This document shows positions 1 through 64,000 of a stretch of DNA of 64,000 nt, piece by piece (positions within the stretch are counted from its first letter, which is position 1; each line of letters starts with the position of its first letter). The stretch comes from Candidatus Binatia bacterium (GTDB lineage: Bacteria > Desulfobacterota > Binatia > HRBIN30), in assembly GCA_026415395.1 (NCBI GenBank), contig JAOAHD010000007.1:715304-779303 (forward strand). Reading direction: 5' to 3'. The position numbers and the translations under genes are program-made. The notes under the pieces are model-generated. The model had not been told where the DNA came from and did not search any database. It saw nothing but the letters and a program-made list of their open reading frames with translations.

Positions 1-826
1 TCGCCCTAACGAGGGCTATGCTGAGGTCACGCTCGCGCTTTATCGCCCCGACGGTACAGCGCTGTTTCAGTATCAACGCCCCGCGATTACCGGCCACGAG
101 GCTTTGGACGCGGGCGGGATGCGGTTCGAGGTGCTGGAGCCAGCCCGGCATTTGCGAGTGAGTTACGCGGGGGCGGCGGTGTATTTGCAGCGGCCGTTGG
201 ATCTCGAAAATCCTCGGCAGGCCTTTACTTCCAATCCCTGGCGGCAAGTCGAATTGCAGCTCGACTATTACGGGTTGAGCCCAATGTATGGTGGAGAGAG
301 TCCGAGCGACGCGAAGAATACCGAGCTTGTGTTCGCGCGCGGCCACACCGAGCAGCACGTTCGTGCCGTGGGGGTGGTTACCGTCGATGGCGAAACGGTA
401 CCGATCAACGCCCTTGGCTTGCGCGATCACTCTTGGGGGCCACGCTCGTGGCAATCGCCGGCGTACTATCGGTGGCTGACGGCGGAGTTCGACGAGTCCT
501 TCGGTTTCATGGGCTCTTTCATTCATTTACAAAGCGGCGCGGACTTACAGTCGGGCTTCTTGTTCCGCAACGGCCGCAATGAGCTCGTCGACCGTGTCGA
601 CATCGAGACCGAGAGCGATCCGGCCACGGGTTACCACCGCAAGCTGCGCGCGCGATTACACACCGGCCGCGGTGCGGTGGAGGTCACGGGTGAGGTGATC
701 ACCATGCTCCCCCTGCGTAACCGGCGTGACGGGAAGGTCACCCGCATCGCCGAAGGGTTAACCCGTTGGCAGGTTGGCAACCAAATCGGGTACGGGTGGT
801 CGGAGTACTTGGATCAGGTCGCCTAA
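1..826 (+). CDS. hypothetical protein, 5'-truncated by window edge
   Basis: The reading frame is open from position 2 with no stop, and the TTG at 104 is internal. It ends at TAA 824-826. I recognise no family from the sequence (..RDHSWGPRSWQSPAYYRWLTAEF..). Confidence 0.5.
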   Translation, partial: RPNEGYAEVTLALYRPDGTALFQYQRPAITGHEALDAGGMRFEVLEPARHLRVSYAGAAVYLQRPLDLENPRQAFTSNPWRQVELQLDYYGLSPMYGGESPSDAKNTELVFARGHTEQHVRAVGVVTVDGETVPINALGLRDHSWGPRSWQSPAYYRWLTAEFDESFGFMGSFIHLQSGADLQSGFLFRNGRNELVDRVDIETESDPATGYHRKLRARLHTGRGAVEVTGEVITMLPLRNRRDGKVTRIAEGLTRWQVGNQIGYGWSEYLDQVA

Positions 827-1055
827 CGCCCGAGTACGTTGACGGCGAGCCCCTCCCCTGTGTGCCGTGGGGAGATCTCGGAACAGCGGGGCCGCATTTG
901 CCTCCGTTGCGTAGCCATTGGAGTCGCCGCGTTCGGAAATCGGGGTGGGAACGCGGGGTGTGCGTATGTTGATTGTTCCGGGCCGTGCTGCCATGGCTTG
1001 ACTCGTTTGGCTGCAAAGGGATTCCTGCGCTGAACTCTTTTTCACGGATACGTTT

Positions 1056-1075
1056 CGAAGCAATGAATTGCTTCG
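1056..1075. promoter_or_regulatory. perfect 9-bp inverted repeat CGAAGCAAT-GA-ATTGCTTCG (candidate operator or RNA hairpin) upstream of ssrA
   Basis: This is an exact palindrome in an intergenic region that is AT-richer than its surroundings. It lies between the upstream gene stop (826) and ssrA (1260). Confidence 0.3.
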
Positions 1076-1259
1076 CGAGGCCGTAGGACCGACGGTGCAG
1101 GACGTTGCTGGCAATGAGAATCCTCTCCCCACCCGCCGCTAGGTTGTGGGACTCAGAAGCCCGCGCGCGCTGGGGATTGCGGATTGGGATGCGAGGGATA
1201 TAGTGAAAAAGTGTTTCCTGCTGGCAATTCGGAAGTGCCGGTAGATTGTTCTTTGACAT

Positions 1260-1605
1260 GGGGGCGATTTGGGTTCGACGGGGGTCAGGAAGGTTGCGGT
1301 TGCGTGCTCGGGATCCTGGGTACCGGTCAACAACCCCAGGGCTGCTTAAACGCAGACGAACCACTTGCTTTGGCTGCCTAAGCGCAGTCACGTCTCACCA
1401 AGCCCGCGCCCGTAGGGCTGGCTGAGGCGACAGAATTCGGGCTAAGCGGCAGCGGTTGCTCATCCGCTGCCGACGAAAACCCCAGAGCTGGCCGACAGGG
1501 ATCCTGCCCGTGGGAGCCCTGCCGGCGAGAGCAAAACACGCGGCTACGCACGTAGACCCCGCCGCCGACCGCCTCCGGACGGGGGTTCGATTCCCCCCGC
1601 CTCCA
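1260..1605 (+). ncRNA. ssrA: tmRNA (transfer-messenger RNA, SsrA)
   Basis: The 5' GGGGGCG (1260-1266) pairs with the 3' CGCCTCC+A (1598-1605), including the G3:U wobble that marks tRNA-Ala identity. A T-arm GGTTCGATTCC lies at 1584-1594. The internal tag reading frame is AAC GCA GAC GAA CCA CTT GCT TTG GCT GCC TAA (1349-1381) = NADEPLALAA-stop. The 3' CCA is not encoded. Confidence 0.9.
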
Positions 1606-2285
1606 TTTCCGGTCGAAAAACCGGTTAGCGAGCGGCAGGCGAGCCGCCCGCAACAAGGCCCGGGGAGCTAGCTGGGACGCGGTTTTTTGTGTGCTGTTCA
1701 GCGAAGGTCTTGCCTCGGTAGGAGTGCAGTCGTCCTGCCCGCAGCACGACAATCATCCTGCATCCTGCTGCGGGCTACGGAATCGCCTCCTTCGGCTGCG
1801 CTCCGTCCCCGTGCTGTCACGCGCTTGACGCGCCCGGACGCGTGATGCTGCGAGCAATGCGTGCCCGCGCTCTTCGGGCGGACAAGACCACGTTCGTACG
1901 CCCCGGTTCAATACTCTCGGGCCGGCCCGATCTTGCGCCGGACAATTTCGCCGAGCGGATTCAGGCCGAGTCCCCGACGGTGAGGCCCTCGCGCCACGCG
2001 CACCCGAGGTCGTGCTGGGCAGGTCCCATGGGCCAAGGGCCTGCTCGAGTAAAGGCGACCAATGTGGTGGAACCTCGGGGACGCTAATCCGCTGAAATTT
2101 GCGAGCGAGGGCTTTGAGAACGAACAGCAGCAGATGCGCGTCACGGCATGTTTCCTCGAGCGCATCACGCTCGAGGTAGAATCCCGGCAGCAGTTTGTCA
2201 GCGCTGGCGAGGTGTGCCGCACGGTGGAGTTGCCTCGGCCGGCCATTGACATTGGTTGCGGCGCAGCCGTAGGCAGGTAGGGCCG

Positions 2286-3101
2286 ATGATTGTTGACGCA
2301 TGGATCCAGCACCCGAGCCCCGAGTTCCTACGGCACCCGCGCTTTGCCTCGCTGCGGCGCTGGGTGGGTGCCACTGAGCTGCCGGACGAAATCCCGCTGG
2401 AATTTACGCTCGCAGCGCTCGATGCCGCTGGTGTGGACCGTGCGCTGATCACTGCATGGTGGGGGCCGGAAGGGCCGGCCATCAGCAACGATGAAGTTGC
2501 CGAGCTCGTGCGCCGTGCGCCCGGGCGTCTCGTCGGCATTGCGTCCGTGGACTTGCGCTCCCCGATGGCTGCGGTGCGCGAGTTGCGTCGTTGCGTGCGC
2601 GAGCTGGGGATGCGCGGCCTTCGCGTTCTGCCCTGGCTGTGGGAACGCCCGCCGAATCACCGCTGGTACTACCCCCTTTATGTGGAGTGCATTGAGCTGG
2701 GCATCCCCTTTTGCCTTCAGGTGGGGCACACCGGGCCCTTGGGACCATCAGACCCTGGACGGCCCATTCCATATCTGGACGAGGTGGCGCTGGATTTTCC
2801 TGAGCTTGTCATCGTCGCCGGCCATATTGGCTACCCCTGGACGGAGGAGATGATCGCGCTCGCGACCAAGTACCCGAATGTTTTTATCGATACTTCGGCT
2901 TACAAACCAAAACGGTATCCACCGGCATTGCGCGAGTTTTTGCGCGGGCACGGCCGCTCCAAGGTTCTCTTTGGGAGCAACTACCCAATGATTTTCCCTG
3001 CCGACTGCCTCACCGAGATCGATTCTCTGGAACTCGACGAGCAAGCGCGCCGACTGTTTCTGGGCGAAAACGCTTGTCGCGTGTTTCGCCTCGCTGAGTG
3101 A
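2286..3101 (+). CDS. amidohydrolase-2 family (ACMSD/LigI-like metal-dependent hydrolase)
   Basis: The N-terminus reads MIVDAWIQHP..., with ..VLPWLW.. and the C-terminal ..AGHIGYPW..DTSAY..FGSNYP.. typical of PF04909. An RBS AGGTAGGG precedes the ATG at 2286; the alternative TTG at 2256 is less likely. Confidence 0.7.
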   Translation: MIVDAWIQHPSPEFLRHPRFASLRRWVGATELPDEIPLEFTLAALDAAGVDRALITAWWGPEGPAISNDEVAELVRRAPGRLVGIASVDLRSPMAAVRELRRCVRELGMRGLRVLPWLWERPPNHRWYYPLYVECIELGIPFCLQVGHTGPLGPSDPGRPIPYLDEVALDFPELVIVAGHIGYPWTEEMIALATKYPNVFIDTSAYKPKRYPPALREFLRGHGRSKVLFGSNYPMIFPADCLTEIDSLELDEQARRLFLGENACRVFRLAE

Positions 3102-3326
3102 ATCCACCGCCTGAAGCTGGGCCTTAGATTGCCAACAAATGGGGCGGCGAGTCATGGAACCCACGGTGCACACGCCTGTCACCGACGGCGCGTTGCCGTA
3201 CCAGGTGAGCTCAGTCAAATGGAGGCGAGGAGTGTCAGGCGAGTTCGTCGGGCCCGGGCATGGTGCGCCGGCGATCGCGGTGCGAAGCCAAGAGCTGCGC
3301 TGGACGACGGCCCGACTGCCCTCCCC

Positions 3327-4412
3327 TTACCGTCCCTGTTGTTTGCGGCTCGGTAACACGGCGGTCGGAAGGCTGCCGTGCTTGGCGATCAGTCGGCCAG
3401 AGAAGCTTAAAGTCGTGCGTGCGTGCTCCCAGGCAGTGCGCAGCGGTTTGCGAAACAACAGATTGAATTCCAGCATCGGGCCAACCACACACTGCGTGCA
3501 CGGCGTATCTCGGTCCCAGCTCTGCGTCCACTCCTCCGTGAGTAAATCGATGCCTTTGGTCTTGCCCTTGGTGTACGCGCAAGGGTAAGCGACACCCTGC
3601 GGGTCGATGTACAGGTAGCCGCGTCCTGCCGCGCAACGGACGTGAGCCTGATAGACTGCCGAGACTGCGAAGTCGGGCCAGGCACTCAATGCCTCCAGGT
3701 ACGGGGTCGAACTTGCGATCGGGCGGCCGCGGCGTTTTTCGTCGGCCAGCAGGCGCCAAAATTGTTGCCACTCCGCCGGTGACACCGATCCTGTCGGCTT
3801 GCCGCGCACCAGCTCGGTATCGACACACTGCGGCTGAAAATGCACTCGAAAACCGGCATCCTCGGCAATTTGGAGCAGCGGCTCGACCGCCGTGAGATTC
3901 CGTTCCGTTACGACGCAAATCGCCACCACCGGCACGCCAGCGCGAACTAAGGTGCGGGCAGCGTTGACGACACGGCCGGCGTTCGGGTCGCCCCGTGTTG
4001 CTGCGTGCACCGCCGGTGGGCCATCCAAACTCGTATACACGAGGTTGGCATCGTACAGGCAACTTCCTCGCCGCTCGAATAGCGATAGGTTCGAATTCAC
4101 GCTGATCCAGAAGCCGACTTCACGGGCCGTACGCACGATTTGTGGAAAATCGGCTCTGAGCAAGGGCTCGCCTCCCGCCAACCCTAGGCGTCGGATGCCC
4201 ATGCGGCGTAACCGCTGAAAGAGCAGGCGAATTTGCCCGAGATCGAGCTCGGTTGGATCGAGAAATGGGGAGTTACAGTAACTGCAGCGCAAGTTGCAGC
4301 GATTCGTGACCGCGAAGGTGGCAGAGAACGGGCGGGGGGAACCGTCGATGTAAAACGCCAACAGGCTCCGTGCGTAGGCAGAGGCGAGCGCAACTGTGTT
4401 AAACACCGACAT
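3327..4412 (-). CDS. radical SAM enzyme with C-terminal SPASM/twitch-like Cys cluster
   Basis: It carries the CxxxCxxC motif CNLRCSYC followed by GGEPLL. The C-terminal cysteines CAAGRGYLYIDPQGVAYPC...CTQC resemble a SPASM/twitch auxiliary cluster. Its start overlaps the upstream UbiA stop by 14 bp, which suggests an operon. Confidence 0.75.
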   Translation of the reverse strand: MSVFNTVALASAYARSLLAFYIDGSPRPFSATFAVTNRCNLRCSYCNSPFLDPTELDLGQIRLLFQRLRRMGIRRLGLAGGEPLLRADFPQIVRTAREVGFWISVNSNLSLFERRGSCLYDANLVYTSLDGPPAVHAATRGDPNAGRVVNAARTLVRAGVPVVAICVVTERNLTAVEPLLQIAEDAGFRVHFQPQCVDTELVRGKPTGSVSPAEWQQFWRLLADEKRRGRPIASSTPYLEALSAWPDFAVSAVYQAHVRCAAGRGYLYIDPQGVAYPCAYTKGKTKGIDLLTEEWTQSWDRDTPCTQCVVGPMLEFNLLFRKPLRTAWEHARTTLSFSGRLIAKHGSLPTAVLPSRKQQGR

Positions 4413-5268
4413 CCAAACGACTCAAAATGACGAGCCACAACCCACCAAAGTAAACTTTGGTGAGTAGCCACGCTGCGTTGCGGCTGGCGACGAGATAATA
4501 GGGGGCCACCGGTGTGAAGGCCGACAATGCCCCTCCCCACGGCAACTGGAAGTAGCCGGAGAGCACGACTGCCAAAAACCCACAGAGTACGAGGAGTGTG
4601 ATCGGTACAGCCGTCGCGGTGCGGGCGGCAATCGTGCCGATGCCGTTACGCGCGTCCACGCTGCGATCGACGAGGGTTTGATACACGTGGCACACCGCAG
4701 TCATAATGCCGACGAGCACAAGGATCTCGCTGCCTGTGCCGATCATGGCGGTGTAGGTGGCGCCCCAAATGCCGCACCAAATCACGTCGACGACGGGTAC
4801 GCCCTTGAGGACCAGGGAGTACGACACGTTGACAGCGAACAGCGCGACCACCGCCAGCAGCAGTGACGTGCCTCCTGCCGTGAGAGCGAGCAAGGCACAG
4901 AGCAAGTGTAACCCGACCAGTGCGGCCGCAGTGGCCGTACGCTGCGCTAGATACAACTCGACGAGCCAACGCTGCTTGCGGGGATTGTGGATGTCGGCTT
5001 TCGCGTCCCAGAAGTCGTTGAAGCCGTAAAGCGCAGCCAGGGTCAGTACCGAAAGGGCTGCCAACTGGGCCTTCGCCGCCAAGGTTCCACTGGCCACTGC
5101 CAGGAGGGATAAGTTGATCGCGAGCAATGCCCCCTCGAAGCGTTTGATCCGCTCCGCGAGCGAACCGAGGATTGCGAACGCGGCACGAGCTGCCCCAAGA
5201 AGTTCCGCATCGCTGGCGCCTTCGCGCTGGGCGCCACTTTTCGTCGCCGACTCGAGCACCGAGGCCAT
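4399..5268 (-). CDS. UbiA-family aromatic/isoprenoid prenyltransferase (polytopic membrane)
   Basis: The first Asp-rich motif is NDFWDAKAD (NDxxDxxxD) and the second is DRSVDARNGIGT. The protein has multiple hydrophobic helices. Confidence 0.7.
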   Translation of the reverse strand: MASVLESATKSGAQREGASDAELLGAARAAFAILGSLAERIKRFEGALLAINLSLLAVASGTLAAKAQLAALSVLTLAALYGFNDFWDAKADIHNPRKQRWLVELYLAQRTATAAALVGLHLLCALLALTAGGTSLLLAVVALFAVNVSYSLVLKGVPVVDVIWCGIWGATYTAMIGTGSEILVLVGIMTAVCHVYQTLVDRSVDARNGIGTIAARTATAVPITLLVLCGFLAVVLSGYFQLPWGGALSAFTPVAPYYLVASRNAAWLLTKVYFGGLWLVILSRLDVGV

Positions 5269-5376
5269 CGGACAGCCATGCTATGCCTTGACAAGATAAG
5301 TAATCAAGAGTCGCCTTGACCTTTTGCCACTCCCCATGCAGGGTGCGCATGTGCCGAGCCATGCAGTGTCCCGAGG

Positions 5377-6285
5377 ATGCACTGCGGCCGAAATGCCGCG
5401 AAAGCGGGGATGGCCTTGCTGCAACCAGCCATGCTTGCTCATGAAGGGACAACATTGACAGTTCAGTTACAACCGCCAGATACGGTGGGCATGCCCCGGC
5501 ATACAGAGGTACCGCGGGTCGACGCGGTCAGTGCGGAGGACTTCCGGCGACTTTACCTACGGCAACGCAAGCCGGTGGTTTTGCGCGGGCTCACGGTAGA
5601 CTGGTCCCCGCCAGCGTTCTGGACTTTCGATTCCCTGGCGGAGCGTTACGGCGATGCCCTCGTGGTGGCGGCGTTGCTTTCGGGCGGCACCCTCAAGGAG
5701 GATCCCCGATCCGGTGTCATCTTCGAACGTATCCTCTTGCGGGATTTCATGAGCAACGTGGCAACCCGCCGGGAGTCACACTACGTGATGGCGCCCGTGT
5801 GGAATTTTCCCGTCGAGCTTAAGCGCCACTACCGGATCCCGGTCTATTGCCAGAGTGCGCCGTACTTGCGAGCAAAACTGTGGCTCGGACGCGCGCATAC
5901 GGTGACACCGCTGCATTGGGACGTGCCGCACAATCTGATCGTGCAATTAGTGGGTCGCAAACGCTGGCTGCTTTTTCCTCGGTCAGCTTGGTTGGCGCTG
6001 TATCCTCGCGGGTTGCTCTCCGGAATGGCGAACTTTTCTCGGGTTGATCCAGAACAGCCCGATCTTCGCCGTTTCCCTCGGTTTCGTTCGGTGCAAGCTT
6101 TCGAGGCCATCGTAGAGCCCGGCGAAACCTTGTTTATTCCCCGCGGGTGGTGGCATCACACGCGGCTGTTGAACGATGCCGTCTCGCTCAACTTTTGGTG
6201 GGGCGGTTACGGTGTGGCGCTTGCCGCACGTGCTTCGCTGCTGTTCAAACGGCTACGCCGGATCCGCCAAAATGAGTGGGCGTAA
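5377..6285 (+). CDS. JmjC/cupin-8 domain protein (putative 2-oxoglutarate/Fe(II) oxygenase)
   Basis: It shows cupin-like features ..HWDVPHNLIVQLVGRKRWLLFP.. and ..LFIPRGWWHHT.. of the HxD/E...H type. The start is ambiguous (TTG 5377, or ATGs at 5410, 5431 and 5491). It is divergent from the UbiA operon. Confidence 0.6.
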   Translation: MHCGRNAAKAGMALLQPAMLAHEGTTLTVQLQPPDTVGMPRHTEVPRVDAVSAEDFRRLYLRQRKPVVLRGLTVDWSPPAFWTFDSLAERYGDALVVAALLSGGTLKEDPRSGVIFERILLRDFMSNVATRRESHYVMAPVWNFPVELKRHYRIPVYCQSAPYLRAKLWLGRAHTVTPLHWDVPHNLIVQLVGRKRWLLFPRSAWLALYPRGLLSGMANFSRVDPEQPDLRRFPRFRSVQAFEAIVEPGETLFIPRGWWHHTRLLNDAVSLNFWWGGYGVALAARASLLFKRLRRIRQNEWA

Positions 6286-6291
6286 ACTCTT

Positions 6292-8409
6292 TTAGCCGCA
6301 CGCTACGAGCCGCCAGCGCCGCGCATGGACACGCGGCTCCCAAGGTGCCTCGCTTAGCCGCGCTGCCCACACGTGACCGAGTCCAGCCCGATCCCAAACT
6401 TGGAACAACACCACCCCCGGATAAAACCTGCACAGGGACTTGCGCACATTGAAATCTTCCTCCAGGCCTGGGCTCCAAAACACCAAGTCCTTGCCATCGG
6501 CAACGAGTTGATCCACGGGCAGATGCGGCTGTTCGAGGCGCAAGTAGCCGACCGGCAAGGCCCAGCCGTACGCCGTCATCGGGCCCACGTACAACCAACG
6601 GACATCGTGGTGGAAGCCCGCGGGGTAGTCGATCACCACCGCGCGCGGTGCATCCCTGGGAGCCAAGCTTTCGAATGCAATCCCCGTAGAAGAGGCGCAC
6701 AACCACCGCTGCGGAATTTCATGACTGAGCAGCGCGCCGGCGGTGCAGCAGCCGAGCGAGGTAAGGGCCGCGACGAGGGGGCGCGTGGCATCAGGGATGT
6801 GCGCCAGTATTTGCCCCGCGCCGAGAGCTGCAATCAACGCGACCGGAACCCCCAAGCTTACAGCGTGCACCATATCGACCAAATCTACGGGCGACACGAA
6901 TGCGGGGCTCAACGCTGCGAGGAACAAGATCAACAGTTCGCGGGCTGTGGCACTGCGTTTGAAGTTGTGCACGCAGGCCAGCAAGCCAAGGGCAAAGAGG
7001 GTGGCTGTGAAGGGGTCGAAGATTGCATCGGTCCACAAACGGATGTGTAACCGGGGATGAGCAAAGGGCGCGAGCAGCGCGCCGAGAACAATATCGAGGG
7101 GGCGACGGATATCGACGCTGCGACTTCGCTCCATTAGCAGCACCGAGCCTTGACCGAGCAGTGCCCGATCGAGCGAGGCCGCAATCCCGTGGAACGAGAA
7201 GTGATGTGTACCTTCCCGCAGGGAAAATACCTCAGGTATTGCAGGCAACAGCGCAGCAGAAAAAATCAGTGCACCGGCAACCCAAGTGAGCCGATGCGTT
7301 CGCCATGTGGAGGGCCAGCGCGCGAGTACGGCAAGGCCGGCGACGCCAACAATGGGAACAACGCTTGGAAAGGTAAGGCCAAAGGCTGCGAGGGGACCAG
7401 TGCACACTAGGCTAGCCCGCGATCCGTTGAGACGAAATCGCCATACGGCAAGAAGCAGGGCCACCGTAACCACGGGGGCGAAAACAAACGGCGCAGGTAG
7501 AACTGCAAGATAATGAGTGAACGGCGAAAATAGAAATCCTGTGGTCCCAATCAGGGCCGGCAGTGCGCCTCCGATCCTCGTCGCGAGCAAAGCGAGGCCA
7601 GCGGCAGCTACCGCAAGCCAACTCATCTGTGCCAGCTGCATGCTCGCGAGGCTCGGCTCCACAAGCCCGAGTTGCCACAGGGGAACCCCCTGAAAGAGAA
7701 ACGGTAGTGCACCGAGATTGGGAAGCTCCGCATCGTATCGCTCTCCGAACAGTTTGCCGTTGCGGGCCGCGAACTGCAAAGCATCGACGAAAGCGCGCCA
7801 TTGGTCGACCGCGCGCGTCGCCTCTAGGCTGCCGAGTTCCACGCCGACAAAGAACCCGACCCAAGCGACGGTGACGAGGACGACCGGAAGTTGAGGCCGC
7901 AGGAGAGCGACTGCGGTTGGCGCAGACTGTTGTGGGCGTGGCGACGGCGACCAAAGACAGAGCGCCGGCACAAAGAGGCCGGCCAGGAACGCGAGCTGAC
8001 CGGGTAGCCCCGCGTGCTTGACCCAAGGGGCAGCGACGAACAAGGCAACCGCGAGACCTAGTGCCACGCGTTCTTGCCAAGCCGCCACGCTCGGGGTTGG
8101 GTGGAACTCGGCCGCGTCTTCAAAAGGGCGAAGATAGAAGCGGGCAAACAAGCAGGTGCAGAGCAGTAGTGCACTGAGCCGGGTTGCGATCCACCACGTC
8201 GGCACGCCTGGGAACAGCCTGCCGAGTACGTGCGCCTGCGGATTCCACTCGGTGAACTGTGCTGGAGGAGGCCACAAGAGGGGCAAAGCATAATAAAGGA
8301 ACAACAGGCCGATTATGAGAGGAACAGCCAATGGGAACCGCTTGCCGGATTGTCTCGTGCGCGATGGCTGCTTGATGGATCGCCCTGAGGGCACCTTGGC
8401 TCGTCGCAC
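6292..8409 (-). CDS. large polytopic membrane protein (>12 TM; possible GT-C-like glycosyltransferase, function unknown)
   Basis: The 705-aa protein is highly hydrophobic with many predicted helices and has a C-terminal soluble domain. I cannot assign a family. It lies downstream of Usp/TerC on the same strand. Confidence 0.45.
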   Translation of the reverse strand: MRRAKVPSGRSIKQPSRTRQSGKRFPLAVPLIIGLLFLYYALPLLWPPPAQFTEWNPQAHVLGRLFPGVPTWWIATRLSALLLCTCLFARFYLRPFEDAAEFHPTPSVAAWQERVALGLAVALFVAAPWVKHAGLPGQLAFLAGLFVPALCLWSPSPRPQQSAPTAVALLRPQLPVVLVTVAWVGFFVGVELGSLEATRAVDQWRAFVDALQFAARNGKLFGERYDAELPNLGALPFLFQGVPLWQLGLVEPSLASMQLAQMSWLAVAAAGLALLATRIGGALPALIGTTGFLFSPFTHYLAVLPAPFVFAPVVTVALLLAVWRFRLNGSRASLVCTGPLAAFGLTFPSVVPIVGVAGLAVLARWPSTWRTHRLTWVAGALIFSAALLPAIPEVFSLREGTHHFSFHGIAASLDRALLGQGSVLLMERSRSVDIRRPLDIVLGALLAPFAHPRLHIRLWTDAIFDPFTATLFALGLLACVHNFKRSATARELLILFLAALSPAFVSPVDLVDMVHAVSLGVPVALIAALGAGQILAHIPDATRPLVAALTSLGCCTAGALLSHEIPQRWLCASSTGIAFESLAPRDAPRAVVIDYPAGFHHDVRWLYVGPMTAYGWALPVGYLRLEQPHLPVDQLVADGKDLVFWSPGLEEDFNVRKSLCRFYPGVVLFQVWDRAGLGHVWAARLSEAPWEPRVHARRWRLVACG

Positions 8410-8414
8410 CCAGG

Positions 8415-9332
8415 TCAGTTCCGCGGGCGGGTAATTTCCACCGAGCAGCGTGCTCGAATTGCCATCGCGGCAGAAACGCTGCCGAGCAAAAAGCGTTGGA
8501 GAAAGTTCAGGCCGCGCGCTCCGACGAACATACAGTCTGCTCCGATGCGCTCCTGCTCTGCAATTAGCTCCCGTTTGGGATCTCCCTCAATGAGGTGGGA
8601 TGAGGCCGTGATGTTGGCCTCCCGGAGGCGTTGCTGCACGCTTTGCATCATGCGTTCGAAAGGGGCGCGGGCATCTCGATCGCGCGGGTCGAGCCACTGC
8701 CGCAGGGGAGAGTCCTCGGATGCGAGATCGCTCATCGTCCGCGGCTCGATCACCGCCACGACGAGCACCGTGGTGCCCAACGGCCAATGCCGCTGGGCGA
8801 TCGCAGCGAGGGCGGCTTCCGCGTACGGCGAGCCATCGTACGCCAGGAGAAGGCGGAGCTCGTTTGCTACTGGCTGTGGGCGAGGCCGGCCAATGCGCAC
8901 GGAGCAGTGCGCTTCGGTAGCCACCTTCAGGGAAACGCTGCCCAAGAACAGCCGGCTGGCAGCGCCCTTGCCGTGGGAGCCCACCACCAGCAAATCCGCA
9001 TTCCATTCCTCTGCCGCTTTGATCAGGCCCCATCCGGGTGAGTCGGCCCGCGCCTCCCACTGAACCTCCCAGCTCGGGAACTTTGCCCGCACGAGCCTCG
9101 CCCCGTCTTCTGCAAGCGCCGCAGCTTCGGCCAGTGCTTGCTTGGCGAGGGCTCGACCTTTGGAAACCGGATCGGGCAGCGGAATCTCGTTTTTCTCCGG
9201 CTCCGGTGGGAGCCAGACGTCGGCGACCGTGATGACTTTGGCAACCGATCCTGCCGGCAACCCGGCATAGGCAAGATCGTCCACCGCGTGGCGCGCACTG
9301 TCTGAACCGTCGTACCCAATGACAATTCTCAT
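8415..9332 (-). CDS. tandem universal stress protein (UspA x2)
   Basis: It contains two UspA modules (MRIVIGYDGS...VVGSHG..G..GSVS...; second ..LLLAYDGS...FVGARG..LGSVS..). Start at ATG 9332 is preferred over 9443. Confidence 0.75.
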   Translation of the reverse strand: MRIVIGYDGSDSARHAVDDLAYAGLPAGSVAKVITVADVWLPPEPEKNEIPLPDPVSKGRALAKQALAEAAALAEDGARLVRAKFPSWEVQWEARADSPGWGLIKAAEEWNADLLVVGSHGKGAASRLFLGSVSLKVATEAHCSVRIGRPRPQPVANELRLLLAYDGSPYAEAALAAIAQRHWPLGTTVLVVAVIEPRTMSDLASEDSPLRQWLDPRDRDARAPFERMMQSVQQRLREANITASSHLIEGDPKRELIAEQERIGADCMFVGARGLNFLQRFLLGSVSAAMAIRARCSVEITRPRN

Positions 9333-9342
9333 CTTGCCGCCC

Positions 9343-10356
9343 TTATGTGAGTGACCCCGTTTTTGCCGACGGAGTGGCTTCCGGAGCCCCGACGCGTTCC
9401 CCGCCAGGCTTTGTGCCGGCGACCCGCTCGACCTCGGCTCCACCCTCGCGTTTGGGAAACAGCAGCGATGCCAGGACGGCTACCGACAAGACTCCCGCGA
9501 CGACGGCCAGTGACCAACCGATAGGGATCTTGTAAAACTCCGACACGAGCATCTTTGTTCCCACAAAGGTGAGAACCACGGCAAGCCCGATTTGTAGGAA
9601 ACGAAACATGTCCATCACTCCGGCCAGCAGAAAGTACAGCGCCCTGAGCCCGAGAATCGCAAAGACGTTCGAGGTGTACACAATGAAAGGGTCTTTAGTG
9701 ACGGCAAAAATGGCTGGAATCGAGTCGAGAGCGAATACCAAATCCGTGGTTTCTACGACGATGAGGACGAGGAGCAAAGGCGTTGCCCACAGCCGCCTCT
9801 GGTCTCGGACAAAAAACGACTGCCCTCGGTAGTCCTCAGTCACGGGAATCACGCGGCGCACGAGCTTAACGACCGGGTTGCGCGCGGGCTCGACCTCTTT
9901 GTCCCCAGAAAACAAGAGGCGAATGCCCGTAACCACCAAGAAGCCGCCGAAGACATAGATCATCCAATGAAAGCGGTTCATCAACGCCACACCCGTCGCA
10001 ATGAAGATGCCCCGCATCACCAAGGCACCGAGAATTCCCCAGTACAGTACCCGGTGCTGATATATGGCGGGGACTGCAAAGTAACTGAAAATCATGAGAA
10101 AGACGAAGAGATTGTCGACGCTCAAGGACTTTTCGATGAGGTATCCGGTTAGAAACTCCAGTGCTCGCTCATATCCCCAGGCCCAATAAACGAGGCCATT
10201 GAAAGCCAATGCCAACACCACCCAAACCACGCTCCAGATGGCTGCTTCACGGAGGCTCACTGCGTGTGCCCGGCGGTGGAAGACACCAAGGTCAAGCGCC
10301 AACATCGCGAGCACGAAACAGTTGAAGCCGACCCAGAGAATCCAATGGTGTTCCAT
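9343..10356 (-). CDS. TerC family integral membrane protein
   Basis: It carries the TerC signature ..SLSVDNLFVFLMIF.. and ..ALDSIPAIFAVT.. with multiple TM helices. Confidence 0.8.
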   Translation of the reverse strand: MEHHWILWVGFNCFVLAMLALDLGVFHRRAHAVSLREAAIWSVVWVVLALAFNGLVYWAWGYERALEFLTGYLIEKSLSVDNLFVFLMIFSYFAVPAIYQHRVLYWGILGALVMRGIFIATGVALMNRFHWMIYVFGGFLVVTGIRLLFSGDKEVEPARNPVVKLVRRVIPVTEDYRGQSFFVRDQRRLWATPLLLVLIVVETTDLVFALDSIPAIFAVTKDPFIVYTSNVFAILGLRALYFLLAGVMDMFRFLQIGLAVVLTFVGTKMLVSEFYKIPIGWSLAVVAGVLSVAVLASLLFPKREGGAEVERVAGTKPGGERVGAPEATPSAKTGSLT

Positions 10357-10612
10357 GCCGTGTTCCGCCGCGCGCCGAAAGAGTGTGCTCTTCTTAGCTA
10401 CCTTTCATGCCTTTCGCAGGGGCCTCGGCTTGCCGTGAGCACTACCGCTGCGCGCGCCGCAGCCAGTGCTACGTGCTTTGCCGTCCCGCCCGACGGCTTG
10501 CGCAACGTGCGCGTCCCGCCGACGTGTCGCCCAACCGTTGTTCCTCCACCCGATCCTTGTTGCCGGTGCCTGGACATCAGCGCCACAAGAGGTGGGAATG
10601 TGTTTGGCGATC

Positions 10613-11185
10613 TCACGCACCCGAGGCCTGCGCCAGAGTATGCATTACCCACTCAAGGGCAAACGGCCAGGCGCCGAAGCCGGACTCGATATTGATATGC
10701 CCCGCGTTGGGAAGGATCTGAATCGGCACGCCGAGCCTCTGGGCAATTTCGTACGCTTCTCCGACCTCAATGTACGGATCGTCGTCCGACGTCACCAGGA
10801 GGCTGCGCGCGGCAACTGCCTCCCAGGCGCTGCGCACTTGCGGTGCTGGAAAAAAGCTCTGCACCGGCTCAAAGAGGAGATACGGCGAGGGCGGCGCCGC
10901 TAGGAGTGCCGCGCGAACTCCACGACTGCCGTGCTGCGCGAATAAGTGATCGATTGCCCAGCAGCCGAGAGAATGAGCGACAAACAGCACTGGGGTCGGT
11001 GCCTCGGCAACAATGGCCTGTAACTGCTCGACCCATTTGTTGCATTCTGGCCACTGCGGGTCGGGAAGCTCCGGAAACGTCGCAAGAATGCCGCGGCGCT
11101 GGAGCTCCGCGAAGAGCCAGCGTTGCCAGTGGCCGGGGGCAGATCCGTCGTAGCCGTGCACGAACACAACCATGCGGAGCATCAA
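10613..11185 (-). CDS. RBBP9/YdeN-family alpha/beta serine hydrolase
   Basis: It has VFVHGYDGS..W, the nucleophile elbow HSLGC, and a length of about 190 aa. Confidence 0.65.
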   Translation of the reverse strand: MMLRMVVFVHGYDGSAPGHWQRWLFAELQRRGILATFPELPDPQWPECNKWVEQLQAIVAEAPTPVLFVAHSLGCWAIDHLFAQHGSRGVRAALLAAPPSPYLLFEPVQSFFPAPQVRSAWEAVAARSLLVTSDDDPYIEVGEAYEIAQRLGVPIQILPNAGHINIESGFGAWPFALEWVMHTLAQASGA

Positions 11186-11308
11186 GCACGCGCGGCGGCC
11201 TCCCTCAACGCTACTGTCAACGCCGATTCATGACCACACCTTGCATGGTCCGTAGGGCGGAGACTATCGCTTTTGCCCACGCACGACTGAGGAAAGGATT
11301 TCGCCGAT

Positions 11309-12715
11309 ATGGACTTACGCTTTGCCTCCGCTGCTGACCTGGCGCGCATGATTCGCCGTGGGGATCTCTCGCCAGTAGAACTGATGCAGTTCACCCTCGA
11401 GCGCCTGGAACAAGTGAACCCGAAGCTCAATGCCTTCGTGGCGCAGCATCCTGCGGAGCGTCTGCTAGAGGCCGCGCGCGCGGTGGAGACGCGCCTTGCA
11501 CGCAAAGAAGAAGTGGGCCCTTTGGCGGGACTGCCGCTTGGCGTCAAAGATTTGGAAGACACTGTCGGCTTACCCACGACGCACGGCTCACTCCTGTTTC
11601 GTGATCGTGTGGCCACGCGGGATACGATCCAAGTGGCGCGCCTGAAACAAGCGGGCGCAATCGTGGTGGGCAAAACCAATACGCCAGAGTTTGGGTACAC
11701 CGCGTTTTCTAGTAATCGCGTCTTCGGAGCCACGCGCAATCCATGGGATTTAGAACGAACACCCGGTGGCTCCAGCGGGGGATCATCTGCAGCCGTTGCT
11801 GGTGGCCTGGTGCCCCTCGCGACTGCCTCCGACGGTGGCGGTTCGGTGCGTATCCCGGCGGCCTTTACTGGCTTGGTCGGGCTCAAGCCGTCGCAAGGGA
11901 GGATTCCATGGGGGCCGGAAGAGGCGTTGCGGTTCTCGCACTGCATTGTCAGCGGGCCGCTCACACGGACGGTGGAGGATGCTGCCTTGTGGCTCGACGT
12001 TACTGTCGGCCCTCACCCCGAGGACCCCTTCTCGCTGCCGCACCCAGGTATCTCGTACCAAGAGGTGATTCGTCGGGAGCCGCCGCGGCTGCGCATCGGC
12101 TACTCGCTCACGCTTGGGTATGCCCGTCCGGCGCGGGCGGTCGAGAACGCTGTGGAGGCGGCGCTGCGCGCGCTCGAGAAGGCGGGCCACGTGGTGGAGC
12201 CCGTGGAGGTGAAGCTTGAGGATATCGTGCTCGACTGGGCACGCCTCATGTCGGTGGAAGACTACGCGTTTCACGGCGCGCACTTTCATGACGAAGAACT
12301 CCTCGACCCTGGCTACCGCATGGGTGTCGAGTTGGCCAAGCACTTGCGGCCGGCGGACTTGGGCGATGTGTTGCGGCAGCGTGCGCGCCTGGTGTCCACC
12401 TTGGAGGAAATTTTGGCGCGCTACGATCTTCTGGCCACGCCGACGACGGCTGTTGAACCGTTCGCGGCGGAGGGCCCCATTCCCTTGGAGGTCGACGGCG
12501 AACCCGTCAGCACGCCGGGCGGTGCGATCGCCTACACGTATCCGTTCAATTTCTCGGGTCACCCGGCAATCTCCTTGCGTGCCGGACTTAGTCCAGCCGG
12601 CCTGCCCATTGGGATTCAGTTCGTGGCGCCACGGTTTCGCGAGGATTTGCTTTTGCAAGTGGCGGCCGAATTCGAGCAAATTTTGCCGTGGGCAAAAGAT
12701 TGGCCTCAGCTTTGA
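11309..12715 (+). CDS. amidase signature family enzyme (GatA-like)
   Basis: The amidase signature GGSSGGSSAAVAGG..ASDGGGSVRIPA is present and the protein is about 468 aa. Confidence 0.85.
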   Translation: MDLRFASAADLARMIRRGDLSPVELMQFTLERLEQVNPKLNAFVAQHPAERLLEAARAVETRLARKEEVGPLAGLPLGVKDLEDTVGLPTTHGSLLFRDRVATRDTIQVARLKQAGAIVVGKTNTPEFGYTAFSSNRVFGATRNPWDLERTPGGSSGGSSAAVAGGLVPLATASDGGGSVRIPAAFTGLVGLKPSQGRIPWGPEEALRFSHCIVSGPLTRTVEDAALWLDVTVGPHPEDPFSLPHPGISYQEVIRREPPRLRIGYSLTLGYARPARAVENAVEAALRALEKAGHVVEPVEVKLEDIVLDWARLMSVEDYAFHGAHFHDEELLDPGYRMGVELAKHLRPADLGDVLRQRARLVSTLEEILARYDLLATPTTAVEPFAAEGPIPLEVDGEPVSTPGGAIAYTYPFNFSGHPAISLRAGLSPAGLPIGIQFVAPRFREDLLLQVAAEFEQILPWAKDWPQL

Positions 12716-13140
12716 CGAGAGAACCCGTGGGCAAATTGCAGCGCGTGGCGAGGTATCGGGTGCTGTTTGCCGATTGCGACCCGATGCGAATCATGTACTA
12801 CGGGAGCTATTTTCGACTGTTCGAGCTCGGCCGCGCGGAGCTGTTTCGAACGCTTGGCCATCCCTTCCCGAAGTACATTGCGAGCGGTCTTTATCTAGCC
12901 GTGATCGAAACCCATTGCCGTTACGTGCGACCGGCAGTGTACGACGACGAGTTGGAAGTTCTTGCCGGCATCGTAGATGTGAGCGGAGTGAGGCTGCGCA
13001 TCGATTACGAGATTCGCAAGCCAGGGGGCGAGCTTGTTGCTACGGGTTTTACGCGGCACGCAGTAGTCAACGAGCAGGGTCGCCCGGTGCGCCTCCCGAT
13101 AGAGCTGCGGCGCATGCTGTCGGCAGGCACGTCGACCTAA
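12688..13140 (+). CDS. 4HBT/YbgC-like acyl-CoA thioesterase
   Basis: It has the hotdog-fold motif ..YRVLFADCDPMRIMYYGSYFRLFE.. and is about 140 aa. The exact start is uncertain because it overlaps the amidase 3' end. Confidence 0.6.
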   Translation: MGKRLASALTREPVGKLQRVARYRVLFADCDPMRIMYYGSYFRLFELGRAELFRTLGHPFPKYIASGLYLAVIETHCRYVRPAVYDDELEVLAGIVDVSGVRLRIDYEIRKPGGELVATGFTRHAVVNEQGRPVRLPIELRRMLSAGTST

Positions 13141-13248
13141 GAGCAACCTCAAGCCTGGCGGCCGCCGGGTCGGGCTGGGCCTACTTTACTGGTCGGTGTT
13201 CCCACAGTAGAAAAGCTGCACCACCAGCACGCAAACGGAGGCAGTGTC

Positions 13249-14406
13249 ATGGCAGCCGGCAATCGTGTGTTCGTCATCGGAGTCGGGATGACCAAGTTCG
13301 AACGCTGCGAGCGCGATGCCCGTGAGTTGGCCCAGGAGGCCGTGCTTGAGGCTCTAAAAGACGCAAGCATCGATTATGACAAAATCGAGCAAGCGTTTTG
13401 CGGCTACATCAACGGGATGAGTTGCCTCGGCCAGATCAGTTTGTACGGCATCGGCATGACCGGGATCCCCGTTTACAACGTCAACAATAACTGCGCCACC
13501 GGGTCCACCGCCTTGTACTTGGCGTATAACGCGGTGCGCTCGGGAATGAACCAGGCCGTGTTGGCTCTCGGCTTTGAGAAGATGCAAAAGGGACCCCTCG
13601 AAAACCAGCTCAAAGGCCTCGAACAGCTCAAAGAAGAAGCGGAGAAAGAAAATAAACCTCCAATTGCCGCGCGGATGTTTGGCGATGCGGGGCGCGATCA
13701 CATGGAAAAGTACGGCACGAAACCTGAAACTTTCGCCAAGATTGCCGTAAAAAATCACCGCCACTCGGTGAACAATCCGCGGGCGCAGTACCAGCAGGCA
13801 TTCTCCCTCGAGGAAATTCTCGCCTCTCGCATGGTCTATGACCCGCTGACCTTGCTGCAATGCTGTCCGACCAGCGACGGCGCCGCTGCAGCAGTGGTCG
13901 TGTCTGAGGAGTTTCTCCGCCGTCATCCGCATCCAGGTGCGATAGAAATTTGCGCGATGGCGATGGCCACGGATCGCATGGAGGATTGGTCGCGCGGTCG
14001 CATCGGCATGGTGGGGATGGGTATGACGGAACGGGCTGCACGTGCTGTGTACGAGCAAAGCGGCATCGGGATCGAAGACGTGCAGGTCGTGGAGCTCCAC
14101 GACTGCTTCAGCACAAATGAACTGATCACGTACGAAGGCCTCGGCATGTGCAAGGAAGGGGAAGGAGAGAAGCTGGTTGAAGACGAGGCAACGACGTACG
14201 GGGGCAAGTGGGTGGTGAACCCCTCGGGTGGCTTGTTGTCGAAAGGACACCCGCTCGGTGCGACTGGCTTGGCGCAGTGTGCAGAGTTGGTATGGCAGTT
14301 GCGCGGGCAAGCGGACCGCCGGCAAGTGGAGAACGCCCGCATTGGCTTGCAGCACAACCTCGGTCTCGGCGGGGCCTGCGTGGTTGCGATGTATAAGCGC
14401 CCGTAG
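13249..14406 (+). CDS. SCP2/SCPx-type thiolase (lipid-transfer-protein-like 3-ketoacyl-CoA thiolase)
   Basis: The N-terminus NRVFVIGVGMTKF and the nucleophile region NNNCATGSTAL are present, along with the C-terminal ..NPSGGLLSKGHPLGATG.. . Confidence 0.8.
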   Translation: MAAGNRVFVIGVGMTKFERCERDARELAQEAVLEALKDASIDYDKIEQAFCGYINGMSCLGQISLYGIGMTGIPVYNVNNNCATGSTALYLAYNAVRSGMNQAVLALGFEKMQKGPLENQLKGLEQLKEEAEKENKPPIAARMFGDAGRDHMEKYGTKPETFAKIAVKNHRHSVNNPRAQYQQAFSLEEILASRMVYDPLTLLQCCPTSDGAAAAVVVSEEFLRRHPHPGAIEICAMAMATDRMEDWSRGRIGMVGMGMTERAARAVYEQSGIGIEDVQVVELHDCFSTNELITYEGLGMCKEGEGEKLVEDEATTYGGKWVVNPSGGLLSKGHPLGATGLAQCAELVWQLRGQADRRQVENARIGLQHNLGLGGACVVAMYKRP

Positions 14407-14625
14407 ATTGAGCGAGCGGCACTCTCCCCGCGCAGACACCTTTGCCACAGCCGAGCGGGCGGATTCCCGCGCTCTAGCGTAAGGGGCGATGATTTTGCCC
14501 CGCGGCGTATGACCCAGCTACGGACTCCCGCTCGAATTTTCCCCGGCAGCAGTGCCCTTGCGTGGTGCGGCAGTTTGGGGATGGTCCGCACCGGGCGTTG
14601 CCCACGCGGGGAGCGGAAAGCTGCG

Positions 14626-16545
14626 CTAGCTCAGACCGAGGGCGGTGGCTGCGCGGTAGGTGAGGAAACTGGCGGCCCACGCCAGCGCGAGCATGTAGCT
14701 GAAGGCAAAGGCCGGCCAGCGCCAACTGCCTGTTTCCCGAGCCATGACGACCATCGTGGAGGTACACTGCAGGGCGAAGACAAAGAACACCATGAGGCTC
14801 AGTGCCGTAGGTAAACTAAAGTGTCGGCGCCCGGTTACTGGATCCACATCGCGGCGCAGTGCCTCGCGGAGTCCGTCATAGTCATCAGGATTGCCGACGG
14901 CGTGGATCTGCGCCAAGGTCGACACAATCACCTCACGCGCGGCTAAACTCGCCACGAGCCCCACGCCGATTTTCCAGTCGAAGCCAAGCGGCTGGATCAT
15001 GGGTTCAATGGCATGGCCGATACGGCCTGCCACGCTCTCTTCCAAATTCGCACGCGCTTGCTCAGCGGTAGACGCGCCAGGGATTTGCTGCGCCCGCGGA
15101 AAGGAGAGCAGTGCCCACATCACGATGCTGACCGCCAAGATGATGGTTCCTGCTCGCTTGAGAAATGCCGATGTGCTGCCCCAAACCTGCCGGAGCAATA
15201 AACGAAGGGTGGGCCACCGGTAGGGGGGCAATTCCATGTAAAATACCGAGGGCGTGCCTCGTAAGAGCGTCGAACTCAGCAGAGCTGCCGACGCCAGCGC
15301 AGTGCACGCGCCTAAAAGATAGAGGCCGAACATCACCAGCCCCTGGAGCCCAATCGGACCCCAGATCGCGCGCGCGGGCACGAATGCTGCGATCAACAAA
15401 GTGTAAACTGGCAACCTTGCGGAACAGGTCATGAAGGGAGCCACCAAGATGGTAGCCAGCCGCTCTCGTGGGGATGCAATCGTGCGGGTAGCCATGATTC
15501 CGGGCACCGCACAAGCAAAACATGAAAGTAGGGGCACGAAGCTCCGACCTTGCAGTCCGACCCAACCCATCACCCGGTCGACGACAAAGGCCGCGCGCGC
15601 CATGTAACCAAGGTCATTGAGCAAATGGATAAACGTGAACAGGATCACGATTTGCGGGAGAAAGACCAGCACCGACCCGACGCCAGTAACTACGCCGCCA
15701 GCCCAGAGCTCTGTGAGCCAACCCGGTGGCAGTACATCACGGCACAGTGCAGCGAGCTCCGTAAACAGTGCGTCGATGGCATCCATGGCCGGTGCCGCCC
15801 ACGTGAAGATGCTTTGGAAGAAAATCAGCAGCACCACGGCAAGCGTAAGAAGCCCGTACACCGGATGGAGCAACCAACGATCGATCCGGTCCGTGCGGCG
15901 GTCCGGTGCGAGGCGATCGGCGCCGACAGCCTTGCACACCGCGTCTACCCAGGCGAAGCGGCGAACTGGGTCTTCGTCGAGCGGAGGGCGTACTTTTGGC
16001 CGTGGCCATTTCCAGGGCTCGCGCACCAGCCGGATCACTTGATCGATCCCCACTCCTCGGTGGCCGACCACGCCGACAACCGGGATGCCCAGTTGACGCG
16101 ATAAGCCAGCGATGTCGAGCCGGCCGCCGCGAGCGCGAACCTCGTCGATCATGGTCAACACCAGGACCATCGGACGCCGATGTGCAAGAAGCTGCCGCAC
16201 CAATCCCAAACCGCGCCGCAGTGTGGTCGCATCGGCCACTGCAACCACGCCGTCCAGCTCGGGCTCTCCTGCCAGCTTGCCGTCGAGCACCTTTTCCACA
16301 ATGCGTTCGTCTGGCGACTCACCGCGCAGGGCGTACGTGCCCGGCAAATCCAAAATGATCACCTGGCCATTGCTGCCGCGCAGTGTGCCCTCGCGACGCT
16401 CCACGGTTACTCCAGCGTAGTTGCCGACCCGCGCACTCGAGCCAGTGAGTGCATTGAACAGCGTGGTTTTGCCCGCGTTCGGAGAACCCACGAGCGCGAC
16501 TCGGACCGGGCGTAAGGGTTGGGCAGCAGGTGCTGTGGCCGTCAT
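14626..16545 (-). CDS. feoB: ferrous iron transport protein B
   Basis: It has an N-terminal G-domain ([20 protein letters not shown]..) followed by a polytopic permease, and is about 639 aa. Confidence 0.9.
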
Positions 16546-16874
16546 GGTGCGGGTGGATCGTCCTCCAAAATCACACGGAACCCCCAGAGTTGTCGGCGGC
16601 GGAAGCAGAGCCTGGTTCCGCGGATTTCGATTTCCACTGGGTCGCCCAGCGGTGCGCGGCGCACGATTTTGAGCCGTGTGCCGGGCACGAAGCCGAGGTC
16701 GAGCAAACGATGCGAAACGTTTCGTGCCAAGTTGTCACTCAAACGAGCCCAACGGCCGACGGGTAAGTCGTCCAGAGGGATGCTGCCTTCCTCGCGACAA
16801 TGCTTTTCGGACACCTTGGCTGACCGTAGTTGCGATCTCTTGCCCGCGCGGCCGCTTCGCTGCGCGGTTGCCAC
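16542..16874 (-). CDS. feoA: FeoA domain protein
   Basis: A FeoA SH3-like segment ..[13 protein letters not shown]...[10 protein letters not shown].. is present. The stop overlaps the feoB start. The true start is probably internal, since FeoA is usually about 75-85 aa. Confidence 0.6.
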
Positions 16875-16894
16875 GGAACCGTAGCGTCAAGAGT

Positions 16895-18505
16895 TCAGCC
16901 TAGCCACCGGTGGGCGTCGATCATCTTTTCTTGAATCGGTACCCCGAGTGGGCACTTGCCAGCGCAAGGCGCAGCGCACGAAACGCAAAGCGAGGCATTC
17001 CGCTCGAGTTGAGCGTAAAGGCGACGTCCCTCGTACTCCCAGTGGTAGTCTTTGGCATACATGCGGTAACGCAAGATGTCGTGAATCGGCAGTTCGTGCT
17101 CGCAGGAATCCAGGCAAACCCCGCAGTGCGGCTGGCAATAATCGCCCGAAACGAGTTGGTCATACCGGCGCAGCAAGGCCACATCTTCGGGCCGCAACTG
17201 TGTGCCCGAGGCGTACAAGTATTCGTCGACCTGCCGCTGCTCGTAAATGGAAATCACCAAACAAGAGACGTTCGGGTTCGACAACACCCAGCGAAAGGCT
17301 GCTTGAGCGTACGAGTCAGCCTCGCGGCGAAACTCGGCAAGGTTGGTGTGCTTAGCCCCCTTGAGTGTCTTCATGGCCACCACCCCGACGTCTCGCGATT
17401 TGGCTTTCGCGAGGATGTGATCGAAGTTCGGCCACATGCCAAAGTGATAGGCCAACATGAGCACGTCGAAACGGCCCGAGTCGATCGCGGCGTTGGCAAT
17501 CTCCTCCAAGTTCGGCGTATGCGTGCTGACTCCCAAAAACCGGACCTTGCCTTGTTCCTTGAGGCGATCGAACGCTTCGTGGATGTTAGGTGCAAACAGC
17601 CGGTCGAGGCGGTCGCACGAATGGATATGAATGAGGTCGACGTAGTCGGTTTGCAGACGCCGCAAACTTCCCTCGACTGCCTCGATAATTTTGGGAACCG
17701 GCGTATCGTTCGGTAGGTGGCCGTCAGCCACGCAAAACTTGGTGGCCACGAACAGCTTGTCTCGATGCCCTTTCATGGCCTCGCCAAGTACACGCTCGGA
17801 GTTGGTGTCGGCGTAGTCGGGTGCTGTGTCGAAGTAGTTGATTCCGCGCTCGATCGCATACCGCGCCACGTTGGCGTTGTTGATGCGCGATGAGCCGAGA
17901 GAAATATCGGACACCATGGCGCCGGTGCGTCCGAGGCGGCGATAACTGCGCACGCGGGCTTCGCTCCACTCCGGTCGCGCCTGCGGGGCAATGGTTTCGA
18001 CCTTGGCGCTGAAGAAGTCACGCCCAACGGCAATCCAGCCGCGATTGCGGGCGACAGCCACCCCGACCCCGCCGATGATTGCGGCCATCTCCGTTCCTGC
18101 GGCTGCGACCACGCGGAGCGCTTGACGCCGGCCGAGCTGGTGCGCTTCGGCAGTGTCGAGGGAGCGAGCGATTTCGATCCAGCGTTCTCTTCCGCCCAAG
18201 CCGCAGGGCAGACACACAGGCACCCGCCAAGCGAAAAACTGCAAGGCCATTGCCGCAGAGAAGCACACCAACGGGATGGCGAGATGCCACCAGGGCAGCA
18301 AACTTCGCTGCACGCCTTCGACGAGATCGTGCAACAGATTCCCTCCCAGCCACCAAGCGAGGAAGAGCCCGAGCGCGTACAGAGCCCAAACATAGGGCCG
18401 CTTGATTTGTACGAAGCGGAGCTGAAGCTCGCCGCCGCAAGCACTGCACTGTTGCTGGTCCATAGCCGCCTCCTGTGTTCTTGGCAGTGTACGGCGGGGG
18501 CGCAC
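16895..18505 (-). CDS. aldo/keto reductase with C-terminal Fe-S Cys cluster and N-terminal zinc-ribbon/2-TM extension
   Basis: The AKR core has ..YRRLGRTGAMVSDISLGS.. and ..YVDLIHIHS.. . The C-terminus is Cys-rich (CQPHCGVCLDSC ... CVSCAAPCAGKCP), typical of Fe-S-containing AKRs. The first ~170 aa contain CSACGG...CLPCGLGG flanking two hydrophobic helices. Confidence 0.65.
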   Translation of the reverse strand: MRPRRTLPRTQEAAMDQQQCSACGGELQLRFVQIKRPYVWALYALGLFLAWWLGGNLLHDLVEGVQRSLLPWWHLAIPLVCFSAAMALQFFAWRVPVCLPCGLGGRERWIEIARSLDTAEAHQLGRRQALRVVAAAGTEMAAIIGGVGVAVARNRGWIAVGRDFFSAKVETIAPQARPEWSEARVRSYRRLGRTGAMVSDISLGSSRINNANVARYAIERGINYFDTAPDYADTNSERVLGEAMKGHRDKLFVATKFCVADGHLPNDTPVPKIIEAVEGSLRRLQTDYVDLIHIHSCDRLDRLFAPNIHEAFDRLKEQGKVRFLGVSTHTPNLEEIANAAIDSGRFDVLMLAYHFGMWPNFDHILAKAKSRDVGVVAMKTLKGAKHTNLAEFRREADSYAQAAFRWVLSNPNVSCLVISIYEQRQVDEYLYASGTQLRPEDVALLRRYDQLVSGDYCQPHCGVCLDSCEHELPIHDILRYRMYAKDYHWEYEGRRLYAQLERNASLCVSCAAPCAGKCPLGVPIQEKMIDAHRWLG

Positions 18506-18583
18506 GCAAGTCTAGCCAGAGGGGTTGGCGCACTGCGGCACGGTGGACACGTGCGTTGGCGACCGTTCGATTGCTCGCGAGAG

Positions 18584-19573
18584 CTAGCGACGACTCGCTG
18601 ACCACCTTGTGGCCGCCGTGTCAAGCCAACGCTGCAGCCGTTCGGCCCAAGGCAAGGCGCTCATCAACGCTCGTTTGAGTTCAGGGAGTGCCTGCCGAGC
18701 GGTCAAACGTCCGGCGTGGATCGCTTCACGGCTCAAGTGAAAGTCGAACAGGCCGAGACGAACAGGAACGTGAATCAGGAAGTCCGGTGGGTCATCACGC
18801 AGGCGGGCAGCGGCAATCCGCGCCTGCACGATAGTGCTGGCGCGCGAGAGGATTTCAACGAGGCCAAGCTCGGTGGCGGGGGTGCCGTTGGTTTCGGGTA
18901 GCAACCGGCTGGTCGAAAGCGGCGGTTTCTTCCAGCGCCGGCGCAAGCGCTCGCTCCATTGCTCGGTTAGGCTCGAGCGTGTCACCCGGCGTGGCAAAAC
19001 CGCTGGGTGAACTTGCAGCACACTCACGGCAATCACAAAGTCCGCCCCCAGAGCGCGGGCCACGTCTGCGGGGATGGGGTTCACGAGGCCACCATCCACC
19101 AGAATCCGCGGCCCCAAGCGCTGCGGGGTAAACAAGCCTGGAATGGCAATGCTGGCCCGCACAGCCTCCAGGACCGAACCAGATTGCAACACGACCTCCT
19201 CGCCCGTGTCGAGGTCCGTCGCCACTGCAGCAAACGCGATCGGCAATGCTTCGATCGTCGTGCCCAGGTGCGGGCGAACGAGCTCTAATGAGCGCCGCCC
19301 TTCGAGCAATCCGGCTTGCGGCCAAATGGGGTCGAACAAACGCAACACACGGGCGCGGGTCAGTTCGCACATGGTATTGCGGAATGCCTCCAGTTGCCCA
19401 TTGGCAAATGCCGCCCCGACCATTGCTCCGGCACTGGTACCAGCCACACAGCGAATCGGTAGCCCGGCGGCGACGAGCTCTTCGAGCACACCCACGTGAG
19501 CCATTCCGGCCGCGCCGCCACCACTGAGTGCGACGCCGATTTTCACAGAAGAAGTCGAGGTAAGGGCGGTCAT
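18584..19573 (-). CDS. patatin-like phospholipase
   Basis: It has the GxGxxG oxyanion motif GVALSGGGAAG and the GxSxG motif GTSAG. Confidence 0.8.
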   Translation of the reverse strand: MTALTSTSSVKIGVALSGGGAAGMAHVGVLEELVAAGLPIRCVAGTSAGAMVGAAFANGQLEAFRNTMCELTRARVLRLFDPIWPQAGLLEGRRSLELVRPHLGTTIEALPIAFAAVATDLDTGEEVVLQSGSVLEAVRASIAIPGLFTPQRLGPRILVDGGLVNPIPADVARALGADFVIAVSVLQVHPAVLPRRVTRSSLTEQWSERLRRRWKKPPLSTSRLLPETNGTPATELGLVEILSRASTIVQARIAAARLRDDPPDFLIHVPVRLGLFDFHLSREAIHAGRLTARQALPELKRALMSALPWAERLQRWLDTAATRWSASRR

Positions 19574-19606
19574 CGGCGCTCTCTATGCCAAAAGCACCCC
19601 GCGATG

Positions 19607-20335
19607 TCACTTCGTCGCGAGGCCGCTGATGGTCGCGAGCAAGCGGTCGACGTCGATGCTGGTTTCCGTCACCTGCGCCGCCTCCTGCGGGTCGAGCAAC
19701 GCGTTTTCCGAGTAAGGCACCGCGCCGAGTGGCTCCCCAAGCCACGCCCGCAACGCGTCAACATTGGTTCTTTGAGCCACCTCCGTAACTGGGATGGGGT
19801 GGTTCCAAACGTAGCCGAGCCAACGCGCCCCATGCATGCGAATGTTTTGTACTGTGAGCAACGCGTGATTTAGAGCGCCCAACCGATTGGCCACCACGAC
19901 GAGCGCATGCGCTCCAAGAGCAAGGGCGAGATCGGCAAAGGTCAGTTGCTCGGTGAGCGGTACCAGCCAACCACCTGCGCCTTCGACTAGCGCAAGATCG
20001 TAACTTCCAGCATGCGATGTAATGTGCTGGCAAAGCCAGCGAAAGTCGATCGATCGTCCCTCCCGCTGAGCAGCAATTGCCGGAGCCAGCGGCTCGGCGA
20101 AAACGTAGGGACAGACCTCTTCCAGTGGTTGCACGGCACCGGCAAATCCGCGCAGACGGACGGCATCCGCCGGCACCAGCTTGCCATCGGTGCCCGTGCT
20201 GCAGCCAGTTTCGGCTGGCTTGAACACACCGACCCGCAAACCCCGCGCATGCAGCGCAGCCACCAACCCGCAGCTCACGGTTGTTTTGCCGACGCCGGTG
20301 TCTGTGCCCGTAACAAAGACAATACGTGTGCTCAT
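19607..20335 (-). CDS. bioD: dethiobiotin synthetase
   Basis: The P-loop VFVTGTDTGVGKT is present and the length is about 242 aa. Confidence 0.85.
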   Translation of the reverse strand: MSTRIVFVTGTDTGVGKTTVSCGLVAALHARGLRVGVFKPAETGCSTGTDGKLVPADAVRLRGFAGAVQPLEEVCPYVFAEPLAPAIAAQREGRSIDFRWLCQHITSHAGSYDLALVEGAGGWLVPLTEQLTFADLALALGAHALVVVANRLGALNHALLTVQNIRMHGARWLGYVWNHPIPVTEVAQRTNVDALRAWLGEPLGAVPYSENALLDPQEAAQVTETSIDVDRLLATISGLATK

Positions 20336-20374
20336 GGAGTCTCGCTCGTTAAAACGTAGTAGGGCGAAAACGCC

Positions 20375-21745
20375 TCATGGGCGGCTCTGCTCTGTAACCT
20401 CCTGGATGCTCTCCCGCGCGACTGTGCACAGCTCTGCCAATTGATCGGCGGAGATGCAAAGCGGAGGCATAAGTACGATCACGTTACCAAGCGGGCGCAA
20501 AATAACGCCACGCCGCCGTGCCGCGAGAATCACTCGATGGCCGATGCGCAGCCCTGCGGGATAGGGCGCGCGGGTTTCCCGATCGGCCACGAGTTCAATT
20601 CCGACCATGAGCCCGCACTGCCGGACGTCGCCCACGTGCGGTAGCGGCGCAATCTCTTCGGCGAGGAGCCGTTCCAACTCCGCGGCCCGAGTCCTCACGC
20701 GATCCAGCACGTTTTCTTGCTCGAACACGGCAAGACTCGCGATCCCCACTGCACAGCCAAGTGGATTCCCGGTGTAGGTGTGCCCGTGGAAGAACGCCCG
20801 AAAAGCATCGTATGGCCCCAGAAACGCGGTGAAAATCTCCTCCCGCACGAGCGTGGCCGCGAGCGGCAAGTAGCCGCCCGAAATGCCCTTGCCTAGGCAC
20901 ATCAGGTCAGGCTCGACGGCGGCGTGTTCCACCGCGAACAAGCGCCCGGTGCGTCCGAAGCCCGTGGCCACTTCGTCGCAAATGAGCAGCACGCCATGGT
21001 GCGCGGTTAGCTCGCGGAGCGCGCGCAAATAGGCGGGATCGTGCGTCCACATTCCTGCTGCGCCTTGTACCAGTGGCTCGACGATCAATGCTGCCAGCCG
21101 AGCCCCGTGACGGCGAAACAATGCCTCCGCCTCAGCAATGGCTGCGTCGAGCGCTGCTGCGGCATCGAGCCCCCGCTGCCACCGGAATACATGGGGAGGG
21201 TCCAGCTTGTGGCAGGGGAATAAGAGTGGCTTGTGGAAACGGTGAAACGCCTCGGAGTAGCCGAGGCTCATCGCCCCAATGGTGTCGCCGTGATACGCCT
21301 CGGTAAGCGACACAAAGTCTGTTCGCTGCGGCTCGCCGACCAACTGCCAGTATTGCGCCGCAATTTTCAGCGCTACCTCAACGGCGGTCGCCCCCGAGTC
21401 GGAATAGAAAACCCGCGTGAGCGATGCAGGTGTGCGTTGGACAAGTTCCTTGGCAAGCGCAATAGCGGGCACGTTGCTGAGACCGAGCATGGTCGAGTGG
21501 GCCACCAAGTTGGCCTGCTCCTGCAACGCAGCGTCGAGCACCGGATGCCGGTGCCCGTGCACGTTGCACCAGAGCGAGGCGACGCCGTCGAGATAGCGGT
21601 TGCCGTGCACGTCGAAGAGGTAGGGTCCTTCGCCGCGCTCGATGATGAGCGGCGATTCGTTCAGCCACTCCGCCATTTGGGTGAACGGGTGCCAAAGAAA
21701 ACGGTGGTCCCATTCGGCTAACGTGTCAGGAGCGATCCGGGCCAT
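20375..21745 (-). CDS. bioA: adenosylmethionine-8-amino-7-oxononanoate aminotransferase
   Basis: It is a class-III aminotransferase with ..RGEGPYLFDVHGNRYLDG..WCNVHGH.. . The start is at the ATG of MARIAPD.. (21745); the alternative at 21790 is less likely. Confidence 0.85.
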   Translation of the reverse strand: MARIAPDTLAEWDHRFLWHPFTQMAEWLNESPLIIERGEGPYLFDVHGNRYLDGVASLWCNVHGHRHPVLDAALQEQANLVAHSTMLGLSNVPAIALAKELVQRTPASLTRVFYSDSGATAVEVALKIAAQYWQLVGEPQRTDFVSLTEAYHGDTIGAMSLGYSEAFHRFHKPLLFPCHKLDPPHVFRWQRGLDAAAALDAAIAEAEALFRRHGARLAALIVEPLVQGAAGMWTHDPAYLRALRELTAHHGVLLICDEVATGFGRTGRLFAVEHAAVEPDLMCLGKGISGGYLPLAATLVREEIFTAFLGPYDAFRAFFHGHTYTGNPLGCAVGIASLAVFEQENVLDRVRTRAAELERLLAEEIAPLPHVGDVRQCGLMVGIELVADRETRAPYPAGLRIGHRVILAARRRGVILRPLGNVIVLMPPLCISADQLAELCTVARESIQEVTEQSRP

Positions 21746-22913
21746 TTTGCTCTTCCTCGCTGAAAACCTTGGTGAACGCGCGTGCGGCAAACTCGAGATC
21801 GCGTGGCGAGTGCGTTGCCATCACGGTGATGCGCAGCCGTGATGTGCCCTCGGGTACGGTGGGCGGACGAATTCCTTGCACCCACACACCCTCCTCGAGC
21901 AAGCGCGCAGAGATCCGCATGGTGCGTGCCGGGTCACCGATCAGCACCGGGAGGATATGGCTCGCGTACGGGATGGTAGGGATGCCGGCGGCGCGAAGAG
22001 CACGCTGAAGGGAGGCAGCATTGGCAGAGAGTTGCTGCCGCAAATCGGGCCGGCTGCGCACCAGGCGCACGGCCGCCAGCGCTGCACCGACTACCGGTGG
22101 GGGCAAGGCCGTGGTGTACACCAAAGAGCGTGCGCGGTTGATCAACAGTTGGATCAAAGATCTCGCACCAGCGACATACGCACCGAAACAACCTAAGGCT
22201 TTTCCCAAGGTTCCCATTTGGACCGCAACCCGGCCGTGCAGTCCAAGCTCTTCGACCAGACCCGCGCCGGTGGGACCGAGAACCCCAGTGGCATGCGCTT
22301 CGTCGACCATGACCCACGCTCCAAAGCGCTGGGCCACTTCGCAAATCTCGACCAATGGGGCGCGATCGCCATCCATGCTGAACACCGAATCCGTGACGAT
22401 CAAGCGGTGGCGAGCAGGCGTGTGCGCAAGTTCGTACCCTAATCGGTCGACATCATTGTGCGGGTAGACCACCACGCGTGCACGGGAGAGCCGGCAGCCG
22501 TCGATGATGCTGGCATGATTCAACGCATCGCTGAACACGGCATCGCCCTCGCCAACGAGGGCGGCAATCGTGCCGACGTTGGCGTGGTAGCCGGAATTGA
22601 ACAGCACGGCCGCTTCCGTACCCTTCCAGCGGGCAAGTTCGGATTCGAGTTCCTCGTGTAGCGCGAGCGAGCCGGAGATCAGCCGCGACGCCCCCGCTCC
22701 CACCCCCCAGCGGGCTGCAGCATCGGCGGCCGCAGCCACGAGCTCCGGGTGATTTGCGAGCCCGAGGTAGTTGTTCGAACACATGAGCAAAGTGCGCCGG
22801 CCGGCCAGATCCACCCACGGAGCGACAGCGCTGCCGACGGGCCGCAGCGCGCGCAACAATCCTCGCTCCTGAAATGCTGCTAGGGTCTCGCTCGCGGCTC
22901 GTTCCAAATCCAT
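21726..22913 (-). CDS. bioF: 8-amino-7-oxononanoate synthase
   Basis: It is an alpha-oxoamine synthase with ..CSNNYLGLANHPEL.. and a PLP-lysine region. Confidence 0.8.
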   Translation of the reverse strand: MDLERAASETLAAFQERGLLRALRPVGSAVAPWVDLAGRRTLLMCSNNYLGLANHPELVAAAADAAARWGVGAGASRLISGSLALHEELESELARWKGTEAAVLFNSGYHANVGTIAALVGEGDAVFSDALNHASIIDGCRLSRARVVVYPHNDVDRLGYELAHTPARHRLIVTDSVFSMDGDRAPLVEICEVAQRFGAWVMVDEAHATGVLGPTGAGLVEELGLHGRVAVQMGTLGKALGCFGAYVAGARSLIQLLINRARSLVYTTALPPPVVGAALAAVRLVRSRPDLRQQLSANAASLQRALRAAGIPTIPYASHILPVLIGDPARTMRISARLLEEGVWVQGIRPPTVPEGTSRLRITVMATHSPRDLEFAARAFTKVFSEEEQNGPDRS

Positions 22914-23036
22914 GATCGAACATGTTTGCTAGCGAGAGCCAAAAACAAAGCCAACTCGCTGCGGCATCAACTTGACTTTGTTCCCTGTGAACTCCAAAAG
23001 GCGCCCTTCATTGCATTGGGCGTCCCGCCTCGAGTC

Positions 23037-24407
23037 ATGCGCCGATTTGTTACGATTGTTGTTGTTGGTTTGATCGCCATGGGCGCCGGGCTGGTTTGGA
23101 TGCAGTGGGACCGCGCGCCCACGGTGATCGCCGACGAAACGAGTCCGGTAATCGGTGCTGCCGCTCCTGTTCGCCTGAGTGTGCGGAGCCCGGGACCGGG
23201 ACTGGAGGCCGTGCGGCTCACTGCGCGGCGGGGAGAGCACACTTGGCCACTGTACGAGCGGCTGTTTGTTCGGAGCACGTGGCGCGGAAGCGGAGTCAAC
23301 GAATGCGTGATCGACACGGTACCGAATTGGGCCGGGCTGGGCGTGGGAGACGGCGAGCTGGAAGTGGAGTTGTGGGCTTCCACGTACGGGTGGCACTTGT
23401 GGAGAGCGGAACAGGTACTGGTGTGGCAGCGCAAAATTGTTTTGGACACCACGCCGCCCCGGTTGGAGCTTTTGACCAGCCAGCACAATGTCCGTTTGGG
23501 CGGGGTGGAACTGGCCATTTGGCGCCAGTCGGCGGACGCCGTGCAAAGTGGCGTGGAGGTGGGAGAATATTTCTTCCCTGCAGTCCGTGGCTTCTTTGCT
23601 GACGCACAGTTGACAATGGGACTATTTGCGATTCCGCAGGATCTCGATGGCACTGCGCAACCGCGCGTGGTTGCATGGGATCACGCCGGCAATCGCAGCC
23701 AAGTTGCGATTCCAGTGGTCATTCAGATGCGCCGCTTTGCCGAGAGGATGTTGAACCTAGACGACGACTTCCTTGCCCGTAAGGTTCCGGAAATCGAGGC
23801 CGCCAATCAGTTGCCGGCCACAGGCACGCTGGTCGAGCGCTACCTGCGCATCAACCGTGACCTGCGGCGACAAAACGAAACGACCCTCCGGCAACTTGCA
23901 AGCAAGAGTCAGGCGACGCCCCACTGGTTTGGCACCTTTCACCGGCAATCGAACACTGCGCCGCTGAGTTCCTTTGCCGATCGGCGAACGTACGTGTATC
24001 GGGGTGAGCAGATCGACCGCCAGGTGCATTTGGGGTTCGATCTAGCTTCGATCAAGGCCAGCCCGGTCGAGGCGGCCCAGAAGGGCACCGTGGTGTTTGC
24101 TGGCAACTTGGGAATTTACGGCAACACGGTCGTCGTCGATCATGGGCTCGGCGTTTTTACGTTGTACGGGCACTTGCGAGCCATCGATGTGAAGCCAGGG
24201 GATTTGGTGGAACGGGGCCATCAGCTTGGCCTCACGGGAGAGACCGGCCTCGCCGCGGGCGATCACTTGCACTTTTCCGTGATGCTGTGGGGCGTGCATG
24301 TCGATCCCGTCGAGTGGTGGGACGGGAGTTGGATTCGCAAGCATCTGCTGGCAAAAATCGAAGCGTTTCCTCGCGCCTCTGTGAGTGAAGGGCAAGGGAG
24401 TCCATGA
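23037..24407 (+). CDS. M23 family metallopeptidase (EnvC/NlpD-like) with N-terminal signal anchor
   Basis: The C-terminal M23 motifs HLGFD (HxxxD) and HLHFSV (HxH) are present. The N-terminus MRRFVTIVVVGLIAMGAG is hydrophobic. An alternative TTG start lies at 22926. Confidence 0.75.
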   Translation: MRRFVTIVVVGLIAMGAGLVWMQWDRAPTVIADETSPVIGAAAPVRLSVRSPGPGLEAVRLTARRGEHTWPLYERLFVRSTWRGSGVNECVIDTVPNWAGLGVGDGELEVELWASTYGWHLWRAEQVLVWQRKIVLDTTPPRLELLTSQHNVRLGGVELAIWRQSADAVQSGVEVGEYFFPAVRGFFADAQLTMGLFAIPQDLDGTAQPRVVAWDHAGNRSQVAIPVVIQMRRFAERMLNLDDDFLARKVPEIEAANQLPATGTLVERYLRINRDLRRQNETTLRQLASKSQATPHWFGTFHRQSNTAPLSSFADRRTYVYRGEQIDRQVHLGFDLASIKASPVEAAQKGTVVFAGNLGIYGNTVVVDHGLGVFTLYGHLRAIDVKPGDLVERGHQLGLTGETGLAAGDHLHFSVMLWGVHVDPVEWWDGSWIRKHLLAKIEAFPRASVSEGQGSP

Positions 24408-25615
24408 GCAAGCAAGCACATGAACGGGTGTTGGAAAAAGGAGAAGGGCTGTTGCGCTCGTGGGGGTTACACCCATCCTCGCCGTTGAGCGACTTGGCCG
24501 CGAGAATGGGGCGTGATGCAGCCGCGGATGCGGCTCTTGCGCATTGGCTCGGAAGCCGCCCGGAGGCTGAAGCGGTGGCGCTCCTAGAAAAGCTCGCTGC
24601 GGCCGAGGATAAAACGGTACGTCGCGAAGCGCGCCGTGCTTTGTACCGGCTCGAGCAACGTGGCCTGGTTTCGCGAGCTGCGCCCCAGGAGGTTGTGGCG
24701 CGGCCGTTTCTGGAGGCAGAACCAGCGGTAACCGAGGCATATTTCTCCCAATATTTCAGCACGGGTGAACGTGAACTGTTCTTTGTGCGCAAGGGATCGG
24801 CGCGTTTGCTCGTCTTATTTGCCATAACGCGCGACTACGATCACTCCTTGCGGGAGCTCAGGCGGGTTGAGCTATCCAGAAAACAGTGGCGAGCGTCTCT
24901 CGAAGACAGCGCCCGCGGCGGTTACCCGCTCGCGAAAGGAGATGCTGCCCACTGCGACGCCCTGCTGTGGCGCGCGTATGAGAACGTGTCTTCTGTAGGG
25001 CAGCCAATCAGCGTGGACTATGCCGCCGTTCGCAGCGAATTCTTTCAGGGCCCGCCCCTCGCGACCGCTTCCCACCCTCTCACCCAGATTTATCCAGAGG
25101 CAGAACTCGCAGAGGTCCCGATCGCCGCGAGGCAAATCGGTGAGAGACTCTTGAACGAGAAGGCCGTTCTCTCGCTTGCCGCTGGCCTGCTGGACCGGTT
25201 GAGGGAGTTCGTCGAGCGTATTCGCGAGGTGCAGGCAAGCCCACTGGTGTTAACCGACGTTCAAAAGCAGGAACGGCAAGCGCAAATCGTTGCGCAGGCC
25301 ATCGACACCGTTTTTGCGCCTGCGGAGCGCCCGTCGTGGGTCCATCGTCTACGAGAAGTGGGCTACTACGTGCACCTCATGGGCAAGAGCTCCGTTGCCC
25401 GTGAGCTTGCGGCGACGGCCTTTGCGTTGGAGAAGCCAGGGATCGATCCAAAACAGGTAGCGTTTTGTCGGGCGGCAGTAGAAACCTTGATTTTTATTGA
25501 GCTTTATGAGCGCGAGCTCGCGGAAGCGGAGAGGGCGAAGGAGTCCCTAATCGTCACGCCCGACCGGCTCGTGCGCGCTGCTCGCGCTGCTAAGGAACGC
25601 ACCCCACGTCGTTGA
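24404..25615 (+). CDS. hypothetical protein (403 aa), translationally coupled to the M23 peptidase
   Basis: ATGA start/stop overlap with the peptidase, preceded by a strong RBS AAGGGAG. I recognise no family. Confidence 0.55.
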   Translation: MSKQAHERVLEKGEGLLRSWGLHPSSPLSDLAARMGRDAAADAALAHWLGSRPEAEAVALLEKLAAAEDKTVRREARRALYRLEQRGLVSRAAPQEVVARPFLEAEPAVTEAYFSQYFSTGERELFFVRKGSARLLVLFAITRDYDHSLRELRRVELSRKQWRASLEDSARGGYPLAKGDAAHCDALLWRAYENVSSVGQPISVDYAAVRSEFFQGPPLATASHPLTQIYPEAELAEVPIAARQIGERLLNEKAVLSLAAGLLDRLREFVERIREVQASPLVLTDVQKQERQAQIVAQAIDTVFAPAERPSWVHRLREVGYYVHLMGKSSVARELAATAFALEKPGIDPKQVAFCRAAVETLIFIELYERELAEAERAKESLIVTPDRLVRAARAAKERTPRR

Positions 25616-25748
25616 ACGACGGAATGCTGATACCGTCAGTTGGCGACGGATCCGCCCTCGTCGACCGCAAGCAGAAAAATTTGCTTTGACTAGGTGGCGG
25701 CTGGTGGCTTAAGCTTCGCGGCAGTCTTCCGAACTGGGGGTCGGTCGG

Positions 25749-26897
25749 TTGCGAGCGAGGAGCCGTGCAAAGGGAACTGGCCGGGCTAAGCCCAAGCAGC
25801 GCCAGTGGAAAACCTGGTTCGAGTGGTTGCCGATTCCGGCTTGGGTTGAGTCCCAGAGCAAATTGCTGCACGCGAATCAGGCGGCGATCGCCGCATTTGG
25901 AGCGCGCTCCCTCGAGGAGTTGCAACAGGCTTGGAGACGGGTTCACCCTTGCCTTGACCGCAAGTTGCCACTGCGAGGGGACGCGATGGGGACCTCGGCG
26001 GAGGGACCCTTGGAAGTGGAAGCGCGGCATGTAGACGGGCGGCCCCTGTTCTTGGTCATGTTCGCCTCCCTCCTGCCGGCTCGACCACGAGCCATTCTGG
26101 TTGTGGCATGCGCTCGGCAACTCTCGGAAAAGGTCACCCTGGAATTACAGAAGGAGCGGGCCGCCCGAGAAAAGGCCGAGTCGGAGCTTCGGGATCAAAG
26201 CCTCTGGTCCGCACTGGGTACGTTGGTGGGGCGGGTGGCTCATGACATTCGCAACCCCCTGTTTGGAATGCTGGCCACGATCGATGCCCTGGAAGCCAAG
26301 ATTGGCGCGCCTGATGTGCAAGAGTATTTCAACGTCTTGCGGAGCGAGGGGCACCGCTTGAACCGGTTGCTAGAGGAGCTGCTCGCGTTCGGACGCGGGG
26401 GGAGGGCCCGGCGCCGCGAGATTGTGGAGCTCGGCGGCGTCGTTGGGGAGGCGATGCGGCAGTGTGAGCAACTGGCCAAGGAACGAGGTGTTACCTTAAA
26501 AATCGTGCACCGTGCCGCGAGCGCCCGCGTGAATGCGGATGAGGAACATTTGGTGCAGGCGGTGCAGAACATCGTGCAAAACGCCGTCCAGCATTCGCGT
26601 CCAGGGAGCGAAGTGGCGGCATTTACGTCGGTGTTGAAGCGAAAAGGCGGAGGCATGGCGGTGTGCGAGGTGTGGGACGCCGGCCCAGGTTTTCGCCCCG
26701 AGGACCTCCCGCACGTGTTCGAACCGTTCTTTTCGCGGCGCTCTGGGGGTACCGGTCTTGGCCTGGCCATCGCTGCGCGGATCGTGAGCGATCACGGGGG
26801 AACCATCCGCGTGGGCAACCGCCCGCGTGGCGGGGCGTGGGTGCGCATAGAAATTCCGGTGGCGCGAGAAAGAAGAAGCTCAGGCCCAAGCGAATGA
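25749..26897 (+). CDS. cytoplasmic sensor histidine kinase (PAS-like N-terminus, HisKA, HATPase_c)
   Basis: The H-box is ..VAHDIRNPLFGMLATIDAL.. and the G-boxes are ..GPGFRPEDLPHVFEPFFS..GTGLGLAIA.. . The start is uncertain (TTG 25749; first ATG about 240 nt downstream). Confidence 0.75.
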   Translation: MRARSRAKGTGRAKPKQRQWKTWFEWLPIPAWVESQSKLLHANQAAIAAFGARSLEELQQAWRRVHPCLDRKLPLRGDAMGTSAEGPLEVEARHVDGRPLFLVMFASLLPARPRAILVVACARQLSEKVTLELQKERAAREKAESELRDQSLWSALGTLVGRVAHDIRNPLFGMLATIDALEAKIGAPDVQEYFNVLRSEGHRLNRLLEELLAFGRGGRARRREIVELGGVVGEAMRQCEQLAKERGVTLKIVHRAASARVNADEEHLVQAVQNIVQNAVQHSRPGSEVAAFTSVLKRKGGGMAVCEVWDAGPGFRPEDLPHVFEPFFSRRSGGTGLGLAIAARIVSDHGGTIRVGNRPRGGAWVRIEIPVARERRSSGPSE

Positions 26898-28276
26898 GTT
26901 TGCGGGTGCTCGTTGCTGACGACGAAGATACAGTGCTGTTTGCCTTGCGAGAATATTTAGGATCGCGAGGCTGGCAGGTCACAGAGGCACGGAGCGCGGC
27001 AGAACTCTGGCGGGCAATCGAACAGGGACTGCCAGATGTCGTCCTGCTCGATTACCAGCTCCCGGATGCTACTGCGCTCGACATTCTTGCGGCGCTACGG
27101 GAAAGAATCCCGACGGTACCGGTGATCATCCTCACCGGATTTGGTTCGATCGAACTTGCGGTTAAGGCCATGCAATTGGGGGCAAAACAGTTTCTGACCA
27201 AGCCGCTCGATTTGCCGACCTTGGCTACGCTCATTGAGCGGGTGGATAGCGAGCGGCGAGCGGAGGCGTTGTATCTTGTTAGCCGCGAGTCGCAGGTGCG
27301 CCGCGAGGCCAATCCGTTTGTCGGGACCAGCCAGGCCATCCGTCGTGTGGAACAGTTGGCAAAGAAAATTGCTCGGTCCGATGCGGCGGTGTTACTCACT
27401 GGCGAGACGGGTACGGGCAAAGGCGTGCTTGCGCGTTGGCTACATGCTCAAGGCCCGCGCCGAGGGAACCCATTTGTCGACATTAACTGCGCTGGACTGG
27501 GTGGCGAGTTGCTCCACGCTGAACTGTTTGGGTACGAAAAGGGTGCCTTCACAGGGGCGGTGGAACGTAAGCTTGGCCTGGTGGAGCTTGCCCACCGTGG
27601 CACACTGTTTCTCGACGAGATTGGCGACATGGACCTGGCCGTGCAGGCGAAATTGCTCAAGGTGCTGGAAGAGCGTCGCTTTCGGCGCTTGGGCGCCGTT
27701 GCCGATGTCCAAGTCGACATTCGCTTGATCAGTGCCACGCACCATGACCTGACACAGGCCGTGGTGCGTGGCAGTTTTCGCTCGGACCTATACTACCGCA
27801 TCGCCGTGGTCACACTCGAGCTGCCGCCCCTCCGCGAGCGCAAGGAAGACGTTCCTTTGTTGGCCGAGGAAATGCTTCGGCAGTTCGCGCCAGCAGGAAG
27901 GGATGGTCCTTGGAGACTTTCGCCGGAAGCGATTCAGGCTCTGGTGAGGTATTCCTGGCCGGGAAATATTCGGGAGCTGCGAAACGTGCTCGAACGAGCG
28001 ACGTTACTCGCCAATGGGCCCACCATTGGCGCGGAACACTTAGCCGTTGGGGTGGCTGGCTTCGTGGCCGCCCCGAACGTAATGGCTGTAGAGGAGAACG
28101 CGGACCTGCCATTGGCCGAAGTGGAAAAGCGCCACATTCTGCGGGTCTTCGATGCAGTGGGGGGGGATGTGGCCCGAGCTGCCGAGCGCTTAGGGGTGCC
28201 GCGCAGCACGCTGTATCAGCGGTTGCAAAGCTACGGAGTGCAGCCGCGGCGTCCGCGCAAGGCCCGGCGTTCCTAA
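26894..28276 (+). CDS. sigma-54-dependent NtrC-family response regulator (REC + AAA+ sigma54 activator + Fis HTH)
   Basis: The receiver is VLVADDEDTV...VVLLDYQLPD. Walker A is GETGTGKGVLARWLH. The GAFTGA loop reads ELFGYEKGAFTGAV. A C-terminal HTH is present. The ATGA overlaps the HK stop. Confidence 0.85.
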   Translation: MSLRVLVADDEDTVLFALREYLGSRGWQVTEARSAAELWRAIEQGLPDVVLLDYQLPDATALDILAALRERIPTVPVIILTGFGSIELAVKAMQLGAKQFLTKPLDLPTLATLIERVDSERRAEALYLVSRESQVRREANPFVGTSQAIRRVEQLAKKIARSDAAVLLTGETGTGKGVLARWLHAQGPRRGNPFVDINCAGLGGELLHAELFGYEKGAFTGAVERKLGLVELAHRGTLFLDEIGDMDLAVQAKLLKVLEERRFRRLGAVADVQVDIRLISATHHDLTQAVVRGSFRSDLYYRIAVVTLELPPLRERKEDVPLLAEEMLRQFAPAGRDGPWRLSPEAIQALVRYSWPGNIRELRNVLERATLLANGPTIGAEHLAVGVAGFVAAPNVMAVEENADLPLAEVEKRHILRVFDAVGGDVARAAERLGVPRSTLYQRLQSYGVQPRRPRKARRS

Positions 28277-28515
28277 CCGCAATCCTGCCGCGGCTGCGGC
28301 GGGGCTGGAACTGGGCAACGGGGAATCGGAGGGTCGCAGCCATGTTCCGGTATCGCCCGCTGCTACGGCACCTCCCTGCCGGTCTCTCCCAGATTCCAGA
28401 TTCCAGAAGTGAGAAGCGTTCGCGCAAATCGCCGCCAGAAGACGCGGGCCCGCAGCGCACGGGCTGGTTGGCATGTTGGTCGCTCTTGTCGGTGGACAGA
28501 GGTCCAAGTTTCACC

Positions 28516-28977
28516 ATGAAAGATATTTGGGACGAAAGAACAAGGATTCTGGTCATTGCGCCACGGTGCTCGGCTACGCAGGCAATTGTTCGGCGCTTGC
28601 GTAGCGAGGGATTTGTGGTGGATGTCGCACCAACCCCGCAACAGGCGTTCGCCCGGGTTGATCTGGTCCGGTACGATATCGTCGTTGGCCACCAGCGCAT
28701 CGACCGGAGCCGACGCGAAATGCTGGCAGAGCTGGCCCGCTTCGTTCGCCGTCGCCGCCCACAAGCAGGCTTGATCGAGATCTCCGGCTGCACAAGCGGG
28801 CCGGGCGACGAGTGTTGCGAGGCGGCACCGTTTCGCGCGCGCTCTCTGGCTTGCCGCGGAGCCAACTCCTTGTTGGTTCAGTCCGTGCTGGAACTCATCC
28901 AGCGTGCGGTGTCAGCAGCGGGATGTTCGTCGCCGCATGAGCCTTGTTCAGATGAGTTCAAGGCGGCGAATTCATGA
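28516..28977 (+). CDS. degenerate (pseudo-)receiver domain protein
   Basis: It has a CheY-like fold pattern, but the acidic pocket is replaced (ILVIAPRCS in place of ILVVDDD) and the phospho-acceptor Asp position is YDIVVGHQ, with G where LLD has D. The ATG is at 28516; the upstream part of ORF 27910.. overlaps the sigma54 regulator and is rejected. Confidence 0.5.
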   Translation: MKDIWDERTRILVIAPRCSATQAIVRRLRSEGFVVDVAPTPQQAFARVDLVRYDIVVGHQRIDRSRREMLAELARFVRRRRPQAGLIEISGCTSGPGDECCEAAPFRARSLACRGANSLLVQSVLELIQRAVSAAGCSSPHEPCSDEFKAANS

Positions 28978-29363
28978 GCCGCCTGCTGGTGGTTGAAGAC
29001 TCGGACGCGCTTCGCTTTGCGATGCGAGAGTTCTTTCAGAACCGTGGCTATACGGTCGACGAAGCGAGCAGCTTGGCGGAGGCGCTGCGGCATATCGCTC
29101 GGAGGTCTTATGCAGCGGTTCTGTTGGATTGGTCGCTAACGCCGGACGGAGCGGAGGGGGCGGAGGTTCTCCGTTATCTCCGCGGCGGCAAGGTGCGGAA
29201 GCCGCCACTTGCCGTGGTGGTGACGGCCCTGCGGGATGCCGAAGTGGAGCGAATGGCACGATCACTTGGCGCGCAGCATGTTCTGTGGAAGCCGGTCGAC
29301 CTCAGCCAGCTCGCAGCCCTGTTGCCCCCGCCAAGGCCGACGTCTGCCAAGCCAAAGAAGTGA
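28974..29363 (+). CDS. single-domain response regulator (CheY-like receiver)
   Basis: It has LLVVEDSD, the phospho-Asp context AVLLDWSL, T in VVVTAL and K in LWKP. ATGA overlaps the previous gene. Confidence 0.75.
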   Translation: MSRLLVVEDSDALRFAMREFFQNRGYTVDEASSLAEALRHIARRSYAAVLLDWSLTPDGAEGAEVLRYLRGGKVRKPPLAVVVTALRDAEVERMARSLGAQHVLWKPVDLSQLAALLPPPRPTSAKPKK

Positions 29364-29394
29364 TTGAAATCAGCGCGGAACGAAGCAGAGGAAA

Positions 29395-30222
29395 ATGTCG
29401 AACGGCAAACAAGCGGACCCGCAAAATCGCTGGCAAAACAATGCTGAGACGAATCTCCGGGAAACCCACGCGGACGAGGAGCGGGGAGCAGCACAACCGG
29501 ACCTCACGCCCCGAGAAGCCGAGATTGAGAGGCTGCGTGCAGAGCTCGAGGAGACCCGCCGCGCGTTTGACCACTTTGCATGCGCTGTGGCCCATGACTT
29601 GCGTACACCGCTGCGTCACATCGAAGCGTTCGCTCACTTGATCCAAAAGGAGGTTCCCGACGCGAGCGCGGTTGCGCAGTCGTACTTGGTAAGCCTGAGA
29701 AATGCGGTGGCCGACATGCGGGAATTGCTCGAGGCCTTATTGCGCCTCTGCCGCGCGGGCCATGCCCCGTTGGCGCGCCGGCGCGTGGACCTCAAGCAGA
29801 TGGTGCTGACCATCCTGGCCAGATTCCAACGCCGCTTCCCACAGCGCGTAACCCAAGTCACGTTCCGCGGCGATCTCGAAGCCTCTGCGGACCCAGACTT
29901 GACGTATCTCCTCCTCCACGCGCTTCTCGACAATGCATGGAAGTACGCGCAACCCCGGCCAACTACGACGCTCGAAGTTGGGGAGCGGCTTTGCGGAAGT
30001 CACCGCGTGTATTACGTGCGCGATTTCGGAGTAGGTTTTCCGCAGGAGCAGGCCCAAGAGCTGTTCAAGCCCCTGCGCCGCTTGCACTCCAGCGCCGAAT
30101 TCGAGGGCGTCGGGCTAGGGCTGGCGTTAGCCAAGCGGATTGTCGAACGGCACGGCGGGGAGATCTGGGCCGAAGGAGAAGTCGGCCAGGGGGCTTGCTT
30201 CTACTTCACGTTAGGTGCGTAG
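29395..30222 (+). CDS. cytoplasmic histidine kinase (HisKA + HATPase_c)
   Basis: The H-box is ..AVAHDLRTPLRHIEAF.. and the ATPase region is ..DFGVGFPQEQAQELFKP..GVGLGLALAKRIV.. . Confidence 0.8.
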   Translation: MSNGKQADPQNRWQNNAETNLRETHADEERGAAQPDLTPREAEIERLRAELEETRRAFDHFACAVAHDLRTPLRHIEAFAHLIQKEVPDASAVAQSYLVSLRNAVADMRELLEALLRLCRAGHAPLARRRVDLKQMVLTILARFQRRFPQRVTQVTFRGDLEASADPDLTYLLLHALLDNAWKYAQPRPTTTLEVGERLCGSHRVYYVRDFGVGFPQEQAQELFKPLRRLHSSAEFEGVGLGLALAKRIVERHGGEIWAEGEVGQGACFYFTLGA

Positions 30223-32066
30223 CCCGGCCTCGCCATCAGCGGCGCGCAGTTAGAGGGTGGAGCCGGCTCTAGGCGTGCAACCTGGGCTGGTGGGAGAAGT
30301 TGGTTACGTACCGCCACGCGTGTAGCATCCCGAGCGATGACCTCGTAGTGTCCTGGTAGTACTGCGTCGAGATTTTGTCCCGGCCGGAGTGGATCCGATA
30401 TCCAGATGAGCGGCCGCTCTTCCCACCAGCGCTGGAGCGTGGCGGCGTCGATGAACAAACGGTCGCCGTGAGGCTCGAGGTATGTCGGCAGCACGAAATC
30501 ACGCGGCGGCAAAATTTCAATGCGCCGGCGCAAGTAGTAGTTGAGCCCGGCACACGTTTGGTACTCCTCGGGAGCTTGGTAAACGACCGTCACGTTTGCC
30601 CCTTCCAAGTGTGGGCTGATTTGCTGAGCTAACGGGAACGTAGAATTGTTGGGGGCCACGAGGGCAAGCCCCCGGCAAAACAAGGGGACCACCGCGGCAA
30701 AGGTCACGGCAACAGCCACCGGTGCCAAGCGTCGTGCCCCGATCCACCAGAGCAAGAGGGCGACCACGCCAGCCAAGCTCAAACCGCCAAACGCCTGAAT
30801 TGCAATGCCGATAAACTCGTGCGTAGGCCCCAGCCACTCCTCTTCCCGCAGTAAACGCGGCACGACCCAGAGCCCGTTCACGAAAACGAATGCAGCGAAA
30901 ACCCAATGAACCCAGGTTGCGGCCGCCCAGCGCGGAGAAAGCGTTTCGGCACGCCCGAGGTATGCTGCCACAAGCAGCGCCAGGGGTGGCAGCGCCGGCA
31001 AAGAGTAGTGTTCCAAGCGCGACGATGCAGCCGAGAACAGGGCAAGCACCGCGAGGCTCCAGGCGAGGAGGAGAACGGCAATTGTCCGCTCCTCGCGTGT
31101 CGGGAGTTTGCCCACCGCCACGCCAACGGCTGCGGGAACGAACACGCTCCACGGAAAGAGACGCATGGCGAAAGCTGCCCAAAACATGGGTAACGAGATC
31201 GGGATCGAGTCGCGCGGAAACTTTTTGTCGAAGAAAAACAACAGGTGCTGGTTGATCACATAGTCCCAAAGAAAGCCCGAGTGCACAAAGCTCATTGCCG
31301 CGTGCCACGGTCCGACGATGGCAAGCCACAACCACCAAGCGCGCGGATGAAAGAAAGGAAGGAGAAGCCGCCAACGGCGCTCCGCCACGACGGCTGCAAG
31401 TAACGCGAAGGCGGGCAGTAGGAGCGCGAGCATGCCTTTGGCGAGGAGCCCGATGGCGAGCCCCACCTGCCATAGAGCGAGCGGTGTCGACCAGCGCCAC
31501 AAGCGCTCCTCAGGTCGTTCCAAAAGCTCCCACAGCGCGGAAATCGCCAGCGTGAGACCAAGCACGAGCCAAAGGTCGGGGCGCACCAGGTGCGTTTCCA
31601 CGAAAAAGCCGCCCATCGAAGCCAAGATCCCGGCGGCCAGGCAGCCGACAAACGGGTTGAATGCGCGCCAGCCCCACACCAGGACAATCAGAATGGTTAG
31701 CCACGCGGCAACCGCCCCGGGCAAGCGGGCGGCAGCTTCGTGGATTCCCCAGAGCTCGTACACCCAGGCGATCCCCCAATAGGCGAGCGGCGGCTTGTTC
31801 AAGAAGATTACGTAATTGAGCTGCGGGCTCAGCCAGTCGCCGCTTTCGATCATTTCCCGTGCGACCTCTGCGTACTGGGCCTCGTTCGGGTCGTCGAGCA
31901 GTGGGAAGCTCCCGAGCCGATGCGTGAAGGCCCAGGCAGTCACGACGAGGATCAACACCGCGACGGCCACGGCCAGCCTCGATCCTTGGTCTCTCGTCTC
32001 GGCCATTGCCCGAGGGGCGATGGCCGGCCTGTTCGGTGGGTGCACCTGTGCCATAGCGATGTGCAA
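30201..32066 (-). CDS. glycosyltransferase family 39/83 (ArnT/PMT-like lipid-linked sugar transferase)
   Basis: ..DDPNEAQYAEVAREMIESGDWLSPQLNYVIFLNKPPLAYW.. is diagnostic of ArnT/PMT, followed by many TM helices. Confidence 0.8.
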   Translation of the reverse strand: MHIAMAQVHPPNRPAIAPRAMAETRDQGSRLAVAVAVLILVVTAWAFTHRLGSFPLLDDPNEAQYAEVAREMIESGDWLSPQLNYVIFLNKPPLAYWGIAWVYELWGIHEAAARLPGAVAAWLTILIVLVWGWRAFNPFVGCLAAGILASMGGFFVETHLVRPDLWLVLGLTLAISALWELLERPEERLWRWSTPLALWQVGLAIGLLAKGMLALLLPAFALLAAVVAERRWRLLLPFFHPRAWWLWLAIVGPWHAAMSFVHSGFLWDYVINQHLLFFFDKKFPRDSIPISLPMFWAAFAMRLFPWSVFVPAAVGVAVGKLPTREERTIAVLLLAWSLAVLALFSAASSRLEHYSLPALPPLALLVAAYLGRAETLSPRWAAATWVHWVFAAFVFVNGLWVVPRLLREEEWLGPTHEFIGIAIQAFGGLSLAGVVALLLWWIGARRLAPVAVAVTFAAVVPLFCRGLALVAPNNSTFPLAQQISPHLEGANVTVVYQAPEEYQTCAGLNYYLRRRIEILPPRDFVLPTYLEPHGDRLFIDAATLQRWWEERPLIWISDPLRPGQNLDAVLPGHYEVIARDATRVAVRNQLLPPAQVARLEPAPPSNCAPLMARPGYAPNVK

Positions 32067-32226
32067 ACTGAACCGCGCCGTTTAGCGAGAATGAGCGCGT
32101 TTGCCAAATCGCCCGACACCGAGCGCGTCGGGGGCGGTGCCTCGAACCCCCAATGCTCGGGCCTACTTCCCGGACTGACCACTCCGCAACGGAGACTGAG
32201 AAGTGCGCGGTGGCGCGGCTGCAGAC

Positions 32227-33003
32227 TCAGCCCCGCGCGCGCAACGCGCGCACTGCCTCGACTAACGCGGGGAGCGCCTCTCCAGCCGGAGTGCGGATAA
32301 CCACGCTGCAAAACGGCGTGAGGTCAGTTTCGTACGGATTGATCTCCACCAGCACACCGCCGCGTTGGTGAACGTCCAAGGGAAGGCCCGCGGCCGGGTA
32401 CACGGTGGCTGAGGTGCCGACGACGAGCATACAGTCTGCCCGAGCGGTCTCCGCTTGGCAGCGGCCTAGCACATCGCTCGGAATCGGTTCCCCAAACGAC
32501 ACCGTGTCGCTTTTCAACAGCCCACCGCACTCCCGACACAGCGGCGGGAGCTCAGTCAAATCCACTGCCTCGAAGGGCATGCGATGCAAGCACGACAAGC
32601 AGCGCACTAACGTGGCATTGCCGTGAATTTCGGCCAGACGTTCACTGCCGGCGCGGCGATGCAAATTGTCCACATTTTGCGTGATCGTGCAGCGCAGGAT
32701 TCCCATGCGCTCGAGCTCGACCAAACCGTAATGCCCGGAATTGGGCTCGGCGCGCGCCAACGTTTCCCAGAGCTCGCGCATGGGCCCGCTCGGGTTCAGG
32801 CGCTCCTCCCAGGCTCTTTTCGGATCCGCCAAAAACCGCTGAAAGCCGTTCATGGGTGGCTCGCCATATTTGGTCCACAACCCGCCTGGCCCCCGAAACG
32901 GCGGGATGCCGCTTTCCACAGAGAGCCCCGCTCCGGTGAGGGCCACGACGTACTTTGCTTTGTGAATCGCTTGAGCCGCGCGTTGGATTTCGTCGTTGTG
33001 CAT
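32227..33003 (-). CDS. cobB: NAD-dependent protein deacylase, Sir2 family
   Basis: It has ..GAGLSVESGIPPFRGPGGLW.. and the Zn-Cys pairs CLSC...CREC. Confidence 0.85.
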   Translation of the reverse strand: MHNDEIQRAAQAIHKAKYVVALTGAGLSVESGIPPFRGPGGLWTKYGEPPMNGFQRFLADPKRAWEERLNPSGPMRELWETLARAEPNSGHYGLVELERMGILRCTITQNVDNLHRRAGSERLAEIHGNATLVRCLSCLHRMPFEAVDLTELPPLCRECGGLLKSDTVSFGEPIPSDVLGRCQAETARADCMLVVGTSATVYPAAGLPLDVHQRGGVLVEINPYETDLTPFCSVVIRTPAGEALPALVEAVRALRARG

Positions 33004-33116
33004 AGGAAGTCCTTCAACAAGCCGTGCATTGAGCGCTTAATTCATGTCGTTTATACGGGCAAGCCGCTGCAAGCTTGTGTTGTTTTTTGGACGTGGAGGA
33101 GCCTTATGGGTCAGCG

Positions 33117-33639
33117 TTGGTGGAGTTTTGCTGTCGTTCTGGTTGCAGTGGGTACTCTCGCGGGACGAGTCGCAGCGCGGGACCCGGTTCCGGTGCGGGA
33201 CAAAAGCGGCAAGGTGTGGGCTGAAGTGGTGGTGTGCAACGACTGCAAAAATCCTGGCGAGGCGAACTGCTTTGATGGTGCGGAAAGCGGCTGGCTGAAC
33301 GGCCGGCCGTGCGGCAAGTGCTTCGTCGACAAAAATTACGGGAAGCTCGTGCCGGTGCCCTACGACGTGCACTTCGTCGGCACGCTAGTGGATAGCCAGG
33401 GCGCACCGGTGAAGGACCGCTTCGTCAAGCTCTTCGTGCAAAATGGGTGGGGGCATCGCACCGCTACGCGGCCCGACGGCCAGTTTCGCATTATCATTGG
33501 TGCTGTGGGCGACCGGAAGTCCAATGAGCCCATCGTTGTGGACTTAGGGCGAATCGTCGATCAGCAGAAAGATTCGAACGACCGTTACTTTGCCTTGTTC
33601 CTGTTGGCGCCGGATCACACGCCGTGCGACCCTCAATAG
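33117..33639 (+). CDS. secreted Cys-rich protein with carboxypeptidase-regulatory-like (transthyretin-fold) C-terminal domain
   Basis: An RBS GGAGGA precedes ATG 33117. The signal peptide is MGQRWWSFAVVLVAVGTLAGRVAA, followed by CNDCKNPGEANC..CGKC and ..VHFVGTLVDSQGAPV..TRPDGQFRI.. . Confidence 0.5.
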
Positions 33640-33774
33640 TCGCCGTGCGGGGACAACGTCGATTGCCCGAGTGCGCTGTGCCAGGAAGCACGTTCGGTTT
33701 GCTCCGAATGCTGAATCGAGCATTGCGCGTATGCTTCCCTTAGGTTGGTGCGCGGTGCTAGGGAATAAGCCACC

Positions 33775-34761
33775 ATGGCCGCAGGCGAGGGAGAAACTGC
33801 GGAAACGATCGGCGTAGGAGCTCTGGCTGGCATAGCGGAGTCCCCCGTTGCCGTGCGTCTGCCGGCGGCAGTGTTGCGGCCGTTGCAGCAGGTGCGTCCG
33901 TTCCGTGCCTGCGCGGCACTCGCCTCGACGTGGGGACTCATCGCCGCGAGCGTGGGAGCCGCGTTGGTGATCCCGCATCCAGTGACCTGGATCTTGGCAT
34001 GCTTGATTGTCGGCCGCTGCCAACATGCGCTTGCGGTGCTGATGCACGATGCAGCGCATCACCGCTTGTTCCAGCATCGCTGGTGGAACGACTTTATCGG
34101 GCATTGGCTTTGTGCCCGCCCCATCGCCAGCCATCTGTTGGCGTACCGAACGGTTCACTTGCGGCATCACAAATACTTGCTCACGGAGCGCGATCCTGAC
34201 TTATCCCTGTCGCTTCCGTTTCCCTGCGGCCGCGCGAGTTGGTGGCGGAAGCTCCTCCGCGACGCCACAGGGATTTCTGCTCTGACCATGCGCGGCTATC
34301 TGGTGGTGGACCGCACCACGGGCAAGCTGCGCCTTGGCCCCGGAAACTTGTTGCGTCGCTGGAGTTGGTCGACGGGGACCCAACGTGCGCTCGTTGCTGC
34401 GAGTGTGGGGTTGCTGTTTTGGCTGGGATACGGGCTCGCGTTTGTCGTGTTGTGGTGGCTTCCGCTGATGACCGTGTACCAAGTCATTTTGCGGGTGCGC
34501 GGCGTGTTGGAGCACGCGGCGGTGCCCGACCGCGGCGACCCGTTGCGCAACGCCCGCACGATTGTCACTCGGAATCCGATTGCGAAGTTCTTTTTGAACC
34601 CCCATCACGTTGCCTACCATTTGGAGCATCATCTCTACCCGGGGGTGCCTCATTATAATTTGCCGGCGTTGCACTGCGCTTTACGGGAATCCGGGAAGTT
34701 CGACCGAGCTTTAGTGGAAAGCGGCTACCGCCCCGCGCTCCAGGCGGTGATCGGTGGCTGA
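33775..34761 (+). CDS. membrane fatty-acid desaturase family protein (three His boxes)
   Basis: The His boxes are HDAAHHRLF, HLRHHKY and HLEHHLYPGVPHYNL, separated by hydrophobic helices. Confidence 0.7.
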   Translation: MAAGEGETAETIGVGALAGIAESPVAVRLPAAVLRPLQQVRPFRACAALASTWGLIAASVGAALVIPHPVTWILACLIVGRCQHALAVLMHDAAHHRLFQHRWWNDFIGHWLCARPIASHLLAYRTVHLRHHKYLLTERDPDLSLSLPFPCGRASWWRKLLRDATGISALTMRGYLVVDRTTGKLRLGPGNLLRRWSWSTGTQRALVAASVGLLFWLGYGLAFVVLWWLPLMTVYQVILRVRGVLEHAAVPDRGDPLRNARTIVTRNPIAKFFLNPHHVAYHLEHHLYPGVPHYNLPALHCALRESGKFDRALVESGYRPALQAVIGG

Positions 34762-34794
34762 GCCCGATCGAGAAGAGTTGCAAGGAGTAGGGGA

Positions 34795-35286
34795 GTGAAC
34801 GGACGCTTGGTTGCGGGTGTAGTCGGATTGGTTGTTTTCGCCTTCGGTCTCGCAGGATTGCTATACCCGGAGCGGGTCATGCACTACGCGGGCTTTGCGG
34901 TGGCCTCCACTGCCAGTCTTGCGCAGGCCACGGCCGAGACGCGGGCCATTTACGGGGGGCTGTTTGTCGTGTTGGCGATGTGGATCATGTACGCCGCCTT
35001 CATGCAATCACGCCAGCTCCTACTGTTTGCCGCCACGCTTTTTCTCGGCGCTGCGGCCGGTCGACTCGGGGGTGCGTATGTGGCGGGAAGCCCCGGGCTC
35101 TGGGGCTGGATTGGAGTGATTATCGAGACCGCTTTGGGTGTTGCCCTGCTAGCAGCGGCTTTGTCGGTGGGTCGCACGGAAGAATGGGCCGTGGGCTCGA
35201 CGGTCGCCCCCGCCGGACCAGGGGGCGACGCCTCCTCAGCCCCGGCATCATCAGCTCCGCCTACCTCAGGTGCGACCACCCCGTGA
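34795..35286 (+). CDS. small membrane protein (DUF4345-like)
   Basis: It has four hydrophobic helices and a low-complexity Ala/Ser/Pro tail. Confidence 0.5.
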   Translation: MNGRLVAGVVGLVVFAFGLAGLLYPERVMHYAGFAVASTASLAQATAETRAIYGGLFVVLAMWIMYAAFMQSRQLLLFAATLFLGAAAGRLGGAYVAGSPGLWGWIGVIIETALGVALLAAALSVGRTEEWAVGSTVAPAGPGGDASSAPASSAPPTSGATTP

Positions 35287-35301
35287 GGCGGCAAACCGGC
35301 C

Positions 35302-35649
35302 ATGGGTGAGCCGGCTGCAAACTTCGATGTGTATCGGTTGCTTGCCGAACTGCCTGCAGGTCAACTCGGATTCGGTGGCTTGGCCGGTTTGGTTGCCGGT
35401 TATGCAGCTAAGAAAGTTGCCAAGCTGATCGCGCTGCTTTTGGGCGTGCTATTTTTCACTTTGCAGATTCTCGCCTATCAGGGTTGGATCACCATCCATT
35501 GGCAAGAGGTGCAACGCACCGCCGATGAAGTGTGGCGCGAGGCGCAACACCAAGGCTGGCTAGAGCAAGCTTGGGGGATCGTGACTGGGAATCTGCCGTT
35601 CGGCAGTGCCTTTGCAGCCGGATTTGTCCTGGGTTTCAGACTTGGCTGA
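35302..35649 (+). CDS. FUN14 family membrane protein
   Basis: ..GGLAGLVAGYAAKKVAKLIALLLGVLFFTLQ.. is typical of FUN14. Confidence 0.55.
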   Translation: MGEPAANFDVYRLLAELPAGQLGFGGLAGLVAGYAAKKVAKLIALLLGVLFFTLQILAYQGWITIHWQEVQRTADEVWREAQHQGWLEQAWGIVTGNLPFGSAFAAGFVLGFRLG

Positions 35650-35659
35650 AGCTTAGCCG

Positions 35660-36970
35660 CTAGCGGGCTGCCGCCGAGATTGCTCCGCCGCCCCAGGTCG
35701 GCCGAGGTAGCACCAAAGGTGGGGGTTCGAGTTCCACCAGATACTCGAACTGCCGGCGGAACTCCTCGGGCGTGAGGTGCGCCACACGTGCGAAGCGCGC
35801 AATTTCCTCGTCGCGCTCAAAGTCGTCACGCCGCAGGCGGATCATGTAGCGTCGAGCAATCGCGTAGCGAGTCGAGTACACGTCGACGAGGCGAACACGA
35901 GTGCGACCGGTTTGCGGATCGAGCAAGTGTCCAAACGGAATTGGCACGAACTGCCCTGCCTGCAGCGACACCATCACTTGGTCCCCGCCCTCGAGCAAGT
36001 ACTTAGCGGCGCAGTAACCAAGATCCCGCGTGTACTCCAAATCGTAAGGAATGGGGTCTGCGCATCGCAGTTCGTAGCCAATGTTTTTGGCGGTCAGCGT
36101 AATTTTGATGCCAAGCTGGGCGAGGCGCTGAGCAACCGCGCGCTTGACGGTGTCTCCAAGGTCGATTTCCGAAAGGCGCACATGGCCGTGCTCATCGCGC
36201 TCCACGTGTTCGAGACCTGCTACGTCCCTTGGATCCATATCCAGCACCACCCCTTCAGCAATGACGGCCACACCATCCCGCCGGCCGTCGGCCAGACGTT
36301 TGATTATGGCGCCCGCCAAAATGTCCGCGATGTGTTGCAGGCGAATGGGTCGGCCCAGGAACTCTTCTAAGATCAGCGTCAGCGTTGCCCCGGCCGCCTT
36401 CCCAATGCCAAGTGCTAAATGGCCGGCTTTTCGCCCCATTGTGACCACGATGTACCAGCGAGAGGTGGTGTAGGCGTCGACCATGAGGTTTTTTACCAAC
36501 TCGACGCCGACGTGGCGCGCGGTTTGGAAGCCAAAGGTGTCGACGTGCGGTGGTAAGTCCAAGTCGTTGTCGATGGTTTTCGGAACGTGCACGATGCGCA
36601 ATCGACCGGCCGCTTGCTGCGCGAGGCGCATTGCGGAATAGGCAGTGTCGTCGCCGCCGATGGTAATGAGCCGGTCGATGCCCAGGGCGTCGAGCGCGTG
36701 TACGCAATGCTCGAGCTGCTCGGTGCTCTTCGTCGGGTTCGCGCGTGAGATTCCGATCATCGAGCCGCCGCGGAAGTGCATGCGGCTGACTTTGTCGATT
36801 GTTAGGGGCTCCACCTGATCCGTGCGCCCCTGCATGATGTGTTCGAAGCCGTCGCGGATGCCGAGCACAGGCACGCCCTCGAGAACAGCACGGATGGTGG
36901 CAGCGCCAATGACACTGTTAATTCCCGGGGCAGGACCACCACCAACCAAGATTCCCATCTTCTTTTCCAT
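35660..36970 (-). CDS. pfk: 6-phosphofructokinase, probably PPi-dependent type
   Basis: It has GILVGGGPAPGINSVI and GGDDTAYSA (GGDD rather than GGDG). An RBS GGAGGAAGAG sits 9 nt upstream of the ATG at 36970 (MEKKMGIL), so the start at 37015 is rejected. Confidence 0.8.
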   Translation of the reverse strand: MEKKMGILVGGGPAPGINSVIGAATIRAVLEGVPVLGIRDGFEHIMQGRTDQVEPLTIDKVSRMHFRGGSMIGISRANPTKSTEQLEHCVHALDALGIDRLITIGGDDTAYSAMRLAQQAAGRLRIVHVPKTIDNDLDLPPHVDTFGFQTARHVGVELVKNLMVDAYTTSRWYIVVTMGRKAGHLALGIGKAAGATLTLILEEFLGRPIRLQHIADILAGAIIKRLADGRRDGVAVIAEGVVLDMDPRDVAGLEHVERDEHGHVRLSEIDLGDTVKRAVAQRLAQLGIKITLTAKNIGYELRCADPIPYDLEYTRDLGYCAAKYLLEGGDQVMVSLQAGQFVPIPFGHLLDPQTGRTRVRLVDVYSTRYAIARRYMIRLRRDDFERDEEIARFARVAHLTPEEFRRQFEYLVELEPPPLVLPRPTWGGGAISAAAR

Positions 36971-37113
36971 CGGGCTCTTCCTCCATGCGCTACCGCTGCC
37001 ACGTACGGTCCCCATATTTGCAGGGCAACAACTCGTTTCCAGGGAGCACGGCGAGGCCCTGGCAGCGCGCCTCGACGGGGCAACCGCGATCGAAGCTCAG
37101 CGGGCGTCGGAAA

Positions 37114-38544
37114 TCAGATGTTCAACGGACGGCCATCAACGGCCAGCGCCGCTTCTCGCAGGGCCTCCGGCAAGGTTGGGTGCGCGTGGCACGTGCGTGC
37201 GAGATCTTCGGCGCTGGCGCCAAACTCTATGGCTAACGCAGCCTCGGCAATTAGGTCGGAAGCGCGGGGGCCGAGGATGTGGACGCCGAGAATGCGATCC
37301 GTTTTCGCATCGGCAATCACTTTGACCTGACCATCGGTCTCGCCCAAACAGCGCGCGCGCCCGTTGGCAAGAAAGGGAAAGGTGCCTACGCGCACGTCGA
37401 GCCCTCGTTCTTGCGCCGCCTCCTCCGTGAGCCCCACGCCGGCTAGCTCGGGCGCCGTGTACACCACATTCGGCACCGCGTCGTAATTCACGTGGCCGGC
37501 GATTCCATTCATCCGTTCCACCGCGGCGACGCCCTCTTCCTCGGCCTTGTGGGCCAACATGGGCCCCGGAATGACATCGCCAATGGCGTAAATTCCGGGC
37601 ACGCTCGTTTGGTAGTTCTCGTCGACCGTGATAAACCCACGCCGATCGCGCTCAACGCCGAGCGCTTCTAGCCCCAAGCCGTCAGTGTACGGTCGCCGGC
37701 CCACAGCCACGAGCACGCGGTCCACCTCGACCACGCTGGTTTGCCCGCGCTGATCCAACGTGACGCGCACCCCGTTTTCCACTGGCTCGGCCGAGCGCGC
37801 GGTGGTTTGCAACTGGATCCGCAATCCTTGCCGTTGCAAGCTCTTGTGCAATAGCTCGGCCAGCTTTCGGTCCATCCCGGGAAGGATGCGATCGAGGAAT
37901 TCCACAACCAACACTTCGGCTCCGAGACGCGACCACACCGAGCCGAGCTCGAGGCCCACCGCGCCGGCACCGACGACAAGGAGTTTGCGCGGCACTTGGG
38001 TAAAGGCCAGGGCTTCGGTGGACGATACAATCCGTTCCCCGTCGAATGGGAGACCAGGCAACGCGGCTGGCACACTGCCGGTGGCGATGAGGATCCGCGA
38101 TGCAGTCAGTTCCCGCTCACTGCCGTTGCTGTTTACGACCACTCTCCCAGGGGCCGCGATGCGGGCGACGCCATGAACTCGTTCGATCCCGTGCTTCTTG
38201 AACAAGCCCGCAATCCCTTGAGTGAGCACCTTGACTACGCGCTCCTTGCGCGCCATCAGGGCAGGGAGGTCGAGTTCCACATCACGCACGAGAACACCGT
38301 GCGCTGCGAACTGATGCTTCGTCTGGTAGTAGATCTCGCTTGAGTCGAGCAGCGCTTTACTGGGGATGCAGCCAATGTTCAAACAGGTGCCCCCGAGCGG
38401 CGTTTCCTTTTCCACGCAGGCCACGCGCATCCCCAATTGGGCGGCTCGAATGGCGGCAATGTAGCCACCAGGTCCTGCGCCGATGACGACAAGATCAAAC
38501 CCTTGCGTCGCTTTGCTGCGGTTGCTCTGCGCCATTTCTGTCAC
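37114..38544 (-). CDS. lpdA: dihydrolipoyl dehydrogenase (E3)
   Basis: The FAD motif is FDLVVIGAGPGGY and the redox-active disulfide is GGTCLNIGCIPSK. Confidence 0.9.
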   Translation of the reverse strand: MTEMAQSNRSKATQGFDLVVIGAGPGGYIAAIRAAQLGMRVACVEKETPLGGTCLNIGCIPSKALLDSSEIYYQTKHQFAAHGVLVRDVELDLPALMARKERVVKVLTQGIAGLFKKHGIERVHGVARIAAPGRVVVNSNGSERELTASRILIATGSVPAALPGLPFDGERIVSSTEALAFTQVPRKLLVVGAGAVGLELGSVWSRLGAEVLVVEFLDRILPGMDRKLAELLHKSLQRQGLRIQLQTTARSAEPVENGVRVTLDQRGQTSVVEVDRVLVAVGRRPYTDGLGLEALGVERDRRGFITVDENYQTSVPGIYAIGDVIPGPMLAHKAEEEGVAAVERMNGIAGHVNYDAVPNVVYTAPELAGVGLTEEAAQERGLDVRVGTFPFLANGRARCLGETDGQVKVIADAKTDRILGVHILGPRASDLIAEAALAIEFGASAEDLARTCHAHPTLPEALREAALAVDGRPLNI

Positions 38545-38618
38545 CTCGTCCTTCTCCCCGCATTCGCCAACTCAGGTTTCACGTTGGCGCTGCCAGCAGC
38601 CTGGGCGTGCCTTCCGGG

Positions 38619-39953
38619 TTACACGCCCAGCAACAAGCGCGCCGGATCCTCGATGCGTTCCTTCACGCGGACGAGAAACGTCACCGCTTGCTCTCCATCG
38701 ACGAGCCGATGGTCGTAGGACAACGCTACATACATCATCGGGCGAATGACAATTTGGTCGTCCACTACCACGGGGCGTTTTTCGATTTTGTGCATCCCGA
38801 GGATCCCGCTTTGTGGTGGGTTGAGAATTGGCGTAGATAACAACGAGCCGAACACGCCGCCGTTGGTGATGGTGAAGGTGCCGCCGCTGATTTCTTGGAT
38901 GCTCAGTTTCCCTTCGCGCGCTCGTGTGGCTAGCCGCTCGATTTCGGCTTCGATCTCGGCAAACGATCGCTGGTCGGCATAGTGGATCACGGGCACGACC
39001 AGGCCACGTTCCGTGGCCACGGCAATGCCGAGGTGCACGTGCTTGTGGTAGACGATGTCGTCGCCGTCGATAAACGCGTTGACCACGGGAATTTCTTGCA
39101 GCGCGGCCACGCAGGCTTTGGCGAAAAACGACATGAAGCCGAGGCTAACTCCGTAGCGTTTTTGAAATCGCTCGCGGTATTGGGAACGCAAGGCCATGAC
39201 CGCACTCATATCGATTTCATTGAAGGTGGTGAGGATGGCGGCGGTGTGCTGCGCTTGCACCAATCGTTCGGCAATGCGCTTGCGCAGGTGGGTCATGGGT
39301 ACGCGCTCCTCCTCTGCGGCTGCCGGGCGCGGGATGGTTGGAGATGGTGGTGGGGGCTGAGGTGGGGCTTCCGCCCGCGAGGGCTCTCCGGAGAGCGCCG
39401 GGCTTGGAGGGGGTGAGCCCGGCGCCGCTGGCGCGGCGGCCGCCACTTTGGGCCCAGGCGCAGTCTCACGTCGTTGGTCGAGGTAGGCGAGTACGTCGGC
39501 TTTTGTCAGACGGCCTCCTTTGCCAGTGCCGGGAATTTGGCTGGCATCGAGCCCATGCTCTTCGATGAGCCGGCGCACGGCTGGACTGAGCAAGTGTGCC
39601 GCACTTCTTCCCTCGCTTGGGGGGCCTTGGGTTGCTTCTGCCGAGGCTGGCGCTCGCGCTACGTCCCTCGGCGGAGCCGCAAGCTCGGTTGGCGGTGACG
39701 TGGCAAGGCCTTCTCCCGCCTGGGTGTCGATGGTTGCGACCACTGCACCCACCTGCACCGTGGATCCTTCCGGCTGAACAATGTGCAGCACGCCGGCGGC
39801 GTTTGCCGGAATCTCTACGCTCGCCTTGTCGGTTTCGAGCTCCAAAATGGGCTCGTCAACCTGAACGCGCTCCCCTTCCTTCTTGATCCACCGTACGATC
39901 ACGCCTTCGGTGATCGACTCGCCTAACGACGGAATCCGTACCTCAACGGGCAT
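38619..39953 (-). CDS. sucB: 2-oxoglutarate dehydrogenase E2, dihydrolipoyllysine succinyltransferase
   Basis: It has an N-terminal lipoyl domain (..[12 protein letters not shown]..), an Ala/Pro linker, and a catalytic domain ..DHRLVDG.. . Confidence 0.9.
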
Positions 39954-42753
39954 AGGTCCTCCGCAACGCAGCGTTGATCAGCTCCTGCTCCTCGCTTTGG
40001 TGCACCTTGTAGACGCCGGTTGCGGGGCTCGCCGCTGGCTTCCTACCCGCGTAGAGGATCGGTCGATCTTTCCCGACCATGCGCAAAAGATGTCGAAACA
40101 TTTCGTTCCACGCACCCATATTTTGCGGCTCTTCCTGTGCCCACATGAGCTCAGCGCGCTCGGGGTAGAGGTCCAGAAACGTGCGCAGCTCCTTTTCCGG
40201 AAAGGGGTAGAGTTGTTCGATCCGAACAAAGGCGATGTCATCGATATCGCGCTCGCGGCGCGCGACGAGCAGGTCGTAAAAAATTTTGCCACAACACAAA
40301 ATCACTCGGCGCACCTTGGCGGGGTCGATCGGGTCGACGTCGCCGAGAACCGGTTGGAAGGTACCCTCGGTGAAATCCTTTACCGGGGAGACGCACAGTT
40401 TGTGGCGGAGCAAGCTCTTCGGTGTCATGAGCACGAGCGGCTTGCGGAAATTGCGATGAATTTGTCGGCGCAGTGCGTGGAAGTACTGTGCCGGCGTTGT
40501 GAGGTTGCATACTTGAATGTTTTTCTCAGCGCAGAGTTGCAGGAAACGTTCGAGCCGTGCGCTGGAGTGTTCGGGTCCTTGGCCTTCGTAGCCGTGCGGT
40601 AGCAGGAGCACGAGCCCGCTCATCTTTTGCCACTTGGATTCGGCCGCCACGATGAATTGATCGATCATCACCTGGGCGTTGTTGGCGAAATCGCCAAACT
40701 GTGCTTCCCACAGGACCAAGTTGCGCGGGTCAGCAGAGCTGAAGCCGTACTCGAACCCAAGAACGGCGAGTTCCGATAGCATCGTATCGATCACCGTGAA
40801 GCGCCCTTGCCGCTCCGCCAGGTGATCGAGGGGGACGTAGCGGGAGCCGTTTTGCACGTCGTACCAAACGGCGTGGCGCTGACTGAATGTGCCGCGCCCG
40901 CTGTCTTGCCCGGCGAGCCGCACATGGGTCCCTTCCAACAGCAGGGAGCCGAAGGCGAGCATCTCTGCCGTTGCCCAGTCCACTTGCCCTTCGCCGTGCA
41001 ACATCTCGATGCGTTGTTCGTATAGGCGGCGCACTTTGGGATGCACCGCAAATCCCTCCGGGGCGAGGGCCGCTTTGCGGACAATTTCTTCGAGCCGCTC
41101 GCGCGGCACCGCGGTGTGCGCGCTCCAGTCATCACCGGCCCAACGCATGCCTTTCCAAACGCCGCCGAACACAAACACTTGCTGCCGGGGCATGAAGTCC
41201 CGCGCGTAATTCAAGGCGTCTTCGAACAACTCGCGTAGCGAGGCAGCGTATCCTTCCAATTCCTTCTCTTGGACCACTCCGGCGGCCAGCAAGCGCTGCG
41301 CGTACAATTTCCGCACCGTAGGGTGTGCCTCGATCTGGCGGTAGAGAGTGGGTTGCGTGAAGGTGGGGTCGTCGGTTTCGTTGTGACCGTGTCGACGATA
41401 ACACACCAGGTCAATAAACACGTCTTTCTTAAACCGTGCCCGGAACGCTGCGGCTAACCGGGCGGCTTGAATCGCTGCTTCAGGATCGTCGGCGTTCACA
41501 TGGAAAATCGGTGCGTGGAGGAACTTGGCGAGGTCGGTGGGGTAGCGGGTGGGCCGGAAGTACTCGGGCGGCGTCGTGAAGCCAATTTGGTTGTTGATGA
41601 TGATGTGAATGGTTCCGCCCGTGCGGTAGTCGCGGAGCTCGGAAAGGGCGAGGGTTTCTGCCACGATTCCCTGGCCGCAAAACGCGGCATCCCCGTGCAG
41701 CACGACCGGCTGCACGCGCGAGCCATCGGTGTCGCCCATGTAGTGCTGTTTCCCGCGCACGATGCCTTCGACCACCGGATCGATGGCTTCCAAGTGGCTC
41801 GGGTTCGAGCACAAGGAAAGATGCATCTTGTGGCCGCTGCGGGTAACGATGTCCTTCGAGTAGCCCAGGTGATACTTCACGTCGCCATCGCCCGGCACGT
41901 GCGCCGGCAGGCGCGTACCCTCGAATTCGGCAAAGATCATCTCGTAAGGCTTGCGCAAAATGTGGGCGAGTACATTGAGCCGGCCGCGATGCGGCATGCC
42001 CATGACAATTTCCTCTACGCCCTGCCGCCCGGATTCCTCCACAATCTCGTCCAGCAGCGGGATCAGGGCTTCGGCACCTTCTAAGGAAAAGCGCTTTTGG
42101 CCCAGGTACTTCACTTGCAAAAACTGCTCGAAACTTTCCGCTTGGGTCAGGCGCTGGAGAATGTATTTGCGATCCTCGTTGGACAGCTCAGGTTCGTTCA
42201 GCGAGGGTTCCATGCGCTCTTGCAGCCAAGTGCGCTGTTCCTTGTCGTCGGTGTGCATGTACTCCACACCCAAGGTGCGGCAGTAAATGGCGCGCAGTCG
42301 CTCGATCACGTCCCGCAGGCGCCCGCGGGGAAAGCCCTTCAGCATGGGCGTTTCCACCACTCGGTCGAGATCGCCGTGAGAAAAACCGAACTCCGCTGGT
42401 TCTAGCAAAGGATGAGAGGACAGGTTGTTCCCCAAAGGGTCGAGGTTGGCAATTAAGTGGCCAATTTCGCGGTAGGAGTGCACGAGGTTGTACACGCCGA
42501 TGTGCTGCGCGGGCGGAACCGCGATCTCGGCCGGCCGTCTGGCCGGCTCGCGGCGAGCCAGTTCGAAGCCGGCGAAAAACAGCGCCCATGACGAGTCCAC
42601 CGAATTCGGGTCACGTTGGTAGCGCTGGTACATCTCCTCGATGTATTCGGCATTGGCGCGGGAAAGGAAGTCGAGCTTTGTCACCGTTTGCCTCCTCGGT
42701 TCCCGAACATAGCAGCGGCCAACGCAATCAAAGCAGCTTGCCTCCATGGCCAT
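39943..42753 (-). CDS. sucA: 2-oxoglutarate dehydrogenase E1 component
   Basis: It is 936 aa with a TPP-binding region and directly precedes sucB with an overlapping stop/start. Confidence 0.9.
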
Positions 42754-43207
42754 CGTGGCTGCGCACGACGGCCAAAACCTCGGCTGGCGACGACGACCGT
42801 TTCAGTTCTGCCCGACAGCGCTCCGACTGCAGGAGCAGCGACAAGGACGACAAAAACTGCAGGTGTTCGGTTGCCAAGCTGTGCGCCGAGAGCACGAGCG
42901 CCACGATGGAGATCGGTAGGCCAAAGGCTACTTCGTACACAGCTCGCGGAGCGACCGCCAATGCGCAAGTAATGCGTTGCACGGCAGGGGTACGGACGTG
43001 GGGAATGCTTACGCCAATGTCCACCATCGCCGTACTGCTTTGGCGCTCACGCTGACAGATCGATGCGAGGGTTTCTTCCACCGCATCGGCCGGCAGTTCC
43101 GCAGTGGCAACGAGCCGCTCCAGCAGAGCTCGGACAGTACTCTCGAAGTCCGGCCACGATTGCCCGACAACCACCGCGCGCTCGTCTAAAACCTCGGCCA
43201 ACCGCAT
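42728..43207 (-). CDS. ptsN: PTS EIIA-Ntr-like (PtsN family) regulatory protein
   Basis: It has ..LDERAVVVG.. and ..GVSIPHVRT.. around the phospho-His region. ATG 43207 is preferred over TTG 43387, which overlaps a perfect palindrome. Confidence 0.6.
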   Translation of the reverse strand: MRLAEVLDERAVVVGQSWPDFESTVRALLERLVATAELPADAVEETLASICQRERQSSTAMVDIGVSIPHVRTPAVQRITCALAVAPRAVYEVAFGLPISIVALVLSAHSLATEHLQFLSSLSLLLQSERCRAELKRSSSPAEVLAVVRSHDGHGGKLL

Positions 43208-43382
43208 GAGTTTTCCGTTTGCCTGCAACCCCAAGAGAACGCAATTTTGCCGTGCGTTGCAAGGGACCGAACACCGCCGCCTCCACGAAGGCACTCCGTC
43301 AGCTGTTCTCCCTGCCGCAAAGAGCAGCGCCAGGCGCACCGACCCATTGCCCGAATCGTCGCGCCAGCGTTTGACGGCGAGA

Positions 43383-43396
43383 GGCAAACGTTTGCC
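43383..43396. promoter_or_regulatory. perfect palindrome GGCAAACGTTTGCC upstream of ptsN-like gene
   Basis: It is an exact 14-bp palindrome in the intergenic region between the Ada-Zn membrane protein stop and ptsN. Confidence 0.3.
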
Positions 43397-43420
43397 TGTC
43401 GCTCGGAGCGCTAGTTGGGG

Positions 43421-43792
43421 CTAACGGCTCGGGTCGTCCCCGCTGCCGGATGAGGGCGGTTCGACCTCGGTGTCCGCGCAGGTGCCACCGCACACCTTAC
43501 ACGGTACGCCACCGCTTGCTTTCGCCTGCGCGCGTTTGATCTTGATGCAGTTGCGCGTACACTTCAGCGCCCACTCGCACTTCAAGCAGTGGTATTTGAG
43601 CGAGCTCGTGTTGAAGGCGACGATTTCGTCATCGCTGTTCGTAGCCAGCGATGTGGCCGACGCGAGCCACACGAGAGCAACGATAGCAACGATCAGGTAA
43701 AAAATTTGCCGGCCCAGGGCTTTGCCGGGCGTTGGGCTCTGACCCGAGATCCGACGGTTCTGCCGTACACGAGTCACTGCTCCATCCCTCAT
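43421..43792 (-). CDS. membrane-anchored protein with Ada-type zinc-binding domain
   Basis: A TM helix IFYLIVAIVALVWLASATSLA is followed by ..KYHCLKCEWALKC...AKASGGVPCKVCGG, which resembles the Ada N-terminal metal-binding motif (YH..C....PC+.C). The longer start at 43942 is possible. Confidence 0.45.
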   Translation of the reverse strand: MRDGAVTRVRQNRRISGQSPTPGKALGRQIFYLIVAIVALVWLASATSLATNSDDEIVAFNTSSLKYHCLKCEWALKCTRNCIKIKRAQAKASGGVPCKVCGGTCADTEVEPPSSGSGDDPSR

Positions 43793-44024
43793 GGTGCGCT
43801 CGAGTGCTGGGCAACATCCAGCGCACAAGTGGCGCCCGCTGACAATTTGTTTTTTAGTTTCGTTCGGGGCGCTGACTTGCCTCTGGTGATGCGGTTGGCA
43901 CTGGAGCGCCGGGCTAGACGAAATTTTTTCGCGAACTTGCATTACATGGGCGTGGCCGCCGGCCTATGCATCCCGCCACAGAGGCTCGGGAGGCCAATAC
44001 TTTCTAGGGGCAAAGGATAGGAGC

Positions 44025-45818
44025 ATGGCGGGAGGTGAGCAGATAGCACGGGGTGCCGGTGTGGACACGTCCTTTGTGCTGCTGGGACACGATCGCCAGG
44101 AAGGCAGGTGGGTTCCCCAGCTCTTGGTGCAGGAGGGGAGTAGAGCGCGTTGTGCGCCTCGTTGGCGAGGCTTCGTTGCCGTGCTCGCTGTGTCTTTTGT
44201 TTTGGCGGCAGTAGCCGAAGGTCAGCTAATTTTTGTGAACGCGGCCGCAAGTGGGGCCAATAATGGATCGACGTGGAGCGACGCATTTACCAAGCTGCAA
44301 GATGCTCTTGCCGCGGCCTCCGCTGGGCAAGACATTTGGGTTGCCCGCGGCGTGTATTACCCGGACGAAGGTGGGGGGCAAACCAACAACGACCGCCTCG
44401 CCACCTTCCAGCTCAAAAATGGGGTGGGCGGCTTCGCCGGCGGGGAAAGTAGCCTCGCCCAACGCAACCAAGCCGTGAACATCACTGTTCTCAGTGGGGA
44501 CATCGACCAAAACGACACCGTCGATGCGAATGGCATCGTGTTGTCACATGCCGACATTGCCGGGGACAACAGTTATCAGGTCGTTAGAGGCAGCAACACG
44601 AACGCGTCCGCCACAGTCGATGGCTTCACGATCACGGGCGGACTGGCCAACGGGAGTGTCACTCCGTGTGGTACCGTGTGCGGGGCGGGAATGCTGAACG
44701 ACAACGGGAGTCCGACTCTGTTCAATCTCGTGTTTGCGGGTAATTTCGCGGCCAATGCAGGTGGGGACATGGCGAATGTCAATGGCAGTAGCCCGGTTTT
44801 AACGAACGTGAGGTTTTTTCAGAACCGCGCCGGGCAAGGGGGGCGGGATGGCAAATTTGGACGGGAGTAGCCCAGTGCTCCGTCAGGCGGTGTTTGTGGG
44901 CAATTTGGCCCAAGTCGGCAGCGGGGGGAACGGTGGGGGGGGATGTTCAACCTCAACTCCAGCCTGCCCCAGTTGACCAACGTGAACTTTGTCGGCAACG
45001 AGACGCTCGTGAATGGTGGGGGTATGTTCAACCAAAACAGCAGCGCTGCAACGCTCGAGAATACCGGATTTTTCGGCAACAGGGCGAGTTTCGGTGGTGG
45101 GCTTTACAACCTCGGGAGCAGCGACGCCGAGCTGGTGAACGTGGTGTTTTCGGGCAACTTGGCGTTTCGCTCTGGGGGCGGTAGCGGCGGGGGAATGTTG
45201 AACAACAGCAGCAGTCCGGTGCTGACCAACGTCACTATCGCGGGCAATGTGGCTGCGGGGTCCATCCAGCAAGGTGGAGGGATGCTGAATGGGAACGCTA
45301 GCCAGCCTGTGCTCGTGAATGTCATTTTGTGGGGGAATGTTGCGGCGAGCGCCAAGGAGATGTCGAACGTCGGGGGCAGTATGCCGCAAATTTCGTTCAG
45401 TCTCGTCGAGGGCTCGGGTGGGAGCGGGATTGGGTGGAATACTGCCTTTGGTGCAGATGGTGGGGGCAACTTGGATGCGGACCCCCTGTTTTCCGACCCT
45501 GATGGAGCAGACAACACGCCGGGCACGTTGGACGACGATTTGCGTTTACGATCCGGGTCACCAGCGATCGACGCCGGAAATAATAGCGCCCCTGGACTGG
45601 CCGGTATCACCACCGATTTTGCGGGTGGGCTTAGGTTCATGGAGGATCCGCTCACGTTCGACACGGGGCAGGGCTTGCCTCCAGTGGTGGATATGGGTGC
45701 CTTCGAGTTCCGCCGTGCGTTATCTGCTCGTGTTCCGGTGCAGAGCTTGTTCGCGCTGGTGCTCGGCGTGCTTGCGCTGCTCTTGGTGGCGCAGCGGAAA
45801 CTGTGGGCGAAAGGTTAG
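44025..45818 (+). CDS. Pmp-repeat / right-handed beta-helix (choice-of-anchor-type) surface protein, interrupted by two compensating frameshifts at poly-G tracts
   Basis: About ten 27-aa repeats of the form GGGM(L/F)N..SSP.LTNV.F.GN.A.. occur. The as-given frame 0 hits TAG at 44868. The repeat continues in the +1 frame (GGMANLDGSSPVLRQAVFVGNLAQVGSGGNGGGG) between G6 (44838-44843) and G8 (44935-44942), then returns to frame 0 at ATG 44943. The C-terminus reads ..DMGAFEF + hydrophobic helix + QRK. Confidence 0.7.
44690..45360 (+). repeat. tandem ~81-bp coding repeats (Pmp-type 27-aa units)
   Basis: Recurring ..ggcggggg(a)atgttcaac..agcagc..gtgctgaccaacgtg.. units occur within the beta-helix gene. 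They are protein-coding, not CRISPR. Confidence 0.6.
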
Positions 45819-45993
45819 AGTGGTGGTGACTCGCGCCGCGCCGGTGGTGGCGCGTGGCGTTGAAATTCAGAGGAAAAAGATAGGCTGAGCGAGCAGGGGG
45901 TAGCTCGAGATGCTGGCCCGCTGTGCTGCCCACGCGGGATCGGGATAGGGCGAGGGTAGGGTGGGGTGTTTCATAGAGCCCCTCTTGCCTGAG

Positions 45994-46013
45994 GGCGAAA
46001 ATTTGGCGAAAAC
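45994..46013. promoter_or_regulatory. direct repeat GGCGAAAA-N3-GGCGAAAA (GAAA-N7-GAAA) immediately upstream of imuA; candidate SOS/LexA-type operator
   Basis: It is an AT-rich direct repeat with 11-bp periodicity, 7-26 nt before the imuA start. It resembles the GAAC-N7-GAAC direct-repeat LexA boxes known upstream of imuA-imuB-dnaE2 cassettes in some lineages. Confidence 0.3.
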
Positions 46014-46019
46014 TGGGAC

Positions 46020-46739
46020 ATGCCCACGTTACCACAGTTTGCTCCAGCGGAATCGCGAGAAGAGCTGCTTCGGGCAATTGCCAAGGTACAGCGGGGATTG
46101 GTGGAGGAACCGATTGCCCGCTTGCCCTGTGGTGTGGCAGCCATCGATACCCTGCTCCAAGGTGGCTGGCCGCGCGGGCGGCTGAGCGAACTTTACGGCA
46201 CGCGTTCCTGTGGGAAGACCACTTTGGCTTTGCACCTGCTTGCGGCAGTGACGGGCCGGAGAGAAATCGGTGCATGGATCGATGCGGCCGATGCTGTTCA
46301 TCCGTTGTCGCTCGTGGCTGCGGGGGTGGATTTATCCCGCGTGCTTTGGGTGCGTCCGCGTTCGTTCCCGGAAGCGCTCCGCAGTGCCGAGGTTGTACTT
46401 TCTACGAAGGGGATTGCATTAGTGGTTCTCGACTGCGGTGAGCGCGCAGCGCGTTTCCCCAGTCGTGCCGCTTGGCTGCGGTTGCAACGTGCCGCAGCAC
46501 GGTCGCACGCTGTGTTGTTGCTGCTTGCGCCGCACAGTTTGGCTGGCAGTTTTGCTGCGTTGCGCTTGCGCCTACAAGCCAATGGAGGGCAGTGGGTGCG
46601 GGCTGGCCAGAGAGAGTTTTTAGAAGGGCTGCGGGCTTTTGTTGTTGTCGAGCGCAACCGCATCGGGCGTGAAAACCAGCGGCTCGGTTGGGAGGTGCGT
46701 TGGCCGTCTGCTGTCGGTAGCGCGGGGCTGGGTGTGTAA
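46020..46739 (+). CDS. imuA: ImuA (SulA/RecA-fold protein of the mutagenesis cassette)
   Basis: It has ..LPCGVAAIDTLLQGGWPRGRLSELYG..GKTTLALHLLA.. . It is the first gene of the cassette and is followed by imuB and dnaE2. Confidence 0.75.
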   Translation: MPTLPQFAPAESREELLRAIAKVQRGLVEEPIARLPCGVAAIDTLLQGGWPRGRLSELYGTRSCGKTTLALHLLAAVTGRREIGAWIDAADAVHPLSLVAAGVDLSRVLWVRPRSFPEALRSAEVVLSTKGIALVVLDCGERAARFPSRAAWLRLQRAAARSHAVLLLLAPHSLAGSFAALRLRLQANGGQWVRAGQREFLEGLRAFVVVERNRIGRENQRLGWEVRWPSAVGSAGLGV

Positions 46740-46775
46740 GCGTGCACGCGAGGTGTTTTCCTGGAGGCAGGGGCT

Positions 46776-48257
46776 GTGCGGATTGCCTGTCTTTATGTTC
46801 CCGAATTTCCCTTGGCTGCGTGGCTGCGCGCCGAACCCGAACTGCGCACGCAAGCAGTCGTTGTTGTGGAGCGACTCGATCCGCGCAGCCCCCTGTTAGC
46901 AACATCGCGCGCTGCATGGCGCTGGGGCATTGGCCCCGGCATGCGACTCAGCCAAGCACAGAGCCTGTGCCGCACGTTGGTGGTTCGGCCCTGCAGTCGC
47001 TTGTTGCAAGAAAGTGCCCGCGCCGCACTGATGGACGCCGCTAGTTCTTGCTCTCCCTTGGTCGAGCCCGCAGAGGACGGCGTGGTGTACATCGGTCTAG
47101 AAGGGCTCATTGGCCACTGGTGTCGTACGGAGACCCAATGGGCAAGCCAACTCTCTGCACGTTGCGAACGCCTCGGCGTGCCGGCCCGCGTAGCAGTAGC
47201 CAGCACGAAAACGGCAGCCTTGCTGGCTGCGATGCGCCGAGAAGGCGTAACGGTGTTGGACCCAGCGGAAGAAGCCACTTTTCTTGCGCCGGTACCGATT
47301 GCGGCTTTGCGCCCGAGCCCACCCTTGCTTGCTACCTTGGAGCGCTGGGGTATCCACACCATCGGCCAACTCGTGCAACTCCCCTTGGAGGCTGTAGGCA
47401 CGCGCTTGGGGCCGGAGGGGATTGCGCTGATCCGCCGCGCTCGCGGAGAAGAGCTCCAGCCATTGCAACCGCGTCCGTGTCCAATGGTGTTTGAGGAGGG
47501 CATGGAGTTCGATTACGAGATCGACTCTCTCGAACCTTTAACCTTCGTGCTGCGAGCGCTGCTCGACCGAGTCACGGCGCGCCTGGTAGCACGTGGGTTT
47601 GCCTGTGCAGCCTTGCAACTGGGCATGCATTTGTCGGGCACAGGTTGGGAGGATCGCACAGTTGCCGTGGCATACCCAAACAACGAGGTCAAAGCCCTGC
47701 TCGCCTTGTTGCGTGTGCATCTCGAGCAGCAGCCTCCGCAAAATGCCATCGATGCCGTACGGTTGCGGGCGCGCCCCGAGATGCTGCGTGCAAGTCAGCT
47801 CGACTTATTTCGCCCGCCAGGCCCACCCTCGGCTAGCCTGGCCGCCATGCTCGCACAACTTTCCGCTTTGTGTGGCAGCGAGCGCGTGGGAAGCCCAACG
47901 GTGTTGGCCACGCATCGTCTCGACGGTGACGGCATGGTCCCCTTCGGCACGCGCGGGAACTGGCAGAGCGCCGCGCCTCCCCCGAGCGCACTACCACCAC
48001 TGGCCTTGCGCCGTTTTCGCCCGCCGCTTCCCGTGAAAGTGTTTTCCGAGCGTGAACGGCCGGAGTTCGTGCGCGGTCCTGGATTCGGTGGTCGCGTAGT
48101 GTCCTGGGGTGGCCCGTGGCGCATCCGTACGGAGTGGTGGAGCGAAGCGACGTATGTGCGCGATTACTACGACGTGCAACTGAGCGACGGTGGGCTTTAC
48201 CGCCTCTTTCGCGATGAGCAACGGCAACAATGGTTTGCGGATGGGGTGTATGACTGA
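46776..48257 (+). CDS. imuB: ImuB (catalytically inactive Y-family polymerase-like protein)
   Basis: The N-terminus MRIACLYVPEFPLAAWLRAEPELRTQAVVVVE is typical of ImuB, with Y-family fold spacing. It is 493 aa. Confidence 0.8.
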   Translation: MRIACLYVPEFPLAAWLRAEPELRTQAVVVVERLDPRSPLLATSRAAWRWGIGPGMRLSQAQSLCRTLVVRPCSRLLQESARAALMDAASSCSPLVEPAEDGVVYIGLEGLIGHWCRTETQWASQLSARCERLGVPARVAVASTKTAALLAAMRREGVTVLDPAEEATFLAPVPIAALRPSPPLLATLERWGIHTIGQLVQLPLEAVGTRLGPEGIALIRRARGEELQPLQPRPCPMVFEEGMEFDYEIDSLEPLTFVLRALLDRVTARLVARGFACAALQLGMHLSGTGWEDRTVAVAYPNNEVKALLALLRVHLEQQPPQNAIDAVRLRARPEMLRASQLDLFRPPGPPSASLAAMLAQLSALCGSERVGSPTVLATHRLDGDGMVPFGTRGNWQSAAPPPSALPPLALRRFRPPLPVKVFSERERPEFVRGPGFGGRVVSWGGPWRIRTEWWSEATYVRDYYDVQLSDGGLYRLFRDEQRQQWFADGVYD

Positions 48258-48302
48258 CAGCGCTCGTGTTCGGGACATGCTTTGCCGGAAAGGGCAGCAA
48301 CG

Positions 48303-51300
48303 ATGAACTACGTCGAGCTCCGCTGTCATTCGGCATTTCACTTTCTCGCCGCCGCTTCCTTGCCGGAAGACCTCGTTGCCCGCGCGGCTGCTCTCGGGTA
48401 CGACGTGTGTGCTCTAGGCGATGCCGACGGCGTGTACGGTGCCCCGCGCTTTTACCGGGCCGCACGCGAGGCTGGGATCCGGCCGTTAGTGGGCTGTGAG
48501 TTGACACTACGGCGCTGGGGTGAGGAAGGCCAATCCACGCGCCGCCCGCCCACACACTTGTATGTGTTGGTGGCTACTCGCACAGGTTACAGCAATCTGT
48601 GCCGTTTAATCACCCAGAACAAGCGCAAGTTTCCCAAGGGGGCAGCCGTGCTCACATGGGAAGAATTGACGGGGTTTACCGATGGGCTCATTTGTCTGGC
48701 CCGCGACGCATTGTTTCCCGAACCGTTTTGCTTTGCCCCCGAAGCCCTGCAAACACTTCGCCGCTTGTTCCCTGGCCGTTTGTATCTCGAACTCCACCGC
48801 CACGGTGATCCGGCAGAGGAGCGCCACAACCGCATTCTGTGCGACGTGGCAGCCCGCTTCGGTGTGCCCCTCGTGGCCACCAACGACGTGCGTTACGCCG
48901 TACCCGAGCTGCAATCCCTCTGCGACGTGCTCACCTGCATTCGCCACCACACCACGATCGATGCCGCCGGATGGCTGCTCGAGCGCAATGCCGAGCGTTA
49001 CCTCAAACCGCCAGCAGAGATGGAGCAACTGTTCAGCGATTTTCCGGCGGCCGTCCGCAATACACGGGCGATTGCCGAGCAATGCGAATTTACCCTCGCC
49101 AACTTGGGTTATCGTTTCCCGGAATATCCCGTGCCGGCAGGGCAAACAGCGCAAGAGCATTTGCGGGAGTTGGTCTACCGCGGTGCGCGTGAAAGTTACC
49201 GTTGCCTGACGGCAAAAGTGCGGGGCCAGCTCGAACACGAGCTGCATGTAATCGGCAAACTCGGGTTAGCAGGATATTTTTTGATCGTTTGGGACATTGT
49301 TCGCTTTTGCCGCGAGCAAGGAATCCTCGCACAAGGGCGCGGCTCTGCCGCCAACAGTGCCGTATGTTACGCCTTGGGGATCACGGCAGTCGATCCGGTG
49401 GGGATGGAGCTTCTCTTCGAACGCTTCCTTTCGGAAGAACGGGGTGAATGGCCGGATATCGACATTGACCTTCCAAGCGGCGACCAGCGCGAGCGCGTGC
49501 TGCAGTATGTGTATGGCCGTTACGGTCCTCATGGCGCTGCCATGACCGCCAATGTGATCACCTACCGCTTGCGCAGTGCCGTGCGGGAAGTGGGGAAAGC
49601 GTTGGGGTTTTCGTTGGAGCAGCTCGACCGTTTGGCCAAGTTCCTTCACCGCTTCGAATTCCGTGATGCGCACGACAACGACCTCCCGGCTCACATGCAT
49701 GCGGCTGGGCTCGACCCACAGGCCCCCCGATCGCGTTTGCTCGTGCAACTCGTCGAGCGCATTTTGCACCTCCCGCGCCACTTGGGTCAGCATTCTGGCG
49801 GAATGATTATCGCGGCCGGGCGGCTCGACGAAATCGTGCCCTTGGAGCCCGCGCGCATGCCCGGGCGTGTGGTCGTGCAGTGGGACAAGGACGATTGTGC
49901 CGACCTTGGAATCATCAAGGTCGACTTGCTCGGCCTCGGCATGATGGCCGTTTTGGAGGAAGCGTTACCGCTGGTCCGCCAGCACGAAGGCGTGGAGATC
50001 GACCTCGCTCACTTGCCCCCCAACGACCCCAAAACTTACGCGCAACTGCAGCAAGCCGACACGGTCGGCGTCTTCCAAGTAGAAAGCCGCGCGCAGATGG
50101 CCACGTTGCCGCGTCTCCGGCCACGGTGTTTTTACGACTTGGTGGTGGAGGTGGCCCTGATCCGCCCCGGACCGATTGTTGGTCAAATGGTGCATCCTTA
50201 CCTGCGCCGCCGCGCCGGACGCGAACCGATTACGTACCCCCATCCGTCGCTCGAACCTATTCTGCGGCGCACCCTTGGGGTGCCGTTGTTTCAAGAACAG
50301 TTGCTACGTATTGCCATGACGGTGGCCGGCTTCTCGGGTGGCGAAGCCGAAGAGCTCCGGCGGGCCATGGGGTTTAAGCGCTCGCTCGAACGGATGCGCG
50401 CCATCGAAGCCAAACTGCGTGCCGGCATGGCTGCCCGCGGCATCGTCGGCAAAACGGCGGAAGAAATCGTGCGCAGCATTACCTCGTTTGCTCTTTATGG
50501 GTTCCCTGAATCACATGCTGCCAGCTTTGCCTTGTTGGCGTATGCTTCGGCATACCTCAAGGCACACCATCCCGCAGCGTTTACTTGCGCCTTGCTGAAC
50601 AATTGGCCCATGGGTTTTTATCACCCCGCTACCATTGTGAAGGATGCCCAACGCCACGGGGTGCGGGTGCTGCCGATCGATGTGACCCGCTCGACGTGGC
50701 GGTGCAGCTTGGAGCGGATGGCGGCTGGGGAGGGAAGCCGGCTTTGCTTGCGGCTCGGGCTCAAGTACGTGCGGGGTTTGCGCGCAGAAGCAGGCGAGCG
50801 CATTGTGCGGGAACGAGAAACAAAACCCTTTGCCTCGCTGGAGGATTTTGTTCATCGCTGTGCTTTGCGCGAGAGCGAGCTTGCCACGCTGGCGGAAATC
50901 GGGGCATTGGCAGCGTTCGGACACACGCGCCGGAGTGCCTTGTGGCAAGCCGCTGCTGTTGCGCGTGGCCCGCTGTTTGCCGCTGCAACCGAGCAAGACC
51001 ACAATAATGAAGTCGAGCCGAGCCCTCTGCCAGAGATGCTCCCCGTGGAGCGTACTTTGGCAGACTTAAAGGGAAGTGGCGTTACCGTTGGCCCGCATCT
51101 CATGGCACATTGGCGAGCGCAGCTCGAGGCACGAGGCTTTGTACCGGCACGCACTCTACCCCACTGCCACCACGGACAGTGGGTGAAAGTGGCGGGGCAT
51201 GTCATCGTCCGCCAACGCCCAGGTACAGCCAAGGGCTTTTGTTTTCTCACGCTGGAAGACGAAACTGGCTTGGCCAATGTGGTTCTGACCCCGGCATTCT

Positions 51301-51458
51301 TCGAACGGCACCGTACCTTGTTGCTCACCGCACCTTTGCTGGAAGTAGAAGGTTATTTGCAGCACGTCGATGGGGTCATTCACGTTCGTGCGCAAAGATT
51401 GCATCGCCTTGCGCTCTCCCAGGCACTCACCTCCTCTGAGCTCACAAGCGACGCATGA
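48303..51458 (+). CDS. dnaE2: error-prone DNA polymerase DnaE2 (ImuC)
   Basis: It starts with the PHP domain MNYVELRCHSAFHFLAAAS.. and is about 1050 aa of Pol III alpha homolog without a tau-binding tail. ATG 48303 is preferred. Confidence 0.9.
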   Translation: MNYVELRCHSAFHFLAAASLPEDLVARAAALGYDVCALGDADGVYGAPRFYRAAREAGIRPLVGCELTLRRWGEEGQSTRRPPTHLYVLVATRTGYSNLCRLITQNKRKFPKGAAVLTWEELTGFTDGLICLARDALFPEPFCFAPEALQTLRRLFPGRLYLELHRHGDPAEERHNRILCDVAARFGVPLVATNDVRYAVPELQSLCDVLTCIRHHTTIDAAGWLLERNAERYLKPPAEMEQLFSDFPAAVRNTRAIAEQCEFTLANLGYRFPEYPVPAGQTAQEHLRELVYRGARESYRCLTAKVRGQLEHELHVIGKLGLAGYFLIVWDIVRFCREQGILAQGRGSAANSAVCYALGITAVDPVGMELLFERFLSEERGEWPDIDIDLPSGDQRERVLQYVYGRYGPHGAAMTANVITYRLRSAVREVGKALGFSLEQLDRLAKFLHRFEFRDAHDNDLPAHMHAAGLDPQAPRSRLLVQLVERILHLPRHLGQHSGGMIIAAGRLDEIVPLEPARMPGRVVVQWDKDDCADLGIIKVDLLGLGMMAVLEEALPLVRQHEGVEIDLAHLPPNDPKTYAQLQQADTVGVFQVESRAQMATLPRLRPRCFYDLVVEVALIRPGPIVGQMVHPYLRRRAGREPITYPHPSLEPILRRTLGVPLFQEQLLRIAMTVAGFSGGEAEELRRAMGFKRSLERMRAIEAKLRAGMAARGIVGKTAEEIVRSITSFALYGFPESHAASFALLAYASAYLKAHHPAAFTCALLNNWPMGFYHPATIVKDAQRHGVRVLPIDVTRSTWRCSLERMAAGEGSRLCLRLGLKYVRGLRAEAGERIVRERETKPFASLEDFVHRCALRESELATLAEIGALAAFGHTRRSALWQAAAVARGPLFAAATEQDHNNEVEPSPLPEMLPVERTLADLKGSGVTVGPHLMAHWRAQLEARGFVPARTLPHCHHGQWVKVAGHVIVRQRPGTAKGFCFLTLEDETGLANVVLTPAFFERHRTLLLTAPLLEVEGYLQHVDGVIHVRAQRLHRLALSQALTSSELTSDA

Positions 51459-51564
51459 ACCACACCTTTCCCTGCGTCACACTGATGCCGATCGGACTCT
51501 TAGTGATGCCATTTTTGCCGCGATCGTACCTGCGGCGCTTGGCGCTGGTGTGCATTTGCCGGGG

Positions 51565-51750
51565 ATGGCCTATGCGGAACGGATTCTGCATCCCGTGGCC
51601 ACTATCATGCACATGCCTCAAACCTTAAAGCGCACCTTTGCCAAAGTGCACGTTGTTCCCGAGGAGCACCGGGAGCAGATTTGGGTTGCGCTTCTCCTGG
51701 TGGCGCTGGCGGTCATTACGCTGTTTATCTCCGTTCCGGTGATGCGCTAG
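51565..51750 (+). CDS. possible small membrane protein (61 aa)
   Basis: It reads MAYAERILHPV...EQIWVALLLVALAVITLFISVPVMR with one TM helix and a weak RBS. It is a low-confidence call. Confidence 0.2.
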   Translation: MAYAERILHPVATIMHMPQTLKRTFAKVHVVPEEHREQIWVALLLVALAVITLFISVPVMR

Positions 51751-51884
51751 CCGCGCCTGTGTCCGCCCACGCGGCCCTCGCTGCGAGCGAAAGCCAGCGA
51801 GTCCCTGCGCGGAGAAAGCTCCTGCATTCCGGACCGCAAGGAACGTGCTGAAGGCGACCGGCCCTTCCCGCCCCGCGGGGAAGC

Positions 51885-52796
51885 GTGCGTATAGCCGCGG
51901 CCGGAGGGCGCCGCGGACGGGATGGCCTGGGCAGCCTCGCCCGCGACGGGAGCGCGGGCGGGCCGGTGGATTGGTTGCGGTTTGGCGTCGCGTGCTGTAG
52001 CAGGCAGTGCGTGAAAGAAAGGCTGCGTCCGCTCAAGGCGCTGAGAGCCCTGCGTTACGCGCGGCAAGTGGCCAATTGGCCGGATGTGTTTCGCGCCTAC
52101 CTCCGCAACCGCGATGTGCAACGTTTAGTGCTGCGGAGCGGAGTGCGATGGCAAGCCCACGGGAATGTGCCGTTGATGGGGCTCTTTAACGAAGTGTGGC
52201 GGCACGATTGTTACCGCCTTCGCCAAGCGCCGCTTGCGGGGGAGGCCACGGTCATCGACATCGGCGCCAACGTCGGCGTATTTGCGGTGCTCGTGGCCAC
52301 GGAACTTCGAGCGCGTCGGGTTTATGCCTTTGAACCAAGCCCTCAAGCTGCCGATGACCTAGCTGCGAACGTGGCAGCGAATAAGCTCGAGGACAAGGTT
52401 TTCATCCGCCGCATGGCCGTGGCCGGATCCCGTGACACGCGCGCGTTCGCTGTGACCGAGTCGCAGGTTATGAATCGCATCGTTGCCTCAGGTGAAGCCA
52501 ACAAACAGGCAGTGCTAGTGCCCACCACCACGCTCGAGGCCATCTTTCGGGACGAAGGAATCGAATGGTGCGATTTCCTGAAGGTGGACTGCGAGGGGTC
52601 TGAATATGAGATCGTTTTAACCGCGCCCGACTGGGTATTGAGGAGGGTTGGCCGGATCGCCCTGGAATGGCATCGCGTGAAGGGGCATGGTCCGTGGGAG
52701 ATTGCAGAAAGATTGCGGCGCACGGACTTCAAGGTCGAGGTGGATGAGCGCCCCGGCGCGTGGCTGGGCTACATTTTCGCAACGGGCGTCGCCTGA
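51885..52796 (+). CDS. FkbM-family SAM-dependent methyltransferase
   Basis: It has ..VIDIGANVGVFAV..RVYAFEPSPQAADDLAANVAAN.. . The start is uncertain (TTG 51885, or GTG about 52011). Confidence 0.65.
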   Translation: MRIAAAGGRRGRDGLGSLARDGSAGGPVDWLRFGVACCSRQCVKERLRPLKALRALRYARQVANWPDVFRAYLRNRDVQRLVLRSGVRWQAHGNVPLMGLFNEVWRHDCYRLRQAPLAGEATVIDIGANVGVFAVLVATELRARRVYAFEPSPQAADDLAANVAANKLEDKVFIRRMAVAGSRDTRAFAVTESQVMNRIVASGEANKQAVLVPTTTLEAIFRDEGIEWCDFLKVDCEGSEYEIVLTAPDWVLRRVGRIALEWHRVKGHGPWEIAERLRRTDFKVEVDERPGAWLGYIFATGVA

Positions 52797-52940
52797 CGCC
52801 GAGGGGCTACGGTTGGTTTGGATTCATCTGGGTTGCGTGTGCGAAAGTTTTTTGTGCCAAACAAGCGGCATCCACTGCCCTTGCGCGAGAGCGTGCAAGC
52901 AGGATTAACGGCGTGCGGAACCACAGGAAGGAGAATGTGA

Positions 52941-53357
52941 ATGAAGCCATTACCACTGCAACGCTGGCATACGGGTGTGGAGGCGCGATCACTGGCCGAG
53001 ATTGAGGAGTTGTTGGAGGACGAGGCGGTGTTCTTTTCGCCGATCGTCTTCACTCCGCAACGGGGAAGAGAGCTCGTGAAGCTGTACCTTGCGGGCGCCA
53101 TGCAAGTCATTGCCAATGAGAACTTCCGCTACGTGAAAGAAATTGTCGGCCCTCATAGTGCGGTGTTGGAATTCGAGACCACGATCGACGGTGTATACGT
53201 CAACGGAGTCGACATCCTCACCTGGGACGACGCCGGTAAGCTCGTGGAAATCAAGGTGATGCTGCGGCCCCTCAAAGCGATCCAGCTCGTGCACGAACGC
53301 ATGGCAGCCATGCTCGCCGCACTGCAGAGCGACTCGGCCCAGTGTCAGGCTCGATAG
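52941..53357 (+). CDS. NTF2-like/SnoaL-like domain protein
   Basis: An RBS GGAAGGAG precedes the ATG. The alpha+beta cone pattern of about 138 aa is weakly recognisable. Confidence 0.45.
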   Translation: MKPLPLQRWHTGVEARSLAEIEELLEDEAVFFSPIVFTPQRGRELVKLYLAGAMQVIANENFRYVKEIVGPHSAVLEFETTIDGVYVNGVDILTWDDAGKLVEIKVMLRPLKAIQLVHERMAAMLAALQSDSAQCQAR

Positions 53358-53619
53358 CACTGGGCGGAAGCGCCCGACGAGAAGGGTGCCGCGATGAGTG
53401 GCAGAGCCACGGGTTGCCAGCAGCGGCGTGCGCGAAGGCTCGTGTTGCGGGACCGTGTGGAGAGGTCGCAGCGCCGGTGTGGTCGAGCGGTCACTGGTGG
53501 ACTGCCCGCAACCAGTAGTCGGGCACCGTATGCAACGGCACGCCTGGGTAGATGGTCAGGCCACGATGTCGACGTGCCGCGGTCGATGTGGTAGCCGATA
53601 CCGGGCGAGACCAGAGTTT

Positions 53620-54177
53620 ATGAAGCGTTGGTTTGCTTTATCGGCAATCGGACCCGATCGCCCCGGAATCGTCGCGGATCTAGCGGAGCTCATTTATGAG
53701 TGTGACTGCAACCTCGAAGACTCCAGCATGACCGTTTTGGGCAGCGAATTTGCCGTGTTGCTGTTGCTCACGGGCGAGGGAGAAGACTTGGAGCGGCGGT
53801 TGTCGTCGGCATGTAAGCGCTTGGAGTGGGAGAAACGCCTCACCGTCTTCTTCCGGCCGCTCGAAGGGGAACCCGTGCCCTACCGTTTGGCTACAGGGGC
53901 CCGGCCTTACGCGTTGCAGGCGACCGGTGTGGACAAGGCAGGAATCGTGGCGCGCATCGCCCGTGTGCTGGCCGAGCACGGGGTGAACATCACCAAAATG
54001 GAAACAACGTCGCGCCCGGAGCCGGGTACCGGGACACCGATTTACCAAATGTCGATTGCCATGGATGTGCCGGCGCGCACAGACGAAGCGAGGCTGCGCG
54101 CCGATCTCGAGCGGGCTGCGGCGGAACTCCTCATCGATGTACAGCTCGAGCCCGTGCAAGCCACGGCCACACGGTAG
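53620..54177 (+). CDS. tandem ACT-domain protein (GcvR-like regulator)
   Basis: Two ACT-like units are present (..LSAIGPDRPGIVADLAELI.. and ..LQATGVDKAGIVARIARVLAEHGVNI..). The ATG at 53620 is the real start; the long upstream extension from 53398 is rejected. Confidence 0.6.
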   Translation: MKRWFALSAIGPDRPGIVADLAELIYECDCNLEDSSMTVLGSEFAVLLLLTGEGEDLERRLSSACKRLEWEKRLTVFFRPLEGEPVPYRLATGARPYALQATGVDKAGIVARIARVLAEHGVNITKMETTSRPEPGTGTPIYQMSIAMDVPARTDEARLRADLERAAAELLIDVQLEPVQATATR

Positions 54178-54266
54178 CGGCGAAGCCCATGGGTATTTTT
54201 AGCGTGGGACTGTTTCCGCTCGTGGCTTGTCCTGCTAGCTAACACGGGCACAAAAGGAGGCCGCCC

Positions 54267-54461
54267 ATGTTTGGATTAGGGGTTCCCGAACTCATCATCA
54301 TCCTGGTGGTGGCGTTGATTATCTTTGGGCCGGGTAAACTTCCGGAGATTGGGGGAGCACTCGGCCGTGGTATCCGCGACTTCAAGCGCAGCTTTGAAGG
54401 TCGAGACGAAGAGCCGAAAAAAGTCGAGAACAACGGCGAAAAAGGCGGCCCTGCGGCGTAG
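54267..54461 (+). CDS. tatA: twin-arginine translocase subunit TatA/E
   Basis: An RBS AAGGAGG precedes it. It reads [43 protein letters not shown]. Confidence 0.85.
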
Positions 54462-54471
54462 TGGTGTGTGA

Positions 54472-55662
54472 TCACCCGCGGGGTAACCCCAAAAGGCGCT
54501 GGGCGATGATGTTGCGCTGGATTTCCGAAGTGCCGGACGCGATTGTCATGGCCCGGGCCATCAGCCAGGCATGCTGCCACGCGCCGTCGCGCAGCACCCG
54601 TTCGTCTCCTCGCCACAGTTGGGCGTAGGGTCCCTGTGCGGTCAGGGCGAAGTCGAGAAAGCGCTGGGCGAGCTCTGATCCATAAAGCTTAAGGAGCGAC
54701 ACATCGGTGGGCGTGCGGCCGTGTTGTAGGTCGCTGACCAGCGCTAGGCCGTGAAAGCCCATAATTGCCACCTCGGTCCAAAACTCGGCAAAGCGCTGGC
54801 GTACGAGTGGATCACCTGCCCGACCGCTGGACTGCAACCATCGGCGTAACTCTTCGAGCTCTACTTGCCGCCGCACGTGATCGACGAGCAACAACGTACC
54901 GCGCTCGTGGCCGAGCGCGGTGAGAATGACTTGCCATCCATTGTGCAATTCGCCGACCAAGTTGGTGACCGGCACTTGCACATTTTCAAGGAACACTTCG
55001 TTAAAGTCGCTGTCTCCGGTAATTTCACGCAGCGGCCGCACAGTTACTCCTGCACTGCGCATGGGCAAAATCAGGCAGCTAATGCCCTTGTGTGGAGCGG
55101 CCTGCGGGCCGGTACGCACGAGAAAGAGCCCGTAATCGGCTTGCTTGGCATAAGTCGTCCACACCTTCTGACCGTTGACCACAAAAACATCTCCACGCTG
55201 CTCGGCGCGTGTTCGGAGGGAGGCTAAATCCGAGCCAGCATTGGGTTCGGAGAAGCCGAGGCACCAGAGTTCCTCGGCGGACAACAGCGGCGGTAGATAC
55301 CGCTGGCGCTGTGCAGGAGTGCCGAACACGAGCAAGGTGGGAGCGAAAATGCTGACGGCCGCACCGTTCACCAGTGGAGGTCCATCAGCACGCGCTAATT
55401 CTTGCTGCACAGCCAAGTGCTCGAGCAGCGAAGCCCCTCGTCCGCCGACTTCCTCTGGAAAGTGGACGGCGACCCAACGCTCTTGTTGCAAGGCCCTCTG
55501 CCAGGCGCGGAGAAACTCCACCCGCGCGCCCATGTCCTGGCTGTGGCGCAAGCCTCTCCACTCCGCGCACGCACTTTGGTGCGCCATGAGCCACCGGCGA
55601 AACTCACAGCGGGTTTGCTCCACGCGTTCGAGGGGTTCAAAATCCATGGCGGCGTGAGTCAA
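54472..55662 (-). CDS. acyl-CoA dehydrogenase
   Basis: It has the ACAD fold (..GFSEPNAGSD..FVVNGQKVWTT..) and a C-terminal catalytic-base region. It is 396 aa. Confidence 0.8.
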   Translation of the reverse strand: MTHAAMDFEPLERVEQTRCEFRRWLMAHQSACAEWRGLRHSQDMGARVEFLRAWQRALQQERWVAVHFPEEVGGRGASLLEHLAVQQELARADGPPLVNGAAVSIFAPTLLVFGTPAQRQRYLPPLLSAEELWCLGFSEPNAGSDLASLRTRAEQRGDVFVVNGQKVWTTYAKQADYGLFLVRTGPQAAPHKGISCLILPMRSAGVTVRPLREITGDSDFNEVFLENVQVPVTNLVGELHNGWQVILTALGHERGTLLLVDHVRRQVELEELRRWLQSSGRAGDPLVRQRFAEFWTEVAIMGFHGLALVSDLQHGRTPTDVSLLKLYGSELAQRFLDFALTAQGPYAQLWRGDERVLRDGAWQHAWLMARAMTIASGTSEIQRNIIAQRLLGLPRG

Positions 55663-55735
55663 TCAATCGATTGACGCGAAATATGCGAAATGGTAGCCGA
55701 AGTCAAATTGCCAGATTTTCACGGGAGGAAGGGTC

Positions 55736-56653
55736 ATGCTGCTGGAAGGTCGAGTTGCTGTAGTCACTGGAGCGGGCCGCGGCGTGGGTCGCGGTATTGC
55801 TTTGGAGTTAGCGCGCAACGGAGCCAAGGTCGTTGTGAACGACCTCGGGTGTGGGGTCGATGGCCAAGGGAAGGCAGAAGACCCGGCCATGCAAGTGGTG
55901 GAAGAGATTCGCGCGATGGGCGGGCAGGCGGTGCCCAACTACGACTCCGTGGCTTCGTTCGAAGGGGCCAAGCGGATTATCGATACGGCGCTCGAAAATT
56001 TTGGCAGGATCGACATCCTTGTGAACAATGCCGGTATTTTGCGTGACCGCACGATGGTGAAAATGACGGAGGAGGATTTCGACGCGGTCATTGCCGTCCA
56101 TCTCAAGGGAACGTGGAATTGCGGCCGGCACGCGATCCCGCACATGCGCGAACAAAACTACGGCCGCATCATCAATATCACTTCGAGCGCGGGGCTGCGG
56201 GGGAATTTCGGGCAAAGCAATTACGGGGCGGCGAAGGCTGGGATCATGGGCCTGACCCTGTGTTGGGCGCTGGAGCTTGCTCGCTACGGCATCACCGTGA
56301 ACGCAATGGCGCCAGCTGGCCTCACCCGAATGGTGGCAACGATGCCGGGAATGGAAAACAAGGAGCCGCCGCACGAAATGCACCCGGATCGCAATGCCCC
56401 CATGGTGGCGTTTCTCGCATCGGAAAAAGCCGCCCATGTGAACGGCCAAATTTTTGGGCGGCGGGGGTACGGATTTACCCTGTTCCAGCAACTGCGGCCG
56501 ATTGCCATGATGTACAAGCCGGGAGGGCTCACGGCCGAGGAAATTGCGGCCAACTTCGATGGGGTCTTCCTCGAACATTTGCAGCCCATTGGCATCCCGC
56601 AGTTGCGTCGCGACGACAACAAAAAGGAAGAGAAAAAGGAAGAAAAGAAGTAG
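55736..56653 (+). CDS. MFE-2 (HSD17B4)-type (3R)-hydroxyacyl-CoA dehydrogenase, SDR family
   Basis: It has GRVAVVTGAGRGVGRGIALELARNGAKVVVNDLG and ..NNAGILRDR..SSAGLRGNFGQSNYGAAKAG.., which closely mirror the MFE-2 dehydrogenase domain. Confidence 0.75.
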   Translation: MLLEGRVAVVTGAGRGVGRGIALELARNGAKVVVNDLGCGVDGQGKAEDPAMQVVEEIRAMGGQAVPNYDSVASFEGAKRIIDTALENFGRIDILVNNAGILRDRTMVKMTEEDFDAVIAVHLKGTWNCGRHAIPHMREQNYGRIINITSSAGLRGNFGQSNYGAAKAGIMGLTLCWALELARYGITVNAMAPAGLTRMVATMPGMENKEPPHEMHPDRNAPMVAFLASEKAAHVNGQIFGRRGYGFTLFQQLRPIAMMYKPGGLTAEEIAANFDGVFLEHLQPIGIPQLRRDDNKKEEKKEEKK

Positions 56654-56662
56654 GGAAGCCAG

Positions 56663-58096
56663 ATGCGTGAAGTAGGAATTCGGTCGCAAGCCGCCTACAT
56701 CCCCATGTTGCGCTTGTCGCTGGGGGCGATCAGCGGCGGGCGCAAGGCCAGTGGCGGGAGTGGCGAGCGGGCAGTGGTGTACTTTGATGAAGATCCCGTC
56801 ACCATGGCCGTGGCAGCCGGTATGGCTTGTCTTGAGGGAATCGACCGCACGGAGGTGGACGCTCTTTATTTTGCTTCTACCTCCTACCCGTACCGGGAGA
56901 AGCAAGGAGCGGCATTAATTGCCAAGGCTTTGGATTTGCGCCGCGATGTGATGACTGCGGACCTGACGGACTCCACGCGTGCGGGCACCGCAGCGGTTCG
57001 GGCTGCGATGGATGCGGTGCGGGCTGGCAGTGCCCGCAATGCCCTGGTGATTGCGGCGGACGCGCGCCCGGCTCCTCCCCGGAGCCCACTGGAACGCAAC
57101 TTCGGTGATGCTGCAGCCGCCTTTTTGATCGGGGGCGACGACCTTGCAGCGGTGTTCGAAGAGCAGGTGTTCCTGGCTGAAGAGATCATCGATGTGTGGC
57201 GCACGGAGTGGGATCGCTTCGTGCGCTCGTGGGAAGACCGCTTTGTCGTGGAACGCGGCTACAGCGAAAACATCGTTGAGGCCATTCGCGCCCTGTTGAA
57301 GAAAACTGGAACCGCGCCGGGAGATTTCTCGAAGCTCGTAGCGTACACCCCGGATGCCCGCAGCTTGGCGGGTGTGGCACGGGCGACCGGGTTCGAGGCG
57401 AAGACCCAGGTGCAAGATGCGCTGTTTGGCAAGGTGGGAAACTGCGGGGCCGCCTTTGCTCCGCTGCTGCTGGCCGCGGCCTTAGAACAAGCTCGTGACG
57501 GCGAGCGTTTGCTGTGGGCGAATTATGGCGACGGGGCCGATGCAATGCTGGTGCGTACTACCGACAAGGTAGCGAGTTTGGGTAAACGTCGTGGCGTGCA
57601 GTGGCACCTGGCGCGGCGGCGCGAGTTCGCGGACTACGACCGCTATTTGAATTACCGGAACCTTTACCCAAGCGAGAGCGACCGGCGCGCCGGCCAAGGT
57701 GTGTCGGCAACGGTGCATTATCGTGACCGCAACGAGGACATCGCTTTCCACGGTTACCGCTGCCGCCGCTGTCGGACGGAGCAGTTCCCGTTTCAGCGAG
57801 TCTGCTTTCAGTGTTTTGCGCGCGACGACTTCGACGAAATCCGCTTGGCGGAGCGCCACGGGAAGGTGATGTCGTATACGTTCGACTATTTCGCAGGCAG
57901 CCCTGACCCACCGTTGATCGTAACGACCATTGAAATTGACGGCGGCGCGAGGGTGTACTTGCAAATGACCGATGCCACACCGACAGAGGTCAAGCTGGAT
58001 ATGCCCGTGGAGTTCACCTTTCGGAAGATTCACGAGTATGGGGGCACGCCCAACTATTTTTGGAAGTGTACCCCGGTCAGGAATATCGCCTGGTAA
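56663..58096 (+). CDS. HMG-CoA-synthase-like (thiolase-fold) domain fused to DUF35 Zn-ribbon/OB-fold domain
   Basis: The N-terminal ~340 aa have HMGCS-like topology (..ALYFASTSYPYREKQGAALIAKALDL..). The C-terminal CRRCRTEQFPFQRVCFQC + OB fold is typical of DUF35 scaffolds. The gene is followed by an SCP2-type thiolase. Confidence 0.65.
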   Translation: MREVGIRSQAAYIPMLRLSLGAISGGRKASGGSGERAVVYFDEDPVTMAVAAGMACLEGIDRTEVDALYFASTSYPYREKQGAALIAKALDLRRDVMTADLTDSTRAGTAAVRAAMDAVRAGSARNALVIAADARPAPPRSPLERNFGDAAAAFLIGGDDLAAVFEEQVFLAEEIIDVWRTEWDRFVRSWEDRFVVERGYSENIVEAIRALLKKTGTAPGDFSKLVAYTPDARSLAGVARATGFEAKTQVQDALFGKVGNCGAAFAPLLLAAALEQARDGERLLWANYGDGADAMLVRTTDKVASLGKRRGVQWHLARRREFADYDRYLNYRNLYPSESDRRAGQGVSATVHYRDRNEDIAFHGYRCRRCRTEQFPFQRVCFQCFARDDFDEIRLAERHGKVMSYTFDYFAGSPDPPLIVTTIEIDGGARVYLQMTDATPTEVKLDMPVEFTFRKIHEYGGTPNYFWKCTPVRNIAW

Positions 58097-58129
58097 CCAG
58101 GAAGTGACCAGCGCAAGCGGAGGGCAACG

Positions 58130-59287
58130 ATGAACGCAGAAGCAATCCGCGACAAGGTAGCGATCGTTGGCATGGGCTGTTGCAAGTTCGGGGAGAACTG
58201 GGACAAGGCCCCGGAAGACATGATTGTCGAGGCGGCCTTCGAGGCGTACGAAGATGCGGGCATCGAAGACCCGCAAAAGCAAATCGAAGCCGTGTTTTGC
58301 GGGGCGGTGTATCCATCGAAAGGCACAGCGGAGGTGGCCGATGCCCTCAAGCTTTTCGGGCGTCCGGTGAGCATGGTCCAAAACTATTGTGCCACCGGAA
58401 CCGACGCCCTGCGGTACGGAGTGTTCGCCGTCGCGTGCGGGATGTACGACACGGTGATGGTGGTGGGCTTCGATAAGCCGAAAGACCGCGGTGTGAGCGG
58501 TCCGAGCGCAGTCACCACCGGGGTGCGGGGGCTCCCCATGACACCCGCGGGCTGGTTTGCCTTATGCGCCGCACGTTACTTCGAAACTTACGGGGCTACC
58601 CGCGAGGATTTGGCCAAAATCGCGGTGAAGAACCACCATAACGGCACACTGGCCCCGAAGTCGATGATCAAGAAAGAAATCACGGTCGAAGATGTGTTGC
58701 AGGCGCCGATTATCTCGTGGCCCTTCGGTCTTTACGATTGCTGTGCACAGTCGGACGGAGCGGCCGTAGCAATTCTCACTCGTCGCGACTTGGCGAAAAG
58801 TTTTCGCGACGATTACGTCCTCATTCGGGCGATTTCCATCGCCTTGGGCCCGAACCCGCAGTCGGATCCGTCGTTTGATTTCCTCCGCTGGAAACCAACG
58901 ATCTATGCAGCGCAAGACGCTTACCGGCAAGCAGGCATCGCGAATCCGGCTAAGGAAATCCACGTGGCGCAGGTGCACGACTGTTTTACCCTGACCGAGT
59001 TGCTGACCTATGAGGACTTGGGGTTTGCGGAAAAGGGCTCTGCAAAAGAGCACATTGCCGCCGGAACCTTCGAACTGGGTGGGGCGCTGCCGGTGAACAC
59101 CGACGGTGGATTGAAGAGTTTCGGCCATCCGACCGGTGCGACCGGAATTCGCATGCTGTACGAGAACTATAAACAGCTTCAGGGAAAAGCCGGACCCCGG
59201 CAGGTGAAAAACGCCACCGTGGCGTTGAGCCACAACCTGGGCGGTGCTCCGCAAACTTGTGGTGTGGCGATTGTCACAATGCCCTGA
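58130..59287 (+). CDS. SCP2/SCPx-type thiolase
   Basis: It has VAIVGMGCCKFGE, the nucleophile region QNYCATGTDAL, and the C-terminal ..DGGLKSFGHPTGATG.. . Confidence 0.8.
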   Translation: MNAEAIRDKVAIVGMGCCKFGENWDKAPEDMIVEAAFEAYEDAGIEDPQKQIEAVFCGAVYPSKGTAEVADALKLFGRPVSMVQNYCATGTDALRYGVFAVACGMYDTVMVVGFDKPKDRGVSGPSAVTTGVRGLPMTPAGWFALCAARYFETYGATREDLAKIAVKNHHNGTLAPKSMIKKEITVEDVLQAPIISWPFGLYDCCAQSDGAAVAILTRRDLAKSFRDDYVLIRAISIALGPNPQSDPSFDFLRWKPTIYAAQDAYRQAGIANPAKEIHVAQVHDCFTLTELLTYEDLGFAEKGSAKEHIAAGTFELGGALPVNTDGGLKSFGHPTGATGIRMLYENYKQLQGKAGPRQVKNATVALSHNLGGAPQTCGVAIVTMP

Positions 59288-59450
59288 ACCGCGCGTGGTT
59301 GGGCCTAAGCTCGGTTAGCCGAGAGCTGCTCGTTGGTGGAATCGTCCGAAAAGGCTGGACTGAATACGTTCGAGCGGGGCTCGGTAGCTCTGCGTCGTGT
59401 AGGTACGTTTCCCTCACGGCAAAGGGCCGTGGTTTGGAAGGCTCCACGCG

Positions 59451-60710
59451 CTAAAGCGCAGCCGCTCGGGGCCGTTTCTCCATGGCGAGCACGACGACGG
59501 GCAGTAATACCGCCGCCATCAAAATGGAGTAACTCCTCCACACCAACGCGTAGCTGCCGAAGTGGTCGAACATGGCGGCGGAGTACACATTTGCCAGCAT
59601 GGTGCTGCCCATGCACACCATCATGGCCACCCCAAGCCATCGGCCGATGCGGGCGGCGCCGAAGAGTTCGGTTAGAAGCAGGGCGAGAAGCGCTACGATG
59701 CCACTGTTGACGAGTCCGTAGAAGATTGCCCACGCGAACCAGGCAGCGGAGCTGTGTAAGTTCCACAGGAGGACGGAAGCGAGCGTCAACCCGGCGATGG
59801 TGCCTACGAGTGCGGGGCGAGCACCCCAGCGGCCCGAGATGCCGCCAACGAGCGGCGCGCCGAGGGCACCGACAAGAAGCTGCGTACTCAAGACTTGCGA
59901 GGCTTGAGCCTGGGCAAACCCGAGGTCGGTGAGGTGCGCGTGCAAGTGAAGCTGCACAGAGGTCACGAAGGCGTACACGCCGGCGTAGACCACGAGTAAA
60001 AGTAGAAACGAGCGCCAAGGAGTGGCCGGTTCTGTTGCTTGGCGGGTTGAGGTTTGAGCACGGACGTGTTGGTCGCGGCCGTCATCTGCGCGCATGGTGG
60101 CGAGCACGATTAGAGCAAGGGCGAGGTAGGCCCCTCCCAACGCCAAGAGCGCGGCTTGCCAACCACGGTGCTGGAGAATTGCCGCGATGGCCAGGGGGAT
60201 CATCGCGTTTAGCAAGTTGTCCCCACCGTTGAGCACGCCGACAGCCCATCCGCGCCGCTTGGTGAAGTGGCGGACGACTAAGGCTGAAGCTGCAACCGAG
60301 CCGATCGCTGCTTGCCCCGGCCCGATGAGCGCCATGGTGGGGTACAGCCACGACACCGACGGAATCCACGCCAACGCGAGCGTGCACGTTCCCACGATTA
60401 GCGCGCCGCTGGCGAGCACGGTCCGTGCCCCAAACCGGTCTGTGGCGAGCCCAGCAAGGCTCATCGCGCCCACCATGAGAAGCATGCGTAGGCTCATTGC
60501 CGAGGCGAACGTGGTGCGGTCGATCTGCCATGCCTGGGTCATAGGCTTCATCAGCACGGCGAAGGCGAGCGAGGAAGCGGACTGGGCGCTGACGGCACAC
60601 ACCCCAACAGCGAGCAAGAGCCAGGAGCGCAAGGGCTCGCCCCACAACGTCGACACGGCTGCCGGTGGCAGGGATTGGGGATCAGTCGAAGTAGTGCCCC
60701 GCATTGACAT
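59451..60710 (-). CDS. MFS transporter
   Basis: It has 12 predicted TM helices and the MFS loop motif ..GLATDRFGART.. . Start at MSMRGTT (60710) avoids overlap with the upstream SDR. Confidence 0.7.
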   Translation of the reverse strand: MSMRGTTSTDPQSLPPAAVSTLWGEPLRSWLLLAVGVCAVSAQSASSLAFAVLMKPMTQAWQIDRTTFASAMSLRMLLMVGAMSLAGLATDRFGARTVLASGALIVGTCTLALAWIPSVSWLYPTMALIGPGQAAIGSVAASALVVRHFTKRRGWAVGVLNGGDNLLNAMIPLAIAAILQHRGWQAALLALGGAYLALALIVLATMRADDGRDQHVRAQTSTRQATEPATPWRSFLLLLVVYAGVYAFVTSVQLHLHAHLTDLGFAQAQASQVLSTQLLVGALGAPLVGGISGRWGARPALVGTIAGLTLASVLLWNLHSSAAWFAWAIFYGLVNSGIVALLALLLTELFGAARIGRWLGVAMMVCMGSTMLANVYSAAMFDHFGSYALVWRSYSILMAAVLLPVVVLAMEKRPRAAAL

Positions 60711-61461
60711 CGAGGGCTTGGCCAGTGACAGCACGCGACAAATCGGAGGCGAAGAACACAACGGTGTCCGCCACTTCATCCGAGTCGGGAATGTGATTTA
60801 AGCAAGTGCGGCTAGCGATGTCGTCGCGCACTTCCTCGAAGGTGCGATTTTGTTGCTTTGCTAACCAGCGGAAATAGCCGGCGAGCTTTTCGCTCCAAAT
60901 GTAGCCGGGTACGATCGAGTTCACCCGGATGCCGTAAGGCCCGAGTTCTTTCGCGAGTGTGCGGGCTGCGATCAATAGAGCGCCCTTGGATGCTGCGTAG
61001 CCACCCATGCCCGGCTCAATCACCCGGGCTGACATCGAGTTGACGAAGATGATCGAGCCCCCGCCTTGTTTGCGCATGTGTGGCACCACGCTCTGCGTGA
61101 GCTGCAACGACCCGAACACATTGACTTCGAACACCTCCCGCCACTGCTGCAAATCGACTTCTTCGAAACGGGGTTCCACGCCGCCACGGAAGGCATTGTT
61201 GACCAGCACGTCAATGCGCCCGAATTTGTCGATCACTGCTTCCACCAGGTCGGTGCACGCCGAAGATGACGCAATGTCCGCCGGTAGCGCCACAGCCTGC
61301 CCGCCGCGCAGACTGATTTCACCAGCAACCTCTTCGAGGTATTCCCGGTTGCGGGCCGCCAACGCCACACGCGCCCCTTCACGCGCGCAGGCAAGCGCAA
61401 CGCTGCGCCCGAGACCTGGCCCGACACCCGATACCAGCACGACCTTTTGCGCGAGCAACAT
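60682..61461 (-). CDS. short-chain dehydrogenase/reductase (classical SDR)
   Basis: It has VVLVSGVGPGLGRSVA and the catalytic YAASK, and is about 260 aa. Confidence 0.75.
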   Translation of the reverse strand: MLLAQKVVLVSGVGPGLGRSVALACAREGARVALAARNREYLEEVAGEISLRGGQAVALPADIASSSACTDLVEAVIDKFGRIDVLVNNAFRGGVEPRFEEVDLQQWREVFEVNVFGSLQLTQSVVPHMRKQGGGSIIFVNSMSARVIEPGMGGYAASKGALLIAARTLAKELGPYGIRVNSIVPGYIWSEKLAGYFRWLAKQQNRTFEEVRDDIASRTCLNHIPDSDEVADTVVFFASDLSRAVTGQALDVNAGHYFD

Positions 61462-61676
61462 GGGGACCCTGCGCCGCCGTAAATCAGGAAACGCATGGTC
61501 ATTCAACAACGGTGCTCAGGAACAAGGCTCCACGGGAGCTTTCCCTCCAAGCCCAACCCGGTCGAGCGGTTGCACCCCGGGGGATGGGGCGATGGGATGG
61601 GGTAGGCATCCTTGCCACGATCTAGCAGGGCAAGGTAAGTTGCGTTTCCGACGTGTCTGGAGGGAAGGATCGAAGA

Positions 61677-64000
61677 ATGTCGTGTTCAAAGTGGCGGTGT
61701 TTGCTTTTGATTGGGCTGCTGCTGGCCGGAGCGGGGTGCGGGAGCGACGGAGAACCTGCTGGTCCCGTAGGCGTTCCGGGAGGAGCAAACGCATGTGGCG
61801 AGCGCTGCGTGATTTTGTCTCCTGGAGATGACGACCTGGAAACGATTCAGCGTGCGCTCATCGAAGCGCGGCCGGGCGATACGATTTTGCTCCGCGCCGG
61901 GAGGTATAACCTCACTGGCCAGCTTTCGCTGGACGTGGACAATGTGACCATTCGTGGAGAGGGGCACGACAAGACCGTTCTGTCCTTCCGGAATCAGGCT
62001 GCGGGCGCTGAGGGGTTTCTGGTGACCGCCAATGATTTTACGATTGAGGACCTGGCGCTCGAGGACAGTCCTGGGGATTTGCTCAAAATTCTCGGCGGCA
62101 ACAACATTACCATTCGTCGAGTGCGCGGGGAGTGGACGCGGGGGCCCAATACGAACAACGGAGCCTACGGCTTTTATCCAATCGAGTGCACCAACGTATT
62201 GATCGAGGACTCGGTGGTGCGCGGCGCGTCGGATGCCGGCATTTACGTCGGTCAGTGCCACAATATCATCGTGCGCCGAAACTACGTATACGAAAACGTG
62301 GCTGGTATTGAGATCGAGAACTCGACGGACGCGGATGTCTACCAAAACACAGCCACGAGGAATACCGGTGGAATTCTCGTGTTCAACCTGCCGGGATTGC
62401 CGTTTATCGATGGCCGACGCACGCGCGTCTTCGACAACGACATTGTCGAAAACAACACCGCCAATTTTGCCGCGCCAGGGACGACGGTGAGTGCGGTACC
62501 GAAGGGGACCGGATTGATGATCCTCGCTAACGATGAGGTGCAGGTGTTTGGCAACCGCTTTCGAGGTAACGGCACAAGCCAAGTGCTGATCATCAGTTAC
62601 AACACCGCGCAAATTATTGGGAACCTGCGCGGCAACGATCCGCGCTACGACAAGTATTCGGAAACGCTGTTCATTTACGACAACACCTACGAAGATGGCG
62701 GAGCGGATCCGGATCCCGACACGGGAGCGCTGATCGGTCCGATCACCGGTGTGCCCCTGCCCGACATCTTGATCGACGGTTTCGAGGATCCACGCAAGTA
62801 CGTGGATGGGAAGTTACCGGATGCGTTGCGGATTTGTGTCCAAGACCCTCAGGCACGCTTGTTCAACGTGGATCTCCCGCGCTTTGGAGGCCGAGCGAGT
62901 AGTGACCGAGCGCCCTACGATTGCCGTTTTCCCTTGTTGCCGAAGGTAGTCATCCTGGGCGTAGGTGAGGAAGCGCCCCAACCCTTGCCATTCCCTTCGC
63001 CACCACCGGCCACGCCGACGCCGGTTGCGGGCAACGTGGAAACTCGATGTGCCGTCGGTCCGGGAAACGGGGTGAACTTTGACGTGCAGGATGAGCCGTG
63101 TGAATTCCTCTCCAGCTATCGCTTCTTTGTTGGCCGGATGCGCGAGTTGCAGCCCAATCGGGGCGTGGTGCCGTACGACCTCAACACACAACTCTTCTCC
63201 GACTACACGAACAAACATCGCTTCGTGTACTTGCCCCCTGGCACCAAGGCCCACTACGACTCGCAGGCAGCGTTCGACTTCCCGGTGGGAACCGTGATCA
63301 TTAAGAACTTTGCCTATCCCTACGACATGAGGGCCCCGCATGCAGGAGAGCGTTTGCTGGAGACGCGTTTGCTCGTGCGGCGCGAAGATGGCTGGATTGG
63401 CTTGCCTTATGTGTGGAATGCAGAGGAAACCGAAGCGCGGCTGCGCGTTCTGGGAACGCCGTTGCGTGTGTCAGCCATCCAGCAGGACGGGCAGGAGCGC
63501 ACGTTTGACTATAACGTTCCGAACGCAAACCAGTGTAAAGAATGCCACCGCGAGAGTTTCAAGAACACGGGCCCAATCGGCACGAAAGCACGAAACCTGA
63601 ACAAGACGTTCAACTACCCAAGCGGGCCTGAAAATCAGCTTACGTACTGGACGCGGATTGGGATCCTGCAAGGAGCTCCGGTAGATCCAGAGACCGTGCC
63701 CCGAGCCGCAGTACTGGAGGACCCGAGCACTGGTACGGTGGAAGAGCGGGCACGAACTTACCTCGATGTGAATTGCGCGCACTGTCACAACCCCGCTGGA
63801 GCTGCACGGACGACCGGGCTCTACTTAGGCATCTCGGAAACCGAGCCCTTGCGCTTGGGCATTTGTAAGTCTCCGGTAGCTGCGGGGCGGGGCACGGGTG
63901 GGTTCCGTTACGATATTGAACCGGGCAAGCCGGATCAGTCAATCTTGCTGTTCCGGATGATTTCGCTGGACCCGGGTATTGCCATGCCAGAGCTCGGTCG
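61677..64000 (+). CDS. lipoprotein: parallel beta-helix repeat domain fused to diheme c-type cytochrome domain (3'-truncated by window edge)
   Basis: An RBS GGAGGG/AAGGA precedes ATG 61677, and the signal plus lipobox is LLLAGAGC. Beta-helix repeats are present (..NNITIRRVRGEW.., ..GIYVGQCHNIIVRRNYVYENVAGIEIENSTDADVYQNTA..). Two CxxCH heme-binding motifs, CKECH (~63536) and CAHCH (~63775), follow. The frame is open to the window end, so it is missing from the ORF track. Confidence 0.75.
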   Translation, partial: MSCSKWRCLLLIGLLLAGAGCGSDGEPAGPVGVPGGANACGERCVILSPGDDDLETIQRALIEARPGDTILLRAGRYNLTGQLSLDVDNVTIRGEGHDKTVLSFRNQAAGAEGFLVTANDFTIEDLALEDSPGDLLKILGGNNITIRRVRGEWTRGPNTNNGAYGFYPIECTNVLIEDSVVRGASDAGIYVGQCHNIIVRRNYVYENVAGIEIENSTDADVYQNTATRNTGGILVFNLPGLPFIDGRRTRVFDNDIVENNTANFAAPGTTVSAVPKGTGLMILANDEVQVFGNRFRGNGTSQVLIISYNTAQIIGNLRGNDPRYDKYSETLFIYDNTYEDGGADPDPDTGALIGPITGVPLPDILIDGFEDPRKYVDGKLPDALRICVQDPQARLFNVDLPRFGGRASSDRAPYDCRFPLLPKVVILGVGEEAPQPLPFPSPPPATPTPVAGNVETRCAVGPGNGVNFDVQDEPCEFLSSYRFFVGRMRELQPNRGVVPYDLNTQLFSDYTNKHRFVYLPPGTKAHYDSQAAFDFPVGTVIIKNFAYPYDMRAPHAGERLLETRLLVRREDGWIGLPYVWNAEETEARLRVLGTPLRVSAIQQDGQERTFDYNVPNANQCKECHRESFKNTGPIGTKARNLNKTFNYPSGPENQLTYWTRIGILQGAPVDPETVPRAAVLEDPSTGTVEERARTYLDVNCAHCHNPAGAARTTGLYLGISETEPLRLGICKSPVAAGRGTGGFRYDIEPGKPDQSILLFRMISLDPGIAMPELG

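Follow-up and report, generated by a model that had tools for sequence, protein, structure and literature searches.

The 64-kb stretch of DNA analysed here (below, the window) carries at 44025–45818 of its forward strand one gene of about 597 codons whose reading frame, according to the ORFs and their translations, is lost at a run of six G's at 44838–44843 and regained at a run of eight at 44935–44942. The gene is an ordinary frameshifted member of a large known family and, judged from its sequence and its neighbours, it is the orthologue of an intact single-copy gene of Binatia-like bacteria. The explanation that we rank first, at a probability of about 0.5, is that the lesions are real products of slippage and that the gene, freed from selection, is a young pseudogene. 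Such ordinary recent pseudogenisation at slippage-prone sites is a third explanation, absent from an earlier note on this DNA that offered homopolymer sequencing errors or slipped-strand phase variation of a surface antigen.

One gene with two frame changes at G runs

Frame 0 opens with the ATG at 44025 and closes, as the earlier note said and translation confirms, with a TAG at 44868–44870 that orthologue DNA places inside the true-frame Ser-Ser codons AGT AGC; the resulting 281-aa ORF reads NRAGQGG up to the break and RDGKFGRE after it (C-terminal letters NRAGQGGRDGKFGRE). The first G6 run (44838–44843) is followed by a C and three further G's (44844–44847), and it places the downstream sequence one nucleotide out of the coding frame. 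Read in the +1 frame, 44839–44942 gives GGGMANLDGSSPVLRQAVFVGNLAQVGSGGNGGGG, after which frame 0 resumes as GGMFNLNSS, with an ATG at 44943 and an ORF that runs to the stop at 45818. The segment that codes in the +1 frame only, 44844–44942, makes up coil 3 of the protein (below) and is 33 codons long; the 24 codons originally given for it are correct for the stretch after the TAG, not for the whole. It is conserved in all orthologues, falls within single-frame tblastn HSPs in the three orthologous loci L001, L002 and L004, and contains an additional, in-phase G6 run at 44923–44928. Comparison with the orthologues confines the first frame change to 44838–44844 and the second to 44932–44942, so both breaks coincide with G runs, and runs of six or more make up merely 1.8% of the gene's length. 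Both breaks also lie within the block of beta-helix coils, at the starts of coils 3 and 4.

Removal of one G from the first run and addition of one to the G8 run (44935–44942) gives an uninterrupted 597-aa product, and the repaired frame aligns unbroken, end to end, to nine intact orthologues, which bears out the original reading of one gene with two mutually cancelling frame changes. The G5 + G9 repair then proposed thus restores the frame, but G9 is not the only remedy at the second run: shortening it by two to G6 reproduces exactly the spacing GGN-GGGMFNLN found in 9/9 orthologues, whereas G9 introduces a Gly present in 0/9. At the first site, deletion of C 44844 in place of a G (giving a G9 run) likewise restores QGGGM. 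Relative to an orthologue-like state the changes are therefore +1 in the first run and +2 in the second, a net +3. We considered whether the second frameshift rescues the product of the first and rejected the idea, since the TAG at 44868 is within the out-of-frame segment. No one slip restores the ORF; if run 1 alone is corrected run 2 remains out of phase, and if run 2 alone is corrected the TAG remains. The present state is accordingly a double-OFF one that needs two independent events to undo, one of them in a short G6 run.

Apart from its indels the gene shows no sign of decay. It is the sole deviant in seven otherwise invariant alignment columns (1–15 in the orthologues), which is no excess of unique substitutions, and it contains no stops beyond those that the indels create. 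The absence of other decay means that the pseudogene, if it is one, is very young. A promoter and terminator scan around the gene found nothing above shuffled expectation.

The repaired protein

The repaired gene encodes, by prediction from its sequence, a secreted or anchored right-handed beta-helix protein of about 597 aa and of the choice-of-anchor Q type, with predicted export features. Residues 505–562 (45537–45710) match the NCBIfam choice-of-anchor Q model NF041518 at 29.5 bits against a cutoff of 25 (E = 6.5e-07), and there is no second NCBIfam match at E ≤ 1. No Pfam family, PF02415 included, matches the repaired protein at E ≤ 1, and the Pmp middle domain (PF07548) and the autotransporter barrel (PF03797) are absent from it in the same search. 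Precomputed Pfam domains are likewise lacking in the close orthologues, whereas homologues at 42–47% identity carry PF02415. The "Pmp-repeat" label that the gene was first given therefore holds only loosely, by way of these distant homologues; the curated match of the protein itself is NF041518.

The description of the product as a beta-helix surface protein fared better. Eight tandem coils of 26–32 aa (residues 220–446; 44682–45362) follow the consensus GGGM.N..SSP.L.NV.F.GN.A, and the sequence and the structural model both predict ends of a secreted or anchored type. An AlphaFold2 model built from a 10-sequence alignment is poor overall (mean pLDDT 51); its repeat core, at pLDDT 60–90, is a right-handed solenoid with three strands per coil, as in a right-handed parallel beta-helix. 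Foldseek and a PDB sequence search returned no significant match for the repaired protein.

A Kyte-Doolittle scan finds an N-terminal hydrophobic segment at residues 46–68 (RWRGFVAVLAVSFVLAAVAEGQL; 44160–44228), with a helix predicted at residues 46–59, which is likely to be a signal peptide or an anchor. The true start may be the TTG at 44124 or the GTG at 44127, just ahead of this segment. At the other end, alignment, hydrophobicity and predicted structure agree on a hydrophobic helix followed by basic residues (residues 570–592, VPVQSLFALVLGVLALLLVAQRK; 45732–45794); it is conserved among the orthologues and is probably a membrane anchor or sorting signal. In this region (45690–45818, columns 620–660 of protein alignment A1) orthologues of the Binatia group share GA[YF]EFRR...VPVxS, a hydrophobic helix and R/K, a pattern that resembles a PEP-CTERM-type sorting signal and has no NCBIfam model at E ≤ 1.

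Orthologues and synteny

At E ≤ 1e-3 a search with the repaired protein finds 3813 homologues, and several bear the name choice-of-anchor Q or beta-helix repeat protein. The nearest are intact proteins of 548–628 aa with 62–71% identity over 81–99% of the query. Both organism-named nearest proteins and locus L002 are labelled Candidatus Binatia; the other near orthologues come from Bacterium HR30 (L004), from a MAG labelled Myxococcales (L001) and from metagenomes. Against each of these three orthologous DNA loci the repaired protein gives a single tblastn HSP. The window and HR30, the source of the closest orthologue, share the gene order sucB, sucA, PTS EIIA, beta-helix gene, imuA-like, imuB, dnaE2, which establishes the orthology, and their sucA products are 91% identical in amino acid sequence. 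Compared with the intact syntenic gene of HR30, the window's gene has more than one independent lesion, namely the two frameshifts and the 9-nt deletion described below. HR30 has about 5.7 kb of additional ORFs (535, 479 and 397 aa; 4250–10000 of L004) between the EIIA and beta-helix genes, which have no counterpart in the window's 43388–44024; the window has instead, on the reverse strand at 43421–43942, a Cys-rich 173-aa ORF with no Pfam match and a low coding score.

The 64-kb window contains no paralogue of the gene. Exact-product look-ups with four window proteins found no second copy from the same species, a pattern spanning the second run with any run length allowed had 0 matches in metagenome DNA, and scans of genomes and metagenomes for related loci gave a best identity of 69%.

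Frameshifts also occur in two of the six close orthologous DNA loci, each at a site of its own and neither at a long homopolymer. In L080 (GCA_026004215.1, BPIR01000002.1; 6245–6290) the break lies between WVARG and VYYPDEG, where G3 stands in place of an expected G4. In L081 (GCA_053494715.1, JBRBXP010000021.1; 5927–5990) it lies between SSQPT and LQQV and is a 1-nt loss relative to L002, to which L081 is 91% identical in DNA sequence; gene calling splits the L081 gene into an overlapping pair of 284 and 348 aa. These broken orthologues suggest that the orthologue group is often dispensable, and the recurrent breakage would reflect frequent loss of this group, a tendency of such genes to be misassembled, or a combination of the two. 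Among about 155 further homologous loci a collinear frame switch occurs only in L151 (Ga0308402_1003202), a distant homologue at 42–44% identity whose frame changes at about 960–985 in a C9 run (TTCCCCCCCCCGAC). Besides the window's gene, L151 is alone among the 161 homologous loci in switching frame at a homopolymer.

A 9-nt in-frame deletion

Comparison of the DNA and protein with L004, L002, L001, L080 and L081 reveals another departure upstream of the frame changes, a 9-nt in-frame deletion between about 44426 and 44427 (within 44421–44435). Where HR30 reads GGG GTG GGG GTT TAC GGC GGT TTT, the window reads GGG GTG GGC GGC TTC (NGV-GGF), so that x-[VIL]-Y is removed from the motif G-V-x-[VIL]-Y-G-G-F and a gap appears in columns 188–190 of alignment A1. 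The strict motif is present in 106/120 homologues from several phyla, and close variants are present in most of the others. The site of the deletion is a GGGGT(G/T) direct repeat, and deletion within a short direct repeat is typical of slippage. A base-calling artefact is unlikely here; we take the deletion to be harmful, but it might be tolerated.

The G runs in orthologues

The orthologue comparison recommended in the earlier note, when run, did not find the long G runs kept, and the gene is intact in those genomes. At the first site orthologue DNA reads GGC GGC GGC, GGC GCC GGG or GGT GCC GGC (protein Q-G-[GA]-G-M, with no long G run), and at the second GGC GGT GGA, GCG GGT GGA or GCC GGG GGG. 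In L004, L001 and L002 the same Gly residues are thus spelled by a mixture of codons; a G6 occurs in L002 alone, at the second site, and none of the three maintains a contingency tract. Within the window's gene GGG makes up 40% of Gly codons against 25% in the window's other genes (Fisher p = 0.0018), and GGG-GGG is used at 4/28 Gly-Gly pairs against 3/107 elsewhere (p = 0.03). This bias gives mild support to a tract-friendly choice of codons and is equally consistent with the atypical codon usage of a Gly-rich, weakly expressed gene. As for tract length, G8 is borderline and G6 short for hypermutability, and the (G6, G8) state has no single-change route to an open frame.

Frame integrity in the rest of the window

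The window is not generally error-prone. A self-trained codon model calls about 55 genes in it, of which this one alone is split, and 26 of the 30 neighbouring ORFs scanned match a Pfam family; 0/26 are split and 25/26 have essentially full-length domains. The exception, at 16895–18505, has a partial Aldo_ket_red match, and a coding-score check shows it to be one continuous frame (a GC3 frame plot was too noisy for use). sucA, imuB and dnaE2 align over their full lengths with HR30.

The window contains 29 homopolymers of at least six, and besides the two at issue about 17 of them are in frame within intact ORFs. Only two homopolymers of at least seven occur in the 64 kb. The other one, a G8 at 28159–28166, was considered as a further frameshift and rejected; it is in frame, reading GTG GGG GGG GAT (V-G-G-D) ahead of a C-terminal HTH in an intact sigma-54-type response regulator (ORF 26663–28276). 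Were two random errors distributed over the 29 runs of at least six, both would fall within this gene's five runs with p = 0.025.

Weighing the explanations

If the gene is a young pseudogene, replication slippage in its G-rich Gly-Gly coding sequence would have added one nucleotide to the run at 44838–44843 and two (or three, followed by loss of one) to that at 44935–44942, a separate 9-nt in-frame deletion at about 44426 would have removed a near-universal motif, and translation from the normal start would stop at the TAG at 44868 and leave 281 aa that lack the C-terminal half with its choice-of-anchor Q domain and anchor. Several observations argue for this. One gene shows three indel departures from the family pattern, one of which (9 nt) is not a typical homopolymer miscall; the assembly is clean elsewhere in the window; such clustering of lesions is expected once selection on a gene ceases; and 2/6 close orthologous loci are also broken, against 1 of about 155 others. 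From these we infer that the lesions are present in the organism's DNA and do not stem from assembly alone. Against it, both breaks fall exactly at G runs, the sites most prone to base-calling and polishing errors, and the broken orthologues in other MAGs might themselves be assembly errors. An artefact of this sort, with an intact gene in the organism (G5 + G6 or G9) and wrong run lengths in the consensus through, for example, residual long-read homopolymer errors or poor polishing of a G-rich stretch, is a possibility that we take seriously and hold to be the less likely one. In its favour, both breaks lie in G runs, the second in one of the only two homopolymers of at least seven in 64 kb, and the two changes cancel; indels aside, the gene is fully open, it is conserved, and its unique substitutions are not in excess, and the L080 orthologue, on a 1.27-Mb contig of a related MAG, has a G4-to-G3 type of frameshift that resembles a long-read error. 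However, no other gene among the roughly 55 is split, the other G8 and some 17 further runs of at least six are in frame in intact ORFs, two random homopolymer errors would both fall in this gene with a probability of only about 0.025, a G5-to-G6 overcall would be unusual for so clean an assembly, and the 9-nt deletion in the same gene is left unexplained.

Slipped-strand phase variation, in which the G runs would act as contingency tracts, turning a surface beta-helix protein on and off reversibly, and the consensus would record a double-OFF state, we consider unlikely. It accords with breaks at poly-G runs of which the G8 is long enough for raised slippage rates, with the excess of GGG codons and GGG-GGG pairs (p = 0.0018 and 0.03), with the undegraded state of the gene apart from its indels, with the frameshift of the distant homologue L151 at a C9 run, and with the precedent of chlamydial PmpG, a beta-helix family of related repeats that switches by poly-G length (PMC6740158). 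On balance the evidence nevertheless disfavours an evolved contingency locus: the syntenic and other orthologues, which use mixed Gly codons, do not conserve the runs; the first run, at 5–6 G, is short for a switch; both runs are mid-gene; the ON state is two independent slips away, which would make reversion slow; the gene has lost a near-universal motif; and with two homopolymers of at least seven the window shows no sign of a repeat-rich "phasome". The "multi-state switching" that two sites were once proposed to give is speculation. More doubtful again is the wider proposition that two poly-G runs in a choice-of-anchor Q beta-helix surface protein serve a free-living, probably thermophilic Binatia-like bacterium as a stochastic switch. 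Least probable by far, in our estimate, is recoding, by which transcriptional slippage on the G runs or programmed ribosomal frameshifting would yield full-length protein from the sequence as given. Its sole support is the presence of homopolymer runs at both frame junctions; the orthologues make the same protein in one frame without the runs and so have no conserved recoding signal, two separate events per molecule would be required, and neither a stimulatory structure nor a conserved slippery heptamer was noted. Under the pseudogene explanation, then, the gene has only recently become a pseudogene, or at best sits in an OFF state that arose at mutational hot spots and has no adaptive role; it is not a tuned switch.

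Comparison with known systems

The closest likeness is to the choice-of-anchor Q and beta-helix repeat proteins of environmental bacteria, with which the window protein has in common the N-terminal GVxIYGGF region, GGGM/F.GN coils, a D.DPLF...SPAIDAGN tail and a variable C-terminal anchor. The window copy differs from them in being frameshifted twice and in lacking x-[VIL]-Y of GVxIYGGF, and its anchor (VPVxS, a TM segment and R/K, common to the Binatia orthologues) fits no curated sorting-signal model.

Members of the chlamydial PmpG group, like the window protein, are beta-helix surface proteins of short Gly-rich repeats. Their motifs, GGA[ILV] and FxxN, are similar to the GGG[ML] and F.GN of the window's eight coils, but not identical. 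Chlamydial Pmps combine PF02415, PF07548 and PF03797, and changes in the length of a poly-G tract in PmpG cause frameshifts and phase variation (PMC6740158). The window protein, by contrast, has none of these three domains and ends in a single hydrophobic helix; the Chlamydia poly-G tracts have conserved positions and lengths that vary among strains and paralogues, whereas the window's runs are absent from the orthologues. The passenger beta-helices of autotransporters (Bordetella Vag8 and pertactin) and pectate-lyase-like enzymes are alike at the level of the fold only (7–17% identity), and unlike the autotransporters the window protein has no translocator domain and no sequence match to a PDB chain.

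Poly-G contingency loci of Neisseria and Campylobacter resemble the present case in having a G run inside a surface-related coding region and frame-dependent expression. Their tracts typically comprise at least eight G's near the 5' end, are kept across strains and switch in one step; the window's runs are two in number, short, mid-gene and not conserved, and require two steps.

For annotation, ORFs 44025–44870 and 44943–45818 should be treated as one frameshifted choice-of-anchor Q beta-helix gene and not as two proteins. That the orthologue group is broken in several Binatia-like assemblies is a hint that cells can do without the protein, or else that assembly tends to fail at G-rich beta-helix genes. 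Were heterogeneity in run length real, which nothing here makes likely, homopolymer-driven switching of a surface protein would extend to an uncultured environmental lineage, and a true switch would place a PmpG-type contingency locus in a bacterium that is no host-associated pathogen, in a protein of different anchoring architecture.

Other features of the window

A complete damage-inducible mutagenesis cassette at 46020–51458 (forward strand) consists of an imuA-like gene (RecA-fold, 239 aa), imuB (Y-family, 493 aa) and dnaE2 (1058 aa); it is encoded on the broken gene's strand, 200 nt downstream, in an arrangement identical to that in HR30. The 536-aa ORF at 16895–18505 (reverse strand) has an unusual architecture and an intact frame: a membrane and Cys region forms its N-terminus, an aldo/keto reductase domain that covers only profile positions 22–195 of 291 occupies the middle, and the C-terminus is Cys-rich. 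A tmRNA gene at 1260–1608 (forward strand) matches Rfam RF00023 at 149 bits, and ARAGORN gives its tag peptide as ADEPLALAA.

Follow-up and report, generated by a model that had tools for sequence, protein, structure and literature searches.

A predicted pseudo-HMG-CoA-synthase scaffold for an SCP2-type thiolase in a probable (R)-specific β-oxidation module of a Binatia bacterium

What does a thiolase do when it is encoded beside a protein that fuses an HMG-CoA-synthase (HMGCS)-like domain to DUF35, with an MFE-2-type dehydrogenase and an acyl-CoA dehydrogenase next to them? This locus of a Candidatus Binatia bacterium was examined within the window, the whole 64-kb stretch of DNA that was analysed. 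The original prediction had named six genes here (ACAD, SDR1, FUS, THL, MFS and SDR2; Table 1) and read them as a β-oxidation-like cluster for degradation or synthesis of a branched or steroid-like acyl-CoA. All six were borne out by open reading frames, Pfam and NCBIfam, with the predicted domain content found in 6/6 at the given coordinates, and domain searches upheld its calls of an HMGCS-like/DUF35 fusion, an SCP2-type thiolase and an MFE-2-type SDR. Among the Pfam families it had named, DUF35 (as OB_ChsH2_C) and thiolase were found, and the HMG_CoA_synt models gave no match to FUS.

Table 1. Features of the locus, in coordinates of the window.
Feature	Coordinates	Strand	Remarks
ACAD, acyl-CoA dehydrogenase	54472..55647	-	391 aa from conserved ATG at 55647; longest ORF extends to TTG at 55662
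Palindrome GTCAATC-AATC-GATTGAC	55658..55675	.	Inside ACAD/SDR1 intergenic region
SDR1, MFE-2-type dehydrogenase	55736..56653	+	305 aa; PDB matches, motifs
FUS	56663-58096	+	477 aa; Pfam ACP_syn_III, ACP_syn_III_C, OB_ChsH2_C (DUF35), all above cut-offs
FUS residues 1-335, HMG-CoA-synthase-like thiolase-fold domain	56663..57667	+	PDB, Foldseek, residue alignment
FUS residues 336-360, linker	57668..57742	+	Conservation, pLDDT
FUS residues 361-477, DUF35	57743..58096	+	End includes stop codon; Pfam OB_ChsH2_C
THL, SCP2/archaeal-type thiolase	58130..59287	+	Pfam Thiolase_C_1, Thiolase_N; NCBIfam PRK06157
MFS transporter, oxalate/formate-antiporter / monocarboxylate-transporter type	59451..60779	-	Pfam MFS_1; convergent with THL
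SDR2, classical SDR, family PRK07890	60682..61461	-	NCBIfam NF005909; upstream of MFS gene, overlapping

The HMGCS-like half of FUS resembles its namesake in fold and not in catalytic residues. A PDB search matched FUS residues 1-333 to the HMGCS subunit 6ESQ_I (8e-37) and residues 354-472 to the DUF35 subunit 6ESQ_E (about 4e-10), the DUF35 half also matching BbsA (7PXP_A) and the ChsH2 DUF35 (6OK1_B). Top Foldseek matches of an AF2 model of FUS agreed with this search, giving 6ESQ HMGCS, PhlA and MucA for the N-domain. The NCBIfam archaeal-type HMGCS model PRK04262 scored 220 bits, below its cut-off of 244. Within the E-C-H-N tetrad, Glu82 aligns with Thr73, Cys114 with Thr105 and His238 with Tyr228, and only N260 is kept. 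The Glu position is Thr in 120/120 close FUS homologues, the Cys position carries Cys in 0/120, and none of 132 distant representatives (32-51% identity) retains the catalytic Glu or Cys. As judged from these alignments, Glu, Cys and His are lost in FUS and throughout the family, so the domain is predicted to be a catalytically dead pseudo-enzyme, neither a condensing enzyme nor an aldolase. The suggestion that such HMGCS-like homologs act as aldolases is thus not upheld.

The remainder of FUS is better conserved (81% in the DUF35 half and 66% in the pseudo-HMGS half). The linker shows ~81% column identity over residues 321-360 yet low pLDDT, and is probably ordered only within a complex. DUF35, a putative thiolase-binding scaffold, combines a zinc ribbon (C367, C370, C381, C384) with an OB fold; its C-terminal YFWK motif is invariant, as are the four cysteines, which are also found in 130-131 of the 132 distant representatives.

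THL, by its residues, is the likely catalytic subunit. It exceeds the cut-off of PRK06157 (453 bits against 403), its structural matches in the PDB are 7YVY (1e-53), the SCP2-thiolase 6HSJ, BbsB (7PXP_C) and 6ESQ_A, and its catalytic set is intact (Cys87, His283-Asp-Cys-Phe286 and Gly332-His-Pro), being invariant in 39 orthologues. FUS and THL adjoin in every locus whose contig has room to show both. This adjacency, together with the stronger conservation of THL than of FUS among relatives (80-97% against 59-88% identity) and of the DUF35 half than of the pseudo-HMGS half, fits a catalytic subunit and its scaffold.

For SDR1, the best solved homologues are MFE-2 (3R)-hydroxyacyl-CoA dehydrogenases, led by 2ET6 (3.7e-110, both of its dehydrogenase domains matching) and followed by 3OML, 1ZBQ and 1GZ6 (about 1e-60). 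Its motifs comprise TGxxxGxG (11-18), Asp36 at the end of β2, NNAG (97-100), Ser150/151, Tyr163 and Lys167. In SDRs an Asp at the end of β2 is the NAD-type signature, and SDR1 is probably an NAD+-dependent (3R)-hydroxyacyl-CoA dehydrogenase. SDR1, FUS and THL form an operon core (55736-59287, + strand), with intergenic gaps of 9 nt (SDR1/FUS) and 33 nt (FUS/THL) and with ribosome-binding sites present, including GGGAGGAAGGG ahead of the SDR1 ATG and GGAGG upstream of THL.

ACAD, whose start ATG is kept in 5 genomes, has the three Pfam domains Acyl-CoA_dh_N, M and 1 at E-values of 1e-17 to 1e-23, from which it appears moderately divergent. TIGR03204 (pimC_large) scored 227 bits, far under its cut-off of 624. 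The best PDB matches were 4X28_A (2.6e-52), which we take to be the steroid side-chain enzyme ChsE4-ChsE5, and Tcur3483 of T. curvata (6WY9/6WY8, about 1e-50). E253 (numbered on the 396-aa ORF) aligns with residue 247 of 4X28_A. Taken together, these matches place ACAD in the ChsE4/PimC-large-subunit type, with the catalytic Glu kept at the ChsE4 position. The solved proteins closest to it work as α subunits within α2β2 heteromers, yet no β partner accompanies ACAD. Between ACAD and SDR1 lies a divergent intergenic region of about 88 bp (55648-55735), near-invariant in an alignment of the window with loci L001, L002, L033 and L003. The exact palindrome within it is also found upstream of SDR1 in L001, L007 and L033 and has a single exact copy in the window. 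We infer that the region is a candidate operator/promoter co-regulating both transcription units.

The outer genes are less closely tied to this core. MFS, for which every NCBIfam match fell under its cut-off and whose true start is probably at about 60704-60710, adjoins THL only in L001, L002, L003 and L028; since it is kept in the closest relatives only, its tie to the module is weak. SDR2 scored 327 bits against NF005909 (cut-off 258) and likewise lies beside the module in the closest relatives only.

In contrast, the synteny of ACAD, SDR1, FUS and THL recurs in at least 10 related genomes and, given also the FUS-THL adjacency, this grouping is no chance juxtaposition. Across phyla, genes for MFE-2-like SDRs, MaoC, ACADs and CoA transferases or ligases recur next to FUS-THL. 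The order SDR (305 aa)-[MaoC]-FUS-THL, with an ACAD and a CoA transferase or ligase, is found in Variovorax, Sphingomonas paeninsulae, Novosphingobium ES2-1 and Azoarcus KH32C. The closest cultured-organism homologues are on a plasmid of Novosphingobium sp. ES2-1 (FUS 41%, THL 65%, SDR 42-43%), a strain sampled from activated sludge and cited in oestrogen-degradation papers. A β-oxidation-type reading is further indicated by P0264, a single-chain Rosetta-stone fusion of FUS, an MFE-2-like SDR (47% identical to SDR1) and SCP2, flanked by a hydratase-2/SDR/SCP2 protein, an ACOX-like ACAD, a TetR regulator and a thiolase. The coupling is not universal, as FUS-THL stands alone among unrelated neighbours (e.g. 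LexA, DNA ligase, MdoG) in about half of the related loci, and SDR1 lies upstream of FUS in about 21/46.

Considering these results, our preferred explanation (probability roughly 65%) is that SDR1-FUS-THL encodes the enzymes for the final two reactions of a β-oxidation pathway that is (R)-specific and resembles MFE-2/SCPx, with FUS scaffolding THL. ACAD, apparently co-regulated through the palindromic intergenic region, would supply the 2-enoyl-CoA, an (R)-hydratase and a CoA-activating enzyme would be encoded elsewhere, SDR1 would use NAD+ to convert (3R)-hydroxyacyl-CoA to 3-oxoacyl-CoA, and the THL/FUS complex would cleave the latter thiolytically with CoA. THL would be the sole catalytic C-C-cleaving subunit and FUS its obligate non-catalytic partner, the DUF35 zinc-ribbon/OB domain clamping THL in the manner of the archaeal complex and the N-terminal domain, its Claisen-condensation residues gone, serving as a structural or CoA-chamber scaffold. 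We infer FUS-THL complex formation, flux direction, stereospecificity and cofactor use from homology. The β-oxidation-like part of the original prediction gains support from the conserved synteny, the annotated catabolic clusters of cultured bacteria and the natural FUS/MFE-2-like SDR/SCP2 fusions. Neither a hydratase of MaoC or crotonase type nor a CoA ligase or transferase is encoded in the whole 64-kb window, which leaves the β-oxidation set incomplete, so the pathway cannot be closed from the locus. The missing β partner of ACAD and the related loci that have FUS-THL alone also count against this explanation.

The known systems differ in how much of this architecture they share. The P. fluorescens PfACAT/HMGS-DUF35 complex cleaves acetoacetyl-CoA and makes neither HMG-CoA nor acetoacetyl-CoA (Nat Commun 2026, PMC12960953), and its feature set, likened here by published description, matches that of FUS/THL. 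The thiolase/HMGCS/DUF35 complex of M. thermolithotrophicus (6ESQ) has subunits homologous to FUS and THL but FUS lacks the HMGCS Glu, Cys and His, and in the archaeal complex tetrad mutation abolishes HMG-CoA formation (PMC12960953). The steroid systems Ltp2-ChsH2 and Sal-Shy, in which the aldolase is the thiolase-fold protein, and benzylsuccinate BbsAB have DUF35 alone in common with the FUS module; an HMGCS-like component, which the original prediction places in them, is absent.

Dedication of the module to a steroid-like or aryl-alkanoyl-CoA, in side-chain or ring-fragment removal of the kind seen in the ibuprofen IpfDE system or when steroid side chains or oestrogen A/B rings are degraded, would be a substrate-specific version of the preferred explanation with thiolase chemistry unchanged, and we consider it unlikely. 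It draws on the solved homologues of ACAD (4X28_A, Tcur3483), on SCP2 sterol-carrier domains fused to FUS relatives and on the ES2-1 plasmid neighbours (FadD3-family ligase, P450, lipid-transfer protein with DUF35, MaoC pair, VOC dioxygenases); Rhodococcus and M. avium plasmids carry CoA ligase and ring-hydroxylating dioxygenase α/β genes followed by FUS-THL, an ipf-like layout (PMC9195938). However, the window holds none of the marker genes for steroids or aromatics (oxygenase, P450, FadD3, MaoC pair, TetR), ACAD falls far under the cut-off of every equivalog model, and Binatia-type loci are minimal, with a THL conservation more typical of a general enzyme. THL also has the full thiolase catalytic set, which excludes Ltp2/Sal-type retro-aldol chemistry.

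Slightly less probable still is biosynthetic, ACP-independent chain elongation (reverse-β-oxidation, PHA or archaeal-FAS type), in which THL would condense acyl-CoA with acetyl-CoA, and the (R)-specific SDR, brought in by the DUF35-containing scaffold, would act as a ketoacyl-CoA reductase and pull the unfavourable condensation. In S. acidocaldarius, a fatty-acid-synthase complex is assembled from a ketothiolase/DUF35 pair, an (R)-specific SDR as the reductase and MaoC as the dehydratase (bioRxiv 10.1101/2024.07.05.601840). Biosynthesis typically runs via (R)-3-hydroxyacyl intermediates, hydratase and CoA-ligase genes are absent from the locus, and acetoacetyl-CoA reductase and FabG models match SDR1, under their cut-offs. 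Against this, Asp36 is NAD-type and the top solved homologues of SDR1 are catabolic, ACAD (a catabolic-direction enzyme) diverges across the conserved control region, enoyl-CoA reductase and PHA synthase are absent from the window, contexts in cultured bacteria are catabolic, and no condensation of acetyl-CoA was seen with the fused complex of P. fluorescens (PMC12960953). Synthesis as the role of the module is therefore disfavoured.

An HMG-CoA-forming complex is essentially refuted: thiolase, HMGCS fold and DUF35 are all present and best match the M. thermolithotrophicus subunits structurally, but FUS has other residues in place of the catalytic Glu, Cys and His (for Glu and Cys this holds in all 252 family members examined), NCBIfam HMGCS models fall below cut-offs, the window has no mevalonate-pathway genes, and neither archaeal tetrad mutants nor the fused bacterial complex form HMG-CoA (PMC12960953). 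A role in natural-product tailoring, as a Friedel-Crafts C-acyltransferase of PhlACB/MucABC type that is either independent of CoA or dependent on acetyl-CoA, is equally improbable; FUS matches PhlA at about 1e-34, nearly the archaeal HMGCS level (8e-37), and both lack the tetrad, but THL keeps the HDxF histidine lost in PhlC and MucB, is far closer to true thiolases (1e-53) than to PhlC (1e-26) and has no PKS or NRPS genes nearby (Pfam, window).

With its "HMG-CoA synthase" half lacking catalytic residues, the best reading of the module is that of an ordinary fat-splitting thiolase with a non-catalytic scaffold. The substrate may be an acyl-CoA that is bulky, branched or lipophilic in some other way, and a branched or steroid-like one is plausible; the FUS-THL pair might be a more general housekeeping thiolase. 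The architecture itself is already known, the fused form with an intact thiolase having been first characterised in 2026 as a thiolytic complex; the combination here is a scaffolded thiolase coupled to an (R)-type dehydrogenase and an acyl-CoA dehydrogenase.

ORF calling recovered all six genes listed in the original prediction (see the table). FUS, the protein predicted to join an HMGCS-like domain to DUF35, is encoded between SDR1, an MFE-2-type SDR, and THL, an SCP2-type thiolase. The SDR1-FUS and FUS-THL gaps are 9 nt and 33 nt, and Shine-Dalgarno-like sequences are present, so the three genes were considered one operon. ACAD, a divergently transcribed acyl-CoA dehydrogenase gene whose start at 55647 is conserved in five genomes and gives a protein of 391 aa, points away from this operon, while SDR2 and the MFS transporter gene converge on it. 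As the latter two are syntenic in the closest relatives only, they are weakly associated with the module at best. Scans of 54-62 kb for promoter and terminator consensus sequences gave counts no higher than shuffles. Homologues with 84-89% identity were found in Candidatus Binatia MAGs and in 'Bacterium HR30'.

Positions and strands of the module genes, the adjoining genes and the intergenic palindrome in the window
Feature	Position	Strand	Remark
ACAD (acyl-CoA dehydrogenase)	54472-55662	-	three ACAD Pfam domains, modest E values (1e-17 to 1e-23)
Palindrome GTCAATC-AATC-GATTGAC	55658-55675		between ACAD and SDR1
SDR1 (MFE-2-type SDR)	55736-56653	+	305 aa
FUS (HMGCS-like/DUF35)	56663-58096	+	477 aa
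THL (SCP2-type thiolase)	58130-59287	+	385 aa
MFS transporter	59451-60779	-	
SDR2 (second SDR)	60682-61461	-	

Since Pfam, PDB and Foldseek matches agree, the predicted HMGCS-like/DUF35 fusion is real. Pfam assigned ACP_syn_III and ACP_syn_III_C (residues 100-293) and the DUF35 OB domain OB_ChsH2_C (residues 397-454), each just above its cut-off. The NCBIfam model of the archaeal-type HMGCS (PRK04262) aligned end to end with residues 3-335 at 220 bits (cut-off 244), and TIGR00748 scored 160 bits (cut-off 353), both too low for assignment. In a PDB search, residues 1-333 matched 6ESQ_I, the HMGCS subunit of the Methanothermococcus thermolithotrophicus complex (8e-37), and PhlA almost equally well (about 1e-34); residues 354-472 matched the DUF35 subunit of the same complex (6ESQ_E), with weaker matches to BbsA and ChsH2-DUF35. 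The AF2 model (mean pLDDT 71) is confident in the thiolase-fold core and less so in the linker and the DUF35 domain, and its top Foldseek matches were 6ESQ HMGCS, PhlA and MucA.

Mutating the catalytic Glu-Cys-His-Asn tetrad of the archaeal HMGCS (E82-C114-H238-N270) abolishes HMG-CoA synthesis (PMC12960953). FUS has T73, T105, Y228 and N260 at these positions, so that three of the four residues, including the nucleophile, are lost and the Asn is kept. The Glu position is Thr in 120/120 close homologues, and no sequence of this set has Cys at the Cys position (L, V, T or I instead). Neither residue is kept in any of 132 more distant full-length proteins that represent 50%-identity clusters and are 32-51% identical. 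The four zinc-ribbon Cys, scored as invariant in the family, occur in 130-131 of these 132. Judging from this family-wide loss of tetrad residues, the HMGCS-like domain is catalytically dead. At E≤1e-30, clustering at 50% identity gives 593 representatives of the fused family. One protein, P0173 (723 aa; HMGS-like N-domain, ATG-grasp and molybdopterin-binding), was apparently chimeric or mis-called and was left out. FUS also matched two haloarchaeal (Haladaptatus) plasmid records over at least 80% of its length, and Archaea may thus have the fused architecture as well.

Mean identity to FUS is 81% over the linker and DUF35 half and 66% over the pseudo-HMGS half. In the linker (residues 321-360; 57623-57742), column identity is about 81%, many residues are invariant (e.g. 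D340, G344, G346, S348-T350, H352, R354-R356), and the AF2 pLDDT is below 50. High conservation despite this low model confidence suggests a segment that folds only upon partner binding.

THL scored 452.9 bits with NCBIfam NF004810 (PRK06157, acetyl-CoA acetyltransferase), above the curated cut-off of 403, and the solved structures related to it are thiolases of the archaeal or SCP2 type (7YVY, SCP2-thiolase 6HSJ, BbsB, 6ESQ_A). Cys87, His283-Asp-Cys-Phe286 and Gly332-His-Pro are invariant in 39 orthologues, and the predicted thiolase catalytic set is intact. Across genomes THL is 80-97% identical where FUS is only 59-88% identical, the pattern expected of a catalytic subunit and its scaffold. 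Other thiolase-like genes were also seen. A second SCP2-type paralogue in the window (13249-14406, +; 33% identical to THL) has no adjoining DUF35 or HMGS-like partner and lies downstream of an amidase (11309-12715) and a 4HBT thioesterase (12688-13140), both also on the + strand. Three Binatia relatives have an extra thiolase-like gene between ACAD and SDR1 that is 29-32% identical to THL and absent from the window (L005 1754-2890, L006 7615-8748, L008 7752-8876, -).

The closest characterized system is PfACAT/HMGS-DUF35 of Pseudomonas fluorescens (Liao et al., Nat Commun 2026), in which a fused HMGS-DUF35 protein lacks the tetrad and the thiolase PfACAT keeps Cys, HDxF and GHx (PMC12960953). 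This pair made neither HMG-CoA nor acetoacetyl-CoA; instead, it cleaved acetoacetyl-CoA thiolytically, and mutation of the HDxF His abolished thiolysis (PMC12960953). Of 1,030 bacterial HMGS/ACAT/DUF35 loci mined in that work, 1,001 had no adjacent secondary-metabolism (PKS/NRPS-type) genes, and the authors termed the system an evolutionary intermediate without a defined pathway (PMC12960953). The window module has the same single-chain HMGS-DUF35 protein, tetrad loss, adjacent intact thiolase and lack of PKS/NRPS neighbours, and by this feature set it is a member of the same kind. It differs in that FUS keeps the tetrad Asn (N260) and that the pair shares its operon with an MFE-2-type SDR gene and lies beside an ACAD, which argues for a defined β-oxidation role rather than a pathway-less intermediate.

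The best solved match of SDR1 was Candida tropicalis MFE-2 (2ET6, 3.7e-110), followed by Drosophila, human and rat MFE-2 (3OML, 1ZBQ, 1GZ6). The catalytic residues are Ser150/151-Tyr163-Lys167, and Asp36 follows β2, a signature of NAD-preferring SDRs. SDR1 is thus inferred to be an MFE-2-type (3R)-hydroxyacyl-CoA dehydrogenase with predicted (R)-stereospecificity. For ACAD, the closest solved matches were 4X28_A (ChsE4) and Tcur3483, and it has a Glu where ChsE4 has its catalytic base. Its scores are far below every equivalog cut-off (TIGR03204, 227 bits against 624), and no second ACAD or partner (β/small) subunit gene was found in the window. On alignment, what ACAD has in common with PimC and ChsE4 is only fold-level similarity and the catalytic Glu position.

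Neighbourhood genes were counted by tblastn across 46 loci. THL lies directly downstream of FUS in every related locus with room for it, an MFE-2-like SDR (≥40% identity to SDR1) is present in 21/46 and an ACAD in 15/46; about half of the related loci have FUS-THL only, beside unrelated genes (LexA, DNA ligase, MdoG). In cultured bacteria, FUS-THL units sit in annotated catabolic clusters. Variovorax paradoxus has SDR-MaoC-FUS-THL-ACAD-CoA transferase, Sphingomonas paeninsulae has SDR-MaoC-FUS-THL, and Azoarcus KH32C has a MaoC pair, SDR, ETF and FUS-THL-CoA transferase. On plasmid p3 of Novosphingobium sp. ES2-1 (THL 65%, FUS 41% and SDR 42-43% identical to the window proteins), ACAD-SDR-FUS-THL is followed by enoyl-CoA hydratases, a lipid-transfer protein and DUF35, a P450, TetR and a FadD3-family ligase. 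On Rhodococcus and Mycobacterium avium plasmids, FUS-THL follows a CoA ligase and ring-hydroxylating dioxygenase α/β genes. Some family members carry further domains: P0264 (911 aa; L047 6001-8736) consists of pseudo-HMGS, DUF35, an MFE-2-like SDR 47% identical to SDR1, and SCP2, and P0245 is FUS plus two SCP2 domains. The contig of P0264 also encodes a hydratase-2/SDR/SCP2 protein, an ACOX-like ACAD, a TetR regulator and a downstream SCP2-type thiolase. By domain content and neighbours, these proteins look like a peroxisome-type β-oxidation set from a metagenomic bacterium, and the natural fusion in P0264 strengthens the link of FUS-THL to β-oxidation-type functions.

Pfam scans of about 50 window ORFs found no MaoC/crotonase hydratase, CoA ligase or transferase, ETF, oxygenase or mevalonate genes in the 64 kb, no HMG-CoA reductase or mevalonate kinase domains, and no PKS/NRPS genes. 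Searching the window with the Variovorax and Novosphingobium cluster proteins also gave no MaoC, crotonase, CoA-transferase or extra ACAD. The scans did show a probable biotin-synthesis trio (19607-22913, -; dethiobiotin synthetase-like AAA_26, class-III aminotransferase and class-I/II aminotransferase) and a complete 2-oxoglutarate dehydrogenase E1-E2-E3 cluster (37114-42753, -), which look like housekeeping genes with no relation to the module.

We therefore favour, with a probability of roughly 0.65, an MFE-2/SCPx-like β-oxidation route. ACAD would act upstream, SDR1 would oxidize (3R)-hydroxyacyl-CoA to 3-oxoacyl-CoA for THL, THL would be the catalytic thiolase, and FUS would serve as its non-catalytic pseudo-HMGS/DUF35 scaffold; the hydratase and activation steps would be encoded outside the locus. 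Of the original interpretation, the fusion, the thiolase, the MFE-2-type SDR and the β-oxidation-like contexts stand, but the HMGCS-like domain has to be read as catalytically dead. Eukaryotic peroxisomal MFE-2 and SCPx (SCP2-thiolase) carry out β-oxidation of branched fatty acids and bile-acid precursors. The likeness lies in the MFE-2 dehydrogenase domains that best match SDR1, in an SCP2-thiolase type 1 as the second-best solved match of THL, and in the hydratase-2 and SCP2 domains carried by relatives of the module. Unlike their peroxisomal counterparts, the bacterial enzymes are separate polypeptides, the window has no hydratase-2 or SCP2 domain, and the thiolase would depend on a pseudo-HMGS/DUF35 partner that is not known to have a peroxisomal equivalent.

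A version of the β-oxidation module specific for steroid or aromatic side chains would fit the similarity of ACAD to ChsE4, the gene contexts in Novosphingobium and Rhodococcus and the relatives fused to SCP2, but the window has no signature genes of such a pathway and we consider this version improbable. In the steroid side-chain aldolases Ltp2-ChsH2(DUF35) and Sal-Shy, in the benzoylsuccinyl-CoA thiolase BbsAB and in IpfDE, which acts in ibuprofen degradation, as in the window, DUF35 partners an SCP2-type thiolase-fold enzyme; these enzymes cleave a C-C bond of a bulky acyl-CoA, and THL has the HDxF mechanism of BbsB in common. All four, however, lack an HMGS-like domain, contrary to the prediction that steroid side-chain and benzylsuccinate systems include an HMGCS homologue. 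Ltp2 and Sal have turned the thiolase fold to retro-aldol chemistry, and the DUF35 domain of these systems is joined to a MaoC hydratase, whereas in the window it is fused to the HMGS-like domain. An Ltp2/Sal-type steroid aldolase was ruled out, as THL keeps Cys87, HDCF and GHP; 6OK1_A and 6OK1_B were only distant matches to THL and FUS in the PDB search. Identity with BbsAB was also rejected (BbsA 34 bits against a cut-off of 250, BbsB 162 against 750; NCBIfam), as were actinobacterial oestrogen-degradation genes, which are FadA5/Ltp2-type and not a fused HMGS-DUF35 protein.

The ketothiolase/DUF35/(R)-SDR/MaoC assembly of Sulfolobus acidocaldarius is an NADPH-dependent, biosynthetic fatty-acid-synthase complex (bioRxiv 10.1101/2024.07.05.601840). 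It combines an SCP2/archaeal-type thiolase with an (R)-specific SDR via DUF35, an arrangement that is predicted for the window, and by analogy the FUS-SDR fusion P0264 suggests a comparable physical association. It has no HMGS-like domain, however, and the NAD-type, MFE-2-like SDR1, the adjoining ACAD and the catabolic contexts of relatives make an archaeal-fatty-acid-synthase-like biosynthetic module in the window quite improbable.

The archaeal thiolase/HMGCS/DUF35 mevalonate complex has the three folds in common with the module, provides the best structural and sequence match for each part and also has an HDxF-type thiolase. In the window, by contrast, HMGCS and DUF35 are fused, T73, T105 and Y228 mark a dead HMGCS, and the predicted direction is thiolysis, not condensation. 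With the tetrad lost, the NCBIfam HMGCS models below cut-offs and no mevalonate context among the window ORFs, a true HMG-CoA-forming complex is extremely unlikely. The C-acetyltransferases PhlACB (P. protegens, 5M3K/5MG5) and MucABC (Streptococcus, 9VBO/9VBT) also combine a tetrad-less pseudo-HMGS (PhlA, MucA) with a DUF35 protein and a thiolase-fold catalytic subunit, but that thiolase-fold subunit has lost the HDxF His and the genes lie in PKS/NRPS clusters; with HDCF retained, a β-oxidation context and no PKS/NRPS genes in the window, a Friedel-Crafts acylase of this type has next to no probability.

A bolder extension of the β-oxidation route, tentative and rather doubtful at present, is that SDR1-FUS-THL forms an assembled (R)-β-oxidation metabolon. 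The dead HMGCS domain would have been retained because it offers a shared CoA chamber or docking surface that passes 3-oxoacyl-CoA from dehydrogenase to thiolase. The FUS-SDR-SCP2 fusion in P0264 and the strong linker and DUF35 conservation are compatible with such an assembly. If true, it would be the catabolic mirror image of the archaeal mevalonate channelling complex and of the Sulfolobus fatty-acid-synthase complex. The very large fused family would then be a widespread machine dedicated to catabolism instead of the evolutionary intermediate lacking a pathway that was suggested in 2026.

The ACAD/SDR1 intergenic region (55648-55735) is almost invariant in five genomes with 14-25% protein-level divergence in their coding regions. 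Its palindrome, of which this is the sole exact copy in the window, also occurs upstream of SDR1 in L001, L007 and L033 and is probably an operator; together, the conserved region and palindrome suggest co-regulation of ACAD with SDR1-FUS-THL. Because several genomes have LexA, ImuB and DnaE2 in the vicinity of FUS-THL, the palindrome was also considered as a repeated regulon box, for example of the SOS type; for want of a second copy in the window, an SOS box was rejected. A LexA homologue lies within 8 related loci (L010, L013, L014, L015, L017, L019, L021, L029); in L013-L015 and L017 it immediately precedes FUS-THL and has the same orientation. The window (genes at 46776-51458), L001, L002 and L033 instead have the SOS mutasome ImuB-DnaE2 3-9 kb upstream. 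This nearness may reflect a regulatory link or be a remnant of older synteny. A tandem-ACT-domain protein (53398-54177, +) adjoins ACAD in the window, L001, L002, L006, L008, L012 and L033. It is GcvR-like with a score far below cut-off, its true start is probably near residue 75, and it could be a small-molecule-sensing partner of the putative palindrome regulator.

The module belongs to a recently characterized kind, and its β-oxidation context is what we add, a physiological setting left open by the 2026 biochemical paper (PMC12960953). The gene that Binatia and many other MAGs commonly list as 'HMG-CoA synthase' or 'ACP synthase' would be a pseudo-enzyme scaffold of a degradative thiolase, so its presence is no ground for assigning such genomes a mevalonate or condensing function; correcting the 'HMG-CoA synthase' annotations is the main practical value. 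Variovorax, Novosphingobium ES2-1 and Sphingomonas paeninsulae are testable cultured candidates for substrate identification. The main scientific value is comparative evidence that puts a widespread fused family in (R)-specific β-oxidation contexts: FUS-THL recurs with, and is sometimes fused to, MFE-2-type dehydrogenase, hydratase-2, ACAD, CoA-transferase/ligase and SCP2 functions, which points to a bacterial counterpart of peroxisomal MFE-2/SCPx β-oxidation.

Follow-up and report, generated by a model that had tools for sequence, protein, structure and literature searches.

A single-chain member of the widespread TIGR03805/TIGR03806 beta-helix and diheme cytochrome family in Candidatus Binatia

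Results

The gene and its reading frame

The DNA analyzed here (the window) is a 64,000-nucleotide stretch that ends inside a gene on the forward strand. The features of this gene are the following.

61659..61669, + strand: purine-rich stretch GGAGGGAAGGA preceding the ATG at 61677, Shine-Dalgarno-like on reading of the sequence, with a putative function
61677..64000, + strand: fused beta-helix/diheme cytochrome gene, an open frame with 774 of its 800 codons inside the window
61677..61739, + strand: signal peptide with probable lipobox MSCSKWRCLLLIGLLLAGAGC, Cys21 being the candidate lipidation site
61845..62783, + strand: right-handed parallel beta-helix domain TIGR03805, aa 57-369 (NCBIfam, Pfam, AF2, Foldseek)
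62784..62960, + strand: cap closing the beta-helix module at its C-terminal end, aa 370-428 (within the beta-helix HMM derived from fused homologues)
62961..63071, + strand: Pro-rich interdomain linker, aa 429-465, including PLPFPSPPPATPTP (from the sequence)
63099..63578, + strand: heme-1 beta-sheet domain, aa 475-634, ending in CKECH
63579..64000, + strand: heme-2 domain, a class-I-type cytochrome c, aa 635-774 of 800, cut by the window end

The initial annotation had proposed a continuous open reading frame (ORF) of at least 774 codons from the ATG at 61677, encoding a beta-helix and a cytochrome as one polypeptide. Translation of positions 61677 to 64000 bears out both claims, since the frame is open for 774 codons up to the window end, with no stops, and carries both modules. 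The extension to the stop codon, which had been suggested as a check, is supplied by the complete protein, P0001, an 800-residue NCBI entry from a ‘Candidatus Binatia bacterium’ MAG, on a 1.28-Mb contig. It is 100% identical across the 774 residues and places 26 C-terminal residues beyond the window. The sole cause of the absence of this ORF from the ORF list is that the gene overruns the window end.

Domain architecture

The two family models that had been named as checks both gave scores exceeding their curated cut-offs. The beta-helix domain scored 383.3 bits with TIGR03805 (curated cut-off, 141.5), with aa 57-369 spanning positions 1-314 of the 314 in the model. The cytochrome half (aa 475-774) scored 387.9 bits with TIGR03806, the SO2930 diheme cytochrome model (curated cut-off, 313.3), despite the 26 missing residues. 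The proposed Pro-rich linker and the two CxxCH motifs were likewise found, at aa 436-449 (PLPFPSPPPATPTP, 62982-63023), aa 620-624 (CKECH, 63534-63548) and aa 700-704 (CAHCH, 63774-63788).

The N-terminal region reads L-A-G-A-G-C, with the cysteine as residue 21. Positions −3 to +1 are thus G-A-G-C, a mismatch to the canonical L-[AS]-[GA]-C, and comparison of LLLAGAGC with the lipobox [LVI][ASTVI][GAS]C shows Gly instead of Leu, Val or Ile at position −3. The lipobox LAG-C of the initial annotation is therefore approximate, and its cysteine stands, being present here and kept in homologues. The protein is probably a lipoprotein, because homologues retain a cysteine past the hydrophobic core (LVGC, VASC, LAAC). 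The AF2 model has a pLDDT below 50 across aa 1-36.

Pfam Beta_helix (PF13229) and NosD (PF05048) also match the beta-helix domain, which AF2 models with a pLDDT above 90 as regular three-strand rungs and which Foldseek matches to solved beta-helices with a probability of 1.00. The cap (aa 370-428) has a pLDDT of 90-97. Across 258 beta-helix domains, 14 polar residues are 100% conserved, and an invariant polar patch comprises Y164, Y167, D186, Y190, Q193, N207, E212, E214 and N215. Conservation this strict argues for a dedicated site and against a scaffold. No His, Cys or Met is conserved in the same 258 domains, and the beta-helix has no known redox cofactor.

Confidence falls to a pLDDT of 59 at aa 441-450 of the linker. 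In split homologues this position holds a stop codon and the signal peptide of the second gene, of which the junction here retains neither a leftover start codon nor a signal peptide. The whole chain is modeled confidently, including the relative placement of the domains (pLDDT, 90.4; pTM, 0.89). Neither the protein nor any of three profiles found more in the PDB than generic matches to the beta-helix cap or to CxxCH.

The two hemes

Both CxxCH motifs and Met770 are ~100% conserved in 325 cytochrome domains, the exceptions to CxxCH amounting to one or two non-gap rows. Met770 belongs to an invariant Met-Pro pair (Met770-Pro771, 63984-63989) in the heme-2 domain, and no other His or Met is conserved in the 325 domains. 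This pattern indicates a His/Met pair for heme 2 and the lack of a conserved sixth ligand for heme 1. Judged from these alignments, heme 2 is an ordinary His/Met cytochrome c, with the coordination predicted by residue conservation. The heme-1 domain also contains two invariant lysines, K513 and K543.

Since beta-helix matches swamped the Foldseek search of the whole model, the cytochrome half was re-modeled and searched alone. The fold of the heme-1 domain may be cytochrome c'-beta/P460-like. Pfam Cytochrome_P460 gave no match at E values up to 10, and neither a profile of the entire cytochrome half nor one restricted to heme domain 1 matched a c'-beta/P460 sequence in the PDB.

The SO2930 module occurs elsewhere with the beta-helix replaced by a PQQ sugar-dehydrogenase-like GSDH domain (P0150), and some relatives are extended by further cytochrome c domains. 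These architectures suggest a portable redox module that is used on varied partners.

Distribution of the fused and split forms

Fused proteins of this kind are frequent and already present in databases; they are one form of a gene pair that is widespread in bacteria. When metagenomes were sampled without bias, using a cytochrome-only query, both modules were present in 69 of 72 informative loci; the beta-helix gene lay directly upstream of a separate cytochrome gene in 68 of these 72, and one was fused. The statement in the initial annotation that the two usually occur as adjacent separate genes was thus accurate. The rarity that it implied for the fusion was not borne out: 79 of the best 120 protein clusters, 27 of the best 80 species-representative genomes and 24 of the best 150 representatives at 50% identity are fused, and fused proteins of 770-800 aa already carry the NCBI label ‘SO2930 family diheme c-type cytochrome’. 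The other 41 of the best 120 clusters are tandem double beta-helix proteins without a cytochrome domain. The 27 genomes encode the fusion as one ORF and belong to at least five phyla, with Binatia, Myxococcota/‘delta’, Planctomycetota, Halieaceae, Oligoflexus and Ketobacteraceae among them.

The TIGR03805/TIGR03806 arrangements include separate genes in a 1:1 ratio, fusions, and a cytochrome gene preceded by a tandem double beta-helix; in P0008 a double beta-helix is itself fused to the cytochrome. The family counts 3477 representatives at 50% identity with E ≤1e-30, and is found in aerobic heterotrophs (Lysobacterales, Halieaceae, Hyphomonas, Saprospiraceae, Planctomycetota). Both genes of split homologues bear lipoprotein-type signal peptides.

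In the first genome sample, the cytochrome was in the same frame as the beta-helix in 53 of 53 split pairs, mostly with one stop between them. This pattern is a selection bias, because the ranking favored matches that align in one frame. Programmed read-through or selenocysteine insertion between the split genes was rejected in view of the mixed stops of these 53 pairs (TAA/TAG/TGA, 22/20/11). Moreover, the second gene begins with a start codon and a lipoprotein signal peptide of its own, and the frame offsets obtained with the cytochrome-only query are nearly random (22:15:31), both of which count against read-through.

Genomic neighborhood

Flanking ORFs were clustered all against all, and Pfam domains were tallied at 80 loci for the ORFs closest to the gene on its upstream and downstream sides; neither approach revealed a generally conserved operon partner. 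TonB-dependent receptors adjoin the gene in ~9 of the 80 loci, all of them below every curated subfamily cut-off. Six planctomycete loci have an aldehyde dehydrogenase as a neighbor, and SDRs occur sporadically. Glycoside hydrolases, lyases and sugar transporters do not recur beside the genes at the 80 loci; neither the window nor these related loci have nosZ, nosF, nosY or nosL as neighbors, nor do ABC-transporter genes recur. The SDR upstream of the gene in the window was considered as an ortholog of the SDR that is conserved downstream in close Binatia relatives and was rejected, the two sharing only 29% identity.

Discussion

Proposed function

The protein is an ordinary member of a known, uncharacterized family: the searchable literature and the PDB hold no function, phenotype or solved structure for either TIGR03805 or TIGR03806. 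It is most likely a cell-envelope redox enzyme. The extracytoplasmic redox role suggested by the initial annotation is a reasonable reading of the architecture; the polymeric or carbohydrate-like substrate named with it is suggested by the resemblance of the beta-helix fold to alginate epimerases and lyases, and no carbohydrate-active genes lie nearby to back it.

The best explanation, which we put forward with moderate confidence, is that the protein is the single-chain form of a two-component cell-envelope redox module made of TIGR03805 and TIGR03806. After export, the protein would probably be tethered to the membrane through a lipidated Cys21. The beta-helix would then offer its invariant polar surface of Asp, Glu, Tyr, Asn and Gln, poor in metal ligands, for substrate binding. 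Heme 1 would close a c'-beta/P460-like beta-sheet domain and, having no conserved sixth ligand, would probably be a reactive, open-coordination heme. Heme 2 (CAHCH, Met770) would serve as an electron relay connecting heme 1 with the periplasmic electron-transfer chain. The open frame, the domain families, the heme motifs, the pattern of conservation, the obligatory pairing of the modules and the frequency of the fusion are results of the analysis; the catalytic part, the heme coordination, the direction of electron flow and the lipidation are elements that we infer. The lack of conserved His, Cys or Met and of a known redox cofactor in the beta-helix counts against this explanation, as do a genomic neighborhood that points to no substrate and a literature in which neither family has an assigned function.

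A more speculative reading, which we hold unlikely, is that the proteins form an unrecognized class of heme enzyme, combining an open c'-beta/P460-like heme and a Tyr/Asp/Glu patch on the beta-helix with a His/Met heme wired to the respiratory chain. Heme 1 might be modified by K513 or K543, the beta-helix would be cofactor-less, and the active site would lie at the interface between the domains (or subunits). If true, the chemistry could be new, with oxidation or reduction either of a bound polymer or of a small species of nitrogen or oxygen.

Alternative explanations

The beta-helix could instead be a lyase, epimerase or hydrolase acting on an acidic glycan, with the cytochrome in an accessory role, donating or withdrawing electrons, for instance in oxidative cleavage or to feed another enzyme. 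Its top Foldseek matches are indeed AlgE4 (E = 6e-9) and AlgE6, an alginate epimerase/lyase, the lyase RbmB, PL6 lyases and DFA-IIIases (E values of 6e-9 to 1e-6), and a PDB profile search matched AlyGC, a PL6 alginate lyase (E = 8e-6), in an alignment limited to the N-terminal cap. With its invariant Asp, Glu, Tyr, Asn and Gln and its lack of metal-type ligands, the conserved surface looks like a carbohydrate site; the adjoining TonB-dependent receptors and the family member in which a sugar-dehydrogenase-like domain replaces the beta-helix point the same way. However, identity to the characterized enzymes is 10-19% and TM-scores are 0.3-0.58, a fold-level likeness common to all CASH/pectate-lyase-like helices. 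The Pfam matches to Pectinesterase, Glyco_hydro_28 and Pect-lyase_RHGA_epim are all below threshold, and the protein fits no polysaccharide lyase or epimerase family model. The neighborhoods lack recurring carbohydrate-active genes, and the TonB receptors fall under all the subfamily cut-offs. No lyase or epimerase is known to require a cytochrome, which also counts against this explanation, and on balance it is improbable. Somewhat less plausible still is a pure electron carrier, that is, an outer-membrane or periplasmic diheme lipoprotein for extracellular or periplasmic transfer with the beta-helix as a scaffold or adhesin. Shewanella studies placed SO2931 among the outer-membrane diheme c lipoproteins that do not belong to the Mtr system, and deleted it along with the outer-membrane cytochromes (PMC5357785, PMC5829830, PMC10986466). 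This literature assumes such a role for it, and the additional cytochrome c domains of some relatives would fit, but the same three papers give SO2931 no function, and the family is distributed among aerobic heterotrophs not known as metal respirers. A heme for electron transfer alone would be expected to have a conserved sixth ligand, which heme 1 lacks, and the 14 polar residues that are 100% conserved in the 258 beta-helix domains speak against a scaffold.

We regard as very unlikely a NosD-like maturation or delivery factor, in which a partner enzyme would receive a metal or sulfur species from the beta-helix, with the hemes holding that species in the proper redox state. The Pfam NosD model reaches 61.8 bits against a gathering score of 23.6, and TIGR04247, the NosD model, aligns with aa 57-228 (E = 6e-13); the latter score is 48.1 bits against a curated cut-off of 300, and the Pfam model covers generic repeats over the same span as PF13229. 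Neither nos nor ABC-transporter genes recur nearby, and the beta-helix is devoid of conserved His, Cys or Met. It is hardly credible that an error of sequencing or assembly joined two genes by removing a stop codon or shifting the frame between them. The source is a MAG, and split genes are often one stop apart, so that a single base error could fuse same-frame pairs. Nevertheless, the same single ORF recurs in 27 independent species genomes and in 79 protein clusters, and for this reason the fusion is not an artefact of assembly. Among these are close relatives, 80-87% identical, that were assembled separately. In addition, no remnant of a start codon or signal peptide is left at the Pro-rich junction, and AF2 models the whole chain confidently. 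The gene encoding a beta-helix and a two-heme cytochrome in a single chain is genuine.

Significance and relation to known systems

The gene itself adds little to the many copies of this fused architecture in databases. The interest lies in the family, which has thousands of members in many phyla of environmental bacteria and in which, with hardly an exception, a beta-helix and a diheme cytochrome go together. Work on Shewanella has so far handled it as just another outer-membrane cytochrome. A possible c'-beta/P460-like heme 1 with no conserved sixth ligand and the reuse of the module with a PQQ-type domain offer experimenters concrete hypotheses.

Among known systems, the cytochrome c'-beta/P460 proteins (7s5o, 6hiu, 8brk, 2je3) share no detectable sequence similarity with the heme-1 domain, and the Foldseek matches to them are not significant. 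Unlike those proteins, the heme-1 domain precedes a second heme domain, of the His/Met type, and is coupled to a beta-helix. A Lys-heme cross-link of the P460 type would have the invariant K513 and K543 as candidate sites. Diheme cytochrome c peroxidases and MauG are exported and combine one open-coordination heme with one His/Met electron-transfer heme. The analogy is one of logic only, given that their fold is different and that they show no sequence or structural match to the cytochrome half. The A-modules of AlgE4 and AlgE6, the alginate epimerase/lyase and the PL6 lyases share the right-handed parallel beta-helix at a similar length, but differ in sequence (10-19% identity), have no family HMM that matches this protein, and neither carry nor pair with a cytochrome. 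With NosD (TIGR04247/PF05048) the beta-helix repeats align over ~170 residues, in contrast with a score of 48 bits against a cut-off of 300 and with a neighborhood free of nos genes. The closest system is the TIGR03805/TIGR03806 pair, with Shewanella SO_2930 and Hyphomonas HNE_0200 as founding members for TIGR03806. The protein scores above both curated cut-offs, hundreds of relatives have the same domain order, heme motifs and type of signal peptide, and fused relatives of 770-810 aa already bear these family names in NCBI. The protein departs from the typical pair only in having the fused rather than the commoner split layout, and in nothing else substantial.

Identity of the gene and of its product

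The open reading frame starting at ATG 61677 continues without a stop codon through the final base of the window, in agreement with the at least 774 codons proposed in the initial annotation; it is missing from the window's ORF list because the listing drops ORFs running off an end. A protein search returned P0001, an 800-residue protein of an NCBI Candidatus Binatia MAG (1.28-Mb contig), with 100% identity across all 774 residues, so the window lacks only the last 26. The beta-helix repeats, Pro-rich linker and two heme motifs attributed to the protein were all found in the translated sequence. The gene and the stretch before it have the following features:

61659-61669, purine-rich stretch GGAGGGAAGGA, 5' of the start codon
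Signal peptide ending ...LLLAGAGC, with Cys21 as candidate lipidation site
aa 436-449, Pro-rich stretch PLPFPSPPPATPTP
aa 620-624, heme motif CKECH (heme 1)
aa 700-704, heme motif CAHCH (heme 2)

The signal peptide and Cys21 of the claimed lipobox are present, and the box is slightly non-canonical, with Gly at -3 (LLLAGAGC). Since this Gly is present but the Cys after the hydrophobic core is kept in homologues, the sequence data extend as far as a probable lipoprotein.

The HMM checks proposed earlier were run. TIGR03805 (parallel beta-helix) matched aa 57-369 with 383 bits against a curated cut-off of 141.5, and TIGR03806 (SO2930 family diheme c-type cytochrome) matched aa 475-774 with 388 bits against 313.3. 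Pfam gave generic Beta_helix and NosD repeats only on the beta-helix half, and no model at gathering threshold on the cytochrome half. The gene is real, was correctly identified, and is an ordinary representative of a fused form already on record for this gene pair, itself known but uncharacterised.

Fused and split architectures

The two domains had been described as usually encoded by adjacent separate genes, and this is correct: metagenome contigs scanned with a profile built from stand-alone cytochromes only gave 68 split pairs, in all of which the cytochrome gene directly follows the beta-helix gene, versus 1 fusion, along with 3 cytochromes without an upstream beta-helix (8 further contigs were too short for classification). 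This less biased scan was run because the species-genome sample (one genome per species, >597 loci) favours relatives of the fused query; architecture there was taken from the best 80 loci, with a single fused ORF in 27 and two adjacent genes in 53. The 27 carriers belong to Binatia, Myxococcota/'delta', many Planctomycetota, Halieaceae, Oligoflexus, Ketobacteraceae and others. HMMs for each half were used to sort the best 120 protein clusters anew: 79 were beta-helix-cytochrome fusions and 41 were tandem double beta-helices without a cytochrome. When 1.84 billion representatives were searched exhaustively with a profile, 3477 proteins scored E<=1e-30, the best 150 comprising 114 stand-alone cytochromes, 24 fusions, 8 proteins with extra C-terminal heme domains and 4 with other N-terminal parts. 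The implied rarity of the fusion is not supported by these counts; the fused form, though in the minority, is frequent, occurs in several phyla and is not unusual. NCBI already names fused examples of 770-800 aa 'SO2930 family diheme c-type cytochrome', and the TIGRFAM description presumably itself notes possible fusion of the TIGR03805 and TIGR03806 families.

In split pairs (loci L007-L084) the cytochrome gene starts 0-30 nt past the beta-helix stop (e.g., at L041 11155-11160 and L051 11110-11116; one example of such a junction reads ...SAR*MLRR...), which suggests translational coupling. This gene encodes its own lipoprotein-type signal peptide, and in fused proteins the Pro-rich linker takes the position of the stop/start junction and second signal peptide. 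Where the frames coincide, loss of one stop codon would create the fusion. In the first genome sample, the two ORFs of every split pair shared a reading frame, as a rule interrupted by just one stop codon; this was a sampling artefact that arose because the ranking favoured hits aligning in a single frame. Read-through or selenocysteine at the junction was rejected, given the mixed stops (22 TAA, 20 TAG, 11 TGA), the second gene's own start codon and the frame offsets of 22:15:31 in the unbiased metagenome sample.

The pairing holds in every architecture: tandem double beta-helix genes have a cytochrome gene immediately downstream, and in P0008 a double beta-helix and the cytochrome form one protein.

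Genomic context

Upstream in the window lie a divergent SDR, an MFS transporter, a thiolase/DUF35-type/SDR/acyl-CoA dehydrogenase group and an imuA-imuB-dnaE2 cassette, none of which recurs beside relatives. The loci are as follows:

44025-45818, +, neighbouring ORFs of 281 and 291 aa with many GGGM(L/F)N-type repeats
46020-51458, +, complete imuA-imuB-dnaE2 'mutasome' cassette
46020-46739, +, ImuA, RecA-like
46776-48257, +, ImuB, Y-family polymerase-like
48282-51458, +, DnaE2, error-prone polymerase III alpha paralogue
54472-59287, lipid or steroid-side-chain-type beta-oxidation group: acyl-CoA dehydrogenase (-), SDR, KAS-III-like and ChsH2-type OB-fold (DUF35) protein, SCP-x-type thiolase
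59451-60779, -, MFS transporter, next after the beta-oxidation group

The 281- and 291-aa ORFs could represent a single gene broken by a frameshift. The latter has a borderline Pfam Beta_helix match (25.2 bits versus 25.9), and the hydrophobic stretch at its C-terminus, with basic residues after it (...LVLGVLALLLVAQRKLWAKG), looks like a sorting or anchor signal.

Close Binatia relatives (80-87% identity) have only downstream genes in common, namely a 79-aa ORF, an SDR, then purA and serA. The 79-aa ORF directly follows the fused gene (L001 11476-11712; L003 12443-12682; L002 3056-3331), has the consensus ...GREILxEEQASPNYRMR...LSQxxPGGLEGHxVxH, and shows no Pfam match or signal peptide; the equivalent slot falls past the end of the window. 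The window's upstream SDR is not an ortholog of the relatives' downstream SDR (29% identity).

No general neighbour was found across 80 loci, and the beta-helix-cytochrome unit therefore seems self-contained. TonB-dependent receptors, which fit no curated subfamily, occur at ~9 of these loci, mostly in Lysobacterales, and an aldehyde dehydrogenase at 6 planctomycete loci. At the Oligoflexus locus L043, the gene after the fused protein (12385-14634, +) weakly matches di-heme cytochrome c peroxidase (34.6 bits versus a cut-off of 150).

Conservation, modularity and proposed function

Both CxxCH motifs are essentially invariant among 325 distinct cytochrome domains, as is Met770, which lies within an MPE motif 66 residues past CAHCH; no other His or Met is conserved. 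Heme 2 is therefore predicted to be a class-I heme with the ordinary His/Met ligation, and heme 1 to lack a conserved sixth ligand from the protein. K513, K543, K731 and Y578 are near-invariant. Across 258 beta-helix domains, 14 polar residues are 100% conserved (Y164, Y167, D186, Y190, Q193, N207, E212, E214, N215, N224, N254, N259, N293 and N336) and no His, Cys or Met is, a pattern that favours a specific surface for binding or catalysis, one lacking a typical redox-metal site.

An AF2 model of the whole chain, built on an 86-sequence alignment (pLDDT 90.4, pTM 0.89), shows a right-handed beta-helix as the N-terminal half. Among solved structures, this half comes closest to AlgE4 and AlgE6 (mannuronan C5-epimerases), an alginate epimerase/lyase, RbmB, PL6 lyases and DFA-IIIases, at E 6e-9 to 1e-6 with identity of only 10-19% and TM-scores of 0.3-0.58. 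Foldseek gave no significant match for the heme-1 domain, with six c'-beta/P460 entries recurring below threshold, and profile searches gave no sequence link of the cytochrome half to c'-beta/P460. The predicted resemblance is a fold-level lead of moderate strength, not family membership.

SO2930 modules scoring above the TIGR03806 cut-off also occur in other architectures. In place of the beta-helix, P0150 (1013 aa) has a PQQ glucose/sorbosone-dehydrogenase-like domain, with ~350 residues between the domains lacking any match, and P0243 (1033 aa) has He_PIG Ig-like and PSCyt1 domains; in 8 proteins the module is followed by a further cytochrome c/TIGR02603 heme domain. With these several partners, it behaves as a portable redox module joined to various catalytic or binding partners. 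At the N-terminus of some cytochrome or fused proteins of the family stand two dockerin-like repeats of calcium-binding type (GDCNGDGxVxINELIxGVN; L165 8630-9952, L166 8608-9996, P0027), which may point to their incorporation into a larger complex at the cell surface of these lineages.

A cell-envelope oxidoreductase is the best-supported reading of the window protein; the beta-helix would supply the conserved substrate surface, heme 1 would be the reactive heme, and heme 2 would connect to soluble electron carriers. A pure electron carrier, as SO2931 is assumed to be in the Shewanella literature (PMC5357785, PMC5829830, PMC10986466), is less well supported, the invariant polar residues of the beta-helix counting against it. 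Other less well supported readings are an enzyme active on polysaccharides, with the cytochrome as accessory; a NosD-like delivery factor, the protein having generic NosD repeats and clearly failing the curated NosD model (48 bits versus 300); and an assembly artefact, the fused ORF being found in several phyla. The interest lies in the family's uncharacterised function and in the leads from heme 1, the conserved residues and the SO2930 fusions, not in the fusion itself.
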